Under the pieces are notes generated by a model. That model did not search any database, had not been told where the DNA came from, and saw only the letters and a program-made list of their open reading frames with translations. A stretch of DNA of 64,000 nt from Longimicrobiales bacterium. GTDB lineage: Bacteria > Gemmatimonadota > Gemmatimonadetes > Longimicrobiales > Gaopeijiaceae. The position numbers and the translations under genes were made by a program. Positions 1 to 64,000 of the stretch are shown piece after piece. The stretch covers positions 96,001 through 160,000 of the forward strand of contig CBDCNQ010000004.1 in assembly GCA_965219445.1 (NCBI GenBank), read 5' to 3'. Position 1 is the stretch's first letter, and the number at the start of each line of letters is the position of its first letter.

Positions 1-647
1 ATGGACTCGGGCCCCATCTCTTCCACGAGCTTGACAGCGTCATCGTCGAGATCATCGACATCGAAGTCGTCAAGGAGGGATTCAATGGCCACCTCAGGCG
101 AAAACTGGTTATTCAGGAACTCCTGGATGGCACTAGGAGAGGCCACCTGGAAAACGGTGGTCTTTCCCGTGCTGAATCCCAACGCACGCTCCGCTTCTAC
201 TTGAGTGGGGTCACACGTGGCGACGAGGAGGTGCCTATCGGTCTCGTAGAGGGGATAGACGTGGTGCCTTCGTGCGAGCGCTTCCGGCACGAGAAGAGGC
301 GCATTCGGGTCACGTGCCGTGAAGTCGGCCACCTCCAGCCGAAAATAGGTGGCCACCAACTCGCAAAGGCGCGAGTCCCCGATCTTGTACGCTCGGGTCA
401 CGGCCCGCCACGCTTCCTTCGCCTCCGTCTCCGGCGGAACGGACGGACTCTCTCCCTCGAGCCCTGCCCGTTCAGCAACGCGAGTCAGCCAATGGGTGGT
501 CGCGATACCGCCGACCGCGCTGGGCTTCACGTCCGTCTTCACGTCCGTCTTCACGTCCGTCTTCTCATTCGGCTTCGGCTGGGGCTTGGTCTTCGTCTTC
601 GAAGTCGAGGCTCGGGGGGGGGGGATCCACCGTCCCTCTCTTGGCAC
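1..647 (-). CDS. 5' part of a GspE/PilB-family type II secretion/type IV pilus ATPase (runs off the window start)
   Basis: Translated by hand (absent from ORF track): ...LVPEALARRHHVYPLYETDRHLLVATCDPTQVEAERALGFSTGKTTVFQVASPSAIQEFL..., typical of the T2SSE_N domain. Start codon uncertain (GTG at 647 used). Confidence 0.8.
   Translation of the reverse strand, partial: MPREGRWIPPPRASTSKTKTKPQPKPNEKTDVKTDVKTDVKPSAVGGIATTHWLTRVAERAGLEGESPSVPPETEAKEAWRAVTRAYKIGDSRLCELVATYFRLEVADFTARDPNAPLLVPEALARRHHVYPLYETDRHLLVATCDPTQVEAERALGFSTGKTTVFQVASPSAIQEFLNNQFSPEVAIESLLDDFDVDDLDDDAVKLVEEMGPES
525..564. repeat. 12-bp tandem repeat (CTTCACGTCCGT x3), encoding KTDV x3 on the minus strand
   Basis: Copies at 525-536, 537-548 and 549-560. 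Confidence 0.9.
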
Positions 648-680
648 CGGGTTTAGAATCGGTGGCGGTTTTTTCTCGAG

Positions 681-1583
681 TCACCGCATCACCTTCTTTC
701 TCTTGCTTCGCTTTTCCTCGTACATCGCTGCGTCGGCCCGCCTGAGCAACTCGTCGAGGTGCAAGGCACGATCACCATCGTTCCGGGCCAAACCGATGCT
801 AACGGAAAGCTGGAACCGTTCCCGCGTGGTCTCGTTCAGCTCCGTGAACTCCATCCTGAGTCGCTCGACGAGCGTCTCGGCGTTCTCCTCCGAGGTCTCG
901 AACGCTAGAACGGCAAACTCATCCCCGCTCATTCGGGCAACAATGTCGGACCGGCGGAACGTATCCCGAAGCGTGTCGGCCACACACAGCAGGGCTCGAT
1001 CACCGACATGGTGGCCAAGCGTGTCGTTAATGCTCTTGAAGCGGTCGATGTCGAGGTAGATGAGGGAGACCGGTCGAGAGGACCGGAGGGCAAGCTTGAG
1101 GTATTGCTCGCCGAGGTCATTGAATCCCCGCCGGTTGTACAAGTCCGTTAGGCCATCGATCAGCGACAAGCTCCGAAGCGCATCGAGTAGACGGTGACGC
1201 TCGATGGCGTAGCTCATGGAGCGAAGTAGGACCGCTGGGGCTGCCTCTTCCTTTCGCATGCAATCCTGAGCACCCCCCTGGACGGCACGGACCGCAAGAT
1301 CGTCCTCCCCCTCATTCGTCAGTACGATGACCGGAACGTTCGGGGCAAACGCGTACATGCGCTCGAAGCTCACGATGCCGTGGCTATCCGGCAGATCCGG
1401 GTCGAGGATCACGGCGTCCACTCCGCCGCTGGACAGCCGCTCCAACGCCCCAGCCAGTTCGCCCGCCTCAAGCAGCTCGGTGTCCCCATCCGCGCCCTGG
1501 AGATGCTCCCGAAGGGCGTCCAGATAGACGGGCTCAGCCTCTACCACAAGTAGCCTTGTGGGTCGGTGTGCAGAATCGCTCAT
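681..1583 (-). CDS. Response-regulator diguanylate cyclase (REC + GGDEF)
   Basis: N-terminal receiver (VILDPDLPD), DGLTDLYNRR, DIDRFKSINDTLGH, RRSD I-site, SGDEF active-site variant. Confidence 0.92.
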   Translation of the reverse strand: MSDSAHRPTRLLVVEAEPVYLDALREHLQGADGDTELLEAGELAGALERLSSGGVDAVILDPDLPDSHGIVSFERMYAFAPNVPVIVLTNEGEDDLAVRAVQGGAQDCMRKEEAAPAVLLRSMSYAIERHRLLDALRSLSLIDGLTDLYNRRGFNDLGEQYLKLALRSSRPVSLIYLDIDRFKSINDTLGHHVGDRALLCVADTLRDTFRRSDIVARMSGDEFAVLAFETSEENAETLVERLRMEFTELNETTRERFQLSVSIGLARNDGDRALHLDELLRRADAAMYEEKRSKRKKVMR

Positions 1584-2295
1584 CTGTAGAAGGCTGTTGA
1601 AGAAGTACAGTGGGCCGCGTTGCGGATGCCACGGCCCCAGACCCTAGGCGGAGCGACGACGCCATAGCCGTAGCTACGGTTAGGAGCTCCAACAACGGAG
1701 ATGGGGTCGGGCCACCGCAACCCTTCAACTTGTAAGGTCATGTCATTCATGGTCGTGGGCACAGGGCGGTTGTGCGGTTGATCCTGTGTCTCTCCTCCTC
1801 GCCGTAGCGCTGCTACGCCTCGTCGTCGTTCGTTCTTCGCCTTCGGCTCAGGTGCCGCGGAAACCATTGCTCGACGTCGTACACCACGTCCGCGACGTTG
1901 TCTGAACGCGCACAAGCGCCCTGTGCGCGACCCGCTGTACTCCTTCAACAGCCTTCATAGGACCAACTCGCGGCTTCGCGTCCCCGCTGAGGACGCACCT
2001 ATGAAGACGACATTCGACCCAACTTCACGGTCCCTATGGGGTTGCCCATCGGGGGGGGAAATTGGACCACGACAGCTAAGCCAAACATAGGAGAACCCTG
2101 ACACGCGCGCCAAGGTTATTCTTGTGGGGAGCCCGGTGGGAAGCACATCCCCTGCCTTCTCTTCGATCGATTCACCGCATGTCCTTGAGAAGTGTATTGA
2201 ACGCGGCTATCTCGAGGCAGAATCTGGACAACGACATGTATTCTTCAGGTAGGTGGGCCGGTGATACGGTGAGGCCCAGTTTGGGGACACCTCAG

Positions 2296-2682
2296 ATGAG
2301 GCGTCTGCTGGTCCTTTTCTTGACCGTGGCCCTGCCCATGACCGGATGCCTGGCCTCTCCACCCGTGGCTCCGTTTCAAGTCACGCTCCGCCTGTCACCG
2401 ACTCCCGCGCTGATCGGTCCGACTCGCCTCATCATCGACGTGGCGGACGTTGCAGGCGATCCGGCTACGAACGTTGTGGTGTCCGTTGAGGGCCTCCCGG
2501 AGGAGCGCACCAATAGGAGGGCCACAATGAGGATGGCCACAGAGGAGGGCGCCGGCCGTTATGTCGTGCCTGACTTCGATTTGGACGTCGGAGGCCCCTG
2601 GACGATCGCCGTCACGGTCACCGACAGCACCGGCGTTTCGATAACCAGAGCCTTTCCCATCTCCGTGTTCGGAGGGTCATAG
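2296..2682 (+). CDS. FixH/YtkA-like exported (lipo)protein
   Basis: Signal peptide ending MTGC; Ig-like pattern EEGAGRYVV...GPWTIAVTV. Confidence 0.6.
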   Translation: MRRLLVLFLTVALPMTGCLASPPVAPFQVTLRLSPTPALIGPTRLIIDVADVAGDPATNVVVSVEGLPEERTNRRATMRMATEEGAGRYVVPDFDLDVGGPWTIAVTVTDSTGVSITRAFPISVFGGS

Positions 2683-2762
2683 ACCGGGCACGCTTCCTGC
2701 AATCCTTTGAGGCCTCTATCTTGGCGCGGCATGCCGACCCCAACCGGAGCGATTCCAGGACG

Positions 2763-3707
2763 ATGTCCATCGAGGAAGCCCTTCTCGAGCTCGATGAGCG
2801 CCTCGGTCCAAGAAGGATGGAGGTCGATGTTCCACTCGCACCGCTGACTACGTTTCGCGTCGGTGGCCCGGCCGACAGACTCTTTCACGCCCGTACACCG
2901 GACGATCTGACCGAATCCATCTTGGCGGCTCGGGAAGTCGGTATCCCCCACTTCCTGCTCGGTAAGGGTGCCAACGTGCTCGTCGGGGATCGAGGCTTTC
3001 GCGGCCTGGTGATCCGCTGCGAGGTAGGCGGCACGGACTTCTTCGAAAACGGCCGCGTCCGGGCGGGGGCGGGTGTGGAGACTCATCCCGACCTCATCGA
3101 AGCGACCGTATCTCGCGGACTCGGTGGCCTACACCACTTCGTCGGGATTCCGAGCACCGTGGGTGGTGCGATGTGGCAGAACCTGCACTTTCTCTCACCC
3201 GCGCCGAAGAGAGCGCGCACCGTCTTCCTCGAAGAGGTGGTCGAATCCGCCGAGATCCTTTCGGAGGAGGGAGAGCGCCGCACGGTGGATCGGGACTACT
3301 TCCGGTTCGGCTACGACTACAGCATTCTGCACGAGAGGGATGACGTCGTCCTCACGGTGGAGTTCCAGTTGACCCCTGCTCCCTCCGAGGAATTGCGCCG
3401 GGTGATGGAGGAAAACCTCATTTGGCGGAAGGATCGCCATCCGGACCTGACCGTGTCCCCAAGCGCGGGCTCGATCTTCCAGAAGATCGAGGGGATCGGC
3501 GCCGGACGGCTCATCGACGAATGCGGCCTCAAGGGGCACATCGAGGGAGGCGCCCAGATCTTCCTGAAGCACGCCAACATCATCATAAACCGCGGGAACG
3601 CGACCGCTTCGGACATCCGCGCCCTCATCGACCTCGCTCAGACGCGGGTCGCCGACGAGCTCGGATACGAATTAGTGCCCGAGATCACCTTCGTGGGGGA
3701 CTTCTAG
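2763..3707 (+). CDS. murB: UDP-N-acetylenolpyruvoylglucosamine reductase
   Basis: LAPLTTFRVGGPAD, GKGANVLVGD, GIPSTVGGA, PSAGSIF, KHANIIINRG. Confidence 0.93.
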   Translation: MSIEEALLELDERLGPRRMEVDVPLAPLTTFRVGGPADRLFHARTPDDLTESILAAREVGIPHFLLGKGANVLVGDRGFRGLVIRCEVGGTDFFENGRVRAGAGVETHPDLIEATVSRGLGGLHHFVGIPSTVGGAMWQNLHFLSPAPKRARTVFLEEVVESAEILSEEGERRTVDRDYFRFGYDYSILHERDDVVLTVEFQLTPAPSEELRRVMEENLIWRKDRHPDLTVSPSAGSIFQKIEGIGAGRLIDECGLKGHIEGGAQIFLKHANIIINRGNATASDIRALIDLAQTRVADELGYELVPEITFVGDF

Positions 3708-4379
3708 TCAGTTCGCCACACCTGCGATCTGCCGAAGTAGAGTCGGATCGAGCTCGTGGCCCCCGGCGTGCGTGAGGGTCTTGAAGGGGATCCCCAGCTC
3801 TTCGAGTCGTGCCTCCTGGGAGGCGTGAGCCTCTTCGGAGACGTATTGATCAACAAGTCCCCGTACCAGAATGAGCTCGGCCGATCCCAACCGGTCGGGC
3901 CCTCGGTCTGGATCCAAGTCGTCGGGAAGATAGGCTCCCCAAAGGACGAGCCGCTCTACGGCGGTATCTCCCGCCACCACCCACCGACACGCGGTGTGGG
4001 CACCCTGTGAGAACCCCAACACCGTGAGGCGCGTGACCTCTCCGCCCGACTCTTCGGATATTTCGTCGAGAACCGCGTTGAGAAGCCCTACATAATCCGT
4101 GATCTCGTTCTCCCGATCCTCTCGCGTCATCCATGTGGCGCCGATCGGGACTTCCTTGCCGTGGCTACCCTCGGAATCACGCAGGTAAAAGCGGGAGAGA
4201 CCCTCGGGCGCCACGATCAGCCGCGTTCCATCGTCCAGATCGGAGAAGCGAGACAGAAAGCGCCGTGCCAGTTGCCGATACCCATGGCATACGAGCCAGA
4301 TTTCTCCTAGACGTGGGCCGACCGAACCAAGAGTGTAATAGCGCGCCGTTCGGGCAACCCGGACGTGCCGCTCCCTCAC
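3708..4379 (-). CDS. Phospholipase/carboxylesterase-family alpha/beta hydrolase
   Basis: HGY oxyanion motif, GFSQG nucleophile, D and GGHE; GTG start overlaps the rfbC stop. Confidence 0.85.
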   Translation of the reverse strand: MRERHVRVARTARYYTLGSVGPRLGEIWLVCHGYRQLARRFLSRFSDLDDGTRLIVAPEGLSRFYLRDSEGSHGKEVPIGATWMTREDRENEITDYVGLLNAVLDEISEESGGEVTRLTVLGFSQGAHTACRWVVAGDTAVERLVLWGAYLPDDLDPDRGPDRLGSAELILVRGLVDQYVSEEAHASQEARLEELGIPFKTLTHAGGHELDPTLLRQIAGVAN

Positions 4380-4936
4380 TGGCCGTATTGGAACGGGCTG
4401 ATCAGGGGATCGAGACCCGGTAGCGAGAGGTCCCTCTCGGACAGGGTAGGATTTTCCATGGGCCACGGAATCCCAACCACCGGATCGTCCCAAGCGATCC
4501 CCCCGTCGAGCGCGGCGTCGAATTCGTTCGTGACCTTGTAGACCAAGTCGGCCTGGTCACTGAGGCACAGGTATCCGTGAGCGAAGCCCACGGGAATGTA
4601 CAAGATCACCCCGTCTTCTCCCGAGAGAGCTCCGCCGGCCCACTGACCAAAGGTGGGGGAGCCCACACGGAGGTCCACCGCGACGTCGAATACGTCTCCT
4701 TGCACGACCCGAACGAGTTTCGCCTGCGCCCGGGGGGGTGCCTGATAGTGTAGTCCGCGGAGCACACCACGAGTTGAACGGGCATGATTGTCCTGATGGA
4801 ACGCTTCCCGGATCCCCGCCTCTTCGAACGCGGAGGCGCGGTAGGTCTCCGAGAAGAAGCCTCGGTGATCACCGTGACGGGAGGGAGTGATTCGGATCAC
4901 GTCCGGGATGGCGAGAGGCTCGAAATGGAAGGACAT
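4376..4936 (-). CDS. rfbC: dTDP-4-dehydrorhamnose 3,5-epimerase
   Basis: DHRGFFSE, QDNHARS, GVLRGLHYQ, DVAVDLR, GFAHGY. Confidence 0.96.
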   Translation of the reverse strand: MSFHFEPLAIPDVIRITPSRHGDHRGFFSETYRASAFEEAGIREAFHQDNHARSTRGVLRGLHYQAPPRAQAKLVRVVQGDVFDVAVDLRVGSPTFGQWAGGALSGEDGVILYIPVGFAHGYLCLSDQADLVYKVTNEFDAALDGGIAWDDPVVGIPWPMENPTLSERDLSLPGLDPLISPFQYGQ

Positions 4937-5095
4937 AGAACTGTAGGCTGGACGCGGTCGCGGTATTAGTGTCGAAGTAGGAGCCTCGAGCCATGTGCAC
5001 GAGCGAACTCCGCCGAAAGTTCATTGCGGGCCGCTCAGCCGGCAACCGTGAGGCGGACTGCGGCCTCGATTCCGCATCCGTTTGGAGAGAAAGCC

Positions 5096-7562
5096 ATGAC
5101 GAACGTCGCTCCGGGGATCAGGCCCGGCATTCGGTGGGCGGTCCTCTTCGGGCTGGTCCTCTTCGGGTCACTCGCACCACGGACTGTCTGGTCCCAGACC
5201 CCTGACTCCCTGGCCCAGGACTCGCAGACCCCAGCCTCGCTGGCTCCTCCGCCGAGCGCGGCGAAGGCAAACCCCTTCGCCGGATTCGAGACACACTACC
5301 TGTCGAACGGACTGAAGGTTTGGTTCAAGCGACTGCCGGAGGCTCCCAACGTCTCTATCAGCGTCGGTGTGCCGTATGGATGGGATGCGGATCCTCGCCG
5401 AAAAGAGGAGCTCGCACACCTCACTGAGCACATCCTCTTCTCCGATCATGAAGGACGCTCCGAGGAGGAAATCAAAGACGCGATCGACGCCATCGGGGGC
5501 CGAAGCAACGGATTCACGACCCCCGACCACACCTGGTACTACGTGACCGTTGCGAAGGAGCACGGGGGGTTCGCTCTGGAATGGCTGTCTCGAATCGTGT
5601 CCCCGCACACGGTGGATGCCGACGTATTGGAAAGGAATCGCGTCCCGGTGGCGCTGGAGATCGACGCACAGCCGCGTGAGTTCTTCGAGAGCGTCTGGGC
5701 GCTGCTCAATCCCGCTTGGCTCGTCCCCTCTGATTTCTGGGAGCGTGAGTTCGGCATGGAGACCCGAAATGCTCGCCAATACGATCGCTGGGCCAGCCTC
5801 CAACGCATCACGCCGGAGGACGTCGCCGATTTCTACGACCGCCATTACGTGCCGGAAGCGATGACGCTCACCGTGATCGGGGACCTGGACCCGATCGAGG
5901 TCCTGGCGATCTCGGAGCGCACATTGGGGTCCCTCGTCAAGAGACCCGTGCCCCCCGAGGGACGTGACCGTAGAAGACCCCGCCCGACGGCGGGCCACTT
6001 CCTACTGGGGCTTCGGCCCCAACGTGCGATACACGGCTCGGTACAAGCTCTTCAACAGTGATGCCGAAGATGACTTGATGCTGATGTTCGTTCGGGATCT
6101 GCTGAGGCGTCGCCTGAATCAGCGCCTTCGGTACGGAGAACAGAAGGCGGTGTACGGACTACAGGTTGCCACGAGGCAGAGAGGGCCCGGCGGATTCCTG
6201 GAAATTGAAGGCTCCATCGCGGAGAACGAATACGACTTCGCCCAGGCGGTCATCCAGAACGAAATCGCAGCACTCGTGGGGGGGACGCTGCCGCCCGAGG
6301 AATTCGAGGCGGACCGAACGGCCCTCGTCGAACGGCTTCGGGGGGAAAACTCGACGGCACAATCCCTCAACTTCTGGGTGCTTCGCAGCTTCTACGATCC
6401 CTCCAAGCATGCGGACTTCCCGGATCTGCTTTCCTTCTTCGCGGGTGTGACCCAAGACCAGGTGGCAGCGTTCGCCGCCCGCACCTTCGTGCCTGAGCGA
6501 GAAGTCAGGACGCTCATCGACGTGCAGCCCATGAGCCAAGGGATGCTTGCCATCGCCGCCCTCGTGCTTGTGCTCCTCACGGTTCGGGCGGTCGCCTGGA
6601 CACTCACGCGCCCGGTGACGATGACCGGGATCCTCTATGTGGCCCGGTTCCGTTTGCCCGTTCTGCTCATGATCGCCGCGGTGGCCGTCTTCGGTGGTGC
6701 CGGATTGATCATGGGTCGGCTGATCGTGTTCGTTGTTCAGTCCTTGGCACTCGCCTACCTCGTGACCATCGACGAATACGGCGTCCAAATGATGCTCTAT
6801 GGAGCCATGCTCAGCGCGGCCGTCATGCTCTCCATCCTCTATCTCTCGCAGTTCCCCCGTAAGATTATCGTGTTTCCGGACTATCTCCTCATCAAATTCC
6901 TAGCCTATCGGTCTCGCAAGTTTAAGCCCGGCGACTTTCTAGAAATTTCGACACGCCGAGGTTACCAGGTATGGTTCAGGAAAGACCTGTTCCGGTGCGT
7001 ACCGCTCGCGTGGGGCCTGGTCGGCCCGGGAATCTACCTGCGGCCAACCAAGGGAAGAACCTACTTTTTCCGCACGAGAGACACCGGGGAGCTGATCGAC
7101 GTGCTGGGCGGTTGGCGGGGAGCGTCGGTGTCACCGGCCGCTCGCAAGAAGAAGCCCGCGGATTTCGCCAGAGACCCCTTCCAGGAGGCGATGGACACGT
7201 CGGATTGGATCTCTTCGATCGCCCCGGACACGCCCCCGAAAAACGAGGCGTCATCGGCTTCCATCGCTTCTGACCCGCTCCCGGAACTTGAGGGGTCGTC
7301 GGCGTCGATCACTCTGGACCCGCTCCCAGAGATCGAGGAGCCATCGGCTTCGATTGCTTCGGACCCGCTCCCCGAACTTGAGGGGTCATCGGCGTCGATC
7401 GCCCGGGATCTGCTCCTGGGGGACGAGGGAGAGGGAGAGGGAGAGGGAGAGGGAGAGGGAGAGGGAGAGGCGACTGAGCACGACAACGACGGGATGGACG
7501 AAGGCGAAATCAAAGACCTGCTCGGCGATTCCTACAAGTCCCACGTGGAGAAAAAATTCTGA
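5096..7562 (+). pseudogene. M16 (insulinase-family) zinc peptidase with C-terminal membrane domain and acidic tail, split by a +1 frameshift (real or assembly error)
   Basis: Signal peptide, HLTEH inverted zinc motif, NGFT, FYDRHYVPEAMTLTVIGD. ORFs 5024..6061 and 5964..7562 join if one C is removed from C6 at 5951-5956. Confidence 0.8.
7254..7469 (+). repeat. 45-bp tandem repeat (~3.5 copies, SASIASDPLPELEGS-like) followed by (GAGGGA)x7
   Basis: Units start at 7254, 7299, 7344 and 7389; hexamer run 7425-7466 encodes (EG)7. Confidence 0.9.
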
Positions 7563-7588
7563 GGGACTAGAAGGGTGATGAGGATCTG

Positions 7589-8947
7589 CTAGAGTTGAAT
7601 GTGCGTCAGATCTCTCCCGAATCGGATGCGCACCCGAATGAGCAGAAACAGGGCCACGGCAGCCAGTCCCGCAGCCATCCCCCACCAGAGGCCCAGCGGC
7701 CCGAGCCCTCTCGCAAAGGCCAAATAGATGCTGATGGGAAGCCCGATTAGCCAGAATCCGACCAGGTTGATGAACATCGGTGCGAACGTATCGCCGACTC
7801 CTCTGAGAACGCCCGACCCCACGGCCTGGAGTCCGTCGAAGATCTGGAAAATTCCAGCCACCGGAATGAGCGTGGCGGCGAGCGCCCAAACCTCCAGGTC
7901 CGGCGTGTAGAGGCGCGCCAAAAGACCCGGAATCGACAGGAACACGACTCCAGTCAAAGCCATCAGCGTCCCCACGACCAGCAGACCCGCCCCGGCCGAA
8001 CGCCTCGCCCGCCGCGGGTCCCCAGAACCCACCGCCTGCCCGACGAGGACCGTGGTCGCCTGGGTCACGCCAAGCGCCATCATGAAGGTGACGCTCGCCA
8101 AGTTGATCGCGACCTGGTGACTCGCCATCGGTATGGTCCCGAGAAGTCCCATCAGAATGCCGATCACACCAAAGACCCCGAATTCCAGGAAAAACTGAAT
8201 CCCGATGGGAACCCCGAGCCGGCACATGCTGAGGAGCGGCTCGAGATCGAGCGCTTCGGTCCGAAGGGGCCGCAAATAAGGTCTGATGAGCGGCCAAGCG
8301 ATGCCCGACAACGCAAAGAGCATGAACCATCGGCTGAGTGTCGTCGCCCAGCCGGATCCGACGGCACCCAAGGCGGGAGCGCCCAGGTTCCCGAAGATGA
8401 GCACCCAGTTGAAGAAGACGTTGGCGAGGTTCGCTAGAAGGACTACGACGACGATCGGCGCCACCCGACCCATCGATTGGAGACTCTGCCTAAGCACGAC
8501 GAAACAGTAGAAGGGCAGCACGCCTGGTATGGACACCAACGCATAGTCCGCGGCCACCGGGATTACGTCCGCCGGCTGGCGTAGAAAGGTCAGTAACGGA
8601 CGTCCGGGCGTCAAAAGGAGCGAGCTGAGCACCGTGAGGCCAACCGCGATCACGAAGCCCCGTTGAAACGCCCGCGCGATCCCGGAACGATCGCCGGCGC
8701 CGAAGGCCTGAGAAACGAGGGGATCCAAGGCAAACAACGTGCCCAGCCCGAAGCTCGTCGTCATGAAGAAGTAGAGGTTCCCGAGGGCTACCGAGGCGAG
8801 ATCCCTCGGTGAAACGTGCCCCACCATGACCGTATCCACGGCCCCCATGAGGATGAAGCCCACCTGGACGGTAGCCACGGGCAATGCCAAGCGGAGCAGT
8901 GAGGCGATGTGGTCCCGCGAGGGAACCATTTGGCGAATGACACGCAT
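7589..8947 (-). CDS. MATE-family multidrug efflux transporter (NorM-like)
   Basis: About 12 TM segments, [41 protein letters not shown]. Start uncertain. Confidence 0.93.
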
Positions 8948-9058
8948 GGGCGCAAAACGATTATCGTGGTACACAAGAGGACCGCGCCGGGCCCCGGGGG
9001 GTCCGGCGCGGCATGGAAGCATAATACAGACCTCGTAGCCCCGGGAGCGCATCACAAC

Positions 9059-9541
9059 ATGGCTGGATCCGCCGGATCACCAGAGACATCCCTCCGCCGA
9101 CTGTGGAAGAGACTTTCGGGCCTCCCGGGCGGAAAGTGGATGTTCAGCCAGGCCATGCGTTTCATGGTTCCCTACAGCGCCACGATCCGAGCACGTGTTG
9201 AAGTGCTCGAGCCTGGGTACGCCCGTCTGTCCCTTCGGGATCGCCGCCGGGTTCGGAACCACCTTCGGTCCGTGCACGCCGTGGCACTCGTCAACTTCGG
9301 TGAACTGACGAGCGGCCTCGCAATGCTTTTGGGCCTACCGCCCAGTGTCCGCGGCATCGTGACCGAAATATCCACGGACTTCGTGAAGAAGGCGCGAGGC
9401 CGTCTCATAGCCGAGTGCAGGTGTAACCCTCCGGCCGTATTGGAGCCTACCGATTACAGGGTGACGGCCGAGATCCGGGATCACACTGAAGACGTCGTGG
9501 CGCGTGTGGCGGTATTGTGGCGGCTGGGGCCCAAGCCATGA
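9059..9541 (+). CDS. Hotdog-fold thioesterase (PaaI/DUF4442-like)
   Basis: [20 protein letters not shown]. Confidence 0.85.
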
Positions 9542-9605
9542 CCGGACACCGACTTTGACGGCTCATGAGGCGTGAGGGGCCACGAGGCGTGACCGAGCGC
9601 TCGCC

Positions 9606-10640
9606 ATGACGGATCAAGGGTCCACGTCCTTCCTGCCGACGCCGCTCACTTTGGACGCGGGGGTCGCCGTTCCCATCGTGTGTGGCGCCATGTACCCCTG
9701 TTCCAACCCCGAGCTCGTCGGGGCGGCCTCACAGGCGGGCGCTCTCGGCGTGCTCCAGCCGATCTCTCTTACGTACGTCCACGGGTACGAATTCCGGGCC
9801 GGCATCCGCAAGATCCGTTCCCTCACGGACCGACCGATCGGCATGAACGCGCTCATCGAGCAGTCCTCGAAGCTGTACCGGCGGCGGATGGAGGAGTGGA
9901 TCGATACTGCACTCGAGGAGGGTGTGCGGTTCTTCGTGACCTCATTGGGCAAGCCGGACTGGGTGGTCCAACAGGTCCAGCCGGTAGGCGGTCGCGTCTA
10001 TCATGACGTCACCGAGCGCAAGTGGGCGCAGAAAGGGGTCGACGGTGGAGTCCATGGCCTCATCGCCGTCAACAGCCGGGCGGGTGGACACGCCGGGCCG
10101 CTCGACGCCCGGGCCCTCCTGGATGATGTCGGCGACCTCGGGTTGCCGGTGGTGTGCGCGGGTGGCGTTGGGCGGGAGGAGGAGTTCGTCGCTGCCCTGC
10201 GAATGGGATACGCCGGCGTTCAAATGGGTACGCGCTTCATCGCGACCACGGAGTGCTCCGCGAGTCCCGAATACAAGCAGACCATCATAGACGCTGAAGA
10301 GGAGGACATCGTGCACAGCGAGCGTCTCACCGGCGTGCCGGTAGCAGTGATCAACACTCCCTCGGTCCAGAAGCTGGGTCTGAATGCCGGGCCCCTGGCC
10401 CGCTGGATGCTTCGAGGGCGGCGCACCAAGCACTGGATGCGCACGATCTACGCCCTGAAGTCCCTCTGGCAACTTCGCCGGTCTCTTCACGCGAAGAGCG
10501 CTCGAGGGGACTACTGGCAGGCCGGTAAGAGTGTGGCCGGAATTCGGAGCGTAGAGCCCGTCGCCTCCATCGTCCGCCGCTTCTCCGAAGCGGCTCGCTC
10601 CGCTGGGATCACAGCCATCGATGAACGGCCGACCGAGTAA
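9606..10640 (+). CDS. Nitronate monooxygenase / FabK-like flavoprotein
   Basis: AGGHAG, VVCAGGVG, GVQMGTRFIATTEC. Confidence 0.9.
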   Translation: MTDQGSTSFLPTPLTLDAGVAVPIVCGAMYPCSNPELVGAASQAGALGVLQPISLTYVHGYEFRAGIRKIRSLTDRPIGMNALIEQSSKLYRRRMEEWIDTALEEGVRFFVTSLGKPDWVVQQVQPVGGRVYHDVTERKWAQKGVDGGVHGLIAVNSRAGGHAGPLDARALLDDVGDLGLPVVCAGGVGREEEFVAALRMGYAGVQMGTRFIATTECSASPEYKQTIIDAEEEDIVHSERLTGVPVAVINTPSVQKLGLNAGPLARWMLRGRRTKHWMRTIYALKSLWQLRRSLHAKSARGDYWQAGKSVAGIRSVEPVASIVRRFSEAARSAGITAIDERPTE

Positions 10641-10832
10641 GCGGTAGGGCCGCTACGCCAGAGGCCGAAATAATTGCTAACGGTGTCCTCGGCGATAGCT
10701 TACCCTTGGAAAAGGGGGAGGAGGCCTCGCTCCTGCTCGCGCTGCCGTCGCGAGACTCCGACACCAGACCAAACCGGCGCCCTATGCCTTGGAACCAGCA
10801 CCAGAGACGTTGAGGAGGTCACGATTACAAGC

Positions 10833-11975
10833 ATGACTACGTCATTCCAGTCCTGTTGGAAGAACATGTGGCTTCGTGTCTCAGTCCTGCTGGCTGCTTC
10901 TAGTCAATTGGTGCTGGCCGAGTTGGCGTTGGCCCAGACGCCCATAGAAGGAGCCCTCGCAGCCACGGTGATCATCGAGACGTCCGGCGCGGATGGACAG
11001 GGACTGGGACACGGGAGTGGCTTTGTCACGTCCAGTGACGGCATCATCGTCACCGCTGCTCATGTAATCCAGGGAGCGACATCGGCAACGGTGCGGTTCC
11101 AGAATGGAGACGAGCTTGACGTCGAAGGCGTGATCCAAGTCGACTGGGCTAAGGACTACGCCATCGTGCGGGTTGCAGGATTTGATTTACAGACGGTGGG
11201 GTTGGGGAATGCAGACGAGGTATCGGTTGGCCAGAGAGTCATCGTGATAGGTGCTCCCATGGACCCCACCCTGGCGGGAACCGTGTCGGATGGGTTGGTG
11301 GCCGCAAGCCGTATGTGGGATGGGACCAGGCACATCCAGATTAGCGCGCCCACATCGCCGGGAAATTCCGGTGGCCCGGTGATGACGGAAGAGGGTGAAG
11401 TCATCGGACTGGTCGTGAGTGGAATTAACGCGGAGGGAGCAGAGAACCTCAACTTTGCTCTGCCGATAAACTATGTGCGGGGGCAGCTTTCCCTCGCCGC
11501 TACCAGACCCTTACAGCCGCTGGCAGAAGTCCAGGAAACGATAATTGCAGAGACAGCCGGCTCCTCGACGGGTCGGCCGACGTACAGCAACCCGCCGACG
11601 TACGGCGACGTCAACCTCGATGAACGCTTCCTGCCGGATCCCTATGAGGTCTCGCTGACCGCGGGCGGCGGCATCGATGTCGACATCGGTGAGTGCAACT
11701 ACGGATACGTGGCCGAGTCCCCTGACGTAGATTTCTACTACGCGACCTCCGGCGACGCCGACCTATACGTATACGTGAACGGCACTGAGGATACCACGTT
11801 GCTGCTCAATCAACCGAACGGTAGCTGGGTGTGCGACGACGATGCTCTCGGCGACAGCAACCCGGTGGTGGTCATTCCTGCAGCAGCGGCCGGCCTGTAC
11901 AACATCTGGGTGGGTACCTTCGACCCCGCCACCACTGCCGCGACCCTCTTTATCTCCGAAAGAGATCCGCGTTAG
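10833..11975 (+). CDS. Secreted trypsin-like (HtrA/S1C-type) serine protease with a non-PDZ C-terminal beta domain
   Basis: GSGF, TAAHV, KDYA and PGNSGGP triad motifs, NLNFALP; signal-like N-terminus. Confidence 0.85.
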   Translation: MTTSFQSCWKNMWLRVSVLLAASSQLVLAELALAQTPIEGALAATVIIETSGADGQGLGHGSGFVTSSDGIIVTAAHVIQGATSATVRFQNGDELDVEGVIQVDWAKDYAIVRVAGFDLQTVGLGNADEVSVGQRVIVIGAPMDPTLAGTVSDGLVAASRMWDGTRHIQISAPTSPGNSGGPVMTEEGEVIGLVVSGINAEGAENLNFALPINYVRGQLSLAATRPLQPLAEVQETIIAETAGSSTGRPTYSNPPTYGDVNLDERFLPDPYEVSLTAGGGIDVDIGECNYGYVAESPDVDFYYATSGDADLYVYVNGTEDTTLLLNQPNGSWVCDDDALGDSNPVVVIPAAAAGLYNIWVGTFDPATTAATLFISERDPR

Positions 11976-11988
11976 CCGGAACTGTGTT

Positions 11989-12735
11989 TCAGCGATAAGC
12001 CGGGTTCTCGAAATCGCTCCGGCAGCCGGCGTCCCATGAAGTGCGCTGGTTTCCGTGGGCCGGAATCCCACCCGTGTCCTTAAGCGCCCGGGCCAGATGC
12101 ATCAGGTTCCACGTCATGAACGTCGTGTTGCGGTTCGTGAAGTCGTTTTCCGGCCCGCCCGACCCGGGGTCGAGGTACGATGGTCCGGGCCCGGCTTCAC
12201 CCAGCCAAGCCGCATCCGCCTGCGGCGGTATCACGTATCCCAAGTGCTGGAGAGAATAGAGGATGTTCATCGCACAGTGCTTCGCGCCGTCCTCGTTACC
12301 GGTGATGAGGCATCCTCCGACACGTCCGTAGTAGGCGTATTGACCCGCTTCGTTTAGAAGATGGGAGCCCGCGTAGAGACGCTCGATGACCCGGGTGCAG
12401 ACCGAAGTTTTTTCTCCCAGCCAGATCGAGGAGCCGACCACCAGGATGTCGCTCGCCATCACCTTCTCGGAGATCTCGGGCCACTCATCCTCCGGCCAAC
12501 CGAGCTCCCTCATGTCCGGCCACACGCCGCTAGCGATTTCGTAGTCGACTGGCCGTAGGACTTCGACCGAAATCCCACTCTTCTCCATGATGGTCTTGGA
12601 GATCTCGATGAGGCCCTCGGTGTGGGACATCTCCGGAGACTTCTTGAGCGTGCAGTTGAGAAAGATCGCCCGCAGGTCTGAGTAGTCCCACGGGCTCGAA
12701 GTACAGAGCTGCTCCTGTTGTTCGGTCAGGGCCAT
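11989..12735 (-). CDS. Flavodoxin-family / NADPH-dependent FMN reductase-like protein
   Basis: NCTLKKSP, DILVVGSSIWLG, ITGNEDGAKH. Confidence 0.85.
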   Translation of the reverse strand: MALTEQQEQLCTSSPWDYSDLRAIFLNCTLKKSPEMSHTEGLIEISKTIMEKSGISVEVLRPVDYEIASGVWPDMRELGWPEDEWPEISEKVMASDILVVGSSIWLGEKTSVCTRVIERLYAGSHLLNEAGQYAYYGRVGGCLITGNEDGAKHCAMNILYSLQHLGYVIPPQADAAWLGEAGPGPSYLDPGSGGPENDFTNRNTTFMTWNLMHLARALKDTGGIPAHGNQRTSWDAGCRSDFENPAYR

Positions 12736-12768
12736 CTGAGATCTCCACTCTTGACGGTTCGTCGAACG

Positions 12769-14403
12769 CTATATGGGGCAGACCAGGTTCCCCAGTTTCT
12801 CGGTCAGCTTCATGTTCTCCGAGTAATCCACCGGGCAGTCGATGATTACCACCGTGTCGTCGGTAATGGCCTGCTTGAGCGTGGGGACCAGTTCGTCGGC
12901 GGCCTGCACCCGATAGCCCTTGGCCCCGAAGCTCTCCGCGAACTTGACGAAGTCGGGATTGTTGAACGTGATGTGGCTGGGTCGCCCGAAGTGACGAAGC
13001 TGATGCCAGTGAATCAGTCCATACTCGGCGTCATTCCAGATGAGAATGATGATGGGGGTTCCGATACGAAGGGCGGTCTCGATCTCCTGGCAGTTCATCA
13101 GGAATCCCGCATCGCCCGTCACGGTTACCGCGGTATGCTCAGGATGGGCCAGCTTCGCCGCGATGGCACCCGGCACGCCGATCCCCATGGCGGCGAAGCC
13201 ATTCGAAATGATGCAGGTATTGGCGCGCTCGGCCTCATAAAGCCGGGCGGTCCACATCTTGTGGGCGCCCACGTCGCTTATGACGATGTCCTCCGGCTCG
13301 AGCACCTGGCGAAGGTCCCAGAGAATGCGTTGGGGCACCATGGGGAACGCCGGACTCTCCGCGTGCTCGGAGTGCTCCCGGAGTACGAAATCGCGCAGTG
13401 TGCCAAGTTTCGGCTCGTGGTGAGGCTTGGCCAGCTCTCCGATCCGCCGCAGGGACTCACCGACGTCGCCAATGACACCGGCGGCCAGCATGTAGTGCTC
13501 ATCCACTTCGGCCGGCGTTTCGTCGATGTGTAGAAGCTGCGCGTGCTTTTCAGGATGCCATAGGTACGGATGGTACTCGATCATGTCGTAGCCCACACAG
13601 ATGATCACATCGGCCCGGTCGAACCCGCAGTCGACGTAGTCGTGCGCCTGTAGGCCGACCGTGCCGAGACTCAGCGGGTGCGAAAACGGTATCGCGCCCT
13701 TGGCCATGAACGTGGTCGCCACAGGAATCTGGAGCTTCTCGGCAAACGCCTGAAGCTGCTCCGTGGCTCGGGAGCGGATGATCCCGTTCCCAGCCATGAT
13801 GATCGGGTGCTCGGCACTCGAGATGACCTCGGCCGCCTGCTGGACCTTAGCGCCGGGGGGCTCCGGGGTCGCCGCCGCCTGTACCGTGAGAGGCTCCTTT
13901 CCTTCGACATCGGCCCCGGCAATGTTTTCAGGAAAGTCGATGAAGCTGACGCCGGGTTTTTCCGCTAGCGCTTGCTTGAACGCCTTACGAACCACCTCCG
14001 GAATGATCTCCGGCTCCCGGATCTGGGTGCTGTACTTGGTTATGGGCGCGAAGAGGCTGACCAGATCGAGGTGCTGGTGGCTCTCCTTGTGCATCCGCGT
14101 GGTGGCCGCCTGACCCGCGATGGCAACGACCGGCGCCCGGTCCATGTTCGCGTCCGCTACCCCCGTCACCAGATTGGCGGCGCCGGGACCGAGGGTCGAC
14201 AGGCAGACCCCCGCTCTGCCCGTCAGCCGTCCGTACACGTCGGCCATGAAGGCGGCACCCTGCTCATGGCGCGTGGTGATGAAAGCAATCTTGCTGTCGA
14301 GCAAGACATCCATCATGTCGATGTTCTCCTCGCCCGGGATGCCGAAGATGTAGTCGACGTCCTCGTTCTCAAGGCACCGGACGAGGAGCTCGGCGGCTTT
14401 CAT
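12769..14403 (-). CDS. Acetolactate synthase large-subunit-like TPP enzyme
   Basis: FGIPGEEN, TRHEQGAAFMA, TLGPGA, GDAGF...N TPP-binding motif. Confidence 0.93.
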   Translation of the reverse strand: MKAAELLVRCLENEDVDYIFGIPGEENIDMMDVLLDSKIAFITTRHEQGAAFMADVYGRLTGRAGVCLSTLGPGAANLVTGVADANMDRAPVVAIAGQAATTRMHKESHQHLDLVSLFAPITKYSTQIREPEIIPEVVRKAFKQALAEKPGVSFIDFPENIAGADVEGKEPLTVQAAATPEPPGAKVQQAAEVISSAEHPIIMAGNGIIRSRATEQLQAFAEKLQIPVATTFMAKGAIPFSHPLSLGTVGLQAHDYVDCGFDRADVIICVGYDMIEYHPYLWHPEKHAQLLHIDETPAEVDEHYMLAAGVIGDVGESLRRIGELAKPHHEPKLGTLRDFVLREHSEHAESPAFPMVPQRILWDLRQVLEPEDIVISDVGAHKMWTARLYEAERANTCIISNGFAAMGIGVPGAIAAKLAHPEHTAVTVTGDAGFLMNCQEIETALRIGTPIIILIWNDAEYGLIHWHQLRHFGRPSHITFNNPDFVKFAESFGAKGYRVQAADELVPTLKQAITDDTVVIIDCPVDYSENMKLTEKLGNLVCPI

Positions 14404-15010
14404 GGGTTGCGTCCTTTCGTTTCAATGCCCGCGAGCGCTTGCAGTGCCCTCGAGGTGGTGGAGGTGATGACGATGCATCGACGTAGCTGAATTGCCAAGA
14501 GCGAGCAGGTGGAGCTTCCTTACCCACCATGGCGTGCCTCACGATTTTCGTGATATCGACCCTTGACAGCGAAGCAAAGGCTCGCTTTCCCGTCTTCTTG
14601 CGTGCCGGGGTACCCCCGGTGAGCTTGCCCAATCCCTCAACTGACCATCGAAGGGACACTCGAATGATTCCGGTTTTCCTTCTTAGCAAGGAGATCACAC
14701 CATGACGAGCAAAGCCAGAATTCTGGTGACTGGAGCGACCGGGAATACCGGAGGTGCGGTCGCGCGTCAGCTCCTTCATGAGGGCCACCCCGTGAACGCC
14801 CTCGTGCGGAGGCAGGATCATAGGGCGGACGCGCTCGCCAAGGGAGCTAGGATCAAAGGCATCATAGGGGCATGGCGACCGCTACCGGTACCGATCAGCA
14901 GCGAAGCAGCCCGAAGACGAAGAGGCGTTCTCCTCCGGGAACGGGTGCGCGTTCATCATTATTCGCGCAAGCAAGCAACCCAACCCGTCCTATCCAAGAG
15001 GAGAACGCCC

Positions 15011-16066
15011 ATGGAGAGATATATCGGACTCGACGCACACGCGTCGAGCTGCACGCTGGGGATTGTAGGCCCCAGCGGCAAGCGCTTGGGCTCGCAGGTG
15101 GTGGAGACGAACGCGCGGGCGCTGATCGAGGTGCTGCGAGGGATTCCGAGGAACCGGCACTTATGCCTGGAAGAAGGGACGCTGTCGGGGTGGCTGTACG
15201 AGGTGCTGGAGCCGCACGTGGAGGAGCTGACGGTGGCGGGGGTCGGCAAGAGCCGGGGCCCGAAGACCGACAAGCTGGACGCGTTTGCCCTGGCGGAGAA
15301 GCTGCGGATCGGATCACTGGAGACGAGGGTCTACAAGAACCGGGGCCAGTTCAGGCGGCTGGGGGAACGGGCGAAGAGCTACGACTTCCTGGTCGGCGAC
15401 ACGGTGCGGGTGAAGAACCGGCTCAAGAGCGTGCTGCGCTCGAGAGGAGTGGCCTACGGCGCGGGGCGCTCGGTCTACTTAAAGCGCGACCGGGAGGAGT
15501 GGTTGGCCAAGCTGCCGGAAGCGAGCAGGACGACGGCCGGGTTGCTGTACGAGGAGCACGACGCACTCGTGGCATTGAGGGCGAAGGCCGAGAAGGCGTT
15601 GCTGGCGGAAGCACGCAAGCATCGAGAGTGGCATGTGCTGAAGACGTGCCCGGGTCTGGGTCCGATCCGGACGGCGGAGCTCCTGCCGGTGGTGGTGACG
15701 CCGTACCGGTTCCAGAGCCGGAGCAGGTTCTGGGCGTACTGCGGACTGGGCGTCGTGATGCGGAGCTCGTCGGACTGGGTGCGGGGTCCGGGTGGGCGGT
15801 GGGTAAGGGAACCGGTACAGCAGACGCGGGGGCTGAATCGGAACTTCAACCACACGCTGAAGCGTGTGTTCAAGGGCGCGGCGACGACGGTGATCGGTCG
15901 GGCCGAAAACGAACCCTTGTACCGCCACTACGAGCGACTCCTGGAGGGGGGCACGAAGCCGAATCTGGCGAAGCTGACGATCGCGCGTCAGCTCGCCTCG
16001 ATCGTGCTAGCGGTGTGGCGCACGGGCGAAGCGTACGACCCCAAGAGACTGGAAGCGACGGAGTAA
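15011..16066 (+). CDS. IS110-family DEDD recombinase/transposase
   Basis: YIGLDAH, CLEEG and KTDKLDA (DEDD), CPGLGPI helix-hairpin, YCGLGVVMRSS serine region; AGGAGA RBS. Confidence 0.95.
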   Translation: MERYIGLDAHASSCTLGIVGPSGKRLGSQVVETNARALIEVLRGIPRNRHLCLEEGTLSGWLYEVLEPHVEELTVAGVGKSRGPKTDKLDAFALAEKLRIGSLETRVYKNRGQFRRLGERAKSYDFLVGDTVRVKNRLKSVLRSRGVAYGAGRSVYLKRDREEWLAKLPEASRTTAGLLYEEHDALVALRAKAEKALLAEARKHREWHVLKTCPGLGPIRTAELLPVVVTPYRFQSRSRFWAYCGLGVVMRSSSDWVRGPGGRWVREPVQQTRGLNRNFNHTLKRVFKGAATTVIGRAENEPLYRHYERLLEGGTKPNLAKLTIARQLASIVLAVWRTGEAYDPKRLEATE

Positions 16067-16432
16067 ACCGGCCTGGGATCGGCGAGCGTGGGGTCGAAAG
16101 CGGTCACAACATGGGGTCCGACGAAACGGAAGCGAACCGGTTACAGGGGACAGCATCCATACACACCGTGGGCCGGGGCAGAGAGCCCAAGCCCCCACTC
16201 AAAGGCTATGCACCCCTGGAGAGCCGAACGAAGCGATGGGCCACAGAGTCCCAGATAGAAGGATGGTTCCCGCTCCAGAGCGGAGAACGCGACGGCTGTG
16301 AACGTCTTCCGGACTGCGATGCGGACCCTGCGAGCGCACCCCTCCCCACCCTGAGTCGTCGACCGGGCAATCCAAACCATGCGGACGCCGACGGTCAAAA
16401 AATGAGCCGACGGCGCGTGGGGAAGGTGCGTC
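16067..16432 (+). ncRNA. Putative bridge/seekRNA in the IS110 right non-coding end (boundaries approximate)
   Basis: TACACACC (16160-16167) and TCAAAGG (16199-16205) match the two target strands and lie in a stem-bounded internal loop. ATAGAAGG (16255-16262) matches the element's own junction. Confidence 0.75.
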
Positions 16433-16455
16433 TTGACCGCCAGCCCCATAGAAGG
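16433..16455 (+). promoter_or_regulatory. -35 half of the IS110 circle-junction promoter
   Basis: TTGACC at 16433-16438 sits 17 bp before CATCAT (14860-14865) when the ends are joined through one AAGG core. Confidence 0.7.
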
Positions 16456-16551
16456 GTGTGTAAAAAAAGAGGCGACGTACCTTTCCGCTAGGTAGTAAGA
16501 AGTTAACCAGCGAATCCCGGGTGAGCGCCCGGGGGAAAGGAACGATGCCTC

Positions 16552-17797
16552 GTGAGGAAGAATATGGTGGGACCCGAGAGTGAGTCCAGCACGCCGACGT
16601 GGGAGTGCTTGGAAGCGCTGGTTCGTGAGAAGGCCCAGGAGATGGTCCAGCGGATTCTGGAGGAGGAAGTGACGGAGTTGCTCGGCCGGGAGAAGTCGGA
16701 GCGGAAGACGGTCGTAGACCCGGCGCCAGGCTACCGCAACGGCTACGGCAAGGCTCGGCGGCTGGCGATGAGCTCGGGCACGATCATGCTCCGACGGCCC
16801 CGGGTTCGAGGCATTGAGGAGCGGTTCGAGAGTCGGGTGTTGCCGTTGTTCGCACGACGGACGAAGGAGGTGGGTGCTCTGCTTCCGGAGCTGTATCTGC
16901 ACGGGCTGGCGGAGGGAGACTTCGAGCTGGCGATGCGGGGCCTGCTGGGCGAGGGGGCCCCGTTGTCGAAGTCTTCGATTCGGAGACTGCGGGCGGGATG
17001 GACGGCGGAGTTCGAGGAATGGAGCCAGCGTCGCCTGGAGGGCCGTGAGGTCGTCTACGTATGGGCGGACGGGATCTACGTGAAGGCAGGGCTCGAGCGG
17101 GACAAGGCAGCGCTGCTGGTGGTTCTCGGTGCGATGCGAGACGGGACGAAGGAGGTGTTGGCCCTGAGATCGGGCTACCGAGAGTCGGTCGAGTCCTGCT
17201 CCGAGGTGTTGCGGGATCTGAAGGCACGCGGCATCGAGGCGCCCCGGCTTCTGATGGCGGACGGCAACGCGGCGATCTGGGGCGCAGTACGGGCAGGTAT
17301 GGCCTGAGGCGGGCGAGCAACGGTGCTGGAACCACAAGATGAGGAACGTGCTGGACCGGCTGCCGCAGCGGGAGCAGAGCGAGGCGAAGGATCTTCTCAG
17401 GACCGTGGTCTACGCACCGAGGCGGTCCGAGGCGCTGAAGGCCCGTGAGGCGTTCGCCAGGCGCTACAGACCGTGGTATCCGAAGGCGGTGGATGTACTC
17501 GAGGACGACTGGGAGCGGATGGTGGCGTTCTACGACTTCCCCGAGGATCACTGGAAGCATCTACGCACGACGAACGTGGTCGAGAGCCCGTTCGCTGCGC
17601 TACGGCTCAGGACGACGGCGGCGAAGCGATTCAAGCGGGTCGAGAGCGCTACGGCGCTGATCTGGAAGTTGCTCTTGGTGGCCGAGAAGCGGTTCCGAAG
17701 GCTCGACGCTCCTCACCTCCTCAAGGACGTGTTTGAAGGAAGGAAGTTCGAAGACGGAAAGCCCGTCTCAACCCAACAGCGGAAGAATGCCGCCTGA
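16552..17797 (+). pseudogene. IS256-family transposase with a +1 frameshift
   Basis: GYRNGYGK, YVWADGIY, LMADGN, QRCWNHKMRN, LRTTNVVES. Removing one G from GGG at 17291-17293 restores AVRQVWPEAGEQRCWNHK. Confidence 0.9.
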
Positions 17798-18985
17798 TAC
17801 GTTTACACACCTATTGACCCAACCTCCGCCAAGGCGGGGGCCAAGGTAATCGTGGGGGACCTCCTCGAGCCCGAGGACCTCCGGCACGCCATGACAGACG
17901 CGCAGAGGGCCTACTACATGGCGCCATGGGCTCCAAACCAACTTCACGGGGCGATGAACTTCGCCGTGGCCGCGGCGGATTCCCGCTTGGAAGTGGTGGT
18001 CGCCATCACGCAGTGGCTGGCGCAACCGCAGCACCCGTCCGTCGCCACGCGGCAGAGCTATCTGACCGATCGAGTCCTCGACTGGATGCCGGGCGTCGAT
18101 TCGATCAGGGTGAATCCCGGATGGTTTGCGGACAACTACATGGCGGTGCTGGGCACCGTCGCGCAGCTCGGGATCTTCCCTTACGCGCTCGGCGAAGGAA
18201 AGGCCGCGCCGGTATCAAACGAGGACATCGCCCGCGTCGCGGTAGGGGCGTTGGTGAACCCCGGGCCCCACGTCGGCAAATACTACCGACCCAGCGGTCC
18301 CGAGCTCCTCGATCCCCATCAGCTCGCGGCGATCTTCGGCAAGGTGCTTGGGCGCTCCGTCACCTACCGGGACATGTCCCCTCGGATGTTCAACAAAGCA
18401 CTAAAGGTCGTGGGCATGAGCCCCGTGCTCATCAGTCAGCTCCAGCACTACCTGGAAGAGTATCGTCGCGGAGGCTTCGCTGCGGGGGCGCCCAACGATG
18501 TGGTTCAGCGCGTCGGCGGTTCCGCCCCCGAGGACTTCGAGACGATCACACGCCGGTACGTGGCGGCGAACCCCATGACCCGTCGTAGCTTGGCGAACAA
18601 GCTCCGCGCCATCGCGGAGTTCGCGAAGATCGTTCTGGCCCGGACACCGGACGTCTCTGCATACGAACAGAGGCAGAATCATCCCTTGCTAAGAGACCCG
18701 AAGTACGGCTTGGACTACGCGCCTTGGCGTAGATCACATGCCGTCCCGAACGCGTACGGGCTCGAGGGGGTTTTCAACCAGGGACACCTCCACCCGTCCG
18801 ACCAACGTACGTCCGGGATCCAGGACTCCATGGAGGCTGCTCAATGAAGATGGCTATGCATGCCCCTCCATCGATTGGAGGGCCGGGGGCGGACCGCGGC
18901 TGATCACCTTGCCCGGACAACGTCGACAGGTTCTGATGCTGAGAACCCTGGCCTTGGGCTTCATCCGAACAGCGAGGACGTAGCC

Positions 18986-21427
18986 ATGAAGCATCGCTCC
19001 CTGTATGTCGTTCTAGGCGTGGCGGCGATGGTCGCCTCTGGGTCAGATCCGGCGCGCGGGCAGGACCGCGAGGTCGTGGGCATCGGCGTCGTCGTTGACG
19101 GCCCGTGGGATCGAAACGACGAGATTCAAGATCGCTTCGAGCAAGAAATCATCGCGCTTCTTTCCGGCGATTTCGACGTACGGTTTCCTGACCAGGCACA
19201 GATCGACGGCGCCTGGACGATGGAGGGCGTGCGGAACGCGCTCGACAGGTTGCTCGAAGATCCGGATGTGGACCTGGTCCTCACCGTCGGCGTGCTCGGC
19301 TCGGTAGAGGCGGGACGTCGCGCGGTTCTCCTGAAGCCAGTCATCGCTCCCCTCGTCTGGAGCGCGAGACTGCAGGGGTTGCCCCTAACGGATAGCGGCA
19401 CGAGTGGCGTCACCAACTTGAACTACCTTGAACATCCCTCGTCATTCCCGAGGGACGTCGAGCTCTTCAGGGAGGTCGCACCGTTTCGGACGCTCGGCGT
19501 CCTGCGTGGTGAGGCGTACGTCTCGGGTGCTGCAGAGCTGTGGACGGGATTGGAGCAGGTCGCGGACAGCTTGGGGCAGGTCGCGGACAGCTTGGAGCTC
19601 GAGTTGGTGTCGGTCCCGGTATCGGCGTCGGCCGATTCGGCCCTCGCCGCGATTCCGCCGGACGTTGAGGCCGTGTATCTCTTCCCGTTGACCCAGCTCG
19701 ACCCGGGCCAGTTCGACGTGCTCGTCGAGGGCCTCATCGAACGGCGGCTGCCGAGCTTCTCGTTCTTGGGCGTCGAAGAGGTGGAGCGGGGCATCCTCCT
19801 CGGGCTCAGTCCCGAAACGTTCTGGGACCGGCTGGCGAGGAGAGTCGCCCTGAATGCTCAGCGAATCCTCCTCGGCGAGGACGCAGGGACTCTCTCCGTC
19901 GGCATTACATATGGCGAACGGATGACACTGAACATGCGGACGGCTGATGCGATCGGGATCTCGCCGTCGTGGGAGGTAGTCACCGAGGCCGATGCGATCG
20001 ACGACGCACCCGAAGAGGGGCCCCGGTTGACGCTTGCCGAAGCGGTACGTGGGGCGTTGGACGCCAACCTGGATTTGGAGGTCGAGGACCATGTGGTGGC
20101 CGCCGGCTCGAAAAACGTTGGATTGGCTCGTTCTCAACTCCTACCACAGCTCGACGTGTCCGCACTCACAACCTTCATCGACGCGGACCGAGCCGAGGCC
20201 AGCGTTGGCAGCCAGCCGCAGCGAGCCCTCGTTGGCGGCGTCACTGCGACGCAGCTCCTATTTTCCGAGCCAGCATGGGCGAGCCTGGCTATCCAAGATG
20301 ACGTGCAGCTCTCCCGGGAGGCTCAGCGGGATGCGCTCCGGCTCGACGTCATCTCCGAGGCGGCCACGGCGTACTTGAACGTGCTGCGCGCCAACACCTT
20401 CGAGCGGATCCAGCGGGAGAACCTCCGGCTCACACGCGCGAATCTCGAACGGGCTCGAGTCCGCCGGCTCATTGGGGTGGCGAGCCCGGCAGAAGAGTTC
20501 CGGTGGGAAAGCGAGATCGCACGGGGACGCAGCGCAACGATACAAGCGAACTCACACCGCAATGTCGTGGAGATCGCGCTCAACCAGGTGCGACATCGGC
20601 CGCTCGAGGAGCCGTTTTCGACGATGGAGGTGGGACTGGAGGATCCCTCCCTGCTCACGGCTGACACGCGCTTTTTCGACTACTTCGGCAATCGGGCCAT
20701 ATTCCGTGTTTTCCGCACTTTCATGACTCGTGAAGCCTTGGCCGCGGCACCCGAGCTCGAGGGCCTAATGGCGGCGATCGACGCACAGCGCCGCGTGCAA
20801 AGCTCCGCATCCAATAGCTTCTGGGCGCCCACCGTGGCGCTTCAGGCAAGCTTGACCGGCCGCCTGGCGGAGGGAGGAGCCGGGACGCAATTCAGCCCGC
20901 AGCTACCGCCGGGATCGCCCGATCTCTCCGGGTTGTTTCCCCAGGCCAACGACGTGAATCTGAGCCTGGGGCTCAATGTATCGTTGCCCGTCTTCTCGGG
21001 TGGAAGGCGCTTCTTGGAGCGCTCGCAGAGTTACGAAGAGGTCACCCGACTCGAGGTCCAGCAATCGGCAGTCGGCGAACGTGTCGAGCAGCGGATTCGT
21101 ACCGCTCTTCATTTCGCGGGCTCGAGCTACGCAGGCATCGGGCTTGCCCGCGAGGGAGCCGACGCCGCGCGCAACAACCTCGAGCTGGTGGGTGACGCGT
21201 ACGCGCAGGGCCTCGTTTCGATCATCGACCTTATCGATGCCCAAAACGCCTCGCTGGTAGCCGATCTCGGAGCCGCAACGGCGGTATACGATTTCCTCGT
21301 TGATTGGGTCGAAGCGGAGCGTGCCGTCGGGCGTTTCAGTCTTTTCATGACCGCCGCCGAAAAGGACGATTTCTTCGATCGGCTGGAGGCCTTTGTCGCC
21401 GCGAGCGGTGGCGACACGCAACGTTGA
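18986..21427 (+). CDS. TolC-family outer-membrane efflux protein fused to an N-terminal ABC-type substrate-binding-like domain
   Basis: Signal peptide; ~340-aa alpha/beta region ending TLNMRTADAIGI; then OEP repeats (LTLAEAV...ANLDL, ARSQLLPQLD, YAQGLVSIIDLIDAQ). Confidence 0.85.
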   Translation: MKHRSLYVVLGVAAMVASGSDPARGQDREVVGIGVVVDGPWDRNDEIQDRFEQEIIALLSGDFDVRFPDQAQIDGAWTMEGVRNALDRLLEDPDVDLVLTVGVLGSVEAGRRAVLLKPVIAPLVWSARLQGLPLTDSGTSGVTNLNYLEHPSSFPRDVELFREVAPFRTLGVLRGEAYVSGAAELWTGLEQVADSLGQVADSLELELVSVPVSASADSALAAIPPDVEAVYLFPLTQLDPGQFDVLVEGLIERRLPSFSFLGVEEVERGILLGLSPETFWDRLARRVALNAQRILLGEDAGTLSVGITYGERMTLNMRTADAIGISPSWEVVTEADAIDDAPEEGPRLTLAEAVRGALDANLDLEVEDHVVAAGSKNVGLARSQLLPQLDVSALTTFIDADRAEASVGSQPQRALVGGVTATQLLFSEPAWASLAIQDDVQLSREAQRDALRLDVISEAATAYLNVLRANTFERIQRENLRLTRANLERARVRRLIGVASPAEEFRWESEIARGRSATIQANSHRNVVEIALNQVRHRPLEEPFSTMEVGLEDPSLLTADTRFFDYFGNRAIFRVFRTFMTREALAAAPELEGLMAAIDAQRRVQSSASNSFWAPTVALQASLTGRLAEGGAGTQFSPQLPPGSPDLSGLFPQANDVNLSLGLNVSLPVFSGGRRFLERSQSYEEVTRLEVQQSAVGERVEQRIRTALHFAGSSYAGIGLAREGADAARNNLELVGDAYAQGLVSIIDLIDAQNASLVADLGAATAVYDFLVDWVEAERAVGRFSLFMTAAEKDDFFDRLEAFVAASGGDTQR

Positions 21428-21449
21428 CCCGGACTGAGTGGGTAATGCT

Positions 21450-22562
21450 ATGAGACTACCAAACCGGTTGCTTCGGATCTGTGGGACCGCAGCTATGGTG
21501 CTGCCCGTCGGCTGTGGCGGTGATGCACCGACCGTCGAGGTCCTACGTCCCGTGCGGTACGCCCAGGTCTTCTCTACGGGTGGCACTCGCGAGCGCACCT
21601 TCTCGGGTACAGCCCAGGCGCGCGTCGAGTCGCGTTTGAGCTTCCGGGTTGCTGGGGCGATCCAGCAGATGCCGGTGGACGTGGGCGATGCGGTGGAGGT
21701 AGGGCAGCTCATTGCTGAGCTCGACCCGGCGGACTATCGGCTACAGCGCGAGGAGGCGGATGCCGCCGTTGACCGCGCCAGTGCAGAGGCGCGCAACGCC
21801 GAGGCCAACTTGGAGCGGGTTCGACAGCTCTACGAGAACGGCAACGCTTCCCTAAACGATCTGGATGCCGCGCGTTCTGGGTCCGAAACGGCGGCCGCGC
21901 AAGTGCAGGCCAGCGTGAACCGGCGGGACGGGGCGCGGCTGCAGTTGAGTTACACGCGGCTCGGCGCACCTGCAGAAGGTCGCATCTCTTCGGTCGACGT
22001 CGAGGTCAACGAGAATGTGAGGGCCGGTCAGATCGTTGCGGTGCTCACGTCGGAATCCGAGCTCGAGGTGCAGGTCGCCGTCCCCGAGGTGCTCATCTCG
22101 CTCGTCCGTGAGGGGGCCAACGTAAGCGTCACGTTCGATGCGCTGCCCGACCGCTCGTTTGTGGCGGTGGTAACCGAGGTGGGCGTTACCGCGGGTGGGT
22201 TGGCCACCACGTTCCCAGTCACTGTCCGACTCGACCGCACGGTGGAGGGGCTCAGACCTGGGATGGCGGCCGAGGTGCTGTTCCGATTCGAATCCACCGA
22301 CCGACGGGGGCGGGTGATTGTGCCTCTCGTGGCAGTCGGAGAAGATCGAGATGGCCGGTTCGTTTTCGTGGTTCAACGTTTCGACTCCATCACGGGTGTC
22401 GTGTTGCGGCGACCGGTGACTGTAGGTGAGCTCACGACGGACGAGGGCTTCGAGATCATCGAGGGACTCGTCGATGAGGAACTCGTTGTGACGGCCGGCG
22501 TCACCCGCATTAGGGACAGTATGCGGGTCAGTCTGCCCCTCCCCGCGGGAGAGGGATCATGA
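21450..22562 (+). CDS. RND efflux periplasmic adaptor (MFP), probable lipoprotein
   Basis: LPVGC lipobox-like, LSFRVAG, VDVGDAVEVGQLIAELD, YTRLGAP, LRPGMAA. Confidence 0.92.
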   Translation: MRLPNRLLRICGTAAMVLPVGCGGDAPTVEVLRPVRYAQVFSTGGTRERTFSGTAQARVESRLSFRVAGAIQQMPVDVGDAVEVGQLIAELDPADYRLQREEADAAVDRASAEARNAEANLERVRQLYENGNASLNDLDAARSGSETAAAQVQASVNRRDGARLQLSYTRLGAPAEGRISSVDVEVNENVRAGQIVAVLTSESELEVQVAVPEVLISLVREGANVSVTFDALPDRSFVAVVTEVGVTAGGLATTFPVTVRLDRTVEGLRPGMAAEVLFRFESTDRRGRVIVPLVAVGEDRDGRFVFVVQRFDSITGVVLRRPVTVGELTTDEGFEIIEGLVDEELVVTAGVTRIRDSMRVSLPLPAGEGS

Positions 22563-25500
22563 ACGTCACCCGGGCAGCCATCGAGCGGAACCGCGTCACG
22601 ACCGCGCTGCTCATTCTGCTGCTGGTGAGCGGCGGATTCACCTACATGACCATGCCGAGGGCGGAGGATCCGGGTTTCGTCGTCCGCACGGCGGTCGTCA
22701 TTACGTTCTTCCCGGGCGCCAGCCCGGAGCGCGTCGAGCTGCTGGTCACCGACAAGATTGAGAAGGTGGTTCAAGAGATTCCCGAGCTGGACTACGTCAC
22801 CTCCCAATCGACGACGGGCACGTCGATCGTGTGGGCGGAGATCCAACCGAGCTACAAAGAGATGCGCCCGATCTGGGACGACCTCAGACGGAAAGTGGAA
22901 CGGGCGGCTCCTGATCTGCCGGAGGGTATCATCGGGCCGGTGGTGAACGACGAGTTTGGTGACGTCTTCGGAACCATCATCGCCATCACGGGCGATGACG
23001 AGGACTACTCCTACGCCGAGCTCAAGGATGTCGCCGACGATGTGCGCGACGAGCTGCTCAGTATCGGCGAAGTGGCCAAGGTCGAGATCTACGGTGCGCA
23101 AGAAGAGCGCGTGTTCGTCGAATACAACAACGCGCGATTGGCGGAGGTGGGCATTTCGCCGTTTCAGCTGCAGGCGATTCTCGAATCCCGCAACATCATC
23201 ATCCCGGGTGGCGCCATCACAACCAGCGCCGAGCGGATTGCACTTGAGCCTTCCGGTAATTTCGAAAGCGTGGACGACCTCCGGAGCAGCGTCATTCACC
23301 TGCCGGGAAGCAACGACGTCATCGCCCTGCAGGACATCGCCACGGTGCGCCGCGGCTATGTAGATCCACCGCAGACCATGACGAGGGCGTCCGGGCTCCC
23401 CGCGCTGGCGTTGGCGATCTCGCTGCGGGAAGGCGGCAACATCATCTCGCTGGGTGAACAGTTCATGCCGGTGTTCGAGCGTGTGAAGGCCTCGTATCCC
23501 ATCGGGATCGAGTTCGACCTCGTCGCCTACCAGCCGGACGTCGTCGACCGGAAGATCAACGAATTCGTACAGAATCTGCTCCAGGCCATCGGCGTGATCA
23601 TTTTGGTCATGCTGATCACGTTGGGAATTCGCACCGGCCTCGTCGTCTCGACACTGATCCCCATGACGATCCTGACCTCGCTTCTGATCATGCCGGTATT
23701 CGGCGTCGGGCTTCACCAGATGTCGCTGGCGGCGTTGATCATCGCCCTGGGCATCATGGTGGATAACGCCATCGTCATGTCCGAGTCGATCATGGTGCGA
23801 CTGGCTGAGGGTCGGAATCGCCTCGAGGCGGTCGTGGAGTCTGCCACGGAGCTCCGGATCCCGCTCCTTACCGCGTCGCTCACGACGGCAGCAGCGTTCC
23901 TGCCGATGTATCTCGCCGAATCGACGGCCGGGGAGTACGTGGGATCAATCTTCATCGTCATCACGATCACGCTGCTCAGCTCATGGGTGCTCTCTCTGAC
24001 GATGATTCCGATGTTCAGCTTCCTGTTCCTCAAGGTGAAGAAGGGGGAATCCGCAGACAGGTACGAATCGGGCGTCTACCGGCGATACCGAGGGTTGCTG
24101 GTGGCGGTGCTCAAACACCGCACGTTGAGTCTTGCCGGGACGGTCGGTTTGTTCGCGGTGGCGATGTTCATGTTTGGGTTCGTACCGAACATCTTCTTTC
24201 CCCCCTCCGACCGCCTGATGGTTCAGGGAGAGATCAAGCTTCCGGTGGGCACGCCCATCGAGCACACCGAACAAGTGGCTATAGAGGTGGAGCGCTTCAT
24301 TCAAGACTCGCTCATCGCGACGGCGGACCGCCCAGGAGGCGTCACCAACTGGGCCACCTTCGTGGGCGAAGGCGCGCCCAGGTATATGCTCCCGTACAAC
24401 CGCGAGTTGGCCAGTCCCGAGTACGCGTTCATGATGATCAACGTGAATGGGCTGTCGGCCATCCCAACGACGATCTCGCGTTTGGAGCAGTTTGCGCAGC
24501 GAACGCTTCCGGATGCGATAACGAAGTTCGCAGCTCCACCCCTCGGTCCACCTGTGAACTCACCCATCGAGGTTCGGATTTCGGGACGGGATACGGATGT
24601 GCTCTTCGGGCTCGTGGATCAGGTCAAAGCGCAGCTGGCCAGCGTCGGCGGCACTCGGAACATCACCGATGATTGGGGACAACGCACCAAGAAGCTGCTG
24701 GTAAACGTCAACGAGCCGCGTGCGCGGCGTGCGGGTGTCTCGAGTCGTGATGTTGCCGTGTCCCTTCAGACAGCGTTTTCCGGCTTCCCCACCACCCAGT
24801 ATCGGGAAGAAGACAAGATCATCCCAGTTACTCTTCGCTCGGTGGAAGCAGATCGGAACGATCTGGGGAAGATCGAGAGCCTGAACGTCTATGCCCAAGC
24901 GACCGGCCGGACCGTGCCCCTGAAGCAGGTTGCCGACGTCGAGGTGGTGTGGCAACCGTCCAAGATCCTGCGGCGGGATCGCTTTAGGACGGTGGCGGTG
25001 CTGGCGGACGTAGAGCGTGGCGTAACCGCCGCCGAGGTGAACGCCCAACTCGTGCCGTGGCTCCAGGACGAGAGCGCGGAATGGGCTCTGGGGTACCGCT
25101 ACGAGATCGGCGGTGAAGCGGAAGAAGCCCGCACGTCACAGGCCTCGATCAATGTGAAAATGCCCATCATGATGCTCATCATCGTGCTCCTGCTGGTCGC
25201 CCAATTCAACTCATTCCGACGGCCGTTGATCATCCTGCTCACGATTCCGCTCGGACTGATCGGCGTGGTATTCGGATTACTCGTGACCCGCTCGTACTTC
25301 GGGTTCATGACCCTTCTTGGGGTCTTTGCGCTTGCAGGCATCGTGATCAACAACGCCATAGTGCTCATCGATCGTATTCGGATCGAGATCGACGAAAACG
25401 GCCTCCATCCCGCACGCGCCGTGATCGAAGCGGCGCAACGCCGACTGCGACCGATTCTGTTGACGACGGCGACCACAGCGGCGGGGTTGCTTCCGCTCTG

Positions 25501-25669
25501 GTATGGAGGTGGACCCATGTGGAAGCCCATGGCCATCGCGATCATCTTCGGGCTCTTGTTCGCCACCGTGCTAACGTTGGGCTTCGTGCCGCTGCTCTAC
25601 TCTCTTTTCTTTCGTGTGAGCTTCAAGGGATTCGCGTACGATGCGGTGGAGGCGTCGGACGCACACTGA
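22559..25669 (+). CDS. RND efflux permease (AcrB/AcrD/AcrF family)
   Basis: 1036 aa; FPGASPERVE, GIMVDNAIV, GIVINNAIVLID, RLRPILLT. Confidence 0.95.
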   Translation: MNVTRAAIERNRVTTALLILLLVSGGFTYMTMPRAEDPGFVVRTAVVITFFPGASPERVELLVTDKIEKVVQEIPELDYVTSQSTTGTSIVWAEIQPSYKEMRPIWDDLRRKVERAAPDLPEGIIGPVVNDEFGDVFGTIIAITGDDEDYSYAELKDVADDVRDELLSIGEVAKVEIYGAQEERVFVEYNNARLAEVGISPFQLQAILESRNIIIPGGAITTSAERIALEPSGNFESVDDLRSSVIHLPGSNDVIALQDIATVRRGYVDPPQTMTRASGLPALALAISLREGGNIISLGEQFMPVFERVKASYPIGIEFDLVAYQPDVVDRKINEFVQNLLQAIGVIILVMLITLGIRTGLVVSTLIPMTILTSLLIMPVFGVGLHQMSLAALIIALGIMVDNAIVMSESIMVRLAEGRNRLEAVVESATELRIPLLTASLTTAAAFLPMYLAESTAGEYVGSIFIVITITLLSSWVLSLTMIPMFSFLFLKVKKGESADRYESGVYRRYRGLLVAVLKHRTLSLAGTVGLFAVAMFMFGFVPNIFFPPSDRLMVQGEIKLPVGTPIEHTEQVAIEVERFIQDSLIATADRPGGVTNWATFVGEGAPRYMLPYNRELASPEYAFMMINVNGLSAIPTTISRLEQFAQRTLPDAITKFAAPPLGPPVNSPIEVRISGRDTDVLFGLVDQVKAQLASVGGTRNITDDWGQRTKKLLVNVNEPRARRAGVSSRDVAVSLQTAFSGFPTTQYREEDKIIPVTLRSVEADRNDLGKIESLNVYAQATGRTVPLKQVADVEVVWQPSKILRRDRFRTVAVLADVERGVTAAEVNAQLVPWLQDESAEWALGYRYEIGGEAEEARTSQASINVKMPIMMLIIVLLLVAQFNSFRRPLIILLTIPLGLIGVVFGLLVTRSYFGFMTLLGVFALAGIVINNAIVLIDRIRIEIDENGLHPARAVIEAAQRRLRPILLTTATTAAGLLPLWYGGGPMWKPMAIAIIFGLLFATVLTLGFVPLLYSLFFRVSFKGFAYDAVEASDAH

Positions 25670-25762
25670 CGTGAGACGGTCGCGGGGGAAGTCTTGGTCC
25701 CTTGGCGACGATGGCGAGTTACCGTGCAAGGGAGTTTCGTGAGCTAGGAAGGAGTCAATCGC

Positions 25763-26647
25763 ATGGCCGACGACACGAAAATCTCAGCGACGTTCCCGTT
25801 CGAGTCGAAGTTCATCGAGGTCGAGGGATCGAAGATCCACTACGTCGAGGAGGGGACTGGCGACCCGATCCTCTTCCTCCACGGCAACCCGACATCGTCC
25901 TACCTCTGGCGAAATATCATCCCGTACGCAGCCGAGATAGGCCGGGCGATCGCGCCGGATTTGATCGGGATGGGGAAGTCGGACAAGCCGGACATCGAGT
26001 ACCGCTTCTTTGACCACGTGCGGTACATCGAAGGCTTCATCGAGGCGCTCGGCCTCCAAAGCATCACGCTTGTCATCCACGACTGGGGATCGGGCCTCGG
26101 CTTCCACTACGCGAGTCGACACGAGGGCAACACGAAGGGCGTCGCCTTCATGGAGGCGATCCTGCCGATACCGAGCTGGGACGCTTTCCCGGAGGCAGGC
26201 CGGGACATGTTCAAGTCGTTTCGCACGAAGGACGTCGGCGAGGACTTGCTGATGAACAAGAACATGTTTGTCGAGAACGTGCTGCCCGCCTTCGTGGTAC
26301 GGCCGCTGACCGACGAGGAGATGGACTACTACCGAGAGCCGTACAAGGAAGAGGCCTCGCGCAAGCCGGTCTGGCGCTGGCCCAATGAGTTACCAATCGA
26401 GGGCGAGCCGCCCGACGTCTGGGAAGCGGCGGAGGCGTATCACGAATGGCTCCAGCGGACCGAGCTGTCGAAGATCCTGTTTCACGCCACGCCTGGCGCG
26501 CTCATGTCGGCAACGTTGGTGGAATCGTTAACATCGACGCTGAAGAACCTGAAGACGGTGAACATTGGCCCGGGCACGCATTTCGTGCAGGAGGACAACC
26601 CGCACAAGATCGGCCGGGAGCTGGCCAAGTGGTATCAAGGCCTGTAG
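25763..26647 (+). CDS. Haloalkane dehalogenase (DhaA/LinB-like)
   Basis: FLHGNPTSSYLWRNIIP, APDLIGMGKSDKP, IHDWG nucleophile, MEAI acid, WPNELPI, HFVQED base. Confidence 0.93.
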   Translation: MADDTKISATFPFESKFIEVEGSKIHYVEEGTGDPILFLHGNPTSSYLWRNIIPYAAEIGRAIAPDLIGMGKSDKPDIEYRFFDHVRYIEGFIEALGLQSITLVIHDWGSGLGFHYASRHEGNTKGVAFMEAILPIPSWDAFPEAGRDMFKSFRTKDVGEDLLMNKNMFVENVLPAFVVRPLTDEEMDYYREPYKEEASRKPVWRWPNELPIEGEPPDVWEAAEAYHEWLQRTELSKILFHATPGALMSATLVESLTSTLKNLKTVNIGPGTHFVQEDNPHKIGRELAKWYQGL

Positions 26648-26675
26648 AGCAGCTACATCTTCACGGAGGACTACC

Positions 26676-27218
26676 ATGGCTGACGTGCTAACCCTTGTCG
26701 ATCGCAACCTCGAGTTCGCCGGCAGCTTCGACCAGGGGGACTTGGCCATCCTGCCCCGCCTGTCGACACTGGTCCTGACCTGTCTCGACTCCCGAGTCGA
26801 CCCGGCGCACTTTTTCGGTCTCGAGTTGGGCGATGCCGTCGTGATGCGTAACATCGGTGGGCGAGTTACCGACGAGGTCATCGAGCACATCGCGATTCTC
26901 CGGGCGCTGGCCGGGCTCGTCGGGGGCGGTGCCCTCGAGGTGGCGATCGTCCATCACACCGATTGTGGGGCCAGCCGCTTCGCCAACCCTGAGGTTAGAC
27001 AGAGGTTGGGCCAAGCCGCCGGAACCGCCGAGGCAGCGATCGAGAGGCTTGCCATCGCCGACCCGCACACCAGCGTAGCCGAGGACCTCGACCGGCTCCG
27101 GGCGGCGCCGATCCTACCGGACGACCTCGTCGTTGCTGGCTACGTCTATGACGTCACCGACGGGCACCTGCACGAGGCCTCCGGGCCGGGCTCGCTGCGC
27201 GAAGGGGCACGATCATGA
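26676..27218 (+). CDS. Beta-class carbonic anhydrase family protein
   Basis: CLDSR, RNIGGRV and HHTDCG zinc ligands, GYVYDV. Confidence 0.9.
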   Translation: MADVLTLVDRNLEFAGSFDQGDLAILPRLSTLVLTCLDSRVDPAHFFGLELGDAVVMRNIGGRVTDEVIEHIAILRALAGLVGGGALEVAIVHHTDCGASRFANPEVRQRLGQAAGTAEAAIERLAIADPHTSVAEDLDRLRAAPILPDDLVVAGYVYDVTDGHLHEASGPGSLREGARS

Positions 27219-27269
27219 AGGCCACGACGGGCCGCGTTTCTCCGAAGGGGGCCCGCCGGCCCGTCTCTC

Positions 27270-27781
27270 TTAGTCGGCCCCGACCGCTTCGTACGCGTCT
27301 CCGGACTGTTCGATCGCCTCAACGGCTTCCTCCGTTGTGACCACCGCATTAGCGATGAACTTGAAGTTGGTTATCGCAGCAGCATAGCCATCGCCCAGAT
27401 CGGGCGTGATCGCAGCGGCGGTGGCGTCCCTCACGACCATCACTTCGAACCCCTGCTCCAAGAGCTCCCGCAGGTGGGACTCGACACACAGGTTGGCCGA
27501 CATGCCGCATAGGACCAGCCTTCCGATGCCGCGCTTGCGGAGCTGCAGGATCAGGTCGTTGTTCTCTGGCCCATAGACCTTGTGGGGACTCGCCACAACG
27601 GTTTGGCCGTCGTTGATGTAGGGTTTGTAGACCTCCAGCCAGTCGGCCCCCGAGCCGTCGAAGTCCCGTTCTCGGTCACGCTCTGGCCGACGATGTCCCA
27701 GGTCGCCCCTTCGGGACTCAGAAAGTCGTTCTGGGGATCCGTGATCAGCAGTGCCGTGTCTTGTGGGTTGATCTCAATCAT
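27270..27781 (-). pseudogene. Isochorismatase/cysteine hydrolase with an internal deletion and frameshift
   Basis: DTALLITDPQNDFLS...VTENGT jumps out of frame at ~27665 into FDGSGADWL...SPHKVYGPENND...GMSANLCVESH. AGGAGG RBS. Confidence 0.8.
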
Positions 27782-27983
27782 TGTCCACCTCCTGTCCGGT
27801 TTGACTGCGTCGTTGGCGTCCCCAGCCCGTAAGAATGACACCTAGAGGGAAGGACCGTGATCCTCGATCGTCCCCCCACCTCTCGCCATTATCATAAGCC
27901 TCACGGTCGCCAGCGCCATATTTGCATCGCGCCCCGGAGTCGCACGCTGACCGAGTTGCCTACGCAGCCAGCGTGCAGTTCCT

Positions 27984-29390
27984 TCAGCTGGGTTCGGGAG
28001 AGCTTCTGCTGACGGGTAATCGTACGCACATGACCGTCTCCCCGGGTTTCGACTTGACCTCGATGTGACCCTGGTGGGTCCCCACGATTCGCATCGCGAT
28101 CCCAAGGCCGAGTCCGGTGCCGACGCCGACCTCCTTGGTCGTAAAGAATGGCTCGAAGACATGGGAGCGGATCTCCTCCGGAATACCCGGCCCGTCATCG
28201 ACGACCTCGACCTCGACCCAAAGATCCTTGAGCCTCGTCTCGAGGATAAGCTCGCCACCCTCGTCCATCGCGTCGATCGCGTTGTCGATGATGTTGGTCC
28301 ATACCTGGTTGAGCTCGCCGGCGTTGGCCGGTACTAGGGGTAAGTCCTCTTGGTATTCGCGTACCAACCGGATCGACTTCTCTTTGAGCTTGTGGCTGAG
28401 CATCTGGATCGTGTTATCGAGGCCCAGACGCACGTCGGTGGGCTTGTGCTCATGGGACCGGTCCATGTGGGAGTAAGTCTTGATGGATGCGACCAGGTCG
28501 GAGATGCGTCCGGCAGCCGCCTTGATCTCCTCCACGATCCGGTCGGAATCGATTCCCCCACTCAACCACGCAAACACATCCGGTAGCGCCGCTTCGGGCA
28601 CGTCGCTGGCTACGTCCTCGAGGTCTCCGAGGCTCAGATTCGCCTCGCTGAAGGTCGCGGCCACCTCCCAGGGTTCGGCCACGCCGCGATCCTCCAACCA
28701 TGCGAGCATATCGTCCTCGCGCTCGCTGCGCTCGAGCGCCGTGGCCGTGGATACCTCACTCTGCCTGCCCAGGCTCCGAAGCTGCTCAAGCTTCACCAAT
28801 CCCTGCTCATTCACGTGGTGGCGCACGAGCGCGGTCACGAGCGCGGGAAGCTTCGCCCGGTGCTCGGAGAGCATGGAGGCCGCCCGGCGGACCGCCGCCG
28901 CCGGATTGTTCAGCTCGTGCGCAAGGCCGGCCGACAATCGCCCCAGGGCTATCATCTTTTCGCCCTGCTGTTCTAGCCGCACGTCGCCACGCACTCGATC
29001 CGACATCTGGGCCACGAGCCTACGGCCGAGCTCTGGGCTGACATCGAGCAACTGCTTGAACAGCGACGCCTCGAGTCGAAGAACCTCAGTGGGCTCCGCG
29101 GAGACCGTGTGCCGAGGATAGTGGGTCATCCTCGAGAACGGGAGCATGCCCGTTACCTTCCCTCTGACGGTGGTCGCCACGAGCAGCCACTGGCCTCCGA
29201 TCTCCTCGAAGCCCTGGATCACTCCTTTGACCACGATCCAGAGCGCGTCCGCAGGCTGACCACGATCGAACATGCGATCCCCGGACCCGAGCGTAATCCT
29301 CTCACCGTGCTCGCAGAGCCAATCCAGCTCCTCATCAGAGAGGCCCTCGAGAATGGTCAGCGGCCGTAACTCGTCCCTGATGAACTTCAT
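27984..29390 (-). CDS. Sensor histidine kinase with an N-terminal cyclic-nucleotide-binding domain
   Basis: cNMP-like N-terminus; LAHELNNP H-box, [31 protein letters not shown]. Confidence 0.93.
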
Positions 29391-29426
29391 GCTCGTGGCG
29401 TTGAGCGCATCGCACTTAAGCGGGGT

Positions 29427-31079
29427 TCACCGTTCGGCGAGAATCTGATGCATGAACGACACGGACACCGAACCCTCCCCCACGGCCGAGGCGACCCTCT
29501 TCACGGAATCGTGGCGGGCATCCCCGCACGCGAACACACCCGGCACGTTGGTCTCCAGCATGAAGGGCTCTCGCTCGAGGGGCCAGTCCCGAAGATGGAC
29601 CTTGGGATCCAGGTCCGGCCCCGTGAGGACAAAGCCCCGCTCGTCACATGCGACGAGCCCGTCGAGCCACTGTGTGTGCGGCGCCGCTCCAAGGAAGGCG
29701 AAGAGGTACTCCGCCGGAACAGACTCGACGGCCCCGCTCGCCTTCGAACGGAGGTCCAGACCCTCGAGCCGTGTCAATCCCTGACACTCTGCGATTTCCG
29801 TGTTGAGGCGCACCTCGATGTTTTCGGTCGACTCGATACGACGCACCAGGTAGTGTGACATCTTGGCGCTGAGCGAATCACCGCGGACCAGCATGACCAC
29901 TTTGCTCGCGTGATCCTTGAAATACATCGCTGCCTGGCCGGCCGAGTTCCCCGCGCCCACCATGAATACCGTCTGTCCGCTCGCGAGCATCGCTTCTGTC
30001 ATGGCCGCGCCGTAGTAGACGCCCGCCCCGACGAAACGATCGGCGTTCTCTGCTGGGAGCAGCGTCCAGGACACGCCCACGGAGAGCATGAGGACGTGGC
30101 AGGAGAGCTCGGATCCATCGGCCATTGTCAGATATTTGTAGGGACCGTCGATCCGGAGTCCGACAGCCTCCTGGGGCGTGAGGACCTCGACACCGAACCT
30201 GCGGGCCTGGGCCACAGCGCGGCGGGCCAGGTCGCCCCCCGACAGCCCCGAAGGGAACCCTAGATAGTTTTCGATATAACTGCTCGTACCCGCCTGCCCT
30301 CCCGGTGCCTCCCTCTCAATGAGGACCGTCCGAAGGCCCTCCGATCCACCGTACACGGCCGAGGCGAGTCCGCCCGGACCCGCTCCGACGATCACCAGGT
30401 CATAGAAATCCTTCTTCGCTTTTGTCTCGAGTCCGATATGCTCCGCGAGGGTCGTCGGGTCGGGCCTGATGAGCCGCTCCCCGCCTGGCAGAATGACCAG
30501 AGGCAACTCCTCCGTGTCAACCGAGTCGCCAAGCTCACGGGCCTCCTCCGAGGTTTCGATGTCGAGGAATTGGTATGGAACCTGATTCCGGGCGAGGAAA
30601 TCCCTCACGGAATGACAGCGCGCCGACCACCGATCCCCAACCACACGCAGCCCGCCGTACCCCGGCCGATAGGACGCCCGCCACTCCTCCAACATGTCGT
30701 CGAGCACCGGGAAGAGCTTCTCTTCCGGAGGATCCCACGGCTTCACCAGGTAATAATGGACCTGAGACTGGTTTATTGCGGCGATCGCCGCCTCCGTGTC
30801 TGCATAGGCGGTGATCACGACGCGCTTGGCTTTCGGATAATCTTCCGCGGCCCGGGAGAGGAAGGTCACCCCATCCATCCCGGGCATTCGTTGGTCCGAA
30901 AGGAGCAGGGCTACCGGCGTACCCCTCTCCTTCAATTCACGTAGAACCTCCAGGGCAGCCACGCCCGATTCGGCACGCAATACGCGGAAGTCCTGTCCAT
31001 ACTTGGTGCGCAGGTCTCGGGCGATCGCGTTCAGGACGTCGCTGTCGTCATCGACAGCGAGAAGGATTGGCTTGGCCAT
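29427..31079 (-). CDS. Response-regulator receiver / thioredoxin-reductase-like FAD oxidoreductase fusion
   Basis: LAVDDD, LSDQRMP and KPW (receiver); VIVGAGPGG, GAGNSAGQAA, GVFACGDAR. Confidence 0.92.
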   Translation of the reverse strand: MAKPILLAVDDDSDVLNAIARDLRTKYGQDFRVLRAESGVAALEVLRELKERGTPVALLLSDQRMPGMDGVTFLSRAAEDYPKAKRVVITAYADTEAAIAAINQSQVHYYLVKPWDPPEEKLFPVLDDMLEEWRASYRPGYGGLRVVGDRWSARCHSVRDFLARNQVPYQFLDIETSEEARELGDSVDTEELPLVILPGGERLIRPDPTTLAEHIGLETKAKKDFYDLVIVGAGPGGLASAVYGGSEGLRTVLIEREAPGGQAGTSSYIENYLGFPSGLSGGDLARRAVAQARRFGVEVLTPQEAVGLRIDGPYKYLTMADGSELSCHVLMLSVGVSWTLLPAENADRFVGAGVYYGAAMTEAMLASGQTVFMVGAGNSAGQAAMYFKDHASKVVMLVRGDSLSAKMSHYLVRRIESTENIEVRLNTEIAECQGLTRLEGLDLRSKASGAVESVPAEYLFAFLGAAPHTQWLDGLVACDERGFVLTGPDLDPKVHLRDWPLEREPFMLETNVPGVFACGDARHDSVKRVASAVGEGSVSVSFMHQILAER

Positions 31080-31120
31080 GGGGGGCAAGCTGTCGATTTA
31101 AGCCGGTGCCGGGCAAGGGG

Positions 31121-32044
31121 CTAGTCTTCCAGCCGGGAGCCCGGCGTCGCATCCCCGTCCTCGAGACCGAGCGCCCACCGGATCCCGCCCACCACGTGGG
31201 CCCGAAAGGTCGGATTGGTACTCCAGATGTCGTCACGGTGGCCGAGCGCCGTATAAAATGAGCGACCATTGCCGAAATCCTGTACCCAGGACTGAGGATA
31301 GTCGCCGCCCTGCTCGATCTCCTCGAGCCCCTCGAGGTCCGTCGCACGCGTGTCGATGCTCAGCAGAACACGAACCCGATCCCGAGAGAAGCCCAGGGGA
31401 ATCCGGTTGCCGAACAGTACGTCGACGTTCTCATCGGGTCTGTCGGCGCTCCACGCCGCGGTGCCGAACTGATAGAACTCGTCGACCACGGTCCAGCTCC
31501 CGCCCAACATCCTTGTCGCCGGATGTTGGCGGTCTTCGACGTTCAGGACGAAGACGTGGTTCTGCTGCACCGCGCGCCTGAAGTACGCACCGAGCATCTC
31601 ACCGAAGTCGGGATAGTTGTAAAGCGTCAGCGCCGCGCAGTGAACGCCGATGAACGCACCCCCCTGCCTCACGAAGTCCACGAGCGCCCGCTTCTGCACC
31701 TCGTCGAGCGGCAGGTTTCCGTTGGTCATCATCATCACGCCATCGAACTGAGCGAGGTACTCCGCCGTGATGATCGACAAATCGAGCTCCTCGCGCTCCT
31801 GCAGGTAGCCCTGAAGGGCGGTAAGCTCGTAGCCGGCGTCCGGTCCCCATGATGCGACAGCCCGCTCCGCGGGACCGAGGCTCGTGTGCTTGTAGAGCCC
31901 CGCGTGGGTCAGGAAGAGAAGCTTCTTCGGCGTTTGTTGTTCCGGCGCGGCGACCCGACTCGGCTCTGTGACTCGGGCCCCCGACGACGAGACCAACCCG
32001 ACAGTGCAGATGGCGATCAGTCCGGCACTCATCGCAGCGCGCAT
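31121..32044 (-). CDS. Secreted ThuA-domain protein
   Basis: Signal peptide, YKHTS, GGAFIGVHCA, DEFY, GRSFYTALGH. Confidence 0.85.
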   Translation of the reverse strand: MRAAMSAGLIAICTVGLVSSSGARVTEPSRVAAPEQQTPKKLLFLTHAGLYKHTSLGPAERAVASWGPDAGYELTALQGYLQEREELDLSIITAEYLAQFDGVMMMTNGNLPLDEVQKRALVDFVRQGGAFIGVHCAALTLYNYPDFGEMLGAYFRRAVQQNHVFVLNVEDRQHPATRMLGGSWTVVDEFYQFGTAAWSADRPDENVDVLFGNRIPLGFSRDRVRVLLSIDTRATDLEGLEEIEQGGDYPQSWVQDFGNGRSFYTALGHRDDIWSTNPTFRAHVVGGIRWALGLEDGDATPGSRLED

Positions 32045-32163
32045 GAATTTCTCCTCGATTGGGCTCCGACGTGGACGACAACCGAGGTCTTAAGATGTGG
32101 AGTCGGGCGGGAAACGCCAGCACGAGAGGGGCTGAAGCGCTATCGGGGTCGTGGAGCCGTTCC

Positions 32164-32739
32164 TCAGCCCCCGGGGCCGGCCTCCTTCAGCGCGCCATAC
32201 CGGACCTGAAACGCCGCGGCTACCCTGGCGTCGGGCTGAATGTGGCCGCGCACCGTCCACCGGATGTCCGTGTAATCCTCCGGACTAGCGGGACGTTGCT
32301 CGGTTCGGCCGTCGACGACCACCTCGACCATGGGCTGTTCGGAGTAGGACGTGCCGCCGTCCAATGAGAACTCCACGTCGACATCTTCGCGGTCCGCGCC
32401 GGCCGTGCCTGGTAGGTAGTGCATGCCTTCCGGCAGAGGGTCGTTGAATTGGATGTTACTGACCGGACTTCCCGTGATATTGGTGAATACGAGCCGATAC
32501 TCCACCACATCTCCCGACACGATGGTATTGGGGTCTCGCTCCGGGGCGTCGACCGTCTGAGGGCGCGCGTCTCCCCATGTGAGGATCGTCGCCGAGACGA
32601 CCAAGGCCTGGGGCTCCCTCTCCTCCTGGGCCGCCGCGGATCCGCCCGCCAAGGCGAAAAGCATCGCGAGCCACAAGGCGCTCCGTAGGACCTTCAATCT
32701 TCCTCCTGAACGATTTCGGTGTTCGTCCGGCTTCGACAT
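32164..32739 (-). CDS. Small exported single-DUF11-domain protein
   Basis: Signal peptide (SAAA|Q); GDVVEYRLVFTN...NDPLPEGMHY...VEFSLDGG...YTDIRWT...FQVR. Confidence 0.85.
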   Translation of the reverse strand: MSKPDEHRNRSGGRLKVLRSALWLAMLFALAGGSAAAQEEREPQALVVSATILTWGDARPQTVDAPERDPNTIVSGDVVEYRLVFTNITGSPVSNIQFNDPLPEGMHYLPGTAGADREDVDVEFSLDGGTSYSEQPMVEVVVDGRTEQRPASPEDYTDIRWTVRGHIQPDARVAAAFQVRYGALKEAGPGG

Positions 32740-33259
32740 CGGGACGACTCCTGATCAACTGTTTCCACCCCAACCACCCCGAAAACTCAAGCCCGGTGAG
32801 GCCATTCTCCCGAGCCCACCCGGACCCCCGGGCTGCCTCTCGTACGTGAGGCAAGGTCCGTGCCCCACCCCACTCGTCGCTCGCCAGTAGGCACTGGAGG
32901 CCACTGACAACGCTCGCACGAAGCCGACGAACGTTCAATGGCGAGGCCCACCAAGGATGATCCAGACCCGGAAAATTTTTCCTCCTTCGGCCACAAAATG
33001 CCCACAGCACAATTTACCGATTTCTGTCCCTTAGGGCCCCAAAAAATGACGAATTTCGGGCCCTCCCGACCCCGTATAAGCGCCCCTCCTAAATTCGTGT
33101 AAATAGTTGTCAATAAACGTCTTAAGTAGACAAAAAACATATGGTTATAAGGTGTTCTCGGCTTTGGCACCTGAGCGGTCCACACCTTGCAAAAAAAAGG
33201 GCAACGACATTCACATGCGCCCGCGAGGAGGCGGGCGAACGACGGAGGAGAGAACGGAA
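32740..33259. promoter_or_regulatory. AT-rich divergent intergenic control region of the DUF11 locus
   Basis: 520-bp gap between divergent genes; visibly AT-rich at ~32970-33200 with several A-tracts; GGAGGAG RBS before 33260. Confidence 0.55.
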
Positions 33260-34506
33260 ATGAAAACGCACTCGAACCTGGCATCTCGAGTCTTGGGGAT
33301 GCTAGCGATAGTAGCGGCGGTCGGCTGGCTTCAGCCTACCGCGGTCTACGGCCAGACGGCCGAAGGCGTAGTCATCACCAACCGCGCCACGGTCACATTC
33401 ACCGACGCGAACAGCAACGCTTACTCGTCCGTGTTTGACGAGGTAGACGTGACGGTTGGCCACAGTGCCGGCATCGACGTGGTGGCGGCACAGGCCACGG
33501 CCACGCCGATCTCGCCGAGCGCAAACAACACGCTGGACTTCACGGTCAACAACATCGGAAACGGCCCCGACAGCGTGACCGTCGCCGAGAGCAACACGGA
33601 CCCCACGGTCCTGACGGTGACGAAGTACACCTACAACCTCACGGACTACGCGAGTCTCGCCTTGCTGAACACGGCGCTGGCGGGGGTCTCCATCGCAGCC
33701 GGAGGCAATGTGGCGATCACGGTCGAGTACTCCATCGCGGCGGGTAAGGGCGGCGAGCCGTCGACCTACACGCTGACGGGTACCTCGCGCCGCGACGGTA
33801 GCGCGACGGACAACGACAACACGGTCGTAACCCCAGCGCTCACGGGCACCGTGGTCACGACGCCGGACGGCGGGCAGAGCCTCACACATCTGCCGAGTAA
33901 CGGCACGAACTACACGTTCCAGTTCACCGTGACGAACAACCAGACCGGAGCGGAGCGGACGACTTCGACCTGCTCGCAACGAGCCCCGGCTCGGCGGTCA
34001 TCACCATCGTGTCGGTGGACGGGTTCGCGGGAGACAGCACCCGGGTGAACATCGCGGCGTCGGCTTCACCGACGTTCGACGTGATCTACTCCGTGGCCGA
34101 CGTGGCCGCCGGAACCCCCGACACGCTCTACCTGGAAGCCCGCTCCGTAACCACCCCGGCTACGACGGATTCCGGCTTCGCCGACATGTCGGTCATCAAG
34201 GCGGCCATGAGCATCACGAAGGCGGCGTACCGGGATAACCAGGTCACGCTCCTCGGCGGCGGCGACACCGTGCTGCCGGGTGAGTTCATCCAGTACCTAG
34301 TCACCGTCACGAACACCGGAACGGCCGACGCGTCCATCGTGCATGTGGACGACCTGTTACCGGCTGAGCTGACGTACGATTCAGCGACAGGGGACTTGGC
34401 GGGCTGGACCTTTACGCCGTCGGGCAACGACTTGGATGCCGATCTAGCCGGCACCCTCGCTCCCGCTGCCAGCCGATTCTTCTGGATCCGGGTGCAGGTG
34501 AACTAG
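33260..34506 (+). pseudogene. Secreted DUF11 protein (candidate major pilin), frameshifted by a 5-bp duplication
   Basis: Signal peptide, then QTAEGVVITNRATVTF. Removing one CGGAG at 33946-33955 joins ORFs 33107..34048 and 34009..34506 (QTGADDFDLL). C-terminal DUF11 reads ITKA...YLVTVTNTG...DDLLP. Confidence 0.85.
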
Positions 34507-34515
34507 CCAGTACCC

Positions 34516-37500
34516 ATGGAATTCCGTACTTACCTTCGTCGTTGCCTCAGGCAGGCCTCCCTGGACCTTCGGGTCCGGGGAGTCGCGTCCTGGGTGCGTT
34601 GGATCGCCGTCGCGGCGGTCCTTCTCGGCGGAGTCGTAGAAGTGCGCGCCACCGGCACACCCGCCGGTACTCTAGTTACCGCGCGCGCGTCTGTGTCCTA
34701 CACTGGTCCCAACGGCACCCCGGGGAACGTAATGTCTCCCGATGCCATGGTCATGATCGGCCAGGTCGCCGGTGTAGACGTAGAGCCTCCCCGCTCGAGC
34801 CTGGGAGCCGCCGGGACGAGCGTCATTTTCCCCCACACCCTCACCAACGTCGGAAACGGTTCCGACACTTTCGTCCTCACGGCCACGTCTCTCGACGGCT
34901 GGCCGATTCGTATGGTGCTAGACGTCAACGGCAGTGGCACCGAGGATGTGGGCGATACGCCCATCGTAGGGCCTGTCGCCCTGAACGCCGACGCAGTGGC
35001 TCAAATCCTGGTCGTCCTGGACATCCCCTTGGCGGCCCCGGTCAGGGCTCCGCAGCCCGCGGTAACTCTTACCGCCACGTCGCAATTCGACGCTGGTGTG
35101 ACCGACTCGCTGACCGACGACCTAGGGGTCACTCCGCCCGTCCCGACCGTAACGCTTAACAAGACCGTGGACGTCGCATCGGCGGTGGCCGGTGACATCC
35201 TCACCTACACCATCACGTATACAGCGTCGGCACTCGGTTCGAACGACCTCACGATCCAAGACACGATTCCCGCGGGGCTGAGCTACGAGGCCGGTACCCT
35301 GCGCTTGGATACACAGGCCCTCACGGACGTCTCCGGAGACGACGAGGGCCACTACGACCCCACGCCCGGCGTCATCGTCGTCACGGTCCCCGCCGCCGCT
35401 ATCCAGCCAGTGGACAGCGTCTCCTTCCAGGTGCGCGTTCTTCCGGTGCGCACCAGTACCATGATGCAGAACATGGCCGTCGCATCCTCCGGGACCGCCA
35501 GCGACGTCTCGAACGTTTCGCAGACGCTCATCGTCGGCCCCGACCTCACGCTGGAGAAGACGGTTCAAGGGCCCAACCCTGCCCGATCCGGCGACCAGCT
35601 CGTCTACCGCGTCGCGCTGACGAACGATGCCAGCGGCGGACTCGCCGAAGCCGCGCTCGTCACGGACACAGTTCCCGCGGGATTGGAAATCGTGGACGCA
35701 GGGCCGGGCGCCACCGTAGACGGTAACGTGGTCACGTGGGCCTTCGGCGACGTCAACGCCGCCGAGCAGGTCGAGGCTTCGCTCCAGGTGCAGGTCGCTG
35801 CGACCATCCCAGATACCCTTTCGGTGGTGAACGTGGCCAACCTGTCTCTGATGGGACAGCCCCACATGGCGGCGTCCGCCCCTTCGGTCCTTCTGTTGGG
35901 CACTGCGGGAGATATCCTGGCTCTCGACCTCCGCGGTGAGACGCTCGAAGCTCAGCTAGGCGAACCGGTCTACCTCAGCTTCACAGTGGAGAACCGGAGC
36001 AACCTGAACGTCACCGATGTCGGGGTGAGGATCGACATCCCCAGCGGCCTGGCTTTCTCGAGGTCTCTCCAGGAGGTGGACTCGATTCAGACCCAGCCCG
36101 GGCAGGTCACTCTGTATCTCGGGCCCCTCGCCGCAGGCGGCACCCTGGAGGGCCAAGCAGCCTTCGCGCTCGTATCCGCGCTCCCGGGCACCATGGTCAT
36201 CTCGGCGATGGCGTTTGGCCACGTCGGGTCCGTGGCGATGAGCGGCCCGGCACCGCTGGTGGCCGCCCTCACAAGCGGCACGACACCCGTGGGCGCCACG
36301 GCTGCCCTCTCGCACGGCGGCTCTCCGGCCGGTTTCGACGTCCGCTCCGCCCAGCAGCAGATCTTCGTGGGCATCCGGGCAGGCACGCCCCTCGAGACCA
36401 GGACGGTCATCGGGAAGATTTGGATCGACGAGGACGGAAACGGCCGACAGGACGGCGGCGAGCTCGGCGTGCACGGAGTGGCCGTCTGGAACGAATCCGG
36501 GGACGTGTCCTCGTCGGACAGCGAAGGGAAGCTGTCGTTCCGGAACGTGAGGCCAGGAGCCCACACCTTCCGGGTGGATCGCTCGACCCTACCCGTGGCG
36601 CTGCGCGTGAACCCCGAGGGCGACGACGGATTCGCGTCGCTCCATTTAAACGGATGGGCTTCGGGTCGGATTTCCTTCGGGCTGGTCCCTCGGGGTGCAA
36701 GACTCGTGGACTTCCAGGTCCAAACCGAGGATGAGGCCGCCAGCGGGGTCATGAGGCTGGCGGACTACCAGCTCGAGACCGAGAGCGCAGCCACCAATGC
36801 CGGGCTCTCTAGCCTCGAAGCGCCCGCCCCCGACGCCATCGTGCAGAGTGAGCTGGTGTTGGAGCCCCACCGAGCTGGTTGGCCCGAGGTGGCCTATCCG
36901 ATCCCGGAGGGCTGGCTTCCGCTACCCGCCTCGGCTCGCCTGGGCGACACGCCTGTCGACGACCCCGAAATTCGCGTGGACCGGGACGGCTCCGCCTGGA
37001 TGTTCTGGACGCTGGACGGCCTCCGTGAGCCCCTCCACGTGACGTTGGAGCCGGAGAGCGCGGTGCGGAGCGCGGAGACCGTGACGCTCCCGGCCCTCCG
37101 CTCCGCCGAGGACCGGTCCAGGGACGGTGGCTCAGGGATCATCACTGGCCCCGGAGTTGCGCTGATCGCGCCTGTCGACGGCGCCGTGCTGGGCAGTGAC
37201 CGCGTCTACGTTGGCGCACTTGGTGAGCCCGGCGCCCAGGCCACCCTTTTCTCGGGTGATTCCATCCTGGCGGAGAGCGTGATCCGGATAGACGGCCAGG
37301 TGGACTTCATCGGCGTCGGACTGCAGCGTGGGACCAACCGCCTCCGGGTACGCATGGTCAACTCCTGGAACCTCGAGCGGTGGGACAGCCTGGACGTCCA
37401 CGTGACGAGCGTCCCCGCGTCCTTCGCGCCCGTGGCCGACACGATCGCTCTCCCGGCGGACGGCGTCACCATTCGGGAGACGAGAGTCCGCGTCCTGGAC

Positions 37501-40158
37501 GCCTGGGATGTCCCTGTGGTCAACAGCCCGTTCGTCACCGTGTCCACCGGACTGGCCGAAGTGGTCGATCTCGACAAAGACCCCTCCTCGGTCGGCCGGC
37601 AGCTTCTGCCCGCCTCCGACGGATGGCTGACCATCCGGATCCGCGCCAGCTCCGAGGTCTCCTTGGACGTACTGGCCCTCCAGGCCGGCGAGGCAACCGG
37701 AGAAGTGGCCCTTCAACACGTACCGAAGGCAAGGGAGCTCATGATCACCAGCATGGGGCAGTACGGCCTGGGCGCCGCACCGGACGACTTCGGTGCCATC
37801 ACCGTGCGGGGGCGCCTGGGCGCAGAGACTGGCGTGACTCTCTCCTACGACAGTCGCGCTCTGGACGCCGGGCGCGACGCGTACGGCAGGACGATCAGCC
37901 CGCTGGACGAGGCCCAGTATCCGATCCTCGGCGACGCCTCCGTGCGCCGGAGCGAGGCAGACATGCGGCCCGGCCTCTCCGCCCGCATCGAGCGTGGAAC
38001 GGACTGGATCGCCGCCGGTGAGTTGGCGAACATGGGATTCGGTACCAGCCTCACGCTGGCCCAATACCGCCGGGCCCTCCCCGGCGTGGCGGCAAACGTC
38101 CGCACGGGTCCCGTGACCTGGAGCGGGTTTGGTGCCATGACCTCCCAGAGCCTCCGCCAGGTCCAGATCCGCGGTGCCGGCATCTCCGGCCCGTACGACT
38201 TGGGCACGGGCATCGTGCCGGGTACGGAGCGGGTCAGCGTGGAGACCCGAGCCTTGGACAATCCGGAACGCAGCCTCCGGCTCCAGACCCTCCAGCAACT
38301 CGCGGACTACCAGATCGACTACGCGACGGGCACTCTGCTCCTCAAGACCCCGGTGCCCTCGGTGGACCTGAACAACAATCCGATCTTCCTCGTCGTGGAC
38401 TTCGAGTCGGACGGGGGCGGCAAGTCGCAGTCCGTGTGGGGTCTTCGCGCCGAGACCGACTTCGGGATCCCTCTGGGGCTCTCGGTCGTGCAGGACAGAG
38501 CCGAAGGCCAGACCTTCGGAATGCTGGGCGCAGACGTGCGGGTTCGCGCGCCGAACGGGTCCGAGCTGGCCGCCGAGGTGGCCTACACCGAAAACCCCGA
38601 CTCGGCGGGGGTGGCCTTCCTCATGTCCGGCCAGGGGAACCTATTGGGCGGCGCGGTGGGACTGACAGGCCAGTGGATGCATGTGGCCAACCGATTCAGT
38701 AATCCATCGAATATCGGGCTGCAGGCCGTCGACGAGTTCGAGGTGGGGACCCAACTGCGGGCCGCCGGCAACGAGCTCCAAGTGGGCCACAGCCGCCAGA
38801 GGTTCGCGGCAAGCGGAATCGAGCGGCGCACCACGGATGCGCGGGTCGTCAGCTCCCCCGTCATGGGAGTCTCACTCACCGCGGGCTTCACCGACCAGGC
38901 CGTCTCCAACGGCAACGTGCTCGGTGGGGCGTCGCGGGCCGGACGCTTGGAGCTCGCATGGCAGCCAACCTCCAGGGTCCGGCTCTGGTCGGAAGCCCAA
39001 AACTCATTCCTCCAGGATCCGGGCGCGGGCCTCGGAGATTTCATCGGTGGCGGAGCGTCCTTGGCCTTGCTCGAACAGTTCTCGCTGGAGGGCCGCCATC
39101 TGCGAATGCAGGGTGACCCTAACGGCGATTACTCCATCACGCGCTTCGGCCTGCAGTCCCGCTTGGAGCGTGGGACCCGGGCCTGGGGCTCGTACGAGAT
39201 CGCGGGTGGCGTGGACCATCAGACCAACGCCGCGGTCGTGGGTCTCAATCAGCAGATACGCCTGGGGCAGTCCTGGACCGTCAACGCTATGATGGAGCGC
39301 CGTGTGGGCCTCGAACGGGCCGCGCTCTCCGATCCGCTCCGGGCCGCCCCCTTCACCCAGCAGGAGGAGGACTACTGGTCGGCCGGACTGAACCTCGAGC
39401 TTCTCCCTCAGGACGGTCCCTACAGCGCGAGCGCCCAGCTGGAGCGAAGGACCGGAGCGGTGCGCTCCAGCGACCTGGCGAACTTGGCGGCGGACATCAC
39501 GTTCAACCGCAGCCTGGCGATCCTTTCCCGGGGAACCTACAACCGTGTCCAGGACGTAAGCACCGGCCTGCCGACGCAGCGGACCGCTTCAGGCCTCTTC
39601 GGCCTGGCCCTCCGACCCGCGGGCAATGATGCGGTGAATGCCCTCCTGAAGCTGGAGTGGCAGCGGGACGAAAATCGGCCCCAGCAGAACGTCTTTGGGA
39701 GGATGGGCTTGGAGTCTCGGCTCATCGGGGCCGCAGAGGTCATCCTGAGTCCGCTGGCGAGAGTCGAGCTGGGAGGCCGATACGCCGTGCGAAGCACCAA
39801 CTTCGTCGTCGGTGCCCAGGCCCCGCTCACCTCCCTCGCTCATTACGTGGGCTCCCGAGCCAATCTGGGACTCACGTCCTGGCTCGGCGTCGGGGGAGAA
39901 GGCCGGCTCCTAGTAGAAGGTACCAGCGGCGAGATGCGGTGGGACGTCGCTCCTGTCATGAAGCTCACCCCTGTAAACGAGTTAGAGATCGCCGGCGGGT
40001 ACCGCTTCGGCGACCTGCTCGACCCCGACTTCGCCTCCAACGGAGGCCAGGGCTGGTTCGTCACCTTCCAACTTCGCGTCACCGAGGACAACCCGATCGT
40101 GGACTACTGGCGGAATCGGATGCGCTCGACGATGGCGAGGCGAGGAGATACACCATGA
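34516..40158 (+). CDS. Large DUF11-repeat protein with an SdrD-B-like domain and a long C-terminal predicted outer-membrane beta-barrel
   Basis: Signal peptide; two clear DUF11 domains; GKIWIDEDGNGRQDGGE; ~800 C-terminal aa of amphipathic beta strands ending GWFVTFQLRV. Confidence 0.8.
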   Translation: MEFRTYLRRCLRQASLDLRVRGVASWVRWIAVAAVLLGGVVEVRATGTPAGTLVTARASVSYTGPNGTPGNVMSPDAMVMIGQVAGVDVEPPRSSLGAAGTSVIFPHTLTNVGNGSDTFVLTATSLDGWPIRMVLDVNGSGTEDVGDTPIVGPVALNADAVAQILVVLDIPLAAPVRAPQPAVTLTATSQFDAGVTDSLTDDLGVTPPVPTVTLNKTVDVASAVAGDILTYTITYTASALGSNDLTIQDTIPAGLSYEAGTLRLDTQALTDVSGDDEGHYDPTPGVIVVTVPAAAIQPVDSVSFQVRVLPVRTSTMMQNMAVASSGTASDVSNVSQTLIVGPDLTLEKTVQGPNPARSGDQLVYRVALTNDASGGLAEAALVTDTVPAGLEIVDAGPGATVDGNVVTWAFGDVNAAEQVEASLQVQVAATIPDTLSVVNVANLSLMGQPHMAASAPSVLLLGTAGDILALDLRGETLEAQLGEPVYLSFTVENRSNLNVTDVGVRIDIPSGLAFSRSLQEVDSIQTQPGQVTLYLGPLAAGGTLEGQAAFALVSALPGTMVISAMAFGHVGSVAMSGPAPLVAALTSGTTPVGATAALSHGGSPAGFDVRSAQQQIFVGIRAGTPLETRTVIGKIWIDEDGNGRQDGGELGVHGVAVWNESGDVSSSDSEGKLSFRNVRPGAHTFRVDRSTLPVALRVNPEGDDGFASLHLNGWASGRISFGLVPRGARLVDFQVQTEDEAASGVMRLADYQLETESAATNAGLSSLEAPAPDAIVQSELVLEPHRAGWPEVAYPIPEGWLPLPASARLGDTPVDDPEIRVDRDGSAWMFWTLDGLREPLHVTLEPESAVRSAETVTLPALRSAEDRSRDGGSGIITGPGVALIAPVDGAVLGSDRVYVGALGEPGAQATLFSGDSILAESVIRIDGQVDFIGVGLQRGTNRLRVRMVNSWNLERWDSLDVHVTSVPASFAPVADTIALPADGVTIRETRVRVLDAWDVPVVNSPFVTVSTGLAEVVDLDKDPSSVGRQLLPASDGWLTIRIRASSEVSLDVLALQAGEATGEVALQHVPKARELMITSMGQYGLGAAPDDFGAITVRGRLGAETGVTLSYDSRALDAGRDAYGRTISPLDEAQYPILGDASVRRSEADMRPGLSARIERGTDWIAAGELANMGFGTSLTLAQYRRALPGVAANVRTGPVTWSGFGAMTSQSLRQVQIRGAGISGPYDLGTGIVPGTERVSVETRALDNPERSLRLQTLQQLADYQIDYATGTLLLKTPVPSVDLNNNPIFLVVDFESDGGGKSQSVWGLRAETDFGIPLGLSVVQDRAEGQTFGMLGADVRVRAPNGSELAAEVAYTENPDSAGVAFLMSGQGNLLGGAVGLTGQWMHVANRFSNPSNIGLQAVDEFEVGTQLRAAGNELQVGHSRQRFAASGIERRTTDARVVSSPVMGVSLTAGFTDQAVSNGNVLGGASRAGRLELAWQPTSRVRLWSEAQNSFLQDPGAGLGDFIGGGASLALLEQFSLEGRHLRMQGDPNGDYSITRFGLQSRLERGTRAWGSYEIAGGVDHQTNAAVVGLNQQIRLGQSWTVNAMMERRVGLERAALSDPLRAAPFTQQEEDYWSAGLNLELLPQDGPYSASAQLERRTGAVRSSDLANLAADITFNRSLAILSRGTYNRVQDVSTGLPTQRTASGLFGLALRPAGNDAVNALLKLEWQRDENRPQQNVFGRMGLESRLIGAAEVILSPLARVELGGRYAVRSTNFVVGAQAPLTSLAHYVGSRANLGLTSWLGVGGEGRLLVEGTSGEMRWDVAPVMKLTPVNELEIAGGYRFGDLLDPDFASNGGQGWFVTFQLRVTEDNPIVDYWRNRMRSTMARRGDTP

Positions 40159-43100
40159 GTCGCCTCCGCCTTGCACTCGCGCACCTGAGCGCGAGCACGC
40201 TGTTCTGGAGCCACGCCCTCGTAGTGGCGGCCGGCATCTTGGTTCCTGCGAAGCCCGCACAGGCGCAGAGCCCTGAGAATCGCTTCGCGGGTGCCGGCGT
40301 CAGTGAGGGTGCCGAGGAGATGCCCTGGATCCTCCCAGGCAACATAACCGCTGATGATGGCGCCGAAGCCACCATCTCGAATTATGACTCCGACGAATTC
40401 GAGAGGACGCTTCGGTCCCACACCTACGGCTTCACGATCCCGGGCGGCGCGACGATCGACGGGATCGAGGTGATCGTTGGACGACGAAACAACAATAGCC
40501 CCGGGGTGGCCGATAACGTCATTCGACTGGCCAAGGCAGGAGTTGCTGTCGGTGCTAACAAATCTACCGGCGTCGTATGGCCCACGGTGGAGGCACCCAT
40601 TACGTATGGTACCCCAACCGATCTTTGGGGCACGACCTGGACACCGGCCGAGATCAACGCCGGCGGATTCGGTCTCACGCTCAATCCGCTCAACACCGGT
40701 AATGCCGAAAACGCAGCGGTCGATTACCACCGGATCATCGTTTACTACACCACTGCCGAAACGATCCTCCTGGTGGTACCGGACGCGGCGAGCCTGGGCG
40801 CGCAGGACGCCGCGAAGAAGACGTTGATCGAATCCTGGGGCTACACCGTTACGCCAATCTCGGCAAACGACACTCAGGCCAACTTCGACGCCGCCGTGGC
40901 AGCTTCTGACGCCGTCTATGTCTCCGAAGAGATCTCCTCCGCCGACCTAAACACGAAGCTCACATCAGCGACGATCGGGCTCGTCCTCGAAGAGGGCTCT
41001 CTCTCGGATGAGTTCGGGTTTTCGACGGGCAAGCTGAACTACACAGACTCTGCGATCGACATTACGGACAACACCCATTACATCACCTCAGCCTTCAGCA
41101 CGGGATCGCTGACCATCGCGTCCCCGGCTCAGGACCTCCACTACCTCGACGGGACGATCGCTGCAGGTGCGCACGTCCTCGCAGAGCAGCTCGCCACAGC
41201 GAATAGGACACTGGTCGTGCTTGACGTCGGTGCGGCGCTGGAGCCTGCGGGTACGGCCGCAGGACGTCGCGTCATCTTACCGTGGGGTCCTGATGCATTC
41301 GATATCAACTCGCTCACCGTCGACGGGCAGACCTTGATGCGCAGGGCTATCGAGTGGGCGACAGGATTGGGAACAGATTCGACGCCGCCGGACGCCGTTG
41401 CGAACCTTGCCACCGGAACGGTGACGGCGTCCTCCATTGACCTGTCCTAGACGGCCCCCGGCGACGACGGAGCCACCGGGACCGCGACCACCTACGACGT
41501 TCGTTACTCCACGAGCACGATCACCGCGGGCAACTGGGCCTCAGCCACGCAGGCGAGCGGAGAGCCGGCGCCGTCGGTAGCAGGCAGCGCCGAGACGTTC
41601 ACCGTGACGGGGCTCAGCGCGAGCACTACCTACTTCTTTGCGATCAAGACCTCGGACGAGATCCCGAACGAGAGCGTGATCTCTAACGTGCCGAGCGCCG
41701 CGACCGCGTCGCCCGCCACGTTGCTGGCCCGATACTGGATGGAAGAGGCGTCGAGCGGTCAGGCGCCAACACAGTTGCTCGACGACCAGGCGAGCCCCTT
41801 GAACCTGCCCATCACCTATGACGGGGCGAACTACAGCTACACGGTCCTCCCCACAGGACGGGGTTGGGAGTCGACGACCACAAACAACGACGGGCGGGCA
41901 TCTACGTTGGTTAACGGTACAAAGCTTCAAACGACCCTCGATGGCGCCACGGCGACCACTATCGAGGTCGTGTTGGCGATTGATGCCCTTAGCACTAGTC
42001 AGAGTCGCATCTTCCACATCGGCGATGGCTCGGAGTCCGGCTACCTGACCCTTTCATCCCCCAATGCAACTACACTCTTCTTCTACGCGCTTGGGACAAC
42101 TCTCCGAGGCCAATGGAACCCGGGATTCGATGGAACTCGAGCAGTATTCCATTTGGTTTACGACTCCGCGGAGCCGACGGCCGGGGACCGAGTGCGGCTG
42201 TACAAGAACGGCGTGCTCCAAGCCTCGACCGGTGGGACCGATCCGCCGCTGAACGAGACGATCAGCATCCCCAATGGCAAGTACTTCGCCATTGCGAACC
42301 GTGAGGTCGGCGTCCGGTCGTTCGATGGGAGCATCTACTATGCGGCCGTCTACGACGGCGCCCTCACAGCCTCGGAAGTCTCGACTAACTCCACCGCCCT
42401 GCTGGCCAGCGACGACAGCGGACTTGATTCTACACCGCCGGACGCGATCACAGACCTCGCCACCGGAACAGTGAGGTCGACGAGCCAGCAGTTGAGCTGG
42501 ACCGCGCCCGGCGACGACGCAGCCACCGGGACCGCGACCAGCTACGATATCCGCTACTCGACGAGCACGATCACCGAGGGCAACTGGGCCGCCGCCACGC
42601 AAGCGACCGGAGAGCCTTCGCCGCAGGTCGCGGGCAGCAGCGAGACGTTCACGGTCACGGGGCTGAGCGGCAGCACCACGTACTTTTTCGCGATCAAGAC
42701 CTCGGACGAAGTCCCGAACGAATCAGCGATCTCAAACGTGCCGAGCGCCACGACAGACCTGGACGGTATGACGCAGACCGGCTTCGCCTGGTCGGACGAC
42801 GTAGCGACCTTCACATCGAAGGGTGATGACGTGACGTTGGATGCGGCACAAGGGACGACCTACATCGTCGGGATCCAGGTTGCGATGACCCAGGGGGCCG
42901 CCAGCAATAGTTGGGTGCTCCAGGTGCGCGAAGACGGCGCGGGCTCGTGGCTCGACGTGTTCCAGCTGGGCGGCGGCGAGAGTCAGGTGTGGGAGACGGA
43001 TTCGTCCCACAACTTCAGCAAGGGGAACGGTGACGTCGTCTCGACCGGAGAATTCGGCAACGGCACGGCCCCCACGTACTTCACGGCTGTCGACGGTGAG

Positions 43101-46100
43101 TTCTCGGACGACAACAACGGCCTCGGCGACGGCTACACCGGCCCCGACGTCTACACTGAGCTCCAGTATGCTGTGAGGGCTTCGGGCTTGAGCGACGGCC
43201 ACACCTACGAGTTCAGGGTAACGTACAACGGGTCACCGCTGGACCTGTACAGCACGTACGCGACCGTCGCCGATCCGGGCACGCCGGACGCTGTCTCGGA
43301 CCTCGCCACCGGAACGCTCACCTCGTCGAGCGTACAGCTGACCTGGACCGCACCCGGAGACAACGGGGCCACCGGGACCGCGTCCACCTATGACGTCCGC
43401 TACTCCACGAGCGTCATCAACGACGGTAACTGGGCCTCCGCCACGCAGGCGACCGGAGAGCCTGCGCCGCAGGTCGGGGGCAGTGCCGAGACGTTTACCG
43501 TCACGGGGCTCAACTCGAGCACCACGTATTACTTCGCGATCAAGACCTCGGACGAGGTCCCGAACGAGTCAGCGCTCTCCAACGTTCCGAGCGCCACGAC
43601 GTTGAACGGCGCGCCGACAGTGGTTGCGGCGATCGCGGACACCTCGGTGGTCGAGGACAACCCACCGGTCGACAACTATCGCGATCTAAAGGCTGTGTTC
43701 ACCGACTTCGAGGATGGCTCGGCGCTCACCTTCACGATCCAGACCAACACCAATCCGGGTCTGGTCACGCCGACCATCGGCGCCGACAGCGCCTTGGATC
43801 TGAGCTTCACCGCCAGTCTCAATGGTGCGGCAACGATCACCGTCCGCGCCACCGATAGTGGCGCGCTGTTCGTGGACGATGTCTTCACGGTCACCGTCCT
43901 GGATACGACGCCGCCAGATGCCGTCGCGGACCTAGCCACCGGAACGGTGACAGCGTCGAGCGTGGACCTGTCCTGGACTGCGCCTGGAGACGACGGGGCC
44001 ACCGGCACCGCGACCACGTACGACGTCCGGTACTCGACGAGCGTAATCAACGACGGCAACTGGGCCTCGGCCACGCAGGCAACGGGAGAGCCCGCCCCGC
44101 AGGTTGCGGGTAGCTCGGAGACATTCACGGTCACGGGGCTCAACTCGACCACGACCTACTACTTCGCGATCAAGACGTCGGACGAGGTTCCGAACGAATC
44201 AGCGCTCTCCAACGTGCCGAGCGCCACGACACTGAACGGCCCGCCGACGGTAGCCGCGGCGATCGCAGACACAACCGTGAATGGGGACAACCCCCCCGTC
44301 GACAACTATCGCGATCTCAAGGCCGTGTTCACTGACTTCGAGGATGGCTCGGCGCTCACCTACACGATCCAGGGCAACACCAATCCGGGCCTGATCACGC
44401 CGACCATCGGTGCCGACAGCGCCCTTGATCTGAGTTTCACCGCCGGCATCAACGGTGCCGCAACGATCACGGTCCGGGCCACCGACAGCGGTGCCCTGTT
44501 CGTGGATGATGTCTTCACGGTCACGGTACTGGATACGCATGCGCCGGAGGCCATCACCAATCTTGCCACCGGATCGGTCTCGTCGTCGAGTGTGCAGCTC
44601 ACCTGGACCGCTCCCGGAGACGATGGAGCCACCGGGACGGCGACGACCTATGACGTCCGCTACTCGACGAGCACGATCACGGAGGGCAACTGGGCCTCCG
44701 CCACGCAGGCGAGCGGAGAGCCTTCGCCCCAGGCCGCGGGCAGCGGTGAGTCGTTCACGGTGACGGGGCTCAGCCAGGGCACCACATACCATTTCGCGAT
44801 CAAGACTTCGGACGAGGTCCCGAACCAGAGCGCGATCTCCAACGTGCCGAGCGTCGCGACGATCGTCTCGGCCAGCGTGACGTACCAGACGGGCGACGGT
44901 AAGGGGAGTGTCTCCGAGGCCGACGATGCGAAGCTCATCGATGGTGGGTCTGCGGACACGAACTATGGCACTACGACCGACCTGGAGATTGATTCAGGCG
45001 ATAAACACAGTGTCATAAAGTTCCCCAATATTTTCGGTGGCGGCGCCGACCAGATCCCCCTGAACTCCGTGATCGTCAGCGCCACGTTGACCCTGCAAGT
45101 GTTCGACCAGGGAGACGATCCTCTGGTGTACCAGCTCATAGAGGGTTGGGTGGAGAGCCAGGTCACCTACAACGACCGAATCACCGGCGTGGGTTGGTCG
45201 AACCCGGGCGCCGGCGGAACGGGCTCGCACAAAGCGACAGCCGATGGCAGCCTGCCGGCAGGATCGACGGGCAGCAGAAGCGTCGACGTGAGCACCAGCG
45301 TACAGAACTGGTCCGATGGAGAGGTGAATGAGGGGTGGGTGCTCGAGGACACGGGTTCCGGTGGCGTGGACATTCGGACGAGTGAGTATGCAACCGTTGC
45401 TCAACGGCCCATGCTCTCGGTGACTTACCTCCCGGGTGGTGACCAGACGGCGCCGAACACCGTTACGAACCTAGCCACCGGAACCGTGACGGCGACGACC
45501 GTGGACTTGTCGTGGACCGCGCCCGGCGACGATGGAGCCAGCGGGACGGCGACCAGCTACGACATTCGCTACTCGACGAGCACGATCACCGAGGGCAACT
45601 GGGCCTCTGCCACGCAGGCGACCGGAGAGCCTTCGCCGCAGGTCGCGGGCAGCGCCGAGGGGTTCACGGTTACGGGCCTGAGCAGCGACATCACGTACTA
45701 CTTCGCGATCAAGACCTCGGACGAGATCCCTAACGAATCAGCGATCTCGAACGTGCCGAGCGCGGCGACACCGGACGTCACGGCGCCCGACGCCATCACG
45801 GACTTGGCTACCGGGACGGTGACGACGTCGAGCGTGGACCTGTCCTGGACCGCACCTGGAGACGACGGGGCCACCGGGACGGCGACCACCTACGACGTCC
45901 GCTACTCCACGAGCACGATCAACGACGGCAACTGGGCGTCCGCGACGCTGGCCACAGGTGAGCCAGCACCGCAGGCCGCGGGAAGCAGTGAGTCGTTCAC
46001 GGTCACGGGGCTCAGCGCGAGCACTACGTACTTCTTCGCGATCAAGACCTCGGACGAGGTCCCGAACGAATCAGCGCTCTCCAACGTGCCGAGCGCCGCG

Positions 46101-48713
46101 ACGTCCTCGAACATCCCCACCTTCGCAAGTGGAGGTCAGAAGTTACACGTCGGCCAGCCGCCGGTCCCCATCAGGCTGATGACCATTACCGACGCGACGG
46201 GAGCGGGCACGTTCACCGACGCCAACGACCTGCGGATCCGGATCCCTGCCACGTTCAACATGATCTGGGACACGTTGGACGTCGACGCGACAATCGGCGG
46301 CGGCGCCAGCGCCAAGGTGAGCTCTACGGTGAGCTACGAGGATGCCGGAAAGACGCTGGTCCCGAATGTGCTGACCGACTTCCTGGCCTCAGAGCAGTTC
46401 ACCGTCGCGGATCTGAGCTTCATGTCCTTCACGGCAGTCTCGGCGGCAGACAAGCTGGAGCTCGAGGTCTATAACGACGACGTGGTCACGACCGAGGATA
46501 CCGCCAACAAGGAGATCATCGTCGGCCCCAGCATCTCATCTCGCACCAACCAGACCTTCATGGTGAGCGATCCGGCGACGCTCGCGGACACGATCACCAT
46601 TACCGAGTCTCCGACGGATCCGGTGATAACGACGGGCGACGACATCCGTATTCGCATTCCCACGGGCTTCAACATGGTCTGGGATGCTACGGTCACGAGC
46701 GTCACCCTCGGCGGAGGTGCAGCGGGTAACGTGAGCACGACGCTGCTGCCTTACGAGGATGGGAACAAGACTGCGGTGCTTGATGTCACAGGCAACTTTG
46801 CAGTAAGCGATGTAATCACAGTCGTCGGTCTGACCTTCACGACCTTCAGCGGCGTCTCCGCAGCCGACAGCTTGGAGTTGGAGCTCGAGGACGACGGCGT
46901 GGTCTCGGCCGAAGATGACAAGACGATCGAGATCATCCCGCTCAATACGACCCCCACGGTGGCGGCGGCCATCCCCGACACTACGGTGGCTGAGAATAGC
47001 TCGCCGATCGATAACTATCGCGATCTCAACGCGGTGTTTACGGACGTGGAGGACCTCTCACAGCTCACGTACACGATCCAAAGCAACACGAATCCCGGCC
47101 TGATCACGCCGACCATCGACGCCGACAGCGCCTTGGATCTGAGCTTCACCGCCAGCACAACGGGTAGCGCGACGATCACAGTGCGAGCCACAGACAGCGG
47201 TGCATTGTTCGTGGACGATGTCTTCACGGTGTCAGTCAGCGCCCCCGCGGCATTGGTGGGTCGCTACTGGTTGAACGAAGCACCCTCCGGGCAAGTGCCC
47301 ACCACGGTGTACGACGATCAAGCGAGCCCCCTCAATCTCAGTGTGACCTACGACGCGAACATGGCATGGACCCTGAACAACGGCCATCGTGGGCTAACGT
47401 CCTCGGTCGTGCACGCGGGGATCGCCTCGGCGAACGCGGCAGGCACGAAGTACGTGACCAATCTTGACGGAGCGACCCAGGCCACGTTCGTCACGGTGAT
47501 GGAGTGGGGTGCCGGAAACGCCGACCGTATGGCCGGTTTCCAGGAGAGCGACGGCACCCGCGTTTTCCAGTTGATGACCAAGAGCGGCGGCGACATAGAG
47601 TTGCGATATCGTGCCCAAGTGGAGTACACGAGGATGTATTGGCCGGGCACGTGGGACGATGGCGTGCGGCGTGTCTTCCACGCCGTCTACGATTCCGACG
47701 ATGCCACCCTGAACGATCGGGTCCGGCTGTATGTGAACGGTGTCGATCAGGGGACGCCGACCCTCATTAGCGGCAACATGCCCCCGGTTTCTGATGGGCT
47801 GGACTTCGGCGCCGCGACGGTCGAGCTGGCGGTAATGAACGAGTCGGACCTCAGCAACGGCCTCCCGGGCAGCGTCTTCTACTACGCCGTCCATACCGGG
47901 GAAATGACCGACGGGGAAATCTCCACCGAGGCCACCGCGCTTCTGGCCGACGACGACAACATCACCTATACCGTCGCCGTCACGCCCGATGGGGTCGATA
48001 CGCTGAAGGTGCTCCCGAGCAACGGAACTTCATATTCCTACAAGCTCACGATCGACAACACCTCGAGCGTGATCGAGGACTTCGGCCTTTTCGGCTTCCC
48101 CGGCGACGTGTCCACCTTCCTCACCGTCGACTCGATCGTCGGGCCTAGCGTTACCGCAGGGGCGACCGCAGACAGCGCGTCGATCGCGGGCATCCCCGCC
48201 AGTACCGTTGACAGCGCGTTCGTGTGGTACAGCGTGGCCAACGTCGCAGCCGGTACTCTGGACTCTCTGTACGTCGAGGCCCGCTCGTTTAGCAGTAGCG
48301 CCGTGGCTGACACGGGTTGGGTTTTCATAGAGGTCGTGAAGCCCAACCTCACCGTTGGTAAGGCCGTCACTCCGAACGGCACGCAGCTGCCGGGCACCGA
48401 CCTGACCTACACCGTCACCATTACCAACGACGGCACCGATGACGCCGCCAGCGTGGTCGTGCTGGACTCGGTGCCGGCAGAGCTCGACTTCAAGGTGGGC
48501 AGCGTCGTGAACAGCCTACCGGTCACGGCCACGGTGGAGTATTCGAACGACGCGGGCAGCTCGTGGACCTATGTACCGGTATCGGCGGGGTGCGGGGCGC
48601 CTGCGACCTACGACGCGTGCGTGACCCACATTCGCTGGACGCTGGACACACACCTCAGCTATGTGGGGCCGAACAACACGGGTGACGTCGAGTTCGTGGC
48701 TCGAATCCAGTAG
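40155..48713 (+). CDS. Giant (~2850-codon) multidomain surface adhesin with one in-frame TAG at 41448-41450
   Basis: ATGA overlap with the upstream gene; signal peptide; 7 FN3 repeats, 2 LamG-like, 3 cadherin-like, a DNRLRE-like domain and a C-terminal DUF11. The frame continues past the stop (DLS*TAPGDDG). Confidence 0.82.
41377..46103 (+). repeat. Seven highly similar ~330-bp fibronectin type III coding repeats
   Basis: WTAPGD[DN]..TGTA..YD.RYSTS...YFAIKTSDE.PN starting near 41377, 42426, 43281, 43902, 44532, 45441 and 45774. Confidence 0.92.
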
Positions 48714-49214
48714 CACGCGTGCGTCCATAGCACCCGTGCATCCGCACACCCGTAGTACCCGTGTACACCCGTAGCGCTGTACACCCCTGCCACCACGTCA
48801 GTGAGACCCCGGCACCACCGACTCAGCATTATCCCGCCAGCACCACACACCGGGTACCGCTCCAGCTCTTCCAGTGATTCGATGCCTTCGTCGTATCGAG
48901 TTGCGAAACATCGCGACCCACGGCGTGAGCGCGATTAGAAAACACATGTTCCCACAAACTCCGCGGACGAAGAGCTAGGCCTTGACCCCGCCGGCTCGGT
49001 CTCTCGAGCATCCGCAATCTCATCAGCTAGCACGTCCAAAACACTTACACATATCGCTTTATGGATATAGAAAATGCTGTGCCGGCGGCGGTCCCTCACC
49101 CCTCACCGGACATGGGTGAATGGCACGGCGAAAGATAAACACTTGTTTATTAACAGCATCCTCATCATCTTTCGCGTCCGAGAAACCGCTTCTCCGAATC
49201 GCGGATGAGGACAC

Positions 49215-50225
49215 ATGGTTCGCAAGACGCCATCTGCGGGCGTGCTACTCGCCTGTCTGTTGACGACGGCGCCCGTTTCGGCCCAAACGTCCACGTGGAC
49301 GTCCGAACGTCCCGACGGGCATGCCCCGGCCGGGGTCATGTCCGACTTTCTCGTCTTGAATCGTCGGCTCTACGCCGGCGTGCGCCTCTACCAGGAGCGG
49401 TTCAGGGGTACGAGCCTCGGTACTGAGCCCCTCTCGTCCGACGAAGTTCTGGACTTCTTTTCCGTCGCTCCTCTGAGCCTCGACAAGAACACGGCCGAAG
49501 TGGAGCTCCGGCTCGGCCTGTTCGGCTTTGTGACGGCGGCGGCCTCGCTACCAGTTACTCGCTCCGAGATGCTCAACACCGACGACGCGGTCTTCTTCGA
49601 GACGTCCTCCGAGGTCCTGGGCGATGTCAGCGTTCGAGCGCTCTTCGATGTCTTGGAGATGGACGAGTACCGGGTGAGTTTGAACCTCGGTAGCACGATT
49701 CCGACGGGTAAGATCAAGAAGCGCGACACGACCCCCTTCGCGGTCAGGGGGATACTTCCCTACGCCATGCAGGGTGGCTCCGGAACGTTCGACATCTTGG
49801 CGGGCATGACCTTCCTGACCCAGAACGAGGTCGCTTCGGTCGGCGCCCAGGTCAACGGGGTCATACGGGTGGAGGACAACCGGCGGGGCTATCGCCTCGG
49901 GGATCGATTCAGCTTCTCGGTGTGGGGCGCCCACAACCTTTCGGATTGGATGAGCGTATCGCTTCGCGGTTTCTACGAGACGTGGGGTGACGTTACAGGA
50001 TCCGAGCCGGGAACGGACGGCACATTCGATCCGAGCGCCAACTCCTTTGCACAAGGAGGGGAGCGAGTGCAGATCCCCATTGGCGTCAACTTCTTCCTCC
50101 GGGAAGGACGCTTCGCACGCCACCGGCTCATGGCCGAGTGGTACTACCCGGTCCACCAGGACCTAAACGGCCCTCAGGTAACGGCCGACCGGACCCTAGT
50201 GGTCTCCTGGCAAACCTTCTTCTGA
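49215..50225 (+). CDS. Outer-membrane beta-barrel 'transporter' (MetA-pathway/phenol-degradation-like family)
   Basis: Signal peptide, RPDGHAPAGVM, LGDVSV, IPTG, LPYAMQGGSGTFD, C-terminal Phe. Confidence 0.75.
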   Translation: MVRKTPSAGVLLACLLTTAPVSAQTSTWTSERPDGHAPAGVMSDFLVLNRRLYAGVRLYQERFRGTSLGTEPLSSDEVLDFFSVAPLSLDKNTAEVELRLGLFGFVTAAASLPVTRSEMLNTDDAVFFETSSEVLGDVSVRALFDVLEMDEYRVSLNLGSTIPTGKIKKRDTTPFAVRGILPYAMQGGSGTFDILAGMTFLTQNEVASVGAQVNGVIRVEDNRRGYRLGDRFSFSVWGAHNLSDWMSVSLRGFYETWGDVTGSEPGTDGTFDPSANSFAQGGERVQIPIGVNFFLREGRFARHRLMAEWYYPVHQDLNGPQVTADRTLVVSWQTFF

Positions 50226-50301
50226 CCTTCTTCTGACCGCCGGGATTCGAGGTCGCCCTCCATCTTCATGAGCAGAGAGGCCTGAGCTACCTGCGAGGAA
50301 C

Positions 50302-50541
50302 CTACCCCTCCCCCAGCATCCCCGCGTCCGCCAGCACGCCCCGAGCCCGTTCCTCGTCTTCGGCCCGAACAACGAGCCGCGCCGGATTGACGAACGCCAA
50401 GCCGACGTCCATACCGCCCGCATCGTCGATAAGCAGGGCCGCGTCGACGCCAGCGCTCTTGAGGTACCCGTGGGCTATCTCCGCTTCGTGCCGATAGTGG
50501 AACCGGGCCACGATCGTGGTCGGGATCCGCTCGCGGCTCAC
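50302..50541 (-). CDS. DUF2007-like small signal-transducing protein
   Basis: EAEIAHGYLKSAGV...RLVVRAEDEERARGVL. Confidence 0.75.
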   Translation of the reverse strand: MSRERIPTTIVARFHYRHEAEIAHGYLKSAGVDAALLIDDAGGMDVGLAFVNPARLVVRAEDEERARGVLADAGMLGEG

Positions 50542-50586
50542 GTCCGCTCCCGGCTCACATCCGCTCCCGCACTGTGGATACCTGCA

Positions 50587-51705
50587 TCAACTTGGAAAAA
50601 GCGACCGATCGATGGCGGGCACCAGGTCGAGGGCGTTCTCGTAATAGATCCTACGGAGCACCTCGTCCGGGAGGTCCAGCCCGTACATCTGCCAGAACGC
50701 GTGGTATCGCCGATAGTAGTCGAAGTAATCGTCCGCGGTTTCGAAGACCCGGAAGTAGGTGTGGAACTCCTCCTGGTTGTAGGAGTCCTTGCCCATCAAG
50801 ACCCGGTCCTGGTATTCGATGAGCCACTCCCTCGCGAATCGGGGCTGCCTTCCCAATTCGTAGATGACGGCGCCGAGGCCCACGTACATGTTGGGTATCT
50901 CGTCCAGGAGGCTCCCGAGGCGGGCGAGGTCGTGGCCCAACCACCCGAGATGAGCCGAGATGAATCTCGTGCCCCGATGACGCCGGAAGAGGTTGTGCTG
51001 TTCCCCGATGATCTGCTCGAAGGGTGCGCTCCGGCCTGGCGGCTGTACGCGCCTCGGTCGAAGCGTCAACTCGAGCCACCGCTCGTTGAAGCGGTCGTAG
51101 GGCTGCCAAAATTCCGCGGGGTCAGCGGAGTGGATCAACACTGTGATCCCCAGTTCGCCCGCTTTCGCCCACACGGGATCGAGACGGGGATCGTCCACCC
51201 GGATCCGATTCCCATCCGTGTCGAGGGCGCTCAGGCCCAAGTTCTTGAAGATCTTCAAACCGGCAGCCCCGGCCCTGACATCCGTTTCGAGCTGCCCCGC
51301 AGCCCGTTCACCCCATCCGGGTTCGCCCACGCCTCGAAAGTCGACGTTGGCGAAGAAAACGAAGCGCCCTGCGTGGTCGCGGGTCATGTTTTCCAGCCCC
51401 CTGACAAGACCCGCCCCGCTTCCACCCGAGAGGTTCACCATGACCGCCATGTTGAGCTCGTCCATCTCGCCGACCAGCCGGTCGACGTCGGCGGACGACA
51501 TGCGGCTCCCGTTCTGGTGACCGTGAATGTCCACGAAGGGAAAGCGGGCGCTGGTTACGACGTGCTCGGGAACGATCAGGGTATTACGCGGCTCGTACTC
51601 CTGTACGGTGACGCCCTGGCCGGCGACGGGCTGTGCCGGCACCGGGGGCAACGCCCCCCCCAGAAGTAGAGCGCATCCAACGATCTCGACGGCGGTCAAA
51701 CGCAT
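50587..51705 (-). CDS. Exported amidohydrolase_2-family metallohydrolase
   Basis: VDIHGH, GLKIFK, LIHSADP, SAHLG, MGKD. Confidence 0.87.
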   Translation of the reverse strand: MRLTAVEIVGCALLLGGALPPVPAQPVAGQGVTVQEYEPRNTLIVPEHVVTSARFPFVDIHGHQNGSRMSSADVDRLVGEMDELNMAVMVNLSGGSGAGLVRGLENMTRDHAGRFVFFANVDFRGVGEPGWGERAAGQLETDVRAGAAGLKIFKNLGLSALDTDGNRIRVDDPRLDPVWAKAGELGITVLIHSADPAEFWQPYDRFNERWLELTLRPRRVQPPGRSAPFEQIIGEQHNLFRRHRGTRFISAHLGWLGHDLARLGSLLDEIPNMYVGLGAVIYELGRQPRFAREWLIEYQDRVLMGKDSYNQEEFHTYFRVFETADDYFDYYRRYHAFWQMYGLDLPDEVLRRIYYENALDLVPAIDRSLFPS

Positions 51706-51850
51706 ATGGGCGCTCCACGCTCGGACAGGTCACGGACTGGCACCGCGCAGAAGGGCCACGGCAGTGGGGAATTGTAGCCACCCCGGCCCAGCGGAGAAAC
51801 CCGAGCCAGCGGGCGCAGGAGCATGGATCATGCCCACCGTGCTCGGGCCC

Positions 51851-52912
51851 TCATGACGGCACCGGGTTTCCAACCGACGCCACCGGTTCGCCGTCCCACA
51901 CCCCGTGGCGGATCCCATCCTTCCCAGAGCGCTTCACCGCGTACATCGCTACGTCCGCTACCTGGAGCGCCTCTCGGCTCGTGTCGACCGGCGCCTCGAA
52001 TGTCACGGCCCCGATGCTGAACGTCACCGGCCACCCACCTTTCTCCATCGCCCGGGTGAGTTGCTTACGCAGGTTGTCGAGCACCGATCCGGTGGCACCA
52101 CCCCTGATTTCCGGGAGGACCGCCGCGAATTCGTCTCCGCCCAGGCGCCCGATGATGTCCGTCTGCCGCGTGCTCGACCGGAGTGCATCCGCGACTCGGC
52201 AGAGGAGCTCATCGCCCACGTCGTGTCCCTCCAAATCGTTGACCGCTTTGAAATTGTCGAGGTCTATGTAGGCCAGCGTGAACGCCCGACCGTAGCGCGC
52301 AGCCAGGGCCAACTCGGCGTCGAGCTGTACCATGAATGACCCTCGATTCGGGAGCCCCGTCAGCGTATCCGTTGCCACGAAGGCCGCTTCGTCGGATAGC
52401 CGACGCTTCAGCGTGGCGAACAGCGTGGCGATGATCGCGAGAAGTACGAAGTTCGAAGAAACGCTCCAGATGACCGCCCAACCGACTGGCTCGCCCGCAA
52501 GCACCGAGAACGGCGTGGGAAGCACCGCCGCCACGGCGGCCAGGATGTAGGCAGTTGGGGGCGCGGCCCCCCACGCAGCGAGCGCGATCGGAACGGCATA
52601 CAGGACGAGCAACGCGGTTTCGAGGCCCAACGACGCCTCGGCCGTAGCCACCGCAACGACGAGACCAAACGCCACCCAACCGGCGGCCTTTTGAGGCCAG
52701 ATTGCCACGAAGGCGGCGAGCCTGGCCGTGATCCGGCGGGCCCTGTCGGAGGGCTTCCTGGCCGGGGCGTCCTCGACATCGGCACCCCGCCGCAGCCAAG
52801 CCCGCCGACCCGTGGTCAAGGAGTGCCTCGCTCCAGACCCATGCGGCCCACGCCGGCCATCTCCCTCGCTAGCAGATGAACCTCCGTCAGCTTCCACTGT
52901 GCCCGTGCGCAC
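51851..52912 (-). CDS. Membrane-bound diguanylate cyclase (true start probably inside this ORF, near 52800)
   Basis: TM helices; TDTLTGLPNR, DLDNFKAVND, RQTD I-site, RLGGDEF. Confidence 0.88.
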   Translation of the reverse strand: MRTGTVEADGGSSASEGDGRRGPHGSGARHSLTTGRRAWLRRGADVEDAPARKPSDRARRITARLAAFVAIWPQKAAGWVAFGLVVAVATAEASLGLETALLVLYAVPIALAAWGAAPPTAYILAAVAAVLPTPFSVLAGEPVGWAVIWSVSSNFVLLAIIATLFATLKRRLSDEAAFVATDTLTGLPNRGSFMVQLDAELALAARYGRAFTLAYIDLDNFKAVNDLEGHDVGDELLCRVADALRSSTRQTDIIGRLGGDEFAAVLPEIRGGATGSVLDNLRKQLTRAMEKGGWPVTFSIGAVTFEAPVDTSREALQVADVAMYAVKRSGKDGIRHGVWDGEPVASVGNPVPS

Positions 52913-53322
52913 ATAACCGCAAGTACCATCAGAAGGAGGTTGCCCGTGATCAGCCCGAGGCCCCCGCTGCCTCCAACCCGGAAGAGAAAGACGACCCGGG
53001 TCACGACCACGTATCCCGCGAAGAGTAGTGGCACGAAGCTGCCCGCGAAGATCAATCGGCCCCAGCGGCTGGGCTTTTCCAGGACTCTCGAGACCGCCTG
53101 CAGCCCGTAGGCGACCATCGCCACCATCGAGAGCACTGCGCCAATCATGAACACCACGTGCTCGGAGAGTTGGAATCCCTGCCGAATGGACTGCACCAGG
53201 CCGTATAACCCCAGGACCACCAACGGCGGGAGGCCCACCGCAATCTTGGCCGCCGCCATGCGCTCAACCGCTTGGGCCACGAGAGATACGGGGTCACCGT
53301 CCTCGGGGGGTTCATTCGCCAT
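52816..53322 (-). CDS. Hypothetical 4-TM membrane protein
   Basis: ATG-initiated ORF with four hydrophobic segments, co-oriented with its neighbours. Confidence 0.65.
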   Translation of the reverse strand: MANEPPEDGDPVSLVAQAVERMAAAKIAVGLPPLVVLGLYGLVQSIRQGFQLSEHVVFMIGAVLSMVAMVAYGLQAVSRVLEKPSRWGRLIFAGSFVPLLFAGYVVVTRVVFLFRVGGSGGLGLITGNLLLMVLAVMCARAQWKLTEVHLLAREMAGVGRMGLERGTP

Positions 53323-53388
53323 TCTTAATGATCATCCATGCCCATTACCGGCGCCAGGGAAAAGTCCGGCGCTTACCGGTCACGGTGC

Positions 53389-54084
53389 TCACGAAGGCGC
53401 AATAAGGAACTTCGCTCTCTCCCACACGGCATCGAACATCGGCTCGGTGAGCCTGCCTGTGAAGGTATTCTGCTGGCTCGGATGGTAGCAGCCGAGCACC
53501 GTTCTGCTTCCGAGATCCACCTCCACACCGTGCGCGAACTTCGGACGGGGATGGGGGACCGGCTCCCCCCGCCTCTGGAGGATTCGAAGCACCTGATCGA
53601 ACGCGAACGCTCCGAGGGCCACCACCACAGCGGCGGAACGAAAGATCTCCAACTCCTCCTGGAGATAGGGCCGGCAGTGGTCCCGCTCGGCGGGACTCGG
53701 GCGGTTCGCGGGCGGCGCGCATCGGACGGCCGCCGTAATGTAGGCTCGCGACAGACTCAACCCGTCGTCGGCTGTACGTCCGTCGGGCTGATTGGCAAAA
53801 CCCGCCCGGTGCAGAGCCCGGTACAACCAGTCTCCGGCGCGATCCCCGGTAAACATGCGCCCCGTCCGATTGGCGCCGTGGGCGCCCGGAGCGAGACCCA
53901 CGATGAGAAGCTCTGCATCCGGGTCCCCGAAAGAGGGGACGGGGCGTCCCCAATAGGTCTCTGCTGCGTAGGCGGCCCGCTTTTCACGAGCCACGGTCGA
54001 GCGCCACTCCACCAGGCGCGGACACCGAGCACATGCCACGACGCGTTCGTTCAGGGCCCGCAGGCGCGGTTCATTCCCGTCCAA
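53389..54084 (-). CDS. Uracil-DNA glycosylase, family 5 (UdgB-like, Fe-S)
   Basis: CARCPRL, GLAPGAHGANRTGRMFTGD, VRCAPP, YHPSQQNTFTGRLT. Confidence 0.93.
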   Translation of the reverse strand: MDGNEPRLRALNERVVACARCPRLVEWRSTVAREKRAAYAAETYWGRPVPSFGDPDAELLIVGLAPGAHGANRTGRMFTGDRAGDWLYRALHRAGFANQPDGRTADDGLSLSRAYITAAVRCAPPANRPSPAERDHCRPYLQEELEIFRSAAVVVALGAFAFDQVLRILQRRGEPVPHPRPKFAHGVEVDLGSRTVLGCYHPSQQNTFTGRLTEPMFDAVWERAKFLIAPS

Positions 54085-54161
54085 AAGGCCCTACTCCGGC
54101 TGCCGCCTGGTGCCGATAGAATCCGTAGAGAAGCCCACACCCCTCAGGTCGACCATCCACC

Positions 54162-54398
54162 TCAGGTCGACCCATGATCCGTCTCACCTTTGGGGGCGTT
54201 TCGACGACCGACGATCGCGCCAACGAGAGGGCCGACCAAGGCTCCAACCGTGACTCCGATTACGGTCATCACCCCCATAGGGTTGAGATGGCTCAAGGAG
54301 GGTCCACCGGCCGCTACGGACCGGTACAGACTCAATGCCAAGAACAAGCCACCACCGACCGTCGCGCCGATCGCAGTCCACCGTCCAGTAGGCGTCAA
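54162..54398 (-). CDS. Small 2-TM hypothetical protein
   Basis: Two Gly-rich hydrophobic segments; fills the gap between same-strand genes. Confidence 0.55.
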   Translation of the reverse strand: MTPTGRWTAIGATVGGGLFLALSLYRSVAAGGPSLSHLNPMGVMTVIGVTVGALVGPLVGAIVGRRNAPKGETDHGST

Positions 54399-54455
54399 GA
54401 CCAGAAGCCTGATGAAGAACTGGGGCGAGCCATCACACGGCCAACGGTCGGGCTC

Positions 54456-57400
54456 TTACTCGGGCTGCTGCACGAGGCCCGAGGGGGGTGCCACGGGTCC
54501 GCCTTCGGTCGGGCCGGCACGCGGCTCGACTGGATCCGGCTTCGCGGTGCCCACGGGCCCCGGGCTCCGAGTCTCGCCCGACGTCGTTCCAAAAGCCCCT
54601 TGTTCCGCCAACACCGCACCACGCTGCGTGAAGTACCGAATGAAGAAGTCCGACGCGTCGTCCACGACGGAGTAGAGCACAGGCACAAGGATGAGCGTGA
54701 GGAAGGTCGCGAACAGAATTCCGATGATGACGGCGATGGCCATGGGACCCCACCACGCCGCCTGCTCGCCCCCCCAATACAGATTCGGCTCGAGCCTCGT
54801 ATAGAGGCCGAAGAAATCGAAGTTCAGGCCGACGGCCAGCGGGATCAGCCCCAGTGCGGTCGTGACCGCTGTCAGGATCACTGGCCGGAAGCGTACCTCT
54901 CCGGCGCGCACGAGGGCCTCTCGCCGCCCCAGTCCGTCTCGCGTTCGCAGGATGCCGACGTAGTCGAGCAACACGATCGCATTGTTCACGACGATGCCTG
55001 CAAGCGAAATGATGCCGACACCCGTCATGATGATGCTGAACGGCATCCGGAACACGAGCAGGCCGAGGAGTACGCCGCCCGTGGACATGAACACGGACGT
55101 CAGAATGATCAGCGGCGTGACCACGGAGTTGAACTGGCTCACCAGAATCAGTCCGATCAGCATGATCGCCCCGAAGAACGCCGTCTGCAGGAACGCCTCG
55201 GCTTCCGCCTGCTCTTCAGACTGCCCCGTGTACTGTATCTGATAGCCCACCGGTAATTCGTTCGAGGCGAAATCGGCCAGGACCCCCCGCACCTCCGCAA
55301 GGACGTTGTTGTTGTTCAGGCCCGCCCGCACATCGGAACTGATCGTGGCCATTCGCGTCTGGTCCTTCCGGCGGATACTGCCGTATCCCTCCCGCACGTC
55401 CCACTTCGCCACCGAAAGAAGGGGGATTTGCGTCCCTTCGTTCATCACGGTCAGGTCGCGCAGGCTCTCCAACTCCCCGCGGTACTCCTCGGCGAGACGA
55501 ACCACGATGTCGTACTCATCGTTGCCCGTCCGGTACTTCGCCGCCTCGATCCCTTGAATGGCACCACGGATCGCCATCCCGACGTCTCTGCTCGACACCC
55601 CGTACAGCGCCGCAAGCTCTCGGTCTACAGATACCGACAACTCGGGGCGGGCGGCGTCCAGGTCGCTCTCCAGCCCCACGAGCTTCGCGTAGACCGGGTC
55701 GCCCTCCAGAATCTCGAGCACGCGGTCGGACAGATCTTGCAACGTCGCCGGGTCTTCTCCCACGATCTCGATATTTACGGGCCTACCTTGGGCGGGTCCC
55801 TCCGCAAGCTGTTCTACTGTGATGTCCGCTCCGGCGATGTCCCGCCCTAGCGTGGCCTGCATGGCCACCAGGAGGTCGTTGGCATTCAGCTCCTGACTCC
55901 CGAATTCGATCATACTCACGGTCACGCGCCCCGCGTTCGGACCCGAAGCGCCCCCACTCATTGGGTTTCCACCGCCCGCCGAGCCACCGACGGTGGCGAC
56001 GACCGACTCCACTTCCGACATGCCCGGAAGAACCTGGACGTCCTCCTCGAGCCGCAGCGCGATGGCGTCCGTCGCTTCCGGGCTGCTGCCGACGGGCAGA
56101 TCGATGTCCACGAGGATCTGTTTGGGCGGCATGTCCTCGGGGAAGAACTCGACCCCCGCGTTGAACCCGTAGAATAGGCCACCCATCGCGACGAAGCCCA
56201 GAAACGAGCCCACGAGCAGATATGCCCTGTGGTCTAGGGCCCATTGGAGCTGCCTGTCGTAAACGGTCAGAATCCGCGGAAGCCAAAGGCGCTGAAAACC
56301 GGTCGCCATCCCCCGTAGGAGGACCGAATGTAGCCCATACAGCCCAGCCACCGTCGCGGCGAGGAGCGCTACCAAGAGCGGATTCTGTATCCCGATCCCA
56401 GCTCCGACCAATACGGTGGCACCGATCATCGTCCAGCGGGCCGCGGGCGTCAGGGGGGGCGCCGGATCATCCTCGAGCCGGAGAAACATTGCGCACAGCG
56501 TCGGAACGATCACGAGCGCCACAAACAGGGAGCTGGAAAGCGCGACGATGAGCGTCGACGGCATGAACTTCATGAACTCGCCCACTTGGCCAGGCCAGAA
56601 CAAGAGTGGGGCGAAGGCGGCGAGTGTGGTCACCGTTGCAGCGATCACCGGCATCGCCACTTCGCCCGTGGCCTTTTTCGCGGCTGTCCGCCGGTCCCAG
56701 CCCTCCTCGACATACCGGTAGATGTTCTCGACCACGACGATGGCGTTGTCGACGAGCATTCCCAGGGCGAGGATCAGCGAGAAGAGCACGACCATGTTCA
56801 GCGTGATCCCGAGGAACTGCAGGATCACGAAGGAAAGCAGCATGGACGTGGGGATCGATATGGCCACGAACACTGAATTCCCGGCGCCCAGGAAGAACAG
56901 AAGCACGCCAATGATCAGGATGAGCCCCGAGATGATGTTGTCCTCGAGGCTGCTCACCATGTCGTCGATCTGTACCGACTGGTCTGACGTGATTTTCACC
57001 ACGGTCGTCGGCGGGAGGAGCGGCTCCATCTCCCGGATCGTGGCCTTCACCAGTTCGGCGGTCTCGATGATGTTTTCGCCGGAGCGCTTCAGCACGTCCA
57101 GTGTGACGACCGGGGCATCGTCGAGGCGCGCGTAGCTGGTTCGTTCCTGGAAGCCGAAATCAACGTCGGCAATGTCCCGGACGTAGATCGGGCGGCCGTC
57201 CTCGGCGGCGACCACGAGGTCCTGAATGATCATCGGATCCTCGAACTCACCAGAGACCCGCACCAGATACTGCAGCGACCCTACGTCGATCGACCCCCCG
57301 GGAATGTTTACGTTCTCGTCACGAATCGCGTCGATTACGTCCTGGATTGCGAGGCTGTAAAACTGTAATCGGTCGAGATGGACGTCCACCTTGACCTCTC

Positions 57401-58064
57401 GCTCCAGCCCTCCCCGGACGTCGACCCTCAAGACCCCTGGGATCTGCTCGACCCGGTCCTGCATTTCCTCCCCGAGTTCCTTGAGCCGCACGAGACCGTA
57501 TTGGCCCGAGAGGTTCACCTGCATGATGGGCATCTCGGAGAAATCGAACTCGATGATCGACGGGTCCTCGGCTTCAGCCGGCAATTCCGCCTTCGCCAGA
57601 TCGACCTTCTCCCGCACCCTCTGGAGAGCCCCCTCGAGGTCCACCGTCGCTTCGAATTCGGCGACGATGCTCGAGTAGCCCTCGACTGAAGTCGACGTCA
57701 GTTCTTTGACGTCGGAGATGGTCGAAAGCTCATCCTCCAGGGGACGGGTGATCAGACTTTCGATGTCGGCAGGTGTCACACCCGGATAGATCGTATTGAC
57801 GGCGATCATCGGGATTTCGATCTCCGGGAAGGACTCCCGAGGGATCACCCGGTACGCGAACAGGCCCGCGACCGCGATGAACGTGAAGAGGACCAATACG
57901 CTGGTCTGGTGGTCGACCGCTATGCTGGTCGCGCGAAATTCCTTGAAGCGCTCCAAGAATCCGGGTTCCTGGCCGGGCCCCACGTGAGCGCGGCCTTCGG
58001 AGTCCGGCGCTCCGTCGCGAGAGCTCCCGTTCGAATCCGAGCCACCGTCGGTGGGCTTGATCAT
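54456..58064 (-). CDS. RND efflux permease (AcrB/AcrD/AcrF family)
   Basis: RESFPEIEIP, GMLVDNAIVVVENIYR, GIVVNNAIVLLD, RFRPVILT. Confidence 0.95.
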   Translation of the reverse strand: MIKPTDGGSDSNGSSRDGAPDSEGRAHVGPGQEPGFLERFKEFRATSIAVDHQTSVLVLFTFIAVAGLFAYRVIPRESFPEIEIPMIAVNTIYPGVTPADIESLITRPLEDELSTISDVKELTSTSVEGYSSIVAEFEATVDLEGALQRVREKVDLAKAELPAEAEDPSIIEFDFSEMPIMQVNLSGQYGLVRLKELGEEMQDRVEQIPGVLRVDVRGGLEREVKVDVHLDRLQFYSLAIQDVIDAIRDENVNIPGGSIDVGSLQYLVRVSGEFEDPMIIQDLVVAAEDGRPIYVRDIADVDFGFQERTSYARLDDAPVVTLDVLKRSGENIIETAELVKATIREMEPLLPPTTVVKITSDQSVQIDDMVSSLEDNIISGLILIIGVLLFFLGAGNSVFVAISIPTSMLLSFVILQFLGITLNMVVLFSLILALGMLVDNAIVVVENIYRYVEEGWDRRTAAKKATGEVAMPVIAATVTTLAAFAPLLFWPGQVGEFMKFMPSTLIVALSSSLFVALVIVPTLCAMFLRLEDDPAPPLTPAARWTMIGATVLVGAGIGIQNPLLVALLAATVAGLYGLHSVLLRGMATGFQRLWLPRILTVYDRQLQWALDHRAYLLVGSFLGFVAMGGLFYGFNAGVEFFPEDMPPKQILVDIDLPVGSSPEATDAIALRLEEDVQVLPGMSEVESVVATVGGSAGGGNPMSGGASGPNAGRVTVSMIEFGSQELNANDLLVAMQATLGRDIAGADITVEQLAEGPAQGRPVNIEIVGEDPATLQDLSDRVLEILEGDPVYAKLVGLESDLDAARPELSVSVDRELAALYGVSSRDVGMAIRGAIQGIEAAKYRTGNDEYDIVVRLAEEYRGELESLRDLTVMNEGTQIPLLSVAKWDVREGYGSIRRKDQTRMATISSDVRAGLNNNNVLAEVRGVLADFASNELPVGYQIQYTGQSEEQAEAEAFLQTAFFGAIMLIGLILVSQFNSVVTPLIILTSVFMSTGGVLLGLLVFRMPFSIIMTGVGIISLAGIVVNNAIVLLDYVGILRTRDGLGRREALVRAGEVRFRPVILTAVTTALGLIPLAVGLNFDFFGLYTRLEPNLYWGGEQAAWWGPMAIAVIIGILFATFLTLILVPVLYSVVDDASDFFIRYFTQRGAVLAEQGAFGTTSGETRSPGPVGTAKPDPVEPRAGPTEGGPVAPPSGLVQQPE

Positions 58065-58071
58065 GCGGCCC

Positions 58072-59191
58072 TCACCTCGTCCCGACCACGTTGACTCGGT
58101 CACCGGCCGTCACCTGCTGCTGACCGACCACGATGAGTCGCTCACCAGCCGTCAGGCCGGCCTCGACGACGACCTCGTTGCGCTGGCTAGACCCGATTTC
58201 GACGGCTCGGCTCACAACGACGGCGTCGCTCCCATTCCCCTCAACCACGAAGACCACGTATCCGTCCTCGACCCTCACCAGCGCTTCTTGGGGGATGACT
58301 ACCGCCCCCTCGACCGTCTGCCGGACCAAGCCCACGTTGGCGACCATCTCCGGCTTGATCAGGCCATCCGGGTTCGGCATCTCGAGTTCGACCAAGAAGG
58401 TGCGATTACGGGCGTTCACCGTTGCGCCCACATAGCTGATCCTACCTTCGGAGGAAATATCCAGAACGTCGAACTCGGTTGTGGCCGACGCCCCGACCCT
58501 CACATCTCGGGCGTAACGTTCCGGCACACCTGCCACCACCTTGACCGGATCGAGCGAGACGATACGTGCCACATCGGTCCCGATGTTCACCATGGCCCCG
58601 ACTTCCACCAGACGGGTCTCCAAAACACCGTCGATGGGAGCACGGATCACCGTGCGGCCGAGACGGGTCTGAAGCGTTGTCAAACGAGCCGATGCTTGTT
58701 CAGCGCCGTATCTGGCCTCGAGATAGGCCAGTTCCGAACCCACCTGGTCCACTTCGTACAAGCGCTTGCGTCGCTCCCATATCTCGTTTCTCGTTCGCCA
58801 GGGAGGCCTGCGCCATGGCTTCTTCCACCTGACTCCGGAGCACCGCATCGTCGACCTCCAACAGCGGCTGGCCCACCGTGACCGTAGCACCCTTATCGAC
58901 GACGACACGGCGGATCACGCCGGACTCTTGGGCAGAAAGCGTGACGTCCTGACTCGCCACGACTGTGCCGGTCAGGCTGATCCGCTCCACGAAGTCGCGG
59001 GTCTTCACCGTCGAAGTCTCGACATTGATAACGCGTGAAGCCCCCTCGACGAGCACTCCTGCGTCGCTGGTCCCTCCTGCCTCGGCGTCTCTCCCACCCG
59101 CCTCGATGTCTCCGCCGCAGGCCAGGGCGCCGAGCAGAAGCGTCAGCAGGCCTGCCGTCAACCGACGGTGAATCGTCATGATCTTCCTCAT
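58072..59191 (-). pseudogene. RND periplasmic adaptor (MFP) frameshifted by a 7-bp duplication
   Basis: ALAC lipobox, VDKGATVTVGQPLL, IRAPIDG, KPEM. Removing one TCTCGTT at 58782-58795 restores LANEIWERRKRL. Confidence 0.87.
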
Positions 59192-59198
59192 TCCCCTG

Positions 59199-60647
59199 TT
59201 ACTCACGGCGACCGGCCAGCGGTCCCGAATCCACCATGGGCACGGAACCCACGGCCAGATCGAGATTGGCTTGTGCCACCAAGAAATCGTATGCAGCCTG
59301 TGCGTAGTTGAACTCACTCTCGCGAAGGGCCACCTCGGAGTCGGTGAGCTCCAACTGGCTCCCCAGGCCCTCTCGGTATTGGGCGCTCGCGATGTCGAAA
59401 CCGCGGCTCGCCTGCTGGACTGCTCTGCGTTGGGCATCGGCACGCGCCCTCGCCTCCAGCATCTGATCCCAAATGGTCTCCACTTCGCTGTCGGCCCTCG
59501 CCCTGGCGAGCTGGGTCATGGCCTCGGCTTGGCGTAGAGATGCCCGCCTCTGATCGATGCGAGCATCCTTCGAGAAGCCGCTGAAGATCGGCCACGTGAT
59601 CCGAATGCCGGCTTGACTCGAATATGTTCGTTCGTTGGACTCCCCGAAGAATGTAGGGCTCCCATTCTGTTGAGCCGCGATCCCATAGGATCCGAAAAGC
59701 ACGACCTCGGGCAAATACTGCACCCGCTCCAGGCTCAACTCCGACTGCCGAAGCCTCTCCGAGAGATCGAGTTGCCGAAGATCCGATCGCCCCTCCAACG
59801 CCACGCGGACGACGTCCTCGGTCAGGGGCTCCGTGGTCCAGGACGAGAACCCCAAGATTTCACGATTCTCTGGCGAGTTGGCTTCGAAATTATCGAGATC
59901 GATCTGCGCGAGGGAACCGGCAACACGTACGTCGTCGAGGTTCTCCAGCGCGAGCTGGATGCCGAGTTCCCGCTGAGCCTGCGTGATCGAGTTCTGGGCT
60001 CTGAAGAGATTGGGCTCCAGGTTGCCCAACTCGACCTCGAGGCGCAGCACATCGTAATCGGCCGCGAGGCCGGCCTCGTTGAGCGCTCGGGTATCGTGGA
60101 GGGACTCCCGCACTCGCTGAACGGAGTTTTCGACCAAACGAGCCTGTTCCTGCGACAGGAGGAGGCTGTAATAGAGCACTCGCACCTGCGTGACGATCCC
60201 CTGGGTACGACCGCGCAAGCTTTCCTGCTCGAAGTTCTCGAAGCGCCCGGCGGCGCCGACCGCGACGAACACCGACGGCTTGAACAGGGCCTGCTCGACG
60301 GTGACGGTAGTACTCCAGACGTTGTCCGCGCCAAAACGAACCGGGATAAGCTCATCCGGATCGGCCGTGGGATCGAAGATGAACGCGGGCAGGAAGTTCT
60401 CCGCCACCAGCAGGTTTCGCGCGTAGGAGGCGTTCAGGTCGATCGTCGGAAAGAGTTCGCTACGCGCTTCGGACGCCTGCTCTTGAGCCACCTCCAGACC
60501 GAAGCGGGCGCCCCGAAGATCCTCATTCTGCGCCAGGGCCATCCGCACGGCGGCCTCGAGCGTGAAAACCTCCTGCGCCGTGACGCCCCCACTTCCCATC
60601 AACGCCGCCATTATCACCGCTACCCAGCTATATGTGCGCATCTTCAT
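59199..60647 (-). CDS. TolC-family outer-membrane efflux protein
   Basis: Signal peptide, FTLEAAVRMAL, WPIFSGF, YREGLGSQLELTDSE. Confidence 0.92.
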   Translation of the reverse strand: MKMRTYSWVAVIMAALMGSGGVTAQEVFTLEAAVRMALAQNEDLRGARFGLEVAQEQASEARSELFPTIDLNASYARNLLVAENFLPAFIFDPTADPDELIPVRFGADNVWSTTVTVEQALFKPSVFVAVGAAGRFENFEQESLRGRTQGIVTQVRVLYYSLLLSQEQARLVENSVQRVRESLHDTRALNEAGLAADYDVLRLEVELGNLEPNLFRAQNSITQAQRELGIQLALENLDDVRVAGSLAQIDLDNFEANSPENREILGFSSWTTEPLTEDVVRVALEGRSDLRQLDLSERLRQSELSLERVQYLPEVVLFGSYGIAAQQNGSPTFFGESNERTYSSQAGIRITWPIFSGFSKDARIDQRRASLRQAEAMTQLARARADSEVETIWDQMLEARARADAQRRAVQQASRGFDIASAQYREGLGSQLELTDSEVALRESEFNYAQAAYDFLVAQANLDLAVGSVPMVDSGPLAGRRE

Positions 60648-60676
60648 CCCCTGGTCTTCCGTCGTTCCTCTCTCCC

Positions 60677-61366
60677 TCAACCCTTGGCCTCAGCGGCCGG
60701 TTCTTCCGCCTCCGGCTCCGCCATCGGTGCCCGACTTTCCGCTGCGAGGGAGGCCCGCACAGTCTCTCCCATGGCCTCGGCAAACTCGGGCTCCGCCAGG
60801 CCCTCCATGAGCCGCCAGCTCGACTCCCGAAAGAGGCGGCGAAACTCCGCTTCGTCGATTCGGAACAGCCCGCGGTGATAGATCGACACCAATCCGTGTG
60901 CGTGGGCCCAGATCGTCCGGGCCACCGTCTCGGGCGGTCCCGGCTTCAGCATTCCGCACTCCATCGCTTCCCGCACGCGGTCCACCATGAACTGACCCAC
61001 CGCACAGGCATGATCCGTCGCTTCGTGAGGGAGCGCGTCACGCCCCATGATCTCGTGGGCCGCGTGTAACAGTGAGTAGTACTGCGGATGCTCGAGGGCG
61101 AAAGCCAGGTACGACCGTCCCGTCAACTTGAACCGCTCGATGGGCGTGCGCCCCTCCACCGCACGGTACAGGTACTGGGCGAAGACCTTGAAGGCCTCAC
61201 CCACCACGTCCACGAGCACCGTCTCCTTGCTTTCATAGTGTCTGTAGAGCGCGGGCGCCGTGACGCCTAACTGCGTTGCGAGCTTTCGCATCGACAATCC
61301 GTCGAGTCCGCCGGTTACGAGGAGATCGCATGCCGCGCTCAGAATCTCGTCTCTTTGTGTAGCCAT
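60677..61366 (-). CDS. TetR/AcrR-family transcriptional regulator
   Basis: LSMRKLATQLGVTAPALYRHYESK HTH; WAHAHG C-terminal motif. Confidence 0.95.
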   Translation of the reverse strand: MATQRDEILSAACDLLVTGGLDGLSMRKLATQLGVTAPALYRHYESKETVLVDVVGEAFKVFAQYLYRAVEGRTPIERFKLTGRSYLAFALEHPQYYSLLHAAHEIMGRDALPHEATDHACAVGQFMVDRVREAMECGMLKPGPPETVARTIWAHAHGLVSIYHRGLFRIDEAEFRRLFRESSWRLMEGLAEPEFAEAMGETVRASLAAESRAPMAEPEAEEPAAEAKG

Positions 61367-61401
61367 GTTAACAGTGTAAATCTACTAGTAAATCATGTCA
61401 A
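61367..61401 (-). promoter_or_regulatory. Sigma70-type promoter with an overlapping palindromic operator for the tetR-tolC-MFP-RND operon
   Basis: TTGACA (61401-61396), 17 bp, TACACT (61378-61373), 6 nt, ATG; near-palindrome TTAACAgTGTAAA at 61368-61380. Confidence 0.8.
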
Positions 61402-61504
61402 TAACCATTTGTGACTAATAGTGCATGAAGTGATGTGAAGACCGTTCAGTGCTCGCCTCGGCAGGACAGGAGCGAGTTCGTGAGCCGTCAGGACCCAACG
61501 CAAG

Positions 61505-61539
61505 GACCCCCCGATGCCCCAAAAGGGCCCCGGGGGGTC
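61505..61539 (-). terminator. GC-rich hairpin downstream of the FKBP gene, possible terminator
   Basis: GACCCCCCG (61505-61513) pairs with CGGGGGGTC (61531-61539); weak U tract. Confidence 0.4.
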
Positions 61540-61599
61540 GCAACCATGGAACGTGGTCCGTCGCAAGCCCCTTCTGTGACGGAACGGATGTCGTGAAGT

Positions 61600-62067
61600 C
61601 TAAGCCGGAACGATTTCCGTGATCATGAGCTCGAACACGAGGACCGCATCGTCCGGGATACCCGATGGAGATTGCGATGCGTACCCCAGGTTGGCCGGAA
61701 TTACGATTGTTCTCGTTCCTCCGACCCCCATGCCGACCAGGCCCTCGGTGAACCCCTCAATCAAGGCCGTGACACCGAGCGAGGTGGTGAGCTCACCGCT
61801 ATCGAACTGCTCGCCGTCCACCAAACACCCCGTGAACGACACGGTAACCTGGTCTCCGAGCACGGCGGGCTCCCCGGTCCCCACGACATCGTCTCGAAAG
61901 AACAACCCGCTCGCGGTCTCGGTCATGGCGTCGAGGTCGATCTCGAGCGAAGTCTCAAACTCGACGTCTCTGGGGTCTGGGCCGAACGGGTCGCCGCCGC
62001 AAGCGCCCAAGGCCAGGGTCAGAGCCGCAGCCACGCCTAGCGCCTTTCCAATATTCGTGTTGATCAT
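61600..62067 (-). CDS. FKBP-type peptidyl-prolyl isomerase lipoprotein
   Basis: LGAC lipobox, SGLFFRDDVVGTG, FDS, GMGVGGTRTIVIPANLGY, LVFE. Confidence 0.92.
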   Translation of the reverse strand: MINTNIGKALGVAAALTLALGACGGDPFGPDPRDVEFETSLEIDLDAMTETASGLFFRDDVVGTGEPAVLGDQVTVSFTGCLVDGEQFDSGELTTSLGVTALIEGFTEGLVGMGVGGTRTIVIPANLGYASQSPSGIPDDAVLVFELMITEIVPA

Positions 62068-62097
62068 ATCAAATCCGTATGACTACGGCGACCCGGA

Positions 62098-63024
62098 TCA
62101 GAGCTCACCGATGGTTTCGCGTACCGCTCCGGCGCTGTTCGCCAGCGCTTCGGCCTCGCTCTCCGTGAGCTCCACCTCGATGATCTTCTGGAGCCCACCC
62201 TCGCCGAGCTGACACGGCACACCCAGGAAGATACCCTCGTATCCGTATTCGCCCTCCAGATACGCGGCGCAGGGGAGAATGCGCCGCTTGTCCCTGACGA
62301 TGGCCTCAGCCATCTGGACGGCCGCCGCCGACGGCGCGTAGTAGGCGCTCCCGGTCTTCAAGTGGGCAACGATCTCCGCGCCACCCTTTCGGGTGCGCTC
62401 GATCAGCGCTTCGATACGCTCGGGCCCGATGAATTGCGTGAGAGGGATGCCCGAGATCGTCGTGTAAGAGACGAGCGGGACCATCGTATCACCATGACCG
62501 CCGAGAACCAGCGCCTGGATGTCCTCGACGCTGACGCCGAGCTCCAGCGAGATAAAGGAACGGTAACGGGCCGTATCGAGAACGCCGGCCATGCCGATCA
62601 CCCGCTCCCGGGGGAAGCCCGTGGCCCGCATCGCCACGTAGGCCATCACGTCCAACGGATTGGACACCATGATGATGATGGAGTCGGGGGCCACCCGCGT
62701 GATCTCCTTCGAGACCGACTCCACGATGCCGGTATTCGTCTTGAGCAGATCGTCCCGGCTCATCCCGGGCTTCCTTGCGATCCCCGCCGTGACAATGAAG
62801 AGGTCGGAGTCCGCCGCATCTTCGTAGTCGTTTGCGCCGACTATAAGCGAGTCGAAGCCCTCGACGGGGGCACTCTCCCACTGATCGAGTCCCTTGCCCT
62901 GCGGAACACCTTCGACGATGTCGATCAGGACGACCTCTCGGGCGAGCTCCCTTTCCGCCAGACGCTGTGCGCAGCTCGCACCCACGTGACCAGCGCCCAC
63001 CACCGTAATTTTATTAGCGCTCAT
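62098..63024 (-). CDS. mdh: Malate dehydrogenase (LDH-like)
   Basis: GAGHVG, TAGIARKPGMSRDDL, VSNPLD, LGGHGDTMVP, GSAYYAP. Confidence 0.96.
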   Translation of the reverse strand: MSANKITVVGAGHVGASCAQRLAERELAREVVLIDIVEGVPQGKGLDQWESAPVEGFDSLIVGANDYEDAADSDLFIVTAGIARKPGMSRDDLLKTNTGIVESVSKEITRVAPDSIIIMVSNPLDVMAYVAMRATGFPRERVIGMAGVLDTARYRSFISLELGVSVEDIQALVLGGHGDTMVPLVSYTTISGIPLTQFIGPERIEALIERTRKGGAEIVAHLKTGSAYYAPSAAAVQMAEAIVRDKRRILPCAAYLEGEYGYEGIFLGVPCQLGEGGLQKIIEVELTESEAEALANSAGAVRETIGEL

Positions 63025-63120
63025 ACGACCTTGCGTGAAGTGTGCTCGAATCGCTGGATGGGCCGGCGCGAACGGGAGCCGGGCCTGGTTAACGCGAGAA
63101 GGTACCGAAGCGGACCCGGC

Positions 63121-64000
63121 TCAACCACCCGTCTGAGAAAGAGCCACAAGCCCCCCGGAGCCCACTTCGCTTCCCTGGACCAGGAAGTGCCGCTCAGGCT
63201 TGATGCGGAGCGTCTCCTCGATGAGCGGGACGAGGTCGGCGCCCGCCCGGAGCGGGTCGCGAAGGTTGGTCTGGAGCGACCCGAACAGGCACGGGCGGAG
63301 TTGGCCATCCGCGGTCAGCCGCATGCGGTTACAGCGGTCGCAGTAGTTATGGCTCATCGGGGTAATCACCCCCACCGTGCCCGCCGCGCCAGGGAAACGG
63401 AAATACGTGGCAGGACCGTTTCCGGCGGGACCGGCAACCGGTTCTATGCTCCCCATGCGGCGGATCCTAGCCAGCGCGTCTTGGCAGGACACGAAGTTGT
63501 CCGCACTCAGCTGCAAGTTGGATCCCGTCGGCATGAGTTCGATGAAGCGAACATGCCACGGCCGTTCCCGCGTGATGTGTGCGAAATCCTCGATCTCGTC
63601 ATCGTTCTGGCCGCCGATGAGGACCACGTTGATCTTGATAGGATCGAACCCCACGGCCTCCGCCGCCTCCAGACCCTTCATGATGCCGCCGTAGGACCCG
63701 GGTCGTCGGGCGATGGCATCCACACGACTCTCCTGAAGGGAGTCGAGCGACACGTTGACCCGGCTGATTCCGGCATCGCGGAGCTCCTGGGCCTGATCAC
63801 CCAACAGCACCGCGTTCGTGGACAGCGAGATATCATCGATACCGGGGATCTCGGCCACCATGCGAACCAGGTCGGGCAAATTCTTTCGAATCAGGGGCTC
63901 GCCCCCGCTGATTCGCACCCTCTTGAGACCCATTCCCGCCATGGTGCGCAGTACGGACGCGATTTCCTCATAGCTGAGGAGGCTCTCACGCTTGAGCCAC
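63121..64000 (-). CDS. moaA: GTP 3',8-cyclase (molybdenum cofactor biosynthesis); 5' end lies outside the window
   Basis: RISGGEPL, NVSLDSL, RFIELMP, YCDRCNRMRLTADGQLRPCL, C-terminal GG. Confidence 0.95.
   Translation of the reverse strand, partial: WLKRESLLSYEEIASVLRTMAGMGLKRVRISGGEPLIRKNLPDLVRMVAEIPGIDDISLSTNAVLLGDQAQELRDAGISRVNVSLDSLQESRVDAIARRPGSYGGIMKGLEAAEAVGFDPIKINVVLIGGQNDDEIEDFAHITRERPWHVRFIELMPTGSNLQLSADNFVSCQDALARIRRMGSIEPVAGPAGNGPATYFRFPGAAGTVGVITPMSHNYCDRCNRMRLTADGQLRPCLFGSLQTNLRDPLRAGADLVPLIEETLRIKPERHFLVQGSEVGSGGLVALSQTGG

Follow-up and report, generated by a model that had tools for sequence, protein, structure and literature searches.

An IS110-family element with a predicted IS1111-type guide RNA occupies the left ends of IS256-family elements in a Longimicrobiales genome

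In the Longimicrobiales genome studied here, an IS110-family element sits at one fixed position within the left inverted repeat of IS256-family elements, and we consider it highly probable (roughly 0.9) that this IS1111-type bridge-RNA recombinase element finds the IS256 left end by base pairing. The proposed course of events is as follows. The element would circularise, and the circle junction would create a promoter, as the known behaviour of the family leads one to expect; RNA from the 3' non-coding region would then fold into two loops, a prediction supported by covariation. One loop would pair with both strands of the IS256 left repeat around an AG core, as the guide matches suggest, and the other would pair with the joined ends of the element. 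Finally, the recombinase would insert the element at the core after IS256 had already integrated. Such an insertion would part the terminal from the subterminal transposase-binding sites, probably lowering the mobility of the IS256 element, and the gain for the IS110 element would be a landing site that multiplies and is already disrupted.

The nested locus and the class of its elements

The window, by which we mean the whole 64,000-nt stretch of DNA analysed, contains an IS256-family element enclosed by an 8-bp duplication, CGCCAAGG, both copies of which (14836-14843 and 17827-17834) can be read directly (Table 1). The left repeat of this element is split by 1.6 kb of foreign DNA. Excision of 14860-16455 yields a 25-bp IS256 left end directly inside the duplication, as the initial annotation had claimed, and the 20/25 identity of this end with the reverse complement of the right end (17802-17826) was reproduced on recomputation. 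The two halves of the interrupted nmrA-like gene (14702-14843 and 17835-18847) join into one 384-codon frame with no internal stop. The proposed succession of nmrA-like gene, IS256 and IS110 is upheld by this rejoined frame, by the restored IS256 end and by the orthologous empty and filled sites described below; AAGG, originally read as the shared core, had to give way to AG once junction variation among relatives was considered. The transposase gene of the window IS256 is broken by a one-base insertion near 17291, which is absent from 15 identical copies of the major type. The 5' part of the nmrA-like gene, the IS256 stub, the IS110 left end and the recombinase gene (14702-16066) form one open frame of 454 codons, so that the promoter of the host gene could read through into the recombinase.

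Table 1. Features of the nested locus, in window coordinates
Feature	Position	Strand	Basis
nmrA-like gene, 5' part, 47 codons, interrupted by IS256	14702..14843	+	Pfam NmrA E 8e-9; in frame with 17835-18847
IS256 target duplication, 8 bp, left copy	14836..14843	+	sequence; pairing
IS256 left inverted repeat, bp 1-13 (terminal part); its final bases serve as left IS110 target	14844..14856	+	stub before 23/24 copies; uninterrupted ends in relatives
AG core, left copy, bp 14-15 of IS256 repeat	14857..14858	+	predicted from junction variation among relatives
IS110 left end, short; ribosome-binding site before 15011	14859..15010	+	sequence
-10-like hexamer of predicted circle-junction promoter	14860-14865	+	predicted
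Imperfect subterminal repeat, IS110 left end	14864-14871	+	sequence
IS110-family DEDD recombinase, 351 aa	15011..16066	+	Pfam and invariant residues
Predicted target-binding loop of bridge/seek RNA	16145..16217	+	consensus fold with compensatory pairs; guide-flank covariation
Right-target guide	16159-16167	+	in target-binding loop
Left-target guide	16197-16204	+	in target-binding loop
Predicted donor-binding loop	16221..16269	+	consensus fold; match to the element's own ends
Right-donor guide	about 16235-16238	+	in donor-binding loop
Left-donor guide	16254-16262	+	in donor-binding loop
IS110 right end including 3-bp extension	16433..16452	+	sequence
-35-like hexamer, IS110 right end	16433-16438	+	sequence
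Subterminal repeat, IS110 right end	16443-16449	+	sequence
AG core, right copy	16453..16454	+	predicted
IS256 left inverted repeat, subterminal part with TGTAAA; right IS110 target	16455..16464	+	copies; family motif in the available part of PMC7780238
IS256-family transposase, frameshifted near 17291; major haplotype an intact 410-aa frame	16552..17797	+	Pfam; haplotypes
IS256 right inverted repeat, intact	17802..17826	+	sequence
IS256 target duplication, right copy	17827..17834	+	sequence
nmrA-like gene, 3' part	17835..18847	+	Pfam; frame

Both transposases belong to the families to which they had been assigned. The recombinase matches PF01548 (39.3 bits) and PF02371 (32.5 bits) above their cut-offs and the NCBIfam IS110 model NF033542 with an E value of 2e-32 at 112.8 bits, below the curated cut-off of 140. 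Residues D8, E55, D87, D90, S252 and S253 are invariant in 16/16 aligned relatives, and the serine motif, RSS(S/A)D, has the two invariant serines with no glycine after them, in contrast to the SG of the IS110 family. No solved structure matched the recombinase by sequence, and all of its plasmid relatives are <28% identical. Membership in the IS110 family also agrees with the short shared core and the lack of terminal inverted repeats and of a true target duplication, empty sites having one core and filled sites two. The host transposase is of the Mutator-type DDE class (PF00872; its 5' piece scores 158 bits against NF033543, with a cut-off of 150), and the imperfect repeats of about 25 bp, the TGTAAA motif and the 8-bp duplication (family range 8-9 bp) are those of an IS256-family element. 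An IS110 relative with 40% identity is present in 15 copies in G005 (C1), several of them clustered within 40 kb.

The non-coding DNA of the IS110 element comprises 152 bp on the left and about 390 bp on the right, downstream of the transposase gene, which is the IS1111 layout. Outside the subterminal repeats lie 7 bp on the left (14857-14863) and 3 bp on the right (16450-16452), fitting the IS1111 rule of 7 bp and 3 bp given in the available part of PMC11187229; the top-strand guide (16159) is located 5' of the bottom-strand guide (16197), which is the order that the same source describes for IS1111 seekRNAs. Subterminal repeats of IS1111 grade (11-13 bp, near perfect) are absent: those of the window element are about 7 bp long with one unpaired base, fall outside the 25 longest inverted repeats and are somewhat longer in some relatives. 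We therefore call the element IS1111-type by its layout, not a proven member of IS1111, and the recombinase trees contained only the clade of the window element, with no ISfinder IS1111 members. Joining of the ends would bring the -35-like and -10-like hexamers to a 17-nt spacing, where they may form a circle-junction promoter; a promoter scan found none, as expected with the hexamers at opposite ends of the element. Four contig runs, none fully covering the unique flanks of the window, listed no circle joint (back-joint), and contigs of the RNA runs X17 and X18 covered only IS256 relatives, not the IS110 element.

Filled and empty left ends and the mobility of the host element

A left-end probe gave 25 hits in the genome of the window (G000), 24 of them at least 98% identical and the 25th a 58-nt remnant of a relative. 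The IS256 stub precedes 23 of the 24 near-identical left ends, the exception being C2:336727; the unrelated flanks that would have spoken against targeting are thus not the rule. Twenty-one of the 24 complete IS110 right ends run directly into the inner IS256 end and one reaches it across a group II intron, the remaining two being those of the off-target copy and of a partial tandem duplication. Since IS256 left ends are filled in 23/28 cases and right ends in 0/29, the initial proposal that the element specialises on IS256 ends stands if it is read as left ends. The filled IS256 elements are about 79-100% identical to that of the window, and divergence down to about 79% requires several separate insertions. 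All five empty left ends in G000 differ within the guide-matched bases, leaving no perfect site empty, a statement that every perfect site is filled being true only for G000 and G042. The off-target copy at C2:336727, outside IS256, matches the left guide at 8/8 and the right guide at 5/7 positions; a fit to the left guide where there is no IS256 suggests recognition by RNA and not tethering to IS256 protein.

Three of the empty left ends (C4:199262, C4:1221680 and C5:267938) show a single-base addition, change or loss next to the core. The odd bases resemble the IS110 right end, and each of these ends is without its own duplication partner. Excision scars and escape alleles were both considered; polishing with reads from filled copies, however, would give the same bases. 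Elsewhere in G000, a group II intron of 1.9 kb, whose reverse-transcriptase frame is 508 aa long (C4:1169769-1171666, minus strand), lies in an IS256 left end three bases beyond the IS110 site, making a triple nesting. The intron was dismissed as a second specialist of IS256 ends, as 1/13 of its copies is found there and the other 12 are elsewhere in the genome. Partial tandem duplications, in which the IS110 right end is joined at AG within the element's own recombinase gene, occur once in G000 (C5:1612738) and twice in G043 (see also L039:3910-4826).

Relatives provide the uninterrupted state. Left ends exactly equal to the reconstruction are present in G044 (44), G041 (5) and G007 (1), which disposes of the concern that uninterrupted copies might have a different left end; uninterrupted loose ends at 16452 were also found in contigs of runs X1 (4 records) and X5 (6 records). 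Two loci display the order of IS256 first and IS110 second through orthologous empty sites: G006 is empty where G007 is filled, within 191 bp of identical flank, and G007 is empty, at a site one base off consensus, where G000 is filled (C5:1030810), within 1216 bp of flank at 99.4% identity. The same insertion recurs in G007 (5 copies and one remnant), G042 (5), G043 (2), G044 (1) and G259 (1), as well as in the metagenome locus L128. Near-identical elements occur in Longimicrobiales (Gemmatimonadota) records, and the junction pattern is present in 4/301 genomes of the order, two of the four apparently being G042 and G043 (equal coordinates). Perfect target 14-mers number 46 in G044, 7 in G041, 5 in G007 and 1 in G259; that G044 has 46 of them yet a single filled site indicates that a perfect target is insufficient for quick filling. 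In G042, 10/10 uninterrupted left ends are without the AG core (AT in 8, TA in 2; L208-L216), those of the TA type resembling the IS256 right end, and these core variants may be escape alleles of the host element. The five filled sites of G042 all have the same uncommon base directly behind the core, which is missing from every empty site in that genome; either saturation plus escape or a moving composite would produce such a pattern.

The target duplications of G000 are partly reshuffled. Among its 28 left ends, 9 pair with their own right end, 11 with that of another copy and 8 with none, the swaps including a reciprocal pair (C2:416881/C2:467815) and two three-way cycles across contigs, each cycle with one odd empty junction. 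In G042, 4/5 filled copies have kept their own duplication. Such swaps could have arisen by recombination between the 3-kb repeats, through the recombinase itself or from errors of assembly. The copies are also mosaic, with 189/300 site pairs failing the four-gamete test. Swapped partners and mosaic copies are what one would expect if a single ancestral insertion had been spread by recombination, gene conversion or assembly errors, with no sequence-specific targeting, but this explanation is highly improbable: the guides match the site and covary across the family, the filled IS256 variants reach down to 79% identity, the insertion occurs in seven genomes or contigs, and L128, with a 69%-identical recombinase, is inserted at the same base. 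L128 and the guide match between them largely refute it.

The insertion has a suggestive position with respect to host transposition. According to the available part of PMC7780238, IS256-family repeats are bipartite, bp 1-12 being bound by the catalytic and HTH domains and bp 14-25, with TGTAAA, by the N-terminal domain. The IS110 insertion separates these two parts of the left repeat and spares the tip, and probably lowers the mobility of the IS256 element. A competing explanation, which we regard as possible though unlikely, accepts that targeting is real but derives many filled copies from transposition of an IS256::IS110 composite by way of the intact right end and a 13-15-bp left tip, with transposase acting in cis or in trans, so that IS110 hitchhikes and does not immobilise. 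The boundary position with its spared tip would permit this, as would the intact IS256 frames of many filled copies and the finding that an ISCth4 junction without the subterminal left part (14 bp of repeat) was integrated in vitro, albeit more slowly; against it, an ISCth4 figure-eight mimic with a short left end gave no product (both in the same part of PMC7780238). The G042 copies point both ways: the odd junction base shared by 5/5 filled sites and found in no empty one, and the 0-3 differences between IS110 copies in 4/5 of them, agree with composite movement, whereas filled and empty IS256 bodies are intermingled there. Among the 23 copies of G000 there are 22 IS110 haplotypes: twelve filled IS256 elements of identical sequence each have a different one, and the only two IS110 copies that are identical lie in different IS256 variants. 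This favours separate insertions, although recombination among the mosaic copies blurs the signal. The two loci filled in place also speak for insertion into resident IS256 elements. Of the early claim that the element specialises on IS256 ends and thereby immobilises its host, the first half is retained on the 23/28 left ends, and the second is not, because the short ISCth4 junction integrates and the haplotypes are compatible with composite movement.

The predicted guide RNA and its targets across the clade

Three stretches of the 3' non-coding region correspond to target or donor sequence: 16159-16167 is the reverse complement of the right target, 16197-16204 repeats the left target together with the core, and 16254-16262 repeats the element's own right end. 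An alignment of 38 relatives gave two stems with large internal loops, with compensatory changes in 13/31 pairs, and this consensus fold places both target guides in the first loop and the donor guides in the second. The fold rests on the alignment, because the window RNA folded by itself does no better than shuffles (z -0.85); Rfam had no match in 14500-18200.

A recombinase was present at 162 loci, of which 100 had readable guides. For the covariation analysis one row was kept per distinct guide, and four rows with mis-called left ends were dropped. Left guides match their own flanks at 90/110 bases (shuffled mean 44, reached by 0/10000 shuffles) and right guides, scored as the best of three registers in the shuffles as well, at 150/182 (shuffled 94, 0/3000); the rows being related, these shuffle fractions are not to be taken as probabilities. 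Target-guide columns vary at 1.3-1.6 bits, compared with about 0.4 for donor guides and stems, and a donor-base change is mirrored in the guide in L118 and L049. At the left junction the base preceding AG tracks the target and the base following it the donor, while at the right junction the assignments are exchanged. From this pattern we infer that crossover takes place at AG, which corresponds to bp 14-15 of the IS256 repeat. Elements differ by as many as two bases in the spacing from core to right-guide match (registers 8, 9 and 10). The predicted two-loop RNA, guides that spell both target and donor, and covariation across about 100 relatives all point to the IS1111-type RNA guidance that had been suggested at the outset.

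Recognition might instead reside in protein contact with the DNA or with bound IS256 transposase, the RNA matches being secondary. The site is protein-bound, probably bent DNA, and left ends are hit while right ends, alike at 20/25 positions, are spared. The right end, however, differs inside the left-guide window, and recombinases that are nearly the same but have different guides go to different sites; the sibling L043, 95% identical and altered in its left guide, lies behind a right-end stub, its right flank not being IS256. These observations make site choice by protein very unlikely and agree with guidance by RNA.

Most members of the family are directed elsewhere: of 79 loci whose flank could be read, 49 agree with a loose GGATAG|GAAATYCAA motif. 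This motif lies 205 nt after the IS91-type transposase of a Thiodictyon plasmid, and a variant lies 215 nt after ISCR1, ending at the oriIS position of PMC6218425, the available part of which locates a 232-bp oriIS region; it was not found after the ISVsa3 element, the third record examined. IS91-type transposase sequence is present in 13 loci (3 of them queries), downstream and pointing at the IS110 element in 11/13, and in 2/17 of the ancestral-guide loci having at least 1.5 kb downstream. The ancestral and commonest target of the family is probably the oriIS end of IS91/ISCR elements; with few loci containing an IS91-type transposase, this assignment is probable, not sure, and weaker than that of IS256. 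Remnants and copies of an oriIS-type relative lie beside the IS256-type element in G000 (C2:661601) and G044 (L219-L221).

IS256-end guides occur in the window clade and in L126 and L128, whose recombinase is 69% identical; both groups lie nested among oriIS-type elements. A single clade of the six IS256-guide rows was rejected (p-AU 2.9e-6) in a test on 26/76 proteins with a simpler model and a quick tree, which omitted L061, L071 and further rows that were long or frameshifted. On this phylogenetic comparison, IS256-end guides are judged to have been acquired repeatedly in the clade. Between L128 and the window element, 3/15 guide and 29/155 scaffold positions differ, and between L128 and its neighbour L129, 10/15 and 18/155, respectively; between IS256-guide lineages and their oriIS-targeting neighbours in general, 9-12/15 guide positions differ but only 12-22/155 scaffold positions. 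A more distant element, L144 (61%), has guides of an unrelated kind and occupies, in the opposite orientation, the left repeat of a distinct IS256 element (PF00872). L126, L128 and L144 are single metagenome contigs. L126 combines IS256 guides with an oriIS-type flank, a mismatch which suggests that recombination between elements occurs and could move guides.

On a broader reading, the clade would specialise in parasitising transposon ends, its guides would change as one block instead of through scattered point mutation, and its hosts may escape by changing the core. Taken as a whole this reading is distinctly doubtful, as are the routes it proposes for block rewriting, in which the guides would be templated by the target or short guide segments would be exchanged. 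The guides and flanks of L122 (see also L118) correspond to a short repeat family dispersed in G000, at C1:29199 and some 14 further positions, which suggests that the L122 lineage was retargeted to a REP-like repeat.

Relation to known systems and significance

Partridge and Hall are said to have described in 2003 that IS4321 and IS5075, of the IS1111 group, insert in the terminal inverted repeat of the Tn21 family. The window element resembles them in that an IS110-family element enters the terminal inverted repeat of a different transposable element at one set position, and differs in that its target is the IS256-family left repeat, not a Tn21-family repeat.

Judging from the available parts of PMC11187229 for the seekRNA of ISEc11, ISKpn4 and ISPa11, and of PMC11208160 and PMC13626964 for the bridge RNA of IS621, the window element shares with these systems a DEDD recombinase, a long 3' non-coding region, two guides to opposite target strands in IS1111 order, a 2-nt core, the 7+3 bp arrangement and a junction promoter, here a predicted one; its AG core is the reverse complement of the CT core of IS621. 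It departs from the seekRNA systems in its subterminal repeats, which are about 7 bp with a bulge instead of 11-13, and in having SSS in place of SG. Four signature peptides of its recombinase, which is a distant one, are all absent from the curated transposase file of PMC11187229, and in the accessible portion of Supplementary Table 1 of PMC11208160 the clade is represented only by rows without an ISfinder name. ISEc21, of the IS110 group, likewise targets a conserved sequence of another IS family, and its relative ISMch6 exemplifies a natural change of guide and target (both in the available part of PMC11187229). ISEc21, however, addresses codons of IS3 transposase genes with an RNA located upstream, whereas the window element hits an end repeat and separate lineages of its clade have had both guides replaced entirely.

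As for the host, ISCth4 and the IS256 family, as presented in the available part of PMC7780238, have the same Mutator-type transposase, 8-bp duplications, subterminal TGTAAA and bipartite repeats. The difference is that 23/28 left ends are interrupted here, and that part of PMC7780238 mentions no IS110 insertion. Copy-out rather than cut-out is argued in the available part of 10.1101/2025.10.25.684509. IS256 as a target of IS110 was not found in the literature searched, ISfinder and most subscription papers lying outside it; the term had no match in the main texts of PMC11187229, PMC11208160, PMC13604230 and 10.1101/2025.10.25.684509, nor in the readable supplements of PMC11187229 and PMC11208160. 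The case is well supported as one of a known mechanism (IS1111-type seekRNA or bridge RNA) and a known habit of targeting ends; on the literature searched, the IS256 left end is a new target for it.

The locus and its relatives make up an unusually well-documented instance of natural bridge-RNA targeting, with 23 filled sites in one genome and empty controls in relatives, and the family allows guide and target to be read side by side. End-targeting is extended from Tn21 repeats to IS256 repeats and, probably, IS91-type origins within one recombinase clade, going beyond a single example through copy-level evidence and what appears to be repeated switching between the ends of different host elements. 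This range of ends makes it testable how the guides of IS110 elements change target in nature and whether the insertions restrain their hosts or ride on them. The clade, with its AG core and variable right-guide register, also constitutes a pool of candidate programmable recombinases. If block rewriting of guides were true, it would represent a natural route of bridge-RNA reprogramming, and an IS-versus-IS arms race would be readable from sequence.

Follow-up and report, generated by a model that had tools for sequence, protein, structure and literature searches.

A candidate bridge RNA of an IS110-family element in Longimicrobiales, with guides matching the left inverted repeat of IS256-type elements and the element's own ends

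The stretch of 64,000 nucleotides of Longimicrobiales DNA analysed here (the window) holds, downstream of an IS110-family recombinase gene, a non-coding region (16067-16432) that an earlier note had read as a bridge RNA or seekRNA with guides for the end of an IS256 element and for the junction of the IS110 element itself. The locus raises the question of whether this region encodes such an RNA and, if so, which DNA that RNA would address. Comparison with related loci assigns 16144-16269 to a predicted bridge RNA; the IS110-family element that encodes it (14859-16452) is intact and sits inside the left inverted repeat of an IS256-type element (Table 1). The explanation that joins these parts is, in our judgement, highly probable: the RNA is encoded by its own IS110 element, its target loop would address the IS256 left inverted repeat and its donor loop the element's own joined ends. 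The sequence strings reported by the earlier note were all found in place, namely TACACACC at 16160-16167, TCAAAGG at 16199-16205 and ATAGAAGG at both 16255-16262 and 16448-16455.

Table 1. Features of the IS110-in-IS256 locus (window coordinates; all on the plus strand)
Feature	Position	Strand	Details and evidence
NmrA-like host gene, 5' piece, broken by IS256	14702..14843	+	Pfam NmrA, 36 bits
IS256 8-bp target duplication CGCCAAGG	14836-14843, second copy 17827-17834	+	sequence match
IS256 left inverted repeat, outer part	14844..14858	+	short target arm ATCAA 14852-14856, core AG 14857-14858; uninterrupted empty form known
IS110 left end	14859..15010	+	left donor arm GCATCAT 14859-14865; conserved end motif
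-10-like CATCAT, within IS110 left end	14860-14865	+	counts over end pairs
Imperfect sub-terminal repeat arm, IS110 left end	14863-14871	+	repeat covariation
IS110 DEDD recombinase, 351 aa, intact	15011..16066	+	D8, E54, D87, D90, S253; PF01548, PF02371, invariant residues, IS621 alignment
Target-binding module	16144..16218	+	outer stem, internal loop, inner hairpin 16170-16194; helices 1-3
Long target guide (LTG in IS621 terms), TACACACC + core-facing GT	16160..16169	+	pairs with GGTGTGTA 16455-16462
Short target guide (RTG) CTCAA	16198..16206	+	core-binding AG 16203-16204, handshake GC 16205-16206
Donor-binding module	16221..16269	+	closing stem, internal loop, inner hairpin 16238-16251; helices 4-5; RNAalifold
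Left donor guide CGAAGC, probable, weak	16229..16234	+	4/6 to TGATGC (minus strand of 14859-14864)
Right donor guide ATAGA	16255..16263	+	core-binding AG 16260-16261, handshake GA 16262-16263
IS110 right end	16433..16454	+	conserved end motif; -35-like TTGACC 16433-16438
Right-end parts		+	repeat arm 16443-16451, donor arm ATAGA 16448-16452, core AG 16453-16454
IS256 remainder	16455..17826	+	PF00872 in two pieces; long target arm 16455-16462
IS256 right inverted repeat, untargeted	17802-17826	+	

Both Pfam domains of the recombinase scored above their cut-offs (PF01548, 39.3 bits against 29; PF02371, 32.5 against 21.3), and the NCBIfam IS110 model NF033542 matched with an E-value of 1.8e-32 but at 112.8 bits, below its cut-off of 140. 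The five putative active-site residues were invariant in 23/23 aligned relatives, with S253 aligned to the serine motif of IS621, and a family profile searched against solved structures retrieved IS621 (PDB 8wt6) and ISCro4 (PDB 9t56) with E-values of 3.4e-12 and 6.8e-10, respectively. The nearest relatives belong to Longimicrobiales and Gemmatimonadota and further ones to Myxococcota, Acidobacteria and others; in the plasmid collection, the best relative reached only 27.6% identity and no close named element was present. Two other genomes carry groups of such genes, with 15 clustered IS110-like copies at 40% identity in one (G005:C1) and 11 matches at about 25% identity in the other (G006, C1-C2); some of these clustered genes are 2-4 kb apart, and they perhaps sit in cassette arrays. 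A one-base frameshift near 17291 splits the IS256 transposase gene of the locus (16552-17797), which shows 46 differences from the modal IS256 copy; the open frame of that modal copy spans 423 codons.

Uninterrupted target sites define the crossover. The empty repeat GAGCTAGGATCAAAGGGTGTGTAAA was found in 44/88 pattern matches in genome G063, 5/12 in G065 and 1/15 in G061, and its 25 bases equal the left flank, AG and the right flank, with no duplication beyond the core; the core is therefore AG on the plus strand and CT on the minus strand. These two bases are shared between element and target at both junctions (14857-14858 and 16453-16454), with G16455 counted as target and G14859 as element, and the minus-strand target site reads ACACACC-CT-TTGAT. 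The core T is almost invariant among relatives, and the other core base covaries with the RNA. Cores of AAGG or GG were rejected, as nothing beyond AG or AA is common to the relatives and the base past the core varies; the reading of TCAAAGG as target arm plus core has to be narrowed, only AG being core in the empty sites. In a subgroup of relatives (L043, L050, L054, L059, L065, L098, L102, L109, L112, L113 and L115), the left junction shows AA and the right one AG, and the target loop carries AA, matching the left junction, which fits a top-strand exchange between unlike donor and target cores.

Related loci for comparison comprised 77 kept of 96 confirmed genome stretches, the best 80 of 464 from metagenomes and 30 more. 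A profile of the RNA core matched downstream of the gene in 127 of the 136 loci holding the C-terminus plus 250 bases, and nowhere upstream of the gene in the loci analysed (in both cases with metagenome loci limited to the best 80 of 464). For the fold, 80 sequences were picked at <88% identity, and the exclusion of ten with long inserts or divergent loops left 70. In these, 90.6% of cells were paired, compared with 79.8 in shuffled and 32-53% in slid alignments, two-sided (compensatory) changes occurred in 20/28 pairs, and RNAalifold independently predicted the same helices. Helices 1-3 were paired in 80-100% of cells, with two-sided changes in 15/18 pairs, and helices 4-5 in 91-93%. The result is a predicted architecture in which two internal loops follow one another, each bearing an inner hairpin, and which is kept in relatives of about 40-100% protein identity; the remainder of the region (16270-16432) is highly variable in length among relatives and lies outside this conserved core. 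The closing stem proposed by the earlier note (16145-16156 with 16208-16217) recurs in both the minimum free energy and the comparative fold. Its separating hairpin, GTGGG 16168-16172 with CCCAC 16194-16198, needs trimming: the strings are there, but covariation starts the hairpin at 16170, pairing 16186-16194, and makes 16168-16169 and 16198 loop (guide) bases. Folding energy over the whole region was unremarkable (z -1.05 and -0.22), and an Rfam scan of the 64-kb window at gathering thresholds returned no match.

Guide assignments were compared with the flanks of each locus. Element ends were located by end motifs that included neither core, handshake nor flank, and loci below the score thresholds were left unused. 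Nine loci were dropped as own-genome copies or duplicates, L131 as misaligned, and rows with guide gaps were removed; right junctions were taken without L002, L005 and L077, which have junction duplications, and each distinct guide set was kept as one row. The short target guide matched its five flank bases at 181/215 positions in 43 guide sets, against 99.5 ± 6.0 in shuffles and 36-56 when slid. The long target guide matched six flank bases in the register of the window at 279/510 positions in 85 guide sets (142 shuffled), and in registers -1 and +1 at 181 and 191 (127 and 137 shuffled); with the best of the three registers the total was 385/510, against 210 ± 9. Neither 181/215 nor 385/510 was reached in any of 10000 shuffles. 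At least 5/6 bases were matched by the long guide in one of four registers in 51/85 sets (3.1 expected), and the other 34/85 stayed below 5/6 in all; in the present element the long guide mismatches the first core base. Shuffles ignore kinship, and hence disjoint nearest pairs with differing guides were also compared. In this test, a short guide fitted its own target better than the swapped one in 14/17 pairs (1 against, 2 ties), and a long guide in 37/41 (1 against, 3 ties). The proposal that the region encodes a bridge RNA or seekRNA of the IS110-family recombinase is thereby borne out on two counts, covariation within the fold and covariation of guides with flanking targets. Both target guides named by the earlier note are real, although left and right have to be exchanged, for on the minus strand TACACACC is the left guide and TCAA plus AG the right guide with the core.

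On the donor side, the right guide equalled the donor end in 72/72 rows at each of five positions, four of which are variable. The match of ATAGAAGG to the donor end recorded in the earlier note is thus correct, and its exact role would be right donor guide plus core plus handshake base; the guide that is unclear is the left one, not the right one as the note had it. This fourth guide is probably at 16229-16234. In two relatives (L047 and L052) RNA and donor change jointly to a 6/6 match, and in a third (L034) they do not. A different candidate, GATGC at 16319-16323, was discarded because it falls outside the conserved module. Of the handshake bases, the GC beside the short target guide matches the first two donor bases, with 16205 agreeing in 43/43 sets (invariant) and 16206 in 39/43 against 34.6 expected; 16262 equals the first target base in 49/72 rows against 36.4, and 16263 agrees weakly (25/72 against 19.1). 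Read from the sequence, insertion would proceed from two handshake pairs before exchange to three after it.

Natural changes of guide were also found. The recombinase of L009 is 95% identical, both of its guides are changed, its left flank is an IS256 right-type repeat and its right flank fits the new long guide at 5/6; this single copy hints at natural retargeting. Such natural guide changes suggest that the RNA and recombinase may form a complete and reprogrammable pair. Ten relatives from several phyla (L010, L014, L017, L018, L026, L028, L029, L037, L063 and L080) have a near-identical guide pair and similar flanks, which suggests that they hit one common target. An attC site as this target was rejected, the start motif occurring in 5/83 flanks and the partner motif in none of those five.

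The genome of the window itself (G000) allowed target use to be followed over many copies. It holds 24 left junctions (23 with the exact motif and one variant), of which 23 lie within IS256-type left repeats and none in a right repeat. The remaining insertion (G000:C2:336722) lies outside IS256, at a site that the short guide fits at 5/5 and for which the fit of the long guide is in register -1; the same RNA would be used in register 0 at IS256 ends and in register -1 at its one other site. Examined for a base gained on insertion, a clean join of the flanks there gives an open frame of 188+160 codons, against 66 with one base dropped, and a sub-threshold SIR2_2 match is present on one side only; a search of 11 other genomes from the genus and of 5 further genomes did not recover the empty form. 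Among 25 right-end matches in G000, 21 are followed by the long target arm, and the other four comprise the non-IS256 site, an intron-cut copy, a tandem duplication and one spurious match. None of 30 matches to the IS256 right repeat is interrupted, in line with the suggestion that this repeat escapes, but the core is not the reason, as the right repeat keeps AG. Instead, an extra T beside the core shifts the short target arm, which then matches 16198-16202 at only 1/5, and for this reason the right repeat would be missed.

Several rearrangements were seen at or near these sites. A third element at this spot is a 1.9-kb insert on the minus strand of G000:C4:1169770-1171666, which lies three bases into the same IS256 target arm, directly behind an IS110 copy. 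It holds a reverse transcriptase frame of 481 aa with a YADD motif, and its ends are group II intron-like. Tandem repeats of the recombinase 3' end plus the whole RNA region, in which the right core is joined to an internal AG of the element's own gene, occur at G000:C5:1612735-1613245 and L005:3900-4470, with three copies in G062, and reflect either self-insertion or assembly error. Fragments of related IS110 elements with the same donor module and a different target module are found at G000:C2:661546-661605 and G000:C5:1023334-1023423 and in three other samples, and a loose contig end matches at window position 16213. For many IS256 copies on C2-C5 of G000, the 8-bp duplications pair crosswise, one copy with another, which points to copy-to-copy rearrangement or assembly mis-joins.

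Three other accounts of the data have to be weighed. Were the guide matches chance, or remnants of duplicated junction sequence, the ordinary folding energy and the silence of Rfam would be expected. Yet the three matches arose singly 8, 124 and 13 times and never jointly when 16067-16432 was dinucleotide-shuffled 5000 times, the guides vary along with unrelated flanks in 43 and 85 distinct guide sets, and guide covariation together with the nearest-pair test refutes this account, whose probability we regard as negligible. It is also conceivable, if improbable, that only the target loop works, as a short seekRNA; the donor loop would then be dispensable or act only through its right guide, and protein would recognise the donor ends at the sub-terminal repeats. 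Support comes from the weakness of the left donor guide, the covariation of the sub-terminal repeat (187/324 against 149 ± 4.6) and the sufficiency of short seekRNAs in other elements (PMC11187229). The donor module is nevertheless conserved as much as the target module, and the right guide equals the donor end at five positions and varies with it, an agreement that shared ancestry could partly explain.

The remaining account grants the RNA and questions its specificity, which would be overstated if the IS110-IS256 pairs descended from one insertion and the composite was then moved by the IS256 transposase. Each composite does have its own flanks, an exact 8-bp IS256 duplication surrounds 5/23 and a further 5 have one matched crosswise with another copy, and the outer 15 bases of the left repeat remain. 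However, 16 full composites carry 16 different IS110 haplotypes, 11 of them over identical IS256 bodies, and these do not track IS256 divergence (Mantel r -0.10, p 0.95). The IS110 insertion point is moreover identical to the base among IS256 variants that share 78-100% identity, and in G061, G063 and G064, and the single copy found away from IS256 occupies a site that the guides fit as well. We consider descent from one insertion very unlikely. Because the haplotypes all differ and show no correlation with IS256 divergence, separate IS110 insertions into a pre-existing IS256 burst are favoured; the haplotypes look mosaic, and gene conversion or assembly mixing could blur this test of independence.

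Free IS256 left ends give a further view of target use. Where several IS110 copies are present, only 1/19 free ends is intact (G000 0/5, G061 1/3, G062 0/1 and G064 0/10), compared with 44/45 in G063 and 5/6 in G065, which have one full IS110 copy each. All five free ends in G000 differ at the target; the exact 13-base target is absent from that genome, and nine sites with one mismatch are free. In G064, an IS256 variant without the target has multiplied eightfold. The 44 intact free targets beside one full copy in G063 count against automatic filling; a dead recombinase might lie behind them, but the catalytic residues of that copy are intact. Survivorship accounts for most of the free-end pattern. 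In G000, three free IS256 copies (C4:199261, C4 near 1221670 and C5:267937) match the occupied ones over 1.37 kb except for a lesion ≤5 bases from the core, which differs from copy to copy and for which scars or assembly error are needed. A speculative reading, which we think unlikely though deserving of mention, is that the long guide slides by one base to either side and that failed or imprecise IS110 removal leaves immunising lesions in IS256 ends, so that an arms race would be visible here; the lesions may also reflect assembly polishing errors or plain survivorship.

Among characterized elements, IS621 (PMC11208160, PMC11208158; PDB 8wt6) and ISCro4 (PDB 9t56) share with the present one a recombinase of DEDD and serine type, two successive internal loops in which a hairpin separates two guides, an NT core, handshake bases and a junction promoter (a candidate here). 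The minus-strand site corresponds to the 7+2+5 target layout given for IS621 in PMC11208158. In contrast to both elements, the RNA here is encoded downstream of the recombinase and its target is read from the minus strand; the searchable supplements gave no match to the scaffold sequence. Unlike in IS621, the long guide slides by one base among relatives and the target is an IS256 end rather than REP; for IS621, PMC13626964 gives one handshake pair before exchange and three after. The element is predicted to work like IS621, and the testable features of the IS110 family are present except for the weak left donor guide. With the IS1111-type seekRNA elements ISEc11, ISKpn4, ISPa11 and ISPst6 (PMC11187229), it shares a long downstream non-coding region, the 351-aa protein, the absence of target duplication and the guide order, with the top-strand complement first (16160-16167 before 16199-16205). 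Its left end of 152 bases and right end of 386 agree with the downstream region of the strict IS1111 group, but the near-perfect sub-terminal repeats of ~11-13 bp are absent (6/9 here, imperfect in 36 end pairs), the C-terminus reads GLGVVMRSSS rather than GL-P----S(t)G, and the donor guides lie in a simple rather than a multi-loop. Because the repeat and the C-terminal motif differ, we leave the element outside the strict IS1111 group; PMC11187229 also mentions IS110-type elements whose long region is downstream and whose repeats are short and imperfect.

Homing of IS110-family elements on other mobile elements has precedents in IS1383 (into IS1384 repeats) and IS4321/IS5075 (into Tn21 repeats), and ISEc21 targets IS3-family transposase genes; here, the host element is instead IS256 and only its left repeat is used. 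No report of an IS110 bridge RNA aimed at IS256 ends was found in the open-access literature searched. The clade is already in a published IS110 tree, without an ISfinder name: row 047f01cb2f2db4a2e4 in Supplementary Table 1 of PMC11208160 prints close domain sequences (near L013 by eye), and no RNA or target is described for it in the searched part of the PMC11208160 and PMC11187229 supplements.

Taken as a proposed mechanism, the element would form a circle, whose junction would create a promoter (TTGACC, 17 bases, CATCAT) driving the recombinase and the downstream RNA. One loop of the RNA would pair with both strands of the 14-base site in the IS256 left inverted repeat and the second with the element's own joined ends, and strands would be exchanged at the CT core of the minus strand, the gain of a third handshake pair upon insertion being modelled on IS621. 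For another IS110, a preprint (10.1101/2025.10.25.684509) reports copy-out with top-strand transfer, and the route of movement may differ here from that sketched above. TTGACA or TTGACC occurs in 21/36 and CATCAT in 27/36 distinct end pairs, and a scan of the linear sequence for promoters gave no site, as expected if the promoter exists only on the circle. One RNA run covers only 15094-15379, at a depth of 2.4. Contigs of four runs show, in other samples, the element together with IS256 left ends in occupied as well as empty form, and they list no circle joint or empty-site joint, contigs being a form of data that drops rare forms. IS256 would have spread first, its left ends then being filled one after another by IS110, which would thereby use a multi-copy, non-essential landing site and probably cripple its host IS256.

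Overall, the locus clearly adds a new member, with an activity predicted from sequence, to a known kind of programmable recombinase, and it leaves the known mechanism unchanged. The analysis maps a compact two-loop bridge RNA scaffold of about 126 bases onto an IS110 clade that has no close named member in the databases searched. Dozens of naturally differing guide sets make this clade a candidate for orthologue screens of programmable recombinases, and its many genomic copies provide a natural record of tolerated target changes.

Follow-up and report, generated by a model that had tools for sequence, protein, structure and literature searches.

A CLIPPER (DUF11) domain divided into socket and plug between secreted proteins of a Longimicrobiales bacterium, and the surface fibre they likely form

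What do four neighbouring genes build together when they divide the parts of one self-crosslinking domain among their products? The genes lie in a window of 64,000 nt (the whole stretch of DNA analysed here) from a Longimicrobiales bacterium, a two-membrane host (GCA_965219445.1, contig CBDCNQ010000004.1, positions 96,001-160,000 of the forward strand). Reading the open reading frames confirmed the gene positions of a preliminary description: a small DUF11 gene on the reverse strand (32164-32739) and, on the forward strand, genes for a putative shaft subunit (33260-34506), an anchor or barrel protein (34516-40158), and a tip adhesin (40155-48713). The shaft, barrel, and adhesin passed the Pfam cut-off for DUF11, and the small protein fell below it while passing the TIGR01451 cut-off. 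DUF11 (PF01345) is the CLIPPER domain, which forms an intramolecular Lys-Asn isopeptide bond (PDB 9IFR; triad K715, D748, and N806) and is presented in the main text of its report as a complete, intramolecular stalk repeat of fibrillar adhesins (PMC12617251). The family and the Lys-Asp-Asn triad are the same in the locus, but the nine strands of the domain are shared out over different proteins, seven on one and two on another. At the level of sequence, this split, the part carried by each gene, the conservation of Lys, Asp, and Asn, and the clustering of the genes are established. As the socket of a self-crosslinking domain and its two-strand plug sit on different secreted proteins, these proteins likely join head to tail in a surface fibre, with each joint probably locked by a Lys-Asn bond.

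Parts of a CLIPPER domain in four genes

The shaft subunit combines a signal peptide, a donor hairpin, two Ig domains (D1 and D2), and a truncated CLIPPER socket; its gene is frameshifted in the present strain, and an intact relative (P0001) has 413 aa. The donor hairpin (33353-33466, forward; residues 32-69, with Asn41) corresponds to the final strand pair of a complete CLIPPER repeat, and the socket (34201-34506, forward) is a seven-strand truncated CLIPPER with Lys319 and Asp363 (P0001 numbering). The preliminary description had proposed that a donated N-terminal strand completes the truncated domain of the next subunit; the donor role stands, but what is donated is not one strand but a hairpin of two (residues 38-45 and 58-65 in the monomer model). 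Among 100 shaft homologues (of 120 matches listed, excluding 4 long fusions, 2 of ~450 aa, and 14 near-duplicates), Lys was found in 100, Asp in 97, Asn in 96, and the full triad in 93, and the C-terminal end was fixed at 4 residues after the R409 column in all 100. The socket aligned with 9IFR (Z 10.2, rmsd 1.9, 91 aligned) as one among several Ig folds at Z 10-11. A search of the shaft sequence against solved structures gave nothing useful, Foldseek returned generic Ig arrays (a result that says nothing on fold novelty), and the ESM Atlas yielded only DUF11 or unnamed clusters, which we take as leads and not as evidence.

The likenesses first noticed by eye between the genes were borne out by alignment. 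The shaft N-half and the barrel-protein N-terminus, described as similar, shared 23% identity over 203 aa (pairwise E 1e-12), and the last two shaft domains, described as resembling the adhesin C-terminus, matched it at 42% over 141 aa (E 2e-23), with E 3e-9 for the TPDG...LPSNGT piece. That the C-terminal DUF11 domains of shaft and adhesin are truncated, as had also been claimed, was confirmed by their fixed end points and by their coverage of the 114 Pfam positions (11-84 and 2-71, respectively, and 1-95 in the barrel protein); the last residues are IRVQVN in the shaft and FVARIQ in the adhesin. By motif, Lys, Asp, and Asn occur within one complete domain only in the two internal domains of the barrel protein, and the terminal domain of shaft and adhesin stops before the Asn strand.

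The adhesin (2852 codons) carries Fn3 repeats, LamG-like domains, D2, and a socket, without a donor hairpin, and ends in a docking module (47964-48713, forward) made of a D2-like domain and a truncated CLIPPER socket. In 43 adhesin tails, selected as open reading frames in which the match extends nearly to the stop, the socket kept Lys in 36 (missing in 7) and Asp in 41, and 2 residues followed the last Arg column in all 43. The barrel protein (1880 aa) begins with a donor hairpin (34654-34767, forward), in which Ala stands where the shaft has Asn (Asn is present in 21 of 49 relatives), and continues with D1, two complete CLIPPER domains (K216-D249-N319 and K348-D384-N439), an SdrD_B-like domain, further domains, and a C-terminal barrel. 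The CLIPPER pair matched 9IFR by sequence (E 0.003), with K216 and D249 aligned to its Lys and Asp. The predicted, very large outer-membrane beta-barrel (37741-40083, forward; AF2 model pLDDT 77, pTM 0.71) has 39 long strands, an odd count from a pLDDT-77 model, and an inserted beta domain at model residues 150-228. Its structural matches were with FimD at a level equal to porins (Z 14.1, rmsd 5.5, 310 aligned), with SprA of the Type IX secretion translocon as a generic barrel only (6h3i; TM 0.21, Z 10.0, rmsd 12.2, 478 aligned), and, by Foldseek, with generic barrels at a query TM of at most 0.26, which says nothing on fold novelty. Of 120 barrel homologues among the matches listed, 29 have an OmpA domain that separates the stalk from the barrel.

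The small secreted protein (191 aa; TIGR01451 E 5e-11; signal peptide assigned by eye) consists of a DUF11/CLIPPER socket only. Lys occupied the first-strand columns in just 1 of its 64 homologues, and the catalytic Asp had become Asn in 44 of the 64. This Lys-less socket likely chaperones or caps donor hairpins in the periplasm.

Completion of the socket in trans

Several kinds of evidence support the completion of one protein's socket by the hairpin of another. In giant repeat proteins, a hairpin profile match directly followed a socket match in 113 of 114 cases, always with Asn (10 of 101 proteins), compared to a mean of 20.8 and a maximum of 34 when hairpins were placed at random. Relatives also divide the intact CLIPPER of the barrel protein between two genes at the same cut point, a split form seen in 4 of 12 complete loci. 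In one of them (G083), a 313-aa adaptor aligned to residues 25-308 of the barrel protein of the window (42%) and ended exactly at the socket end, and the product of the following gene started with an Asn hairpin and resumed the alignment from residue 325. With loci selected on the small gene alone, the gene-neighbourhood survey that the preliminary description had called for found all four roles together in 12 of 14 cases and an isolated small gene in the remaining two (G005 and a second copy in G280). Besides G039, the survey drew on 13 genomes picked by flank length from the 22 others in which the small gene had a strong match.

The shaft dimer was modelled head to tail with a score of 0.71, the best of three controls reaching 0.00; of 30 solved pairs, 20 reached the score mark, as did 1 of 23 single chains. 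This arrangement was obtained in two of three runs, with 0.01 for the third, and contact agreement from run to run was at least 0% (partner pLDDT at least 87). The interface was one-directional, with residues 32-69 of copy 2 placed in residues 312-413 of copy 1, positions 41, 319, and 363 included; K319-N41 was absent from the 25 contact pairs listed. Insertion of the N-terminal segment into the next C-terminal domain, the outcome that had been named as supportive, was thus seen in two runs and not in one. The model predicts that one shaft completes the neighbouring socket with its hairpin while one plug and one socket stay free, and the chain could therefore grow. Overall, these data support computationally the anchor, shaft, and tip logic of the preliminary description and its completion in trans, while we infer the covalent bond, the length of the polymer, and its passage through the barrel. 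That description did not include the isopeptide nature of DUF11 (with Lys/Asp and Asn on different subunits), the hairpin form of the donor, the Lys-less small socket, or the broken state of the locus.

Other arrangements of the same parts are conceivable. The joints might hold together a short fixed chain and not a long pilus, namely a fibrillar adhesin composed of a small number of segments (an adhesin, one to a few spacers, and an anchor). Read from N to C, the whole assembly does resemble a single CLIPPER fibrillar adhesin, and there are natural fusions of the shaft N-half with the barrel stalk (P0013 and P0017), adaptors that are fused or free, and only 9 nt between the shaft and barrel genes, too short for a terminator. 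However, the plug and the socket of the shaft are both free and fit together in the dimer model, so nothing obvious halts repetition, and it is the gene with the most conserved length in Gemmatimonadota (~410 aa); we consider a short chain unlikely. We give considerably less credence to a head-to-tail fibre held by strand complementation alone, in which Lys, Asp, and Asn would serve folding and no interchain bond would form. The bond is missing in some CLIPPER domains (PMC12617251), many barrel hairpins lack Asn, and the bond geometry was not seen in the dimer model, all of which would suit such a fibre, yet the three residues are kept in the shaft (100, 97, and 96 of 100, respectively) despite lying at opposite chain ends, and BsaA fibres make such a donor-acceptor bond (10.1101/2024.11.04.621531). 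Least probable of all is a self-closed shaft (a circularly permuted monomer) or a periplasmic polymer that acts as a scaffold of the envelope underneath the barrel. Three observations would fit: the hairpin reaches a high pLDDT (85-93) when the monomer is modelled, one dimer run of three lacked a confident interface, and OmpA domains place some of the N-terminal region of the barrel protein in the periplasm. Against it stand the conserved socket-only and plug-only neighbours of the shaft, which require a trans partner, and the adhesin N-terminal regions, which vary across loci from ~370 to >2800 aa and, in the manner of surface adhesins, contain Fn3 and LamG-like domains.

Likeness to known fibres and a proposed assembly

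Type V pili are built of lipoprotein pilins that are processed by a gingipain-type protease and donate a C-terminal strand. The locus differs from them in its N-terminal donor, in a shaft N-terminus without Cys, and in having no such protease among the scanned open reading frames. It is likewise unlike sortase-assembled pili: the shaft and adhesin stop at the last socket strand with no LPxTG-type sorting tail, and the scanned open reading frames included no sortase. The preliminary description had seen no classical chaperone-usher, sortase, or type V protease gene, and our family scan of the locus proteins and 12 neighbouring open reading frames agreed, with no match to usher, PapD chaperone, sortase, or gingipain families, nor, among the locus proteins and neighbouring frames, to TasA-family proteins or peptidases. 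The usher family PF00577 was not matched in the barrel protein and had zero matches in the 92%-complete genome, under settings that detected the E. coli positive control.

Chaperone-usher pili (type 1 and P; PMC13721041) share with the proposed fibre their polarity, an acceptor-only tip, a donor-plus-acceptor shaft, a donor-only base, a periplasmic helper, and an outer-membrane barrel. Unlike them, the locus has no usher (genome-wide) or PapD homologue (locus plus 12 neighbours), donates a hairpin and not a single strand, and uses multi-domain CLIPPER subunits; in addition, its barrel is predicted to have ~39 strands compared to 24, its base donor lies inside the barrel protein, its putative helper is a socket and donates no strand, and a covalent lock is predicted. 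In Clostridium perfringens, the subunits of BsaA fibres, which belong to the TasA family, undergo donor-strand exchange and then spontaneously form an Asn-Lys bond to one another ("exchange and lock"; 10.1101/2024.11.04.621531). The locus has in common with BsaA a conserved donor Asn, acceptor Lys, and catalytic acid distributed across subunits (93 of 100 shafts, with Asp for Glu), whereas BsaA has a TasA-like fold, a Glu catalyst, a SipW peptidase, a monoderm host, and no barrel. That paper mentions neither DUF families nor CnaA. The archaeal thread Saci_0406 (PMC9715654), tafi (PMC11821415), and TLP-1 fibrils (PMC11494351) are, like the proposed fibre, donor-strand filaments without chaperone-usher machinery, and the thread has a cap subunit without acceptor site and, as has been proposed, an intermolecular isopeptide bond. 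These filaments differ in their archaeal or unknown origin, in subunits that are single-domain or non-DUF11, and in having no outer-membrane barrel. The thread bond differs from that of CLIPPER in linking an N-terminal amine to Asn, from n to n+2 (PMC9715654), and the apparent "DUF11" word matches in the tafi paper are to DUF1102; all three were set aside as members of other families. The main text of the CLIPPER paper (PMC12617251) contains neither "donor" nor "operon", and a literature search, from which most subscription papers and supplements were out of reach, returned no description of a split-CLIPPER system.

For the head-to-tail fibre, we propose that Sec export and signal cleavage would expose the donor hairpin and that the Lys-less small socket would act as an inverted PapD chaperone, sheathing periplasmic hairpins reversibly. 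The adhesin, having only a socket, would initiate the chain and become its tip. Each shaft would then join at the base, its plug Asn bonding to the socket Lys of the subunit added before it under catalysis by Asp, as happens in CLIPPER. The plug of the barrel protein would hold the last socket, reversibly where Asn is missing and as a permanent stop where it is present, and the chain would exit via the giant barrel, with the periplasmic part often tied to the cell wall through an OmpA domain, giving the order adhesin - shaft x n - barrel protein. Whether all of this amounts to a previously unnamed, widespread class of two-membrane pili we judge to be about an even chance; such a class would be defined by an enzyme-free, covalent split-CLIPPER polymer, its own export barrel of ~38-40 strands (among the largest known), an Asn-less barrel hairpin acting as an exchangeable placeholder, and a donor-capping "inverse" chaperone. 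If so, two-membrane bacteria of at least four phyla would make covalent fibres without sortase and export them via a giant barrel of a family without close solved relatives, a common "hypothetical/DUF11" gene cluster would gain a function, the splitting of one domain would turn a repeat adhesin into a polymer, and nature would offer self-locking plug-and-socket pairs, some of them thermostable.

Distribution and the copy in the present strain

The cluster was also found in other Gemmatimonadota and, with the same ends and motifs, in Thermus, Deinococcus, two cyanobacteria, and Acinetobacter. Thermus thermophilus HB8 has five open genes with these ends on pTT27 (TTH_RS10905-10925), among which RS10910 is the shaft gene and RS10920 the barrel gene. 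The copy in the window carries two lesions, namely a 5-nt tandem duplication that shifts the shaft frame (33946-33956, forward) and an in-frame TAG at adhesin codon 432 (41448-41450, forward), where six sister repeats have TGG. The check on both drew on four runs of one study, using contigs only at a depth of 3-5. The second-sample contigs X4 (33745-34262) and X3 (41294-41503) span the frameshift and the stop, respectively, and contain the same letters with 0 differences; a contig from run X1, possibly the source sample, covers 32000-41612, again with 0 differences. Sequencing error was rejected as the cause of either lesion on the identity of these three contigs, and the locus copy in the present strain is likely inactive. 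TAG is also the stop codon of the shaft gene.

A CLIPPER domain divided between genes

The locus comprises four DUF11 genes, namely a small gene (32164-32739, minus strand) and, on the plus strand, the genes of a shaft (33260-34506), a barrel protein (34516-40158), and an adhesin (40155-48713). The likeness of the shaft N-terminal half to the barrel protein N-terminus, claimed in the preliminary description, was borne out by pairwise comparison (E 1e-12), as was that of the shaft C-terminal part to the adhesin tail (42% identity over 141 aa), and the DUF11 domains described there as incomplete, those of the shaft and adhesin, are indeed truncated; DUF11 of the barrel protein is nearly complete. 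In the window, a 5-nt duplication throws the shaft gene out of frame and a stop interrupts the adhesin gene at codon 432. Each lesion was seen again in a contig of a second sample (same study), so the locus of this strain is probably non-functional. Intact relatives were used for analysis, all named ones belonging to the phylum Gemmatimonadota, with P0001 as reference (a 413-aa shaft relative with 78% and 83% identity to the two window shaft pieces).

DUF11 has been renamed CLIPPER, described as a CnaA-like fold with nine strands and a Lys715-Asn806 bond, Asp748 being the presumed catalyst (PMC12617251). The AlphaFold2 model of P0001 (pLDDT 90) opens at its N-terminus with a hairpin (strands 38-45 and 58-65), continues through two Ig domains (D1 and D2), and closes with a seven-strand domain. 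This final domain aligned to the CLIPPER structure 9IFR (Z 10.2, rmsd 1.9, 91 residues) in a tie with other Ig folds. D1 (model residues 67-194) similarly aligned to the hypothetical protein TTHA1873 of Thermus thermophilus (7WRK; Z 10.6, rmsd 2.8, 119 aligned), where other Ig folds also tie. Lys, Asp, and Asn occur in this order within the internal domains of the barrel protein, the first two aligning to 9IFR. In the shaft, the final domain, a “socket” lacking the last two strands, holds Lys319 (100/100 homologues) and Asp363 (97/100), and the Asn (kept in 96/100) is residue 41, within the hairpin at the N-terminus; the full triad is retained in 93 of the 100 homologues.

A profile of shaft residues 32-70, searched across 101 giant repeat proteins, had 114 matches in 10 of them, those inside one protein being non-independent. 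Nearly all (113/114) lay no more than 15 residues from where a socket match was projected to end, compared with a random mean of 20.8 and maximum of 34 (500 draws), and an earlier, narrower interval had captured 78 of the 114 against a random maximum of 27. The column of N41 was Asn in every aligned match, and intact repeats run from the socket end into the same T-x-x-x-T...N-x-A-T...D-A-N-G-N hairpin. Seven giant tandem CLIPPER proteins (P0240, P0254, P0257, P0273, P0277, P0325, and P0355), whose repeat-end hairpin closely resembles the shaft N-terminus, are candidates for the intact ancestor type.

A protein of ~310 aa that matches window barrel residues 25-308 and stops exactly at the socket end was found in 4 of 12 complete loci and in nine further loci that were read; at L007, L048, L064, L082, and L141, the gene after it opens with an Asn hairpin and the alignment carries on. 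What the window encodes as a single continuous CLIPPER domain is spread over two genes in relatives, and completion in trans is therefore required; we consider it very probable that the hairpin completes the socket in this way.

Two copies of P0001 residues 32-413 were then modelled as a dimer in three runs with three controls, giving scores of 0.72, 0.01, and 0.71 (median 0.71; best control 0.00), contact agreement of at least 0%, and partner pLDDT of at least 87; among solved pairs, 20 of 30 reached the pass mark for this score, and among single chains, 1 of 23. Confident contacts run in one direction only, with the hairpin (32-69) of copy 2 inside the socket of copy 1 and strand 359-363 paired with 43-47, and they include residues 41, 319, and 363, the 319-41 pair being absent among the contact pairs listed. 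This pass may reflect resemblance to complete CnaA-like domains. As modelled, the dimer supports the reading that shafts would form an open head-to-tail chain. A covalent lock probably forms, and a long surface fibre is likely too, if a little less surely.

Roles and distribution of the four genes

In 12 of the 14 loci fetched around strong small-gene matches, a shaft was accompanied by an adhesin ending in a socket and a barrel gene led by a hairpin (one truncated at the contig end); the other two had the small gene alone. Barrel and small genes were present in all seven loci fetched around the shaft, with an adhesin within the stretch in four. Of 301 genomes of the phylum, 25 had a small-gene match (strong in 23), and the full shaft was present in 8 of 60 relatives, a patchy spread such as an accessory surface system would have. 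A small Lys-less socket gene stood alone in the fetched stretch at L137 (G005:C1 near 3258000) and L148 (G280:C23); G005 is a one-contig genome in which the shaft search gave no match.

Adhesin length ranges from ~370 to >2800 aa, the tail being constant, and none of the adhesin ORFs scored against donor (hairpin) profiles. Two loci, L126 (G051) and L145 (G172), each carry two different socket-ended adhesins, suggesting exchangeable tips. At L091:878-2083 and L093:246-1451, the usual adhesin position is taken by another protein, of 402 aa, whose socket is of the shaft type. Lys is present in 1/64 and Asp in 20/64 homologues of the small socket protein, so it cannot lock; we propose that it is a reversible cap for the hairpin. 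Of 49 base sequences (a set mixing fused barrels and free adaptors), 21 carry Asn in the hairpin, and the window has Ala; this would fit a base hairpin that acts as a replaceable placeholder at some loci and as a permanent stop at others. P0013 and P0017 join the N-terminal half of the shaft (hairpin, D1, D2) directly to the barrel stalk, giving an anchor with a shaft-type plug bearing Asn; P0026 and P0038 are apparent run-on fusions.

Related clusters, judged by motif and profile, were found on plasmid records of Thermus brockianus, T. thermophilus HB8, Deinococcus ficus, Synechococcus NIES-970, Kovacikia minuta, and Acinetobacter haemolyticus. All six include a small Lys-less protein, a shaft with an Asn hairpin at its start and a Lys/Asp socket at its end, and a barrel gene, the hairpin-led anchor often being encoded on its own; in HB8, D. 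ficus, and Acinetobacter, an adhesin ending in a socket was read as well. On A. haemolyticus plasmid p4 (L131:8453-11287), the shaft gene is likewise broken, into several pieces, beside intact genes for the barrel, OmpA, and adhesin.

Barrel, export, and comparison with known pili

The model of barrel residues 1076-1880 (pLDDT 77, pTM 0.71) has 42 strands of at least 7 residues, and 39 remain when an inserted domain is left out; the true strand number is likely even, at about 38-40, and fold searches returned generic barrels only. An OmpA domain occurs in 29 of the 120 barrel homologues listed, and its motif sits between stalk and barrel in 25 of 26 examined homologues. This placement makes the linker periplasmic, so that the chain would need to cross the pore to reach the surface, and the barrel is thus named as the putative exporter; on balance we favour export of the chain through it.

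The locus shares polarity and roles with the chaperone-usher pilus and exchange-and-lock chemistry with BsaA, but failed the membership tests of both, as well as those of type V and sortase pili. The system is probably a donor-strand fibre, with components that belong to no pilus family described so far. Our literature search returned no paper on it, though papers beyond the search and supplements could hold one.

Directly after the adhesin, a gene at 49215-50225 (plus strand) encodes a 336-aa secreted protein that is barrel-like by eye and has no Pfam match, and a GGDEF diguanylate cyclase gene (51851-53263, minus strand) lies 3 kb downstream of the locus. In three relatives (L002:4052-5596, L003:601-2010, and L006:4023-5690), the gene immediately upstream of the adhesin has, by eye, a Fis-type tail, which we take to be like that of sigma-54 response regulators.

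Follow-up and report, generated by a model that had tools for sequence, protein, structure and literature searches.

A CLIPPER (DUF11) isopeptide domain divided between the two ends of an Ig-like shaft protein of Gemmatimonadota suggests a self-locking surface fibre

The window analysed here, a 64,000-nt stretch of DNA from a Longimicrobiales bacterium, carries a damaged copy of a gene whose intact relatives, on balance, probably build a surface fibre from a split CLIPPER domain, with subunits joined head-to-tail and covalently locked. We propose that a divided CLIPPER (DUF11) isopeptide domain would supply both ends of an exported shaft subunit, the start of the subunit corresponding to the last two strands of the domain (a hairpin with the Asn) and its end to the first seven strands (with the Lys and the Asp). 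The terminal domain of each subunit would be completed by the hairpin of its more proximal neighbour, and the rebuilt core would then form a Lys-Asn isopeptide bond with the Asp as catalyst, losing ammonia and needing no enzyme. The fibre would run from an adhesin (acceptor only) at the tip through copies of the shaft to the outer membrane, where a barrel protein (donor only) would form the base; a small Lys-less protein may hold the hairpins until assembly. The parts of this proposal differ in strength. Complementation in trans, between chains, is very likely because the tip adhesins are acceptor only and the barrels donor only; a covalent Lys-Asn bond between the chains is likely, and many shaft copies per fibre are slightly less so. 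That the shaft is exported, and what the barrel and the small protein do, we infer from the sequences. We observed directly which residues are present and how well they are conserved, where the domain is cut, which genes belong to the set and what lesions this genome carries; the features concerned are the following.

32164..32739, minus strand: small, secreted-looking, stand-alone DUF11-like protein of 191 aa, acceptor-type, no Lys at the bonding position
33260..34048, plus strand: 5′ piece of the shaft gene (leader, donor hairpin, Ig domain 1, start of domain 2, out-of-frame tail)
33260-33352, plus strand: signal-peptide-like leader of the shaft, by sequence pattern
33353..33461, plus strand: putative N-terminal donor hairpin (last two CLIPPER strands), with the candidate isopeptide Asn, AAC 33380-33382 (VITNRAT)
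33946..33955, plus strand: 5-base tandem duplication (CGGAG twice), the shaft frameshift
33961..34506, plus strand: 3′ piece of the shaft gene (remaining domain 2 and acceptor), signal peptide absent from the frame
34192..34503, plus strand: putative C-terminal acceptor, a CLIPPER/DUF11 domain (PF01345) minus its last two strands, with Lys, AAG 34219-34221 (SITKAAY), and Asp, GAC 34351-34353 (VHVDDLLP)
34516..40158, plus strand: intact gene of the barrel protein, 1880 aa (donor hairpin, Ig, two K-D-N CLIPPER domains, SdrD_B, C-terminal beta-barrel)
34651-34762, plus strand: putative donor hairpin of the barrel protein, with Ala for Asn at 34681-34683 (VTARASV)
~37726-40155, plus strand: large predicted C-terminal beta-barrel
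40155..48713, plus strand: candidate tip-adhesin gene, 2852 codons (fn3, LamG, CBM96), with an internal TAG at 41448-41450
48333-48710, plus strand: putative acceptor domain of the adhesin, hairpin absent, with Lys, AAG 48360-48362, and Asp, 48465-48467 (LDSVP)

The codons of the three shaft residues, read from the window, all lie where the initial annotation had placed them. Its picture of one shaft protein with an N-terminal Asn and a C-terminal Lys and Asp turned out to hold for the homologues but not for this genome, in which the Asn is encoded in the ORF 33260-34048 and the Lys and Asp in a different frame, 33961-34506; the donor, moreover, is a two-strand hairpin and not the single strand that had been assumed. 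The shaft gene spans 1247 nt, leaving a remainder of 2 modulo 3 because CGGAG is duplicated; without these 5 bases it would comprise 413 codons. Its 5′ piece is 79-89% identical to intact homologues and the locus is single-copy in this genome; no sigma-70-type promoter match was found near the shaft. A contig from run X1, which may itself be the source sample, matched the window from 32000 to 41612 with zero differences, and a contig from run X2, a different sample of the same study, matched 33745-34262, again with zero differences, while a divergent contig in X3, from a relative, has 5 bases fewer at the duplication site. The frameshift is thus probably a real lesion, an assembly error being disfavoured by the identical letters in contigs of two runs.

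The adhesin gene is disrupted as well. Six other matches to the same fn3 motif have a Trp at the position of the TAG, which is also present in the X1 contig and is thus backed by one run only, possibly the source. Amber recoding seems unlikely: TAG terminates the shaft gene here, and the other repeats carry Trp. In all, the adhesin contains seven matches to this fn3-type repeat motif besides LamG and CBM96, and in its N-terminal region it shows no relation to the adhesin of G001. With both shaft and adhesin disrupted, the triad cannot form as encoded in this genome and the fibre system is most likely inactive here. This copy is therefore a poor test object, and intact orthologues suit better.

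Intact orthologues are ~410 aa long and spread across Gemmatimonadota, the phylum to which the names in the homologue database also belong; leads to an occurrence outside it came from Atlas feature neighbours only. Among 61 genomes searched, 8 others had a near full-length open-frame match of 411-474 aa, and a full-length, stop-free shaft was found in 20 of 300 genomes of the phylum. A strong barrel match accompanied the shaft in 20/20 of those genomes and occurred in two more genomes with partial shaft matches, where we assume that shaft and barrel were counted over the same 300-genome sample, since the handles agree. We aligned 116 full-length proteins, picked by length and coverage out of 268 (49 and 67 from two sets). 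As the initial annotation had expected of such an alignment, Lys, Asp and Asn are conserved together, the full triad being present in 112/116 homologues at 34-84% identity (Asn41 in 113, Lys320 in 115 and Asp364 in all 116); Asn is replaced by Ser in three proteins and Lys is absent in one. In a closer set of 119 sequences Lys320 is invariant (119/119), whereas four other Lys positions of the mature chain are occupied in 27-73, but several further Asn and Asp positions are conserved equally to those of the triad, so conservation by itself does not single it out.

In the shaft, the Asn lies ~280 residues upstream of the Lys and Asp of the terminal domain. The predicted model of the orthologue P0001 (pLDDT 92.8) consists of a two-strand hairpin at 38-65 (strands 38-45 and 58-65), two Ig domains and a terminal domain of seven strands. 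The last strand, FWIRVxVN/K, closes the shaft chains, which carry no C-terminal LPxTG sorting signal; in 112/116 of them the chain stops one residue past that strand. All three triad residues appear to occupy alternating, hydrophobic-facing strand positions, and neither Lys nor Asn is conserved on the corresponding strands of the two middle Ig domains. The pLDDT of about 90 over the hairpin in this single-chain model could reflect self-complementation, in which case the hairpin would fold into the acceptor of its own chain and give a cyclised monomer or a small ring but no fibre. We regard this as very improbable: acceptor-only adhesins, like donor-only barrels, lack a partner within their own chain, and three Ig domains with short linkers would presumably have to close the ring.

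That the hairpin would complete the terminal domain of another chain is suggested by the way in which the CLIPPER domain is divided. DUF11 domains have been described as CLIPPER, a CnaA-like Ig fold, and in the solved structure 9IFR the bond joins Lys715 and Asn806, with Asp748 as presumed catalyst; supplements of the same paper list DUF11 domains without a bond, which may bear on the reading of the shaft (PMC12617251). The C-terminal piece of the shaft matched PF01345 with 44.2 bits (curated cut-off 24.6) over positions 11-84 of the 114 of the profile only, and the family profile matches only residues 11-72 of the 9IFR chain. The precomputed Pfam assignment of shaft homologues is likewise PF01345. 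In Pfam and NCBIfam scans covering eight proteins of the window, the shaft pieces matched DUF11-related families only, if a single unrelated match below threshold in each collection is set aside, and the TasA (camelysin) family was matched in neither. Fold searches with the shaft model returned generic Ig chains as well as 9IFR, which scored Z 9.4 against domain 1; no filament of the family with a solved structure was among the matches, and a single-sequence PDB search with the shaft gave none.

A profile of the shaft hairpin yielded 117 matches in 8 of 28 long proteins, against none in shuffled copies, and 116 of the 117 directly follow a match to the Lys/Asp acceptor that starts ~98 residues earlier. 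An intact tandem repeat with matches to both halves of the shaft could be aligned to 9IFR (E 2.5e-4); its K, D and N fall at positions 10, 44 and 101 of the chain, of which 10 and 101 are Lys715 and Asn806, the residues of the solved bond; the register of the Lys and the Asn thus comes via this repeat and that of the Asp directly from the shaft. Counting chain A from position 10 as Lys715, the aligned Asp is residue 749, against Asp748 in the paper. A permuted profile recovered 34 intact domains in 13 proteins, with D in 34/34, N in 33/34 and K in 22/25 ungapped domains. K, D and N are not united in one contiguous domain in the shaft, and within the locus only the two internal domains of the barrel protein have them so. 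The initial annotation had proposed that the Lys/Asp and Asn parts act between subunits; homologues, tandem CLIPPER repeats and the 9IFR register speak for this arrangement, corrected to a hairpin as the donor, and at the sequence level strongly indicate that the N-terminal extension completes the incomplete Ig fold. Mean-field coupling over 194 shafts and a test against contacts from the 34 intact domains gave no donor-acceptor signal in these shallow alignments (4 of the top 400 pairs, p 0.2-0.5, Meff about 110-120).

Eight giant proteins (P0178, P0239, P0207, P0260, P0217, P0254, P0228 and P0200) have up to ~20 tandem intact CLIPPER repeats, and their last hairpin has the DANGNxY turn of the shaft. 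They are possibly single-chain ancestors or relatives of the shaft.

The adhesin would supply the acceptor without the donor. Its C-terminus had been said to contain the Lys and the Asp but no Asn strand; the codons are in place and the protein ends without a hairpin. The same was found in the donor-less adhesin tails from 16 loci and the window, which have the Lys in 10/10 and an acid in 10/10 (nine Asp, one Glu) and no hairpin at the end; two further adhesins fell under the threshold. At L023 2837-7022, two different adhesin genes stand in tandem, which suggests interchangeable tips.

The small protein resembles an acceptor without the bonding Lys. It matched DUF11 families only (PF01345 weakly, TIGR01451 with 42 bits) and no PapD-type chaperone, and the Lys of the bonding position is absent in 15/15 homologues, two false rows having been dropped. 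Its gene adjoins the shaft gene in most loci, and the protein is a candidate for a non-covalent cap or chaperone of donor hairpins. The common gene order is adhesin, small gene, shaft and barrel, while in this genome the small gene, which is divergent, is followed by shaft, barrel and adhesin. Further on, at lower coordinates, the window contains what we take, from sequence motifs, to be a haloalkane-dehalogenase-like ORF (25763-26647), a sensor kinase (27984-29390) and a response-regulator/thioredoxin-reductase fusion (29427-31088), all apparently unrelated to the fibre system. The locus looks unstable or decaying in this genus: G005, available as one contig, has the small gene (L031 7940-8626) but no shaft or barrel match, and the barrel gene of G007 (L027 4815-11421) lies in two frames, which may be a sequencing error. 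G007 also has an ORF at L027 1880-2341 that we presume to be transposase-like from a motif. In one other locus, at L034 12368-13309, an extra 313-aa donor-plus-acceptor subunit lies between shaft and barrel.

In the barrel proteins the hairpin comes first and the barrel last. Both complete K/D/N DUF11 domains that had been reported in the barrel protein of the window were found (K216/D249/N319 and K348/D384/N439), as was the Ala on its donor strand. The conclusion drawn from this Ala, a non-covalent link at the base, agrees with the absence of Asn from 4/4 barrels of the same genus but is not general, as 64 of 94 scorable barrels overall have the Asn, and so do 5/5 from the sister family; judging from these sequences, Ala is a lineage trait. 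The start of the hairpin could be scored in 94 of 120 barrel homologues, 78 with the common start and 16 with a second form; 26 were unscorable (mostly truncated calls). The common start carries Asn in 49, Ser in 12, Ala in 10 and another residue in 7, a count that includes a few shaft-barrel fusions, and the second form carries Asn in 15/16. With 30/94 scorable barrels lacking the Asn, some links must hold without a bond.

This raises the alternative that donor-hairpin complementation is non-covalent throughout, with K, D and N kept as an inherited CLIPPER core and the bond between chains rare or absent. It would accommodate the replaced Asn in the three shafts and these 30 barrels, and the fusion P0122, which lost K and N alike; BsaA N35A oligomers, moreover, withstand unheated SDS (PMC11580942), and the unengineered RrgA hairpin split reacts slowly (PMC8878318). 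Still, without a bond it would be hard to explain why a buried Lys persists in 115/116 shafts and 10/10 tips yet is missing from the small protein and from the middle domains, and we consider this alternative improbable.

Natural fusions join the same parts within single chains. P0283 and P0122 fuse the shaft acceptor to a barrel-type hairpin within ~ten residues, P0283 retaining K but not N and P0122 having neither. In P0356 and P0390 the barrel protein carries the Asn hairpin and the two Ig domains of the shaft but not the shaft acceptor. P0389 was rejected as a true fusion, since the leader of the barrel is retained, which indicates a lost stop. In a model of the last 810 residues of the barrel protein, built from 65 sequences (pLDDT 75.5), we counted 38-39 long strands; a small domain is inserted near 150-230. 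Structural matches were generic outer-membrane barrels only, with rmsd mostly of 10-25 Å and no close solved relative; FimD reached Z 9.8 at an rmsd of 17 Å, tied with unrelated porins, and no usher family was among the Pfam and NCBIfam matches at E 0.1. The usher barrel of chaperone-usher systems has 24 strands and the SprA barrel 36; if 37726-40155 forms one closed barrel, it would have more strands than SprA. The protein may serve as a pore or an usher.

The same covalent split chemistry might instead build a short modular tether, with an adhesin, one or a few shafts and the barrel as an anchor or display pore, and not a long pilus. Such a tether would fit P0283, in which the entire shaft is fused to the barrel, P0356 and P0390, which put the shaft hairpin and Ig domains straight on the barrel protein, the great length that some adhesins already have (2852 codons here) and a barrel without a usher family match or a close structural match. 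We think it unlikely, though less so than the two preceding alternatives: the shaft bears both halves, which permits an unlimited homopolymer, it is conserved as a unit of ~410 aa whereas the tips vary, and a dedicated small partner gene travels with it.

The proposed head-to-tail fibre shares features with several known systems. The CLIPPER of 9IFR belongs to the same family as the shaft and has the same K/D/N register, CnaA-like Ig fold and adhesin-stalk context, but its triad sits in one domain of one chain, whereas in the shaft family the last two strands stand at the start of another protein or of the next one; the main text uses neither "donor" nor "strand complementation" (PMC12617251). 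A precedent for strand donation with an enzyme-free Lys-Asn lock exists in BsaA of Clostridium perfringens (TasA family), in which donor-strand exchange is locked autocatalytically by N35-K74-E56, as shown by mutants. There too, an N-terminal donor Asn meets an acceptor Lys and an acid in an enzyme-free "exchange and lock", but the protein is of a different family, SipW-dependent and Gram-positive, and the available part of this account mentions no outer-membrane barrel, CLIPPER domain or hairpin donor (PMC11580942). The shaft family has Asp in place of the Glu of BsaA on the acceptor. DogTag/DogCatcher, an engineered split of RrgA domain 4 that reacts in trans, likewise places the Asn on a beta-hairpin tag and the Lys and acid on the catcher and undergoes spontaneous transamidation; it is a man-made cut of a different domain, whereas the cut in the shaft is natural and puts tag and catcher at opposite ends of the subunit (PMC8878318).

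Chaperone-usher pili (Fim/Pap) also combine a tip adhesin, a shaft, a small partner and an outer-membrane barrel in one operon, and their N-terminal extension completes the Ig fold of a neighbour, as proposed for the shaft, but they are non-covalent, donate a single strand and use a PapD chaperone, whereas here there was no usher or PapD match and the model has 38-39 strands (PMC11821415, PMC9715654). The archaeal thread Saci_0406 (PMC9715654) and A-ENA sporesilk (PMC13111695) have inter-subunit isopeptide bonds without a sortase, though neither uses a split Lys-Asp-Asn Cna triad: the former joins Asn57 to the N-terminal amine of subunit n+2, and the latter is made of alpha-helical hairpins. 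Sortase-assembled pili need the LPxTG that the shafts lack. TLP-1 fibrils (PMC11494351), the single-chain DUF11 hooks of Litorilinea GhlA and tafi (DUF1102) were considered and set aside as different from a split CLIPPER.

A natural hairpin split of CLIPPER across tip, shaft and barrel is apparently undescribed in the literature searched. The full-text search, with most subscription papers outside its scope, returned no split-DUF11/CLIPPER, barrel-anchored pilus, and a 2026 review mentions neither DUF11 nor CLIPPER in its first 300,000 characters. We suggest tentatively, and with less confidence than the fibre itself, that these loci represent an undescribed class of two-membrane pilus with an enzyme-free split-CLIPPER lock and a Lys-less chaperone, threaded through a ~38-strand barrel and ended by that barrel's own hairpin, the two halves forming a natural orthogonal tag/catcher pair.

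If the proposal is true, a self-crosslinking domain would have been cut at a loop and its two halves put in the opposite order, which would have turned a single-chain adhesin stalk into a polymer. Two-membrane bacteria would then have a covalent, sortase-free pilus, many unannotated DUF11 operons would gain a function, and a CLIPPER-based tag/catcher pair would become available.
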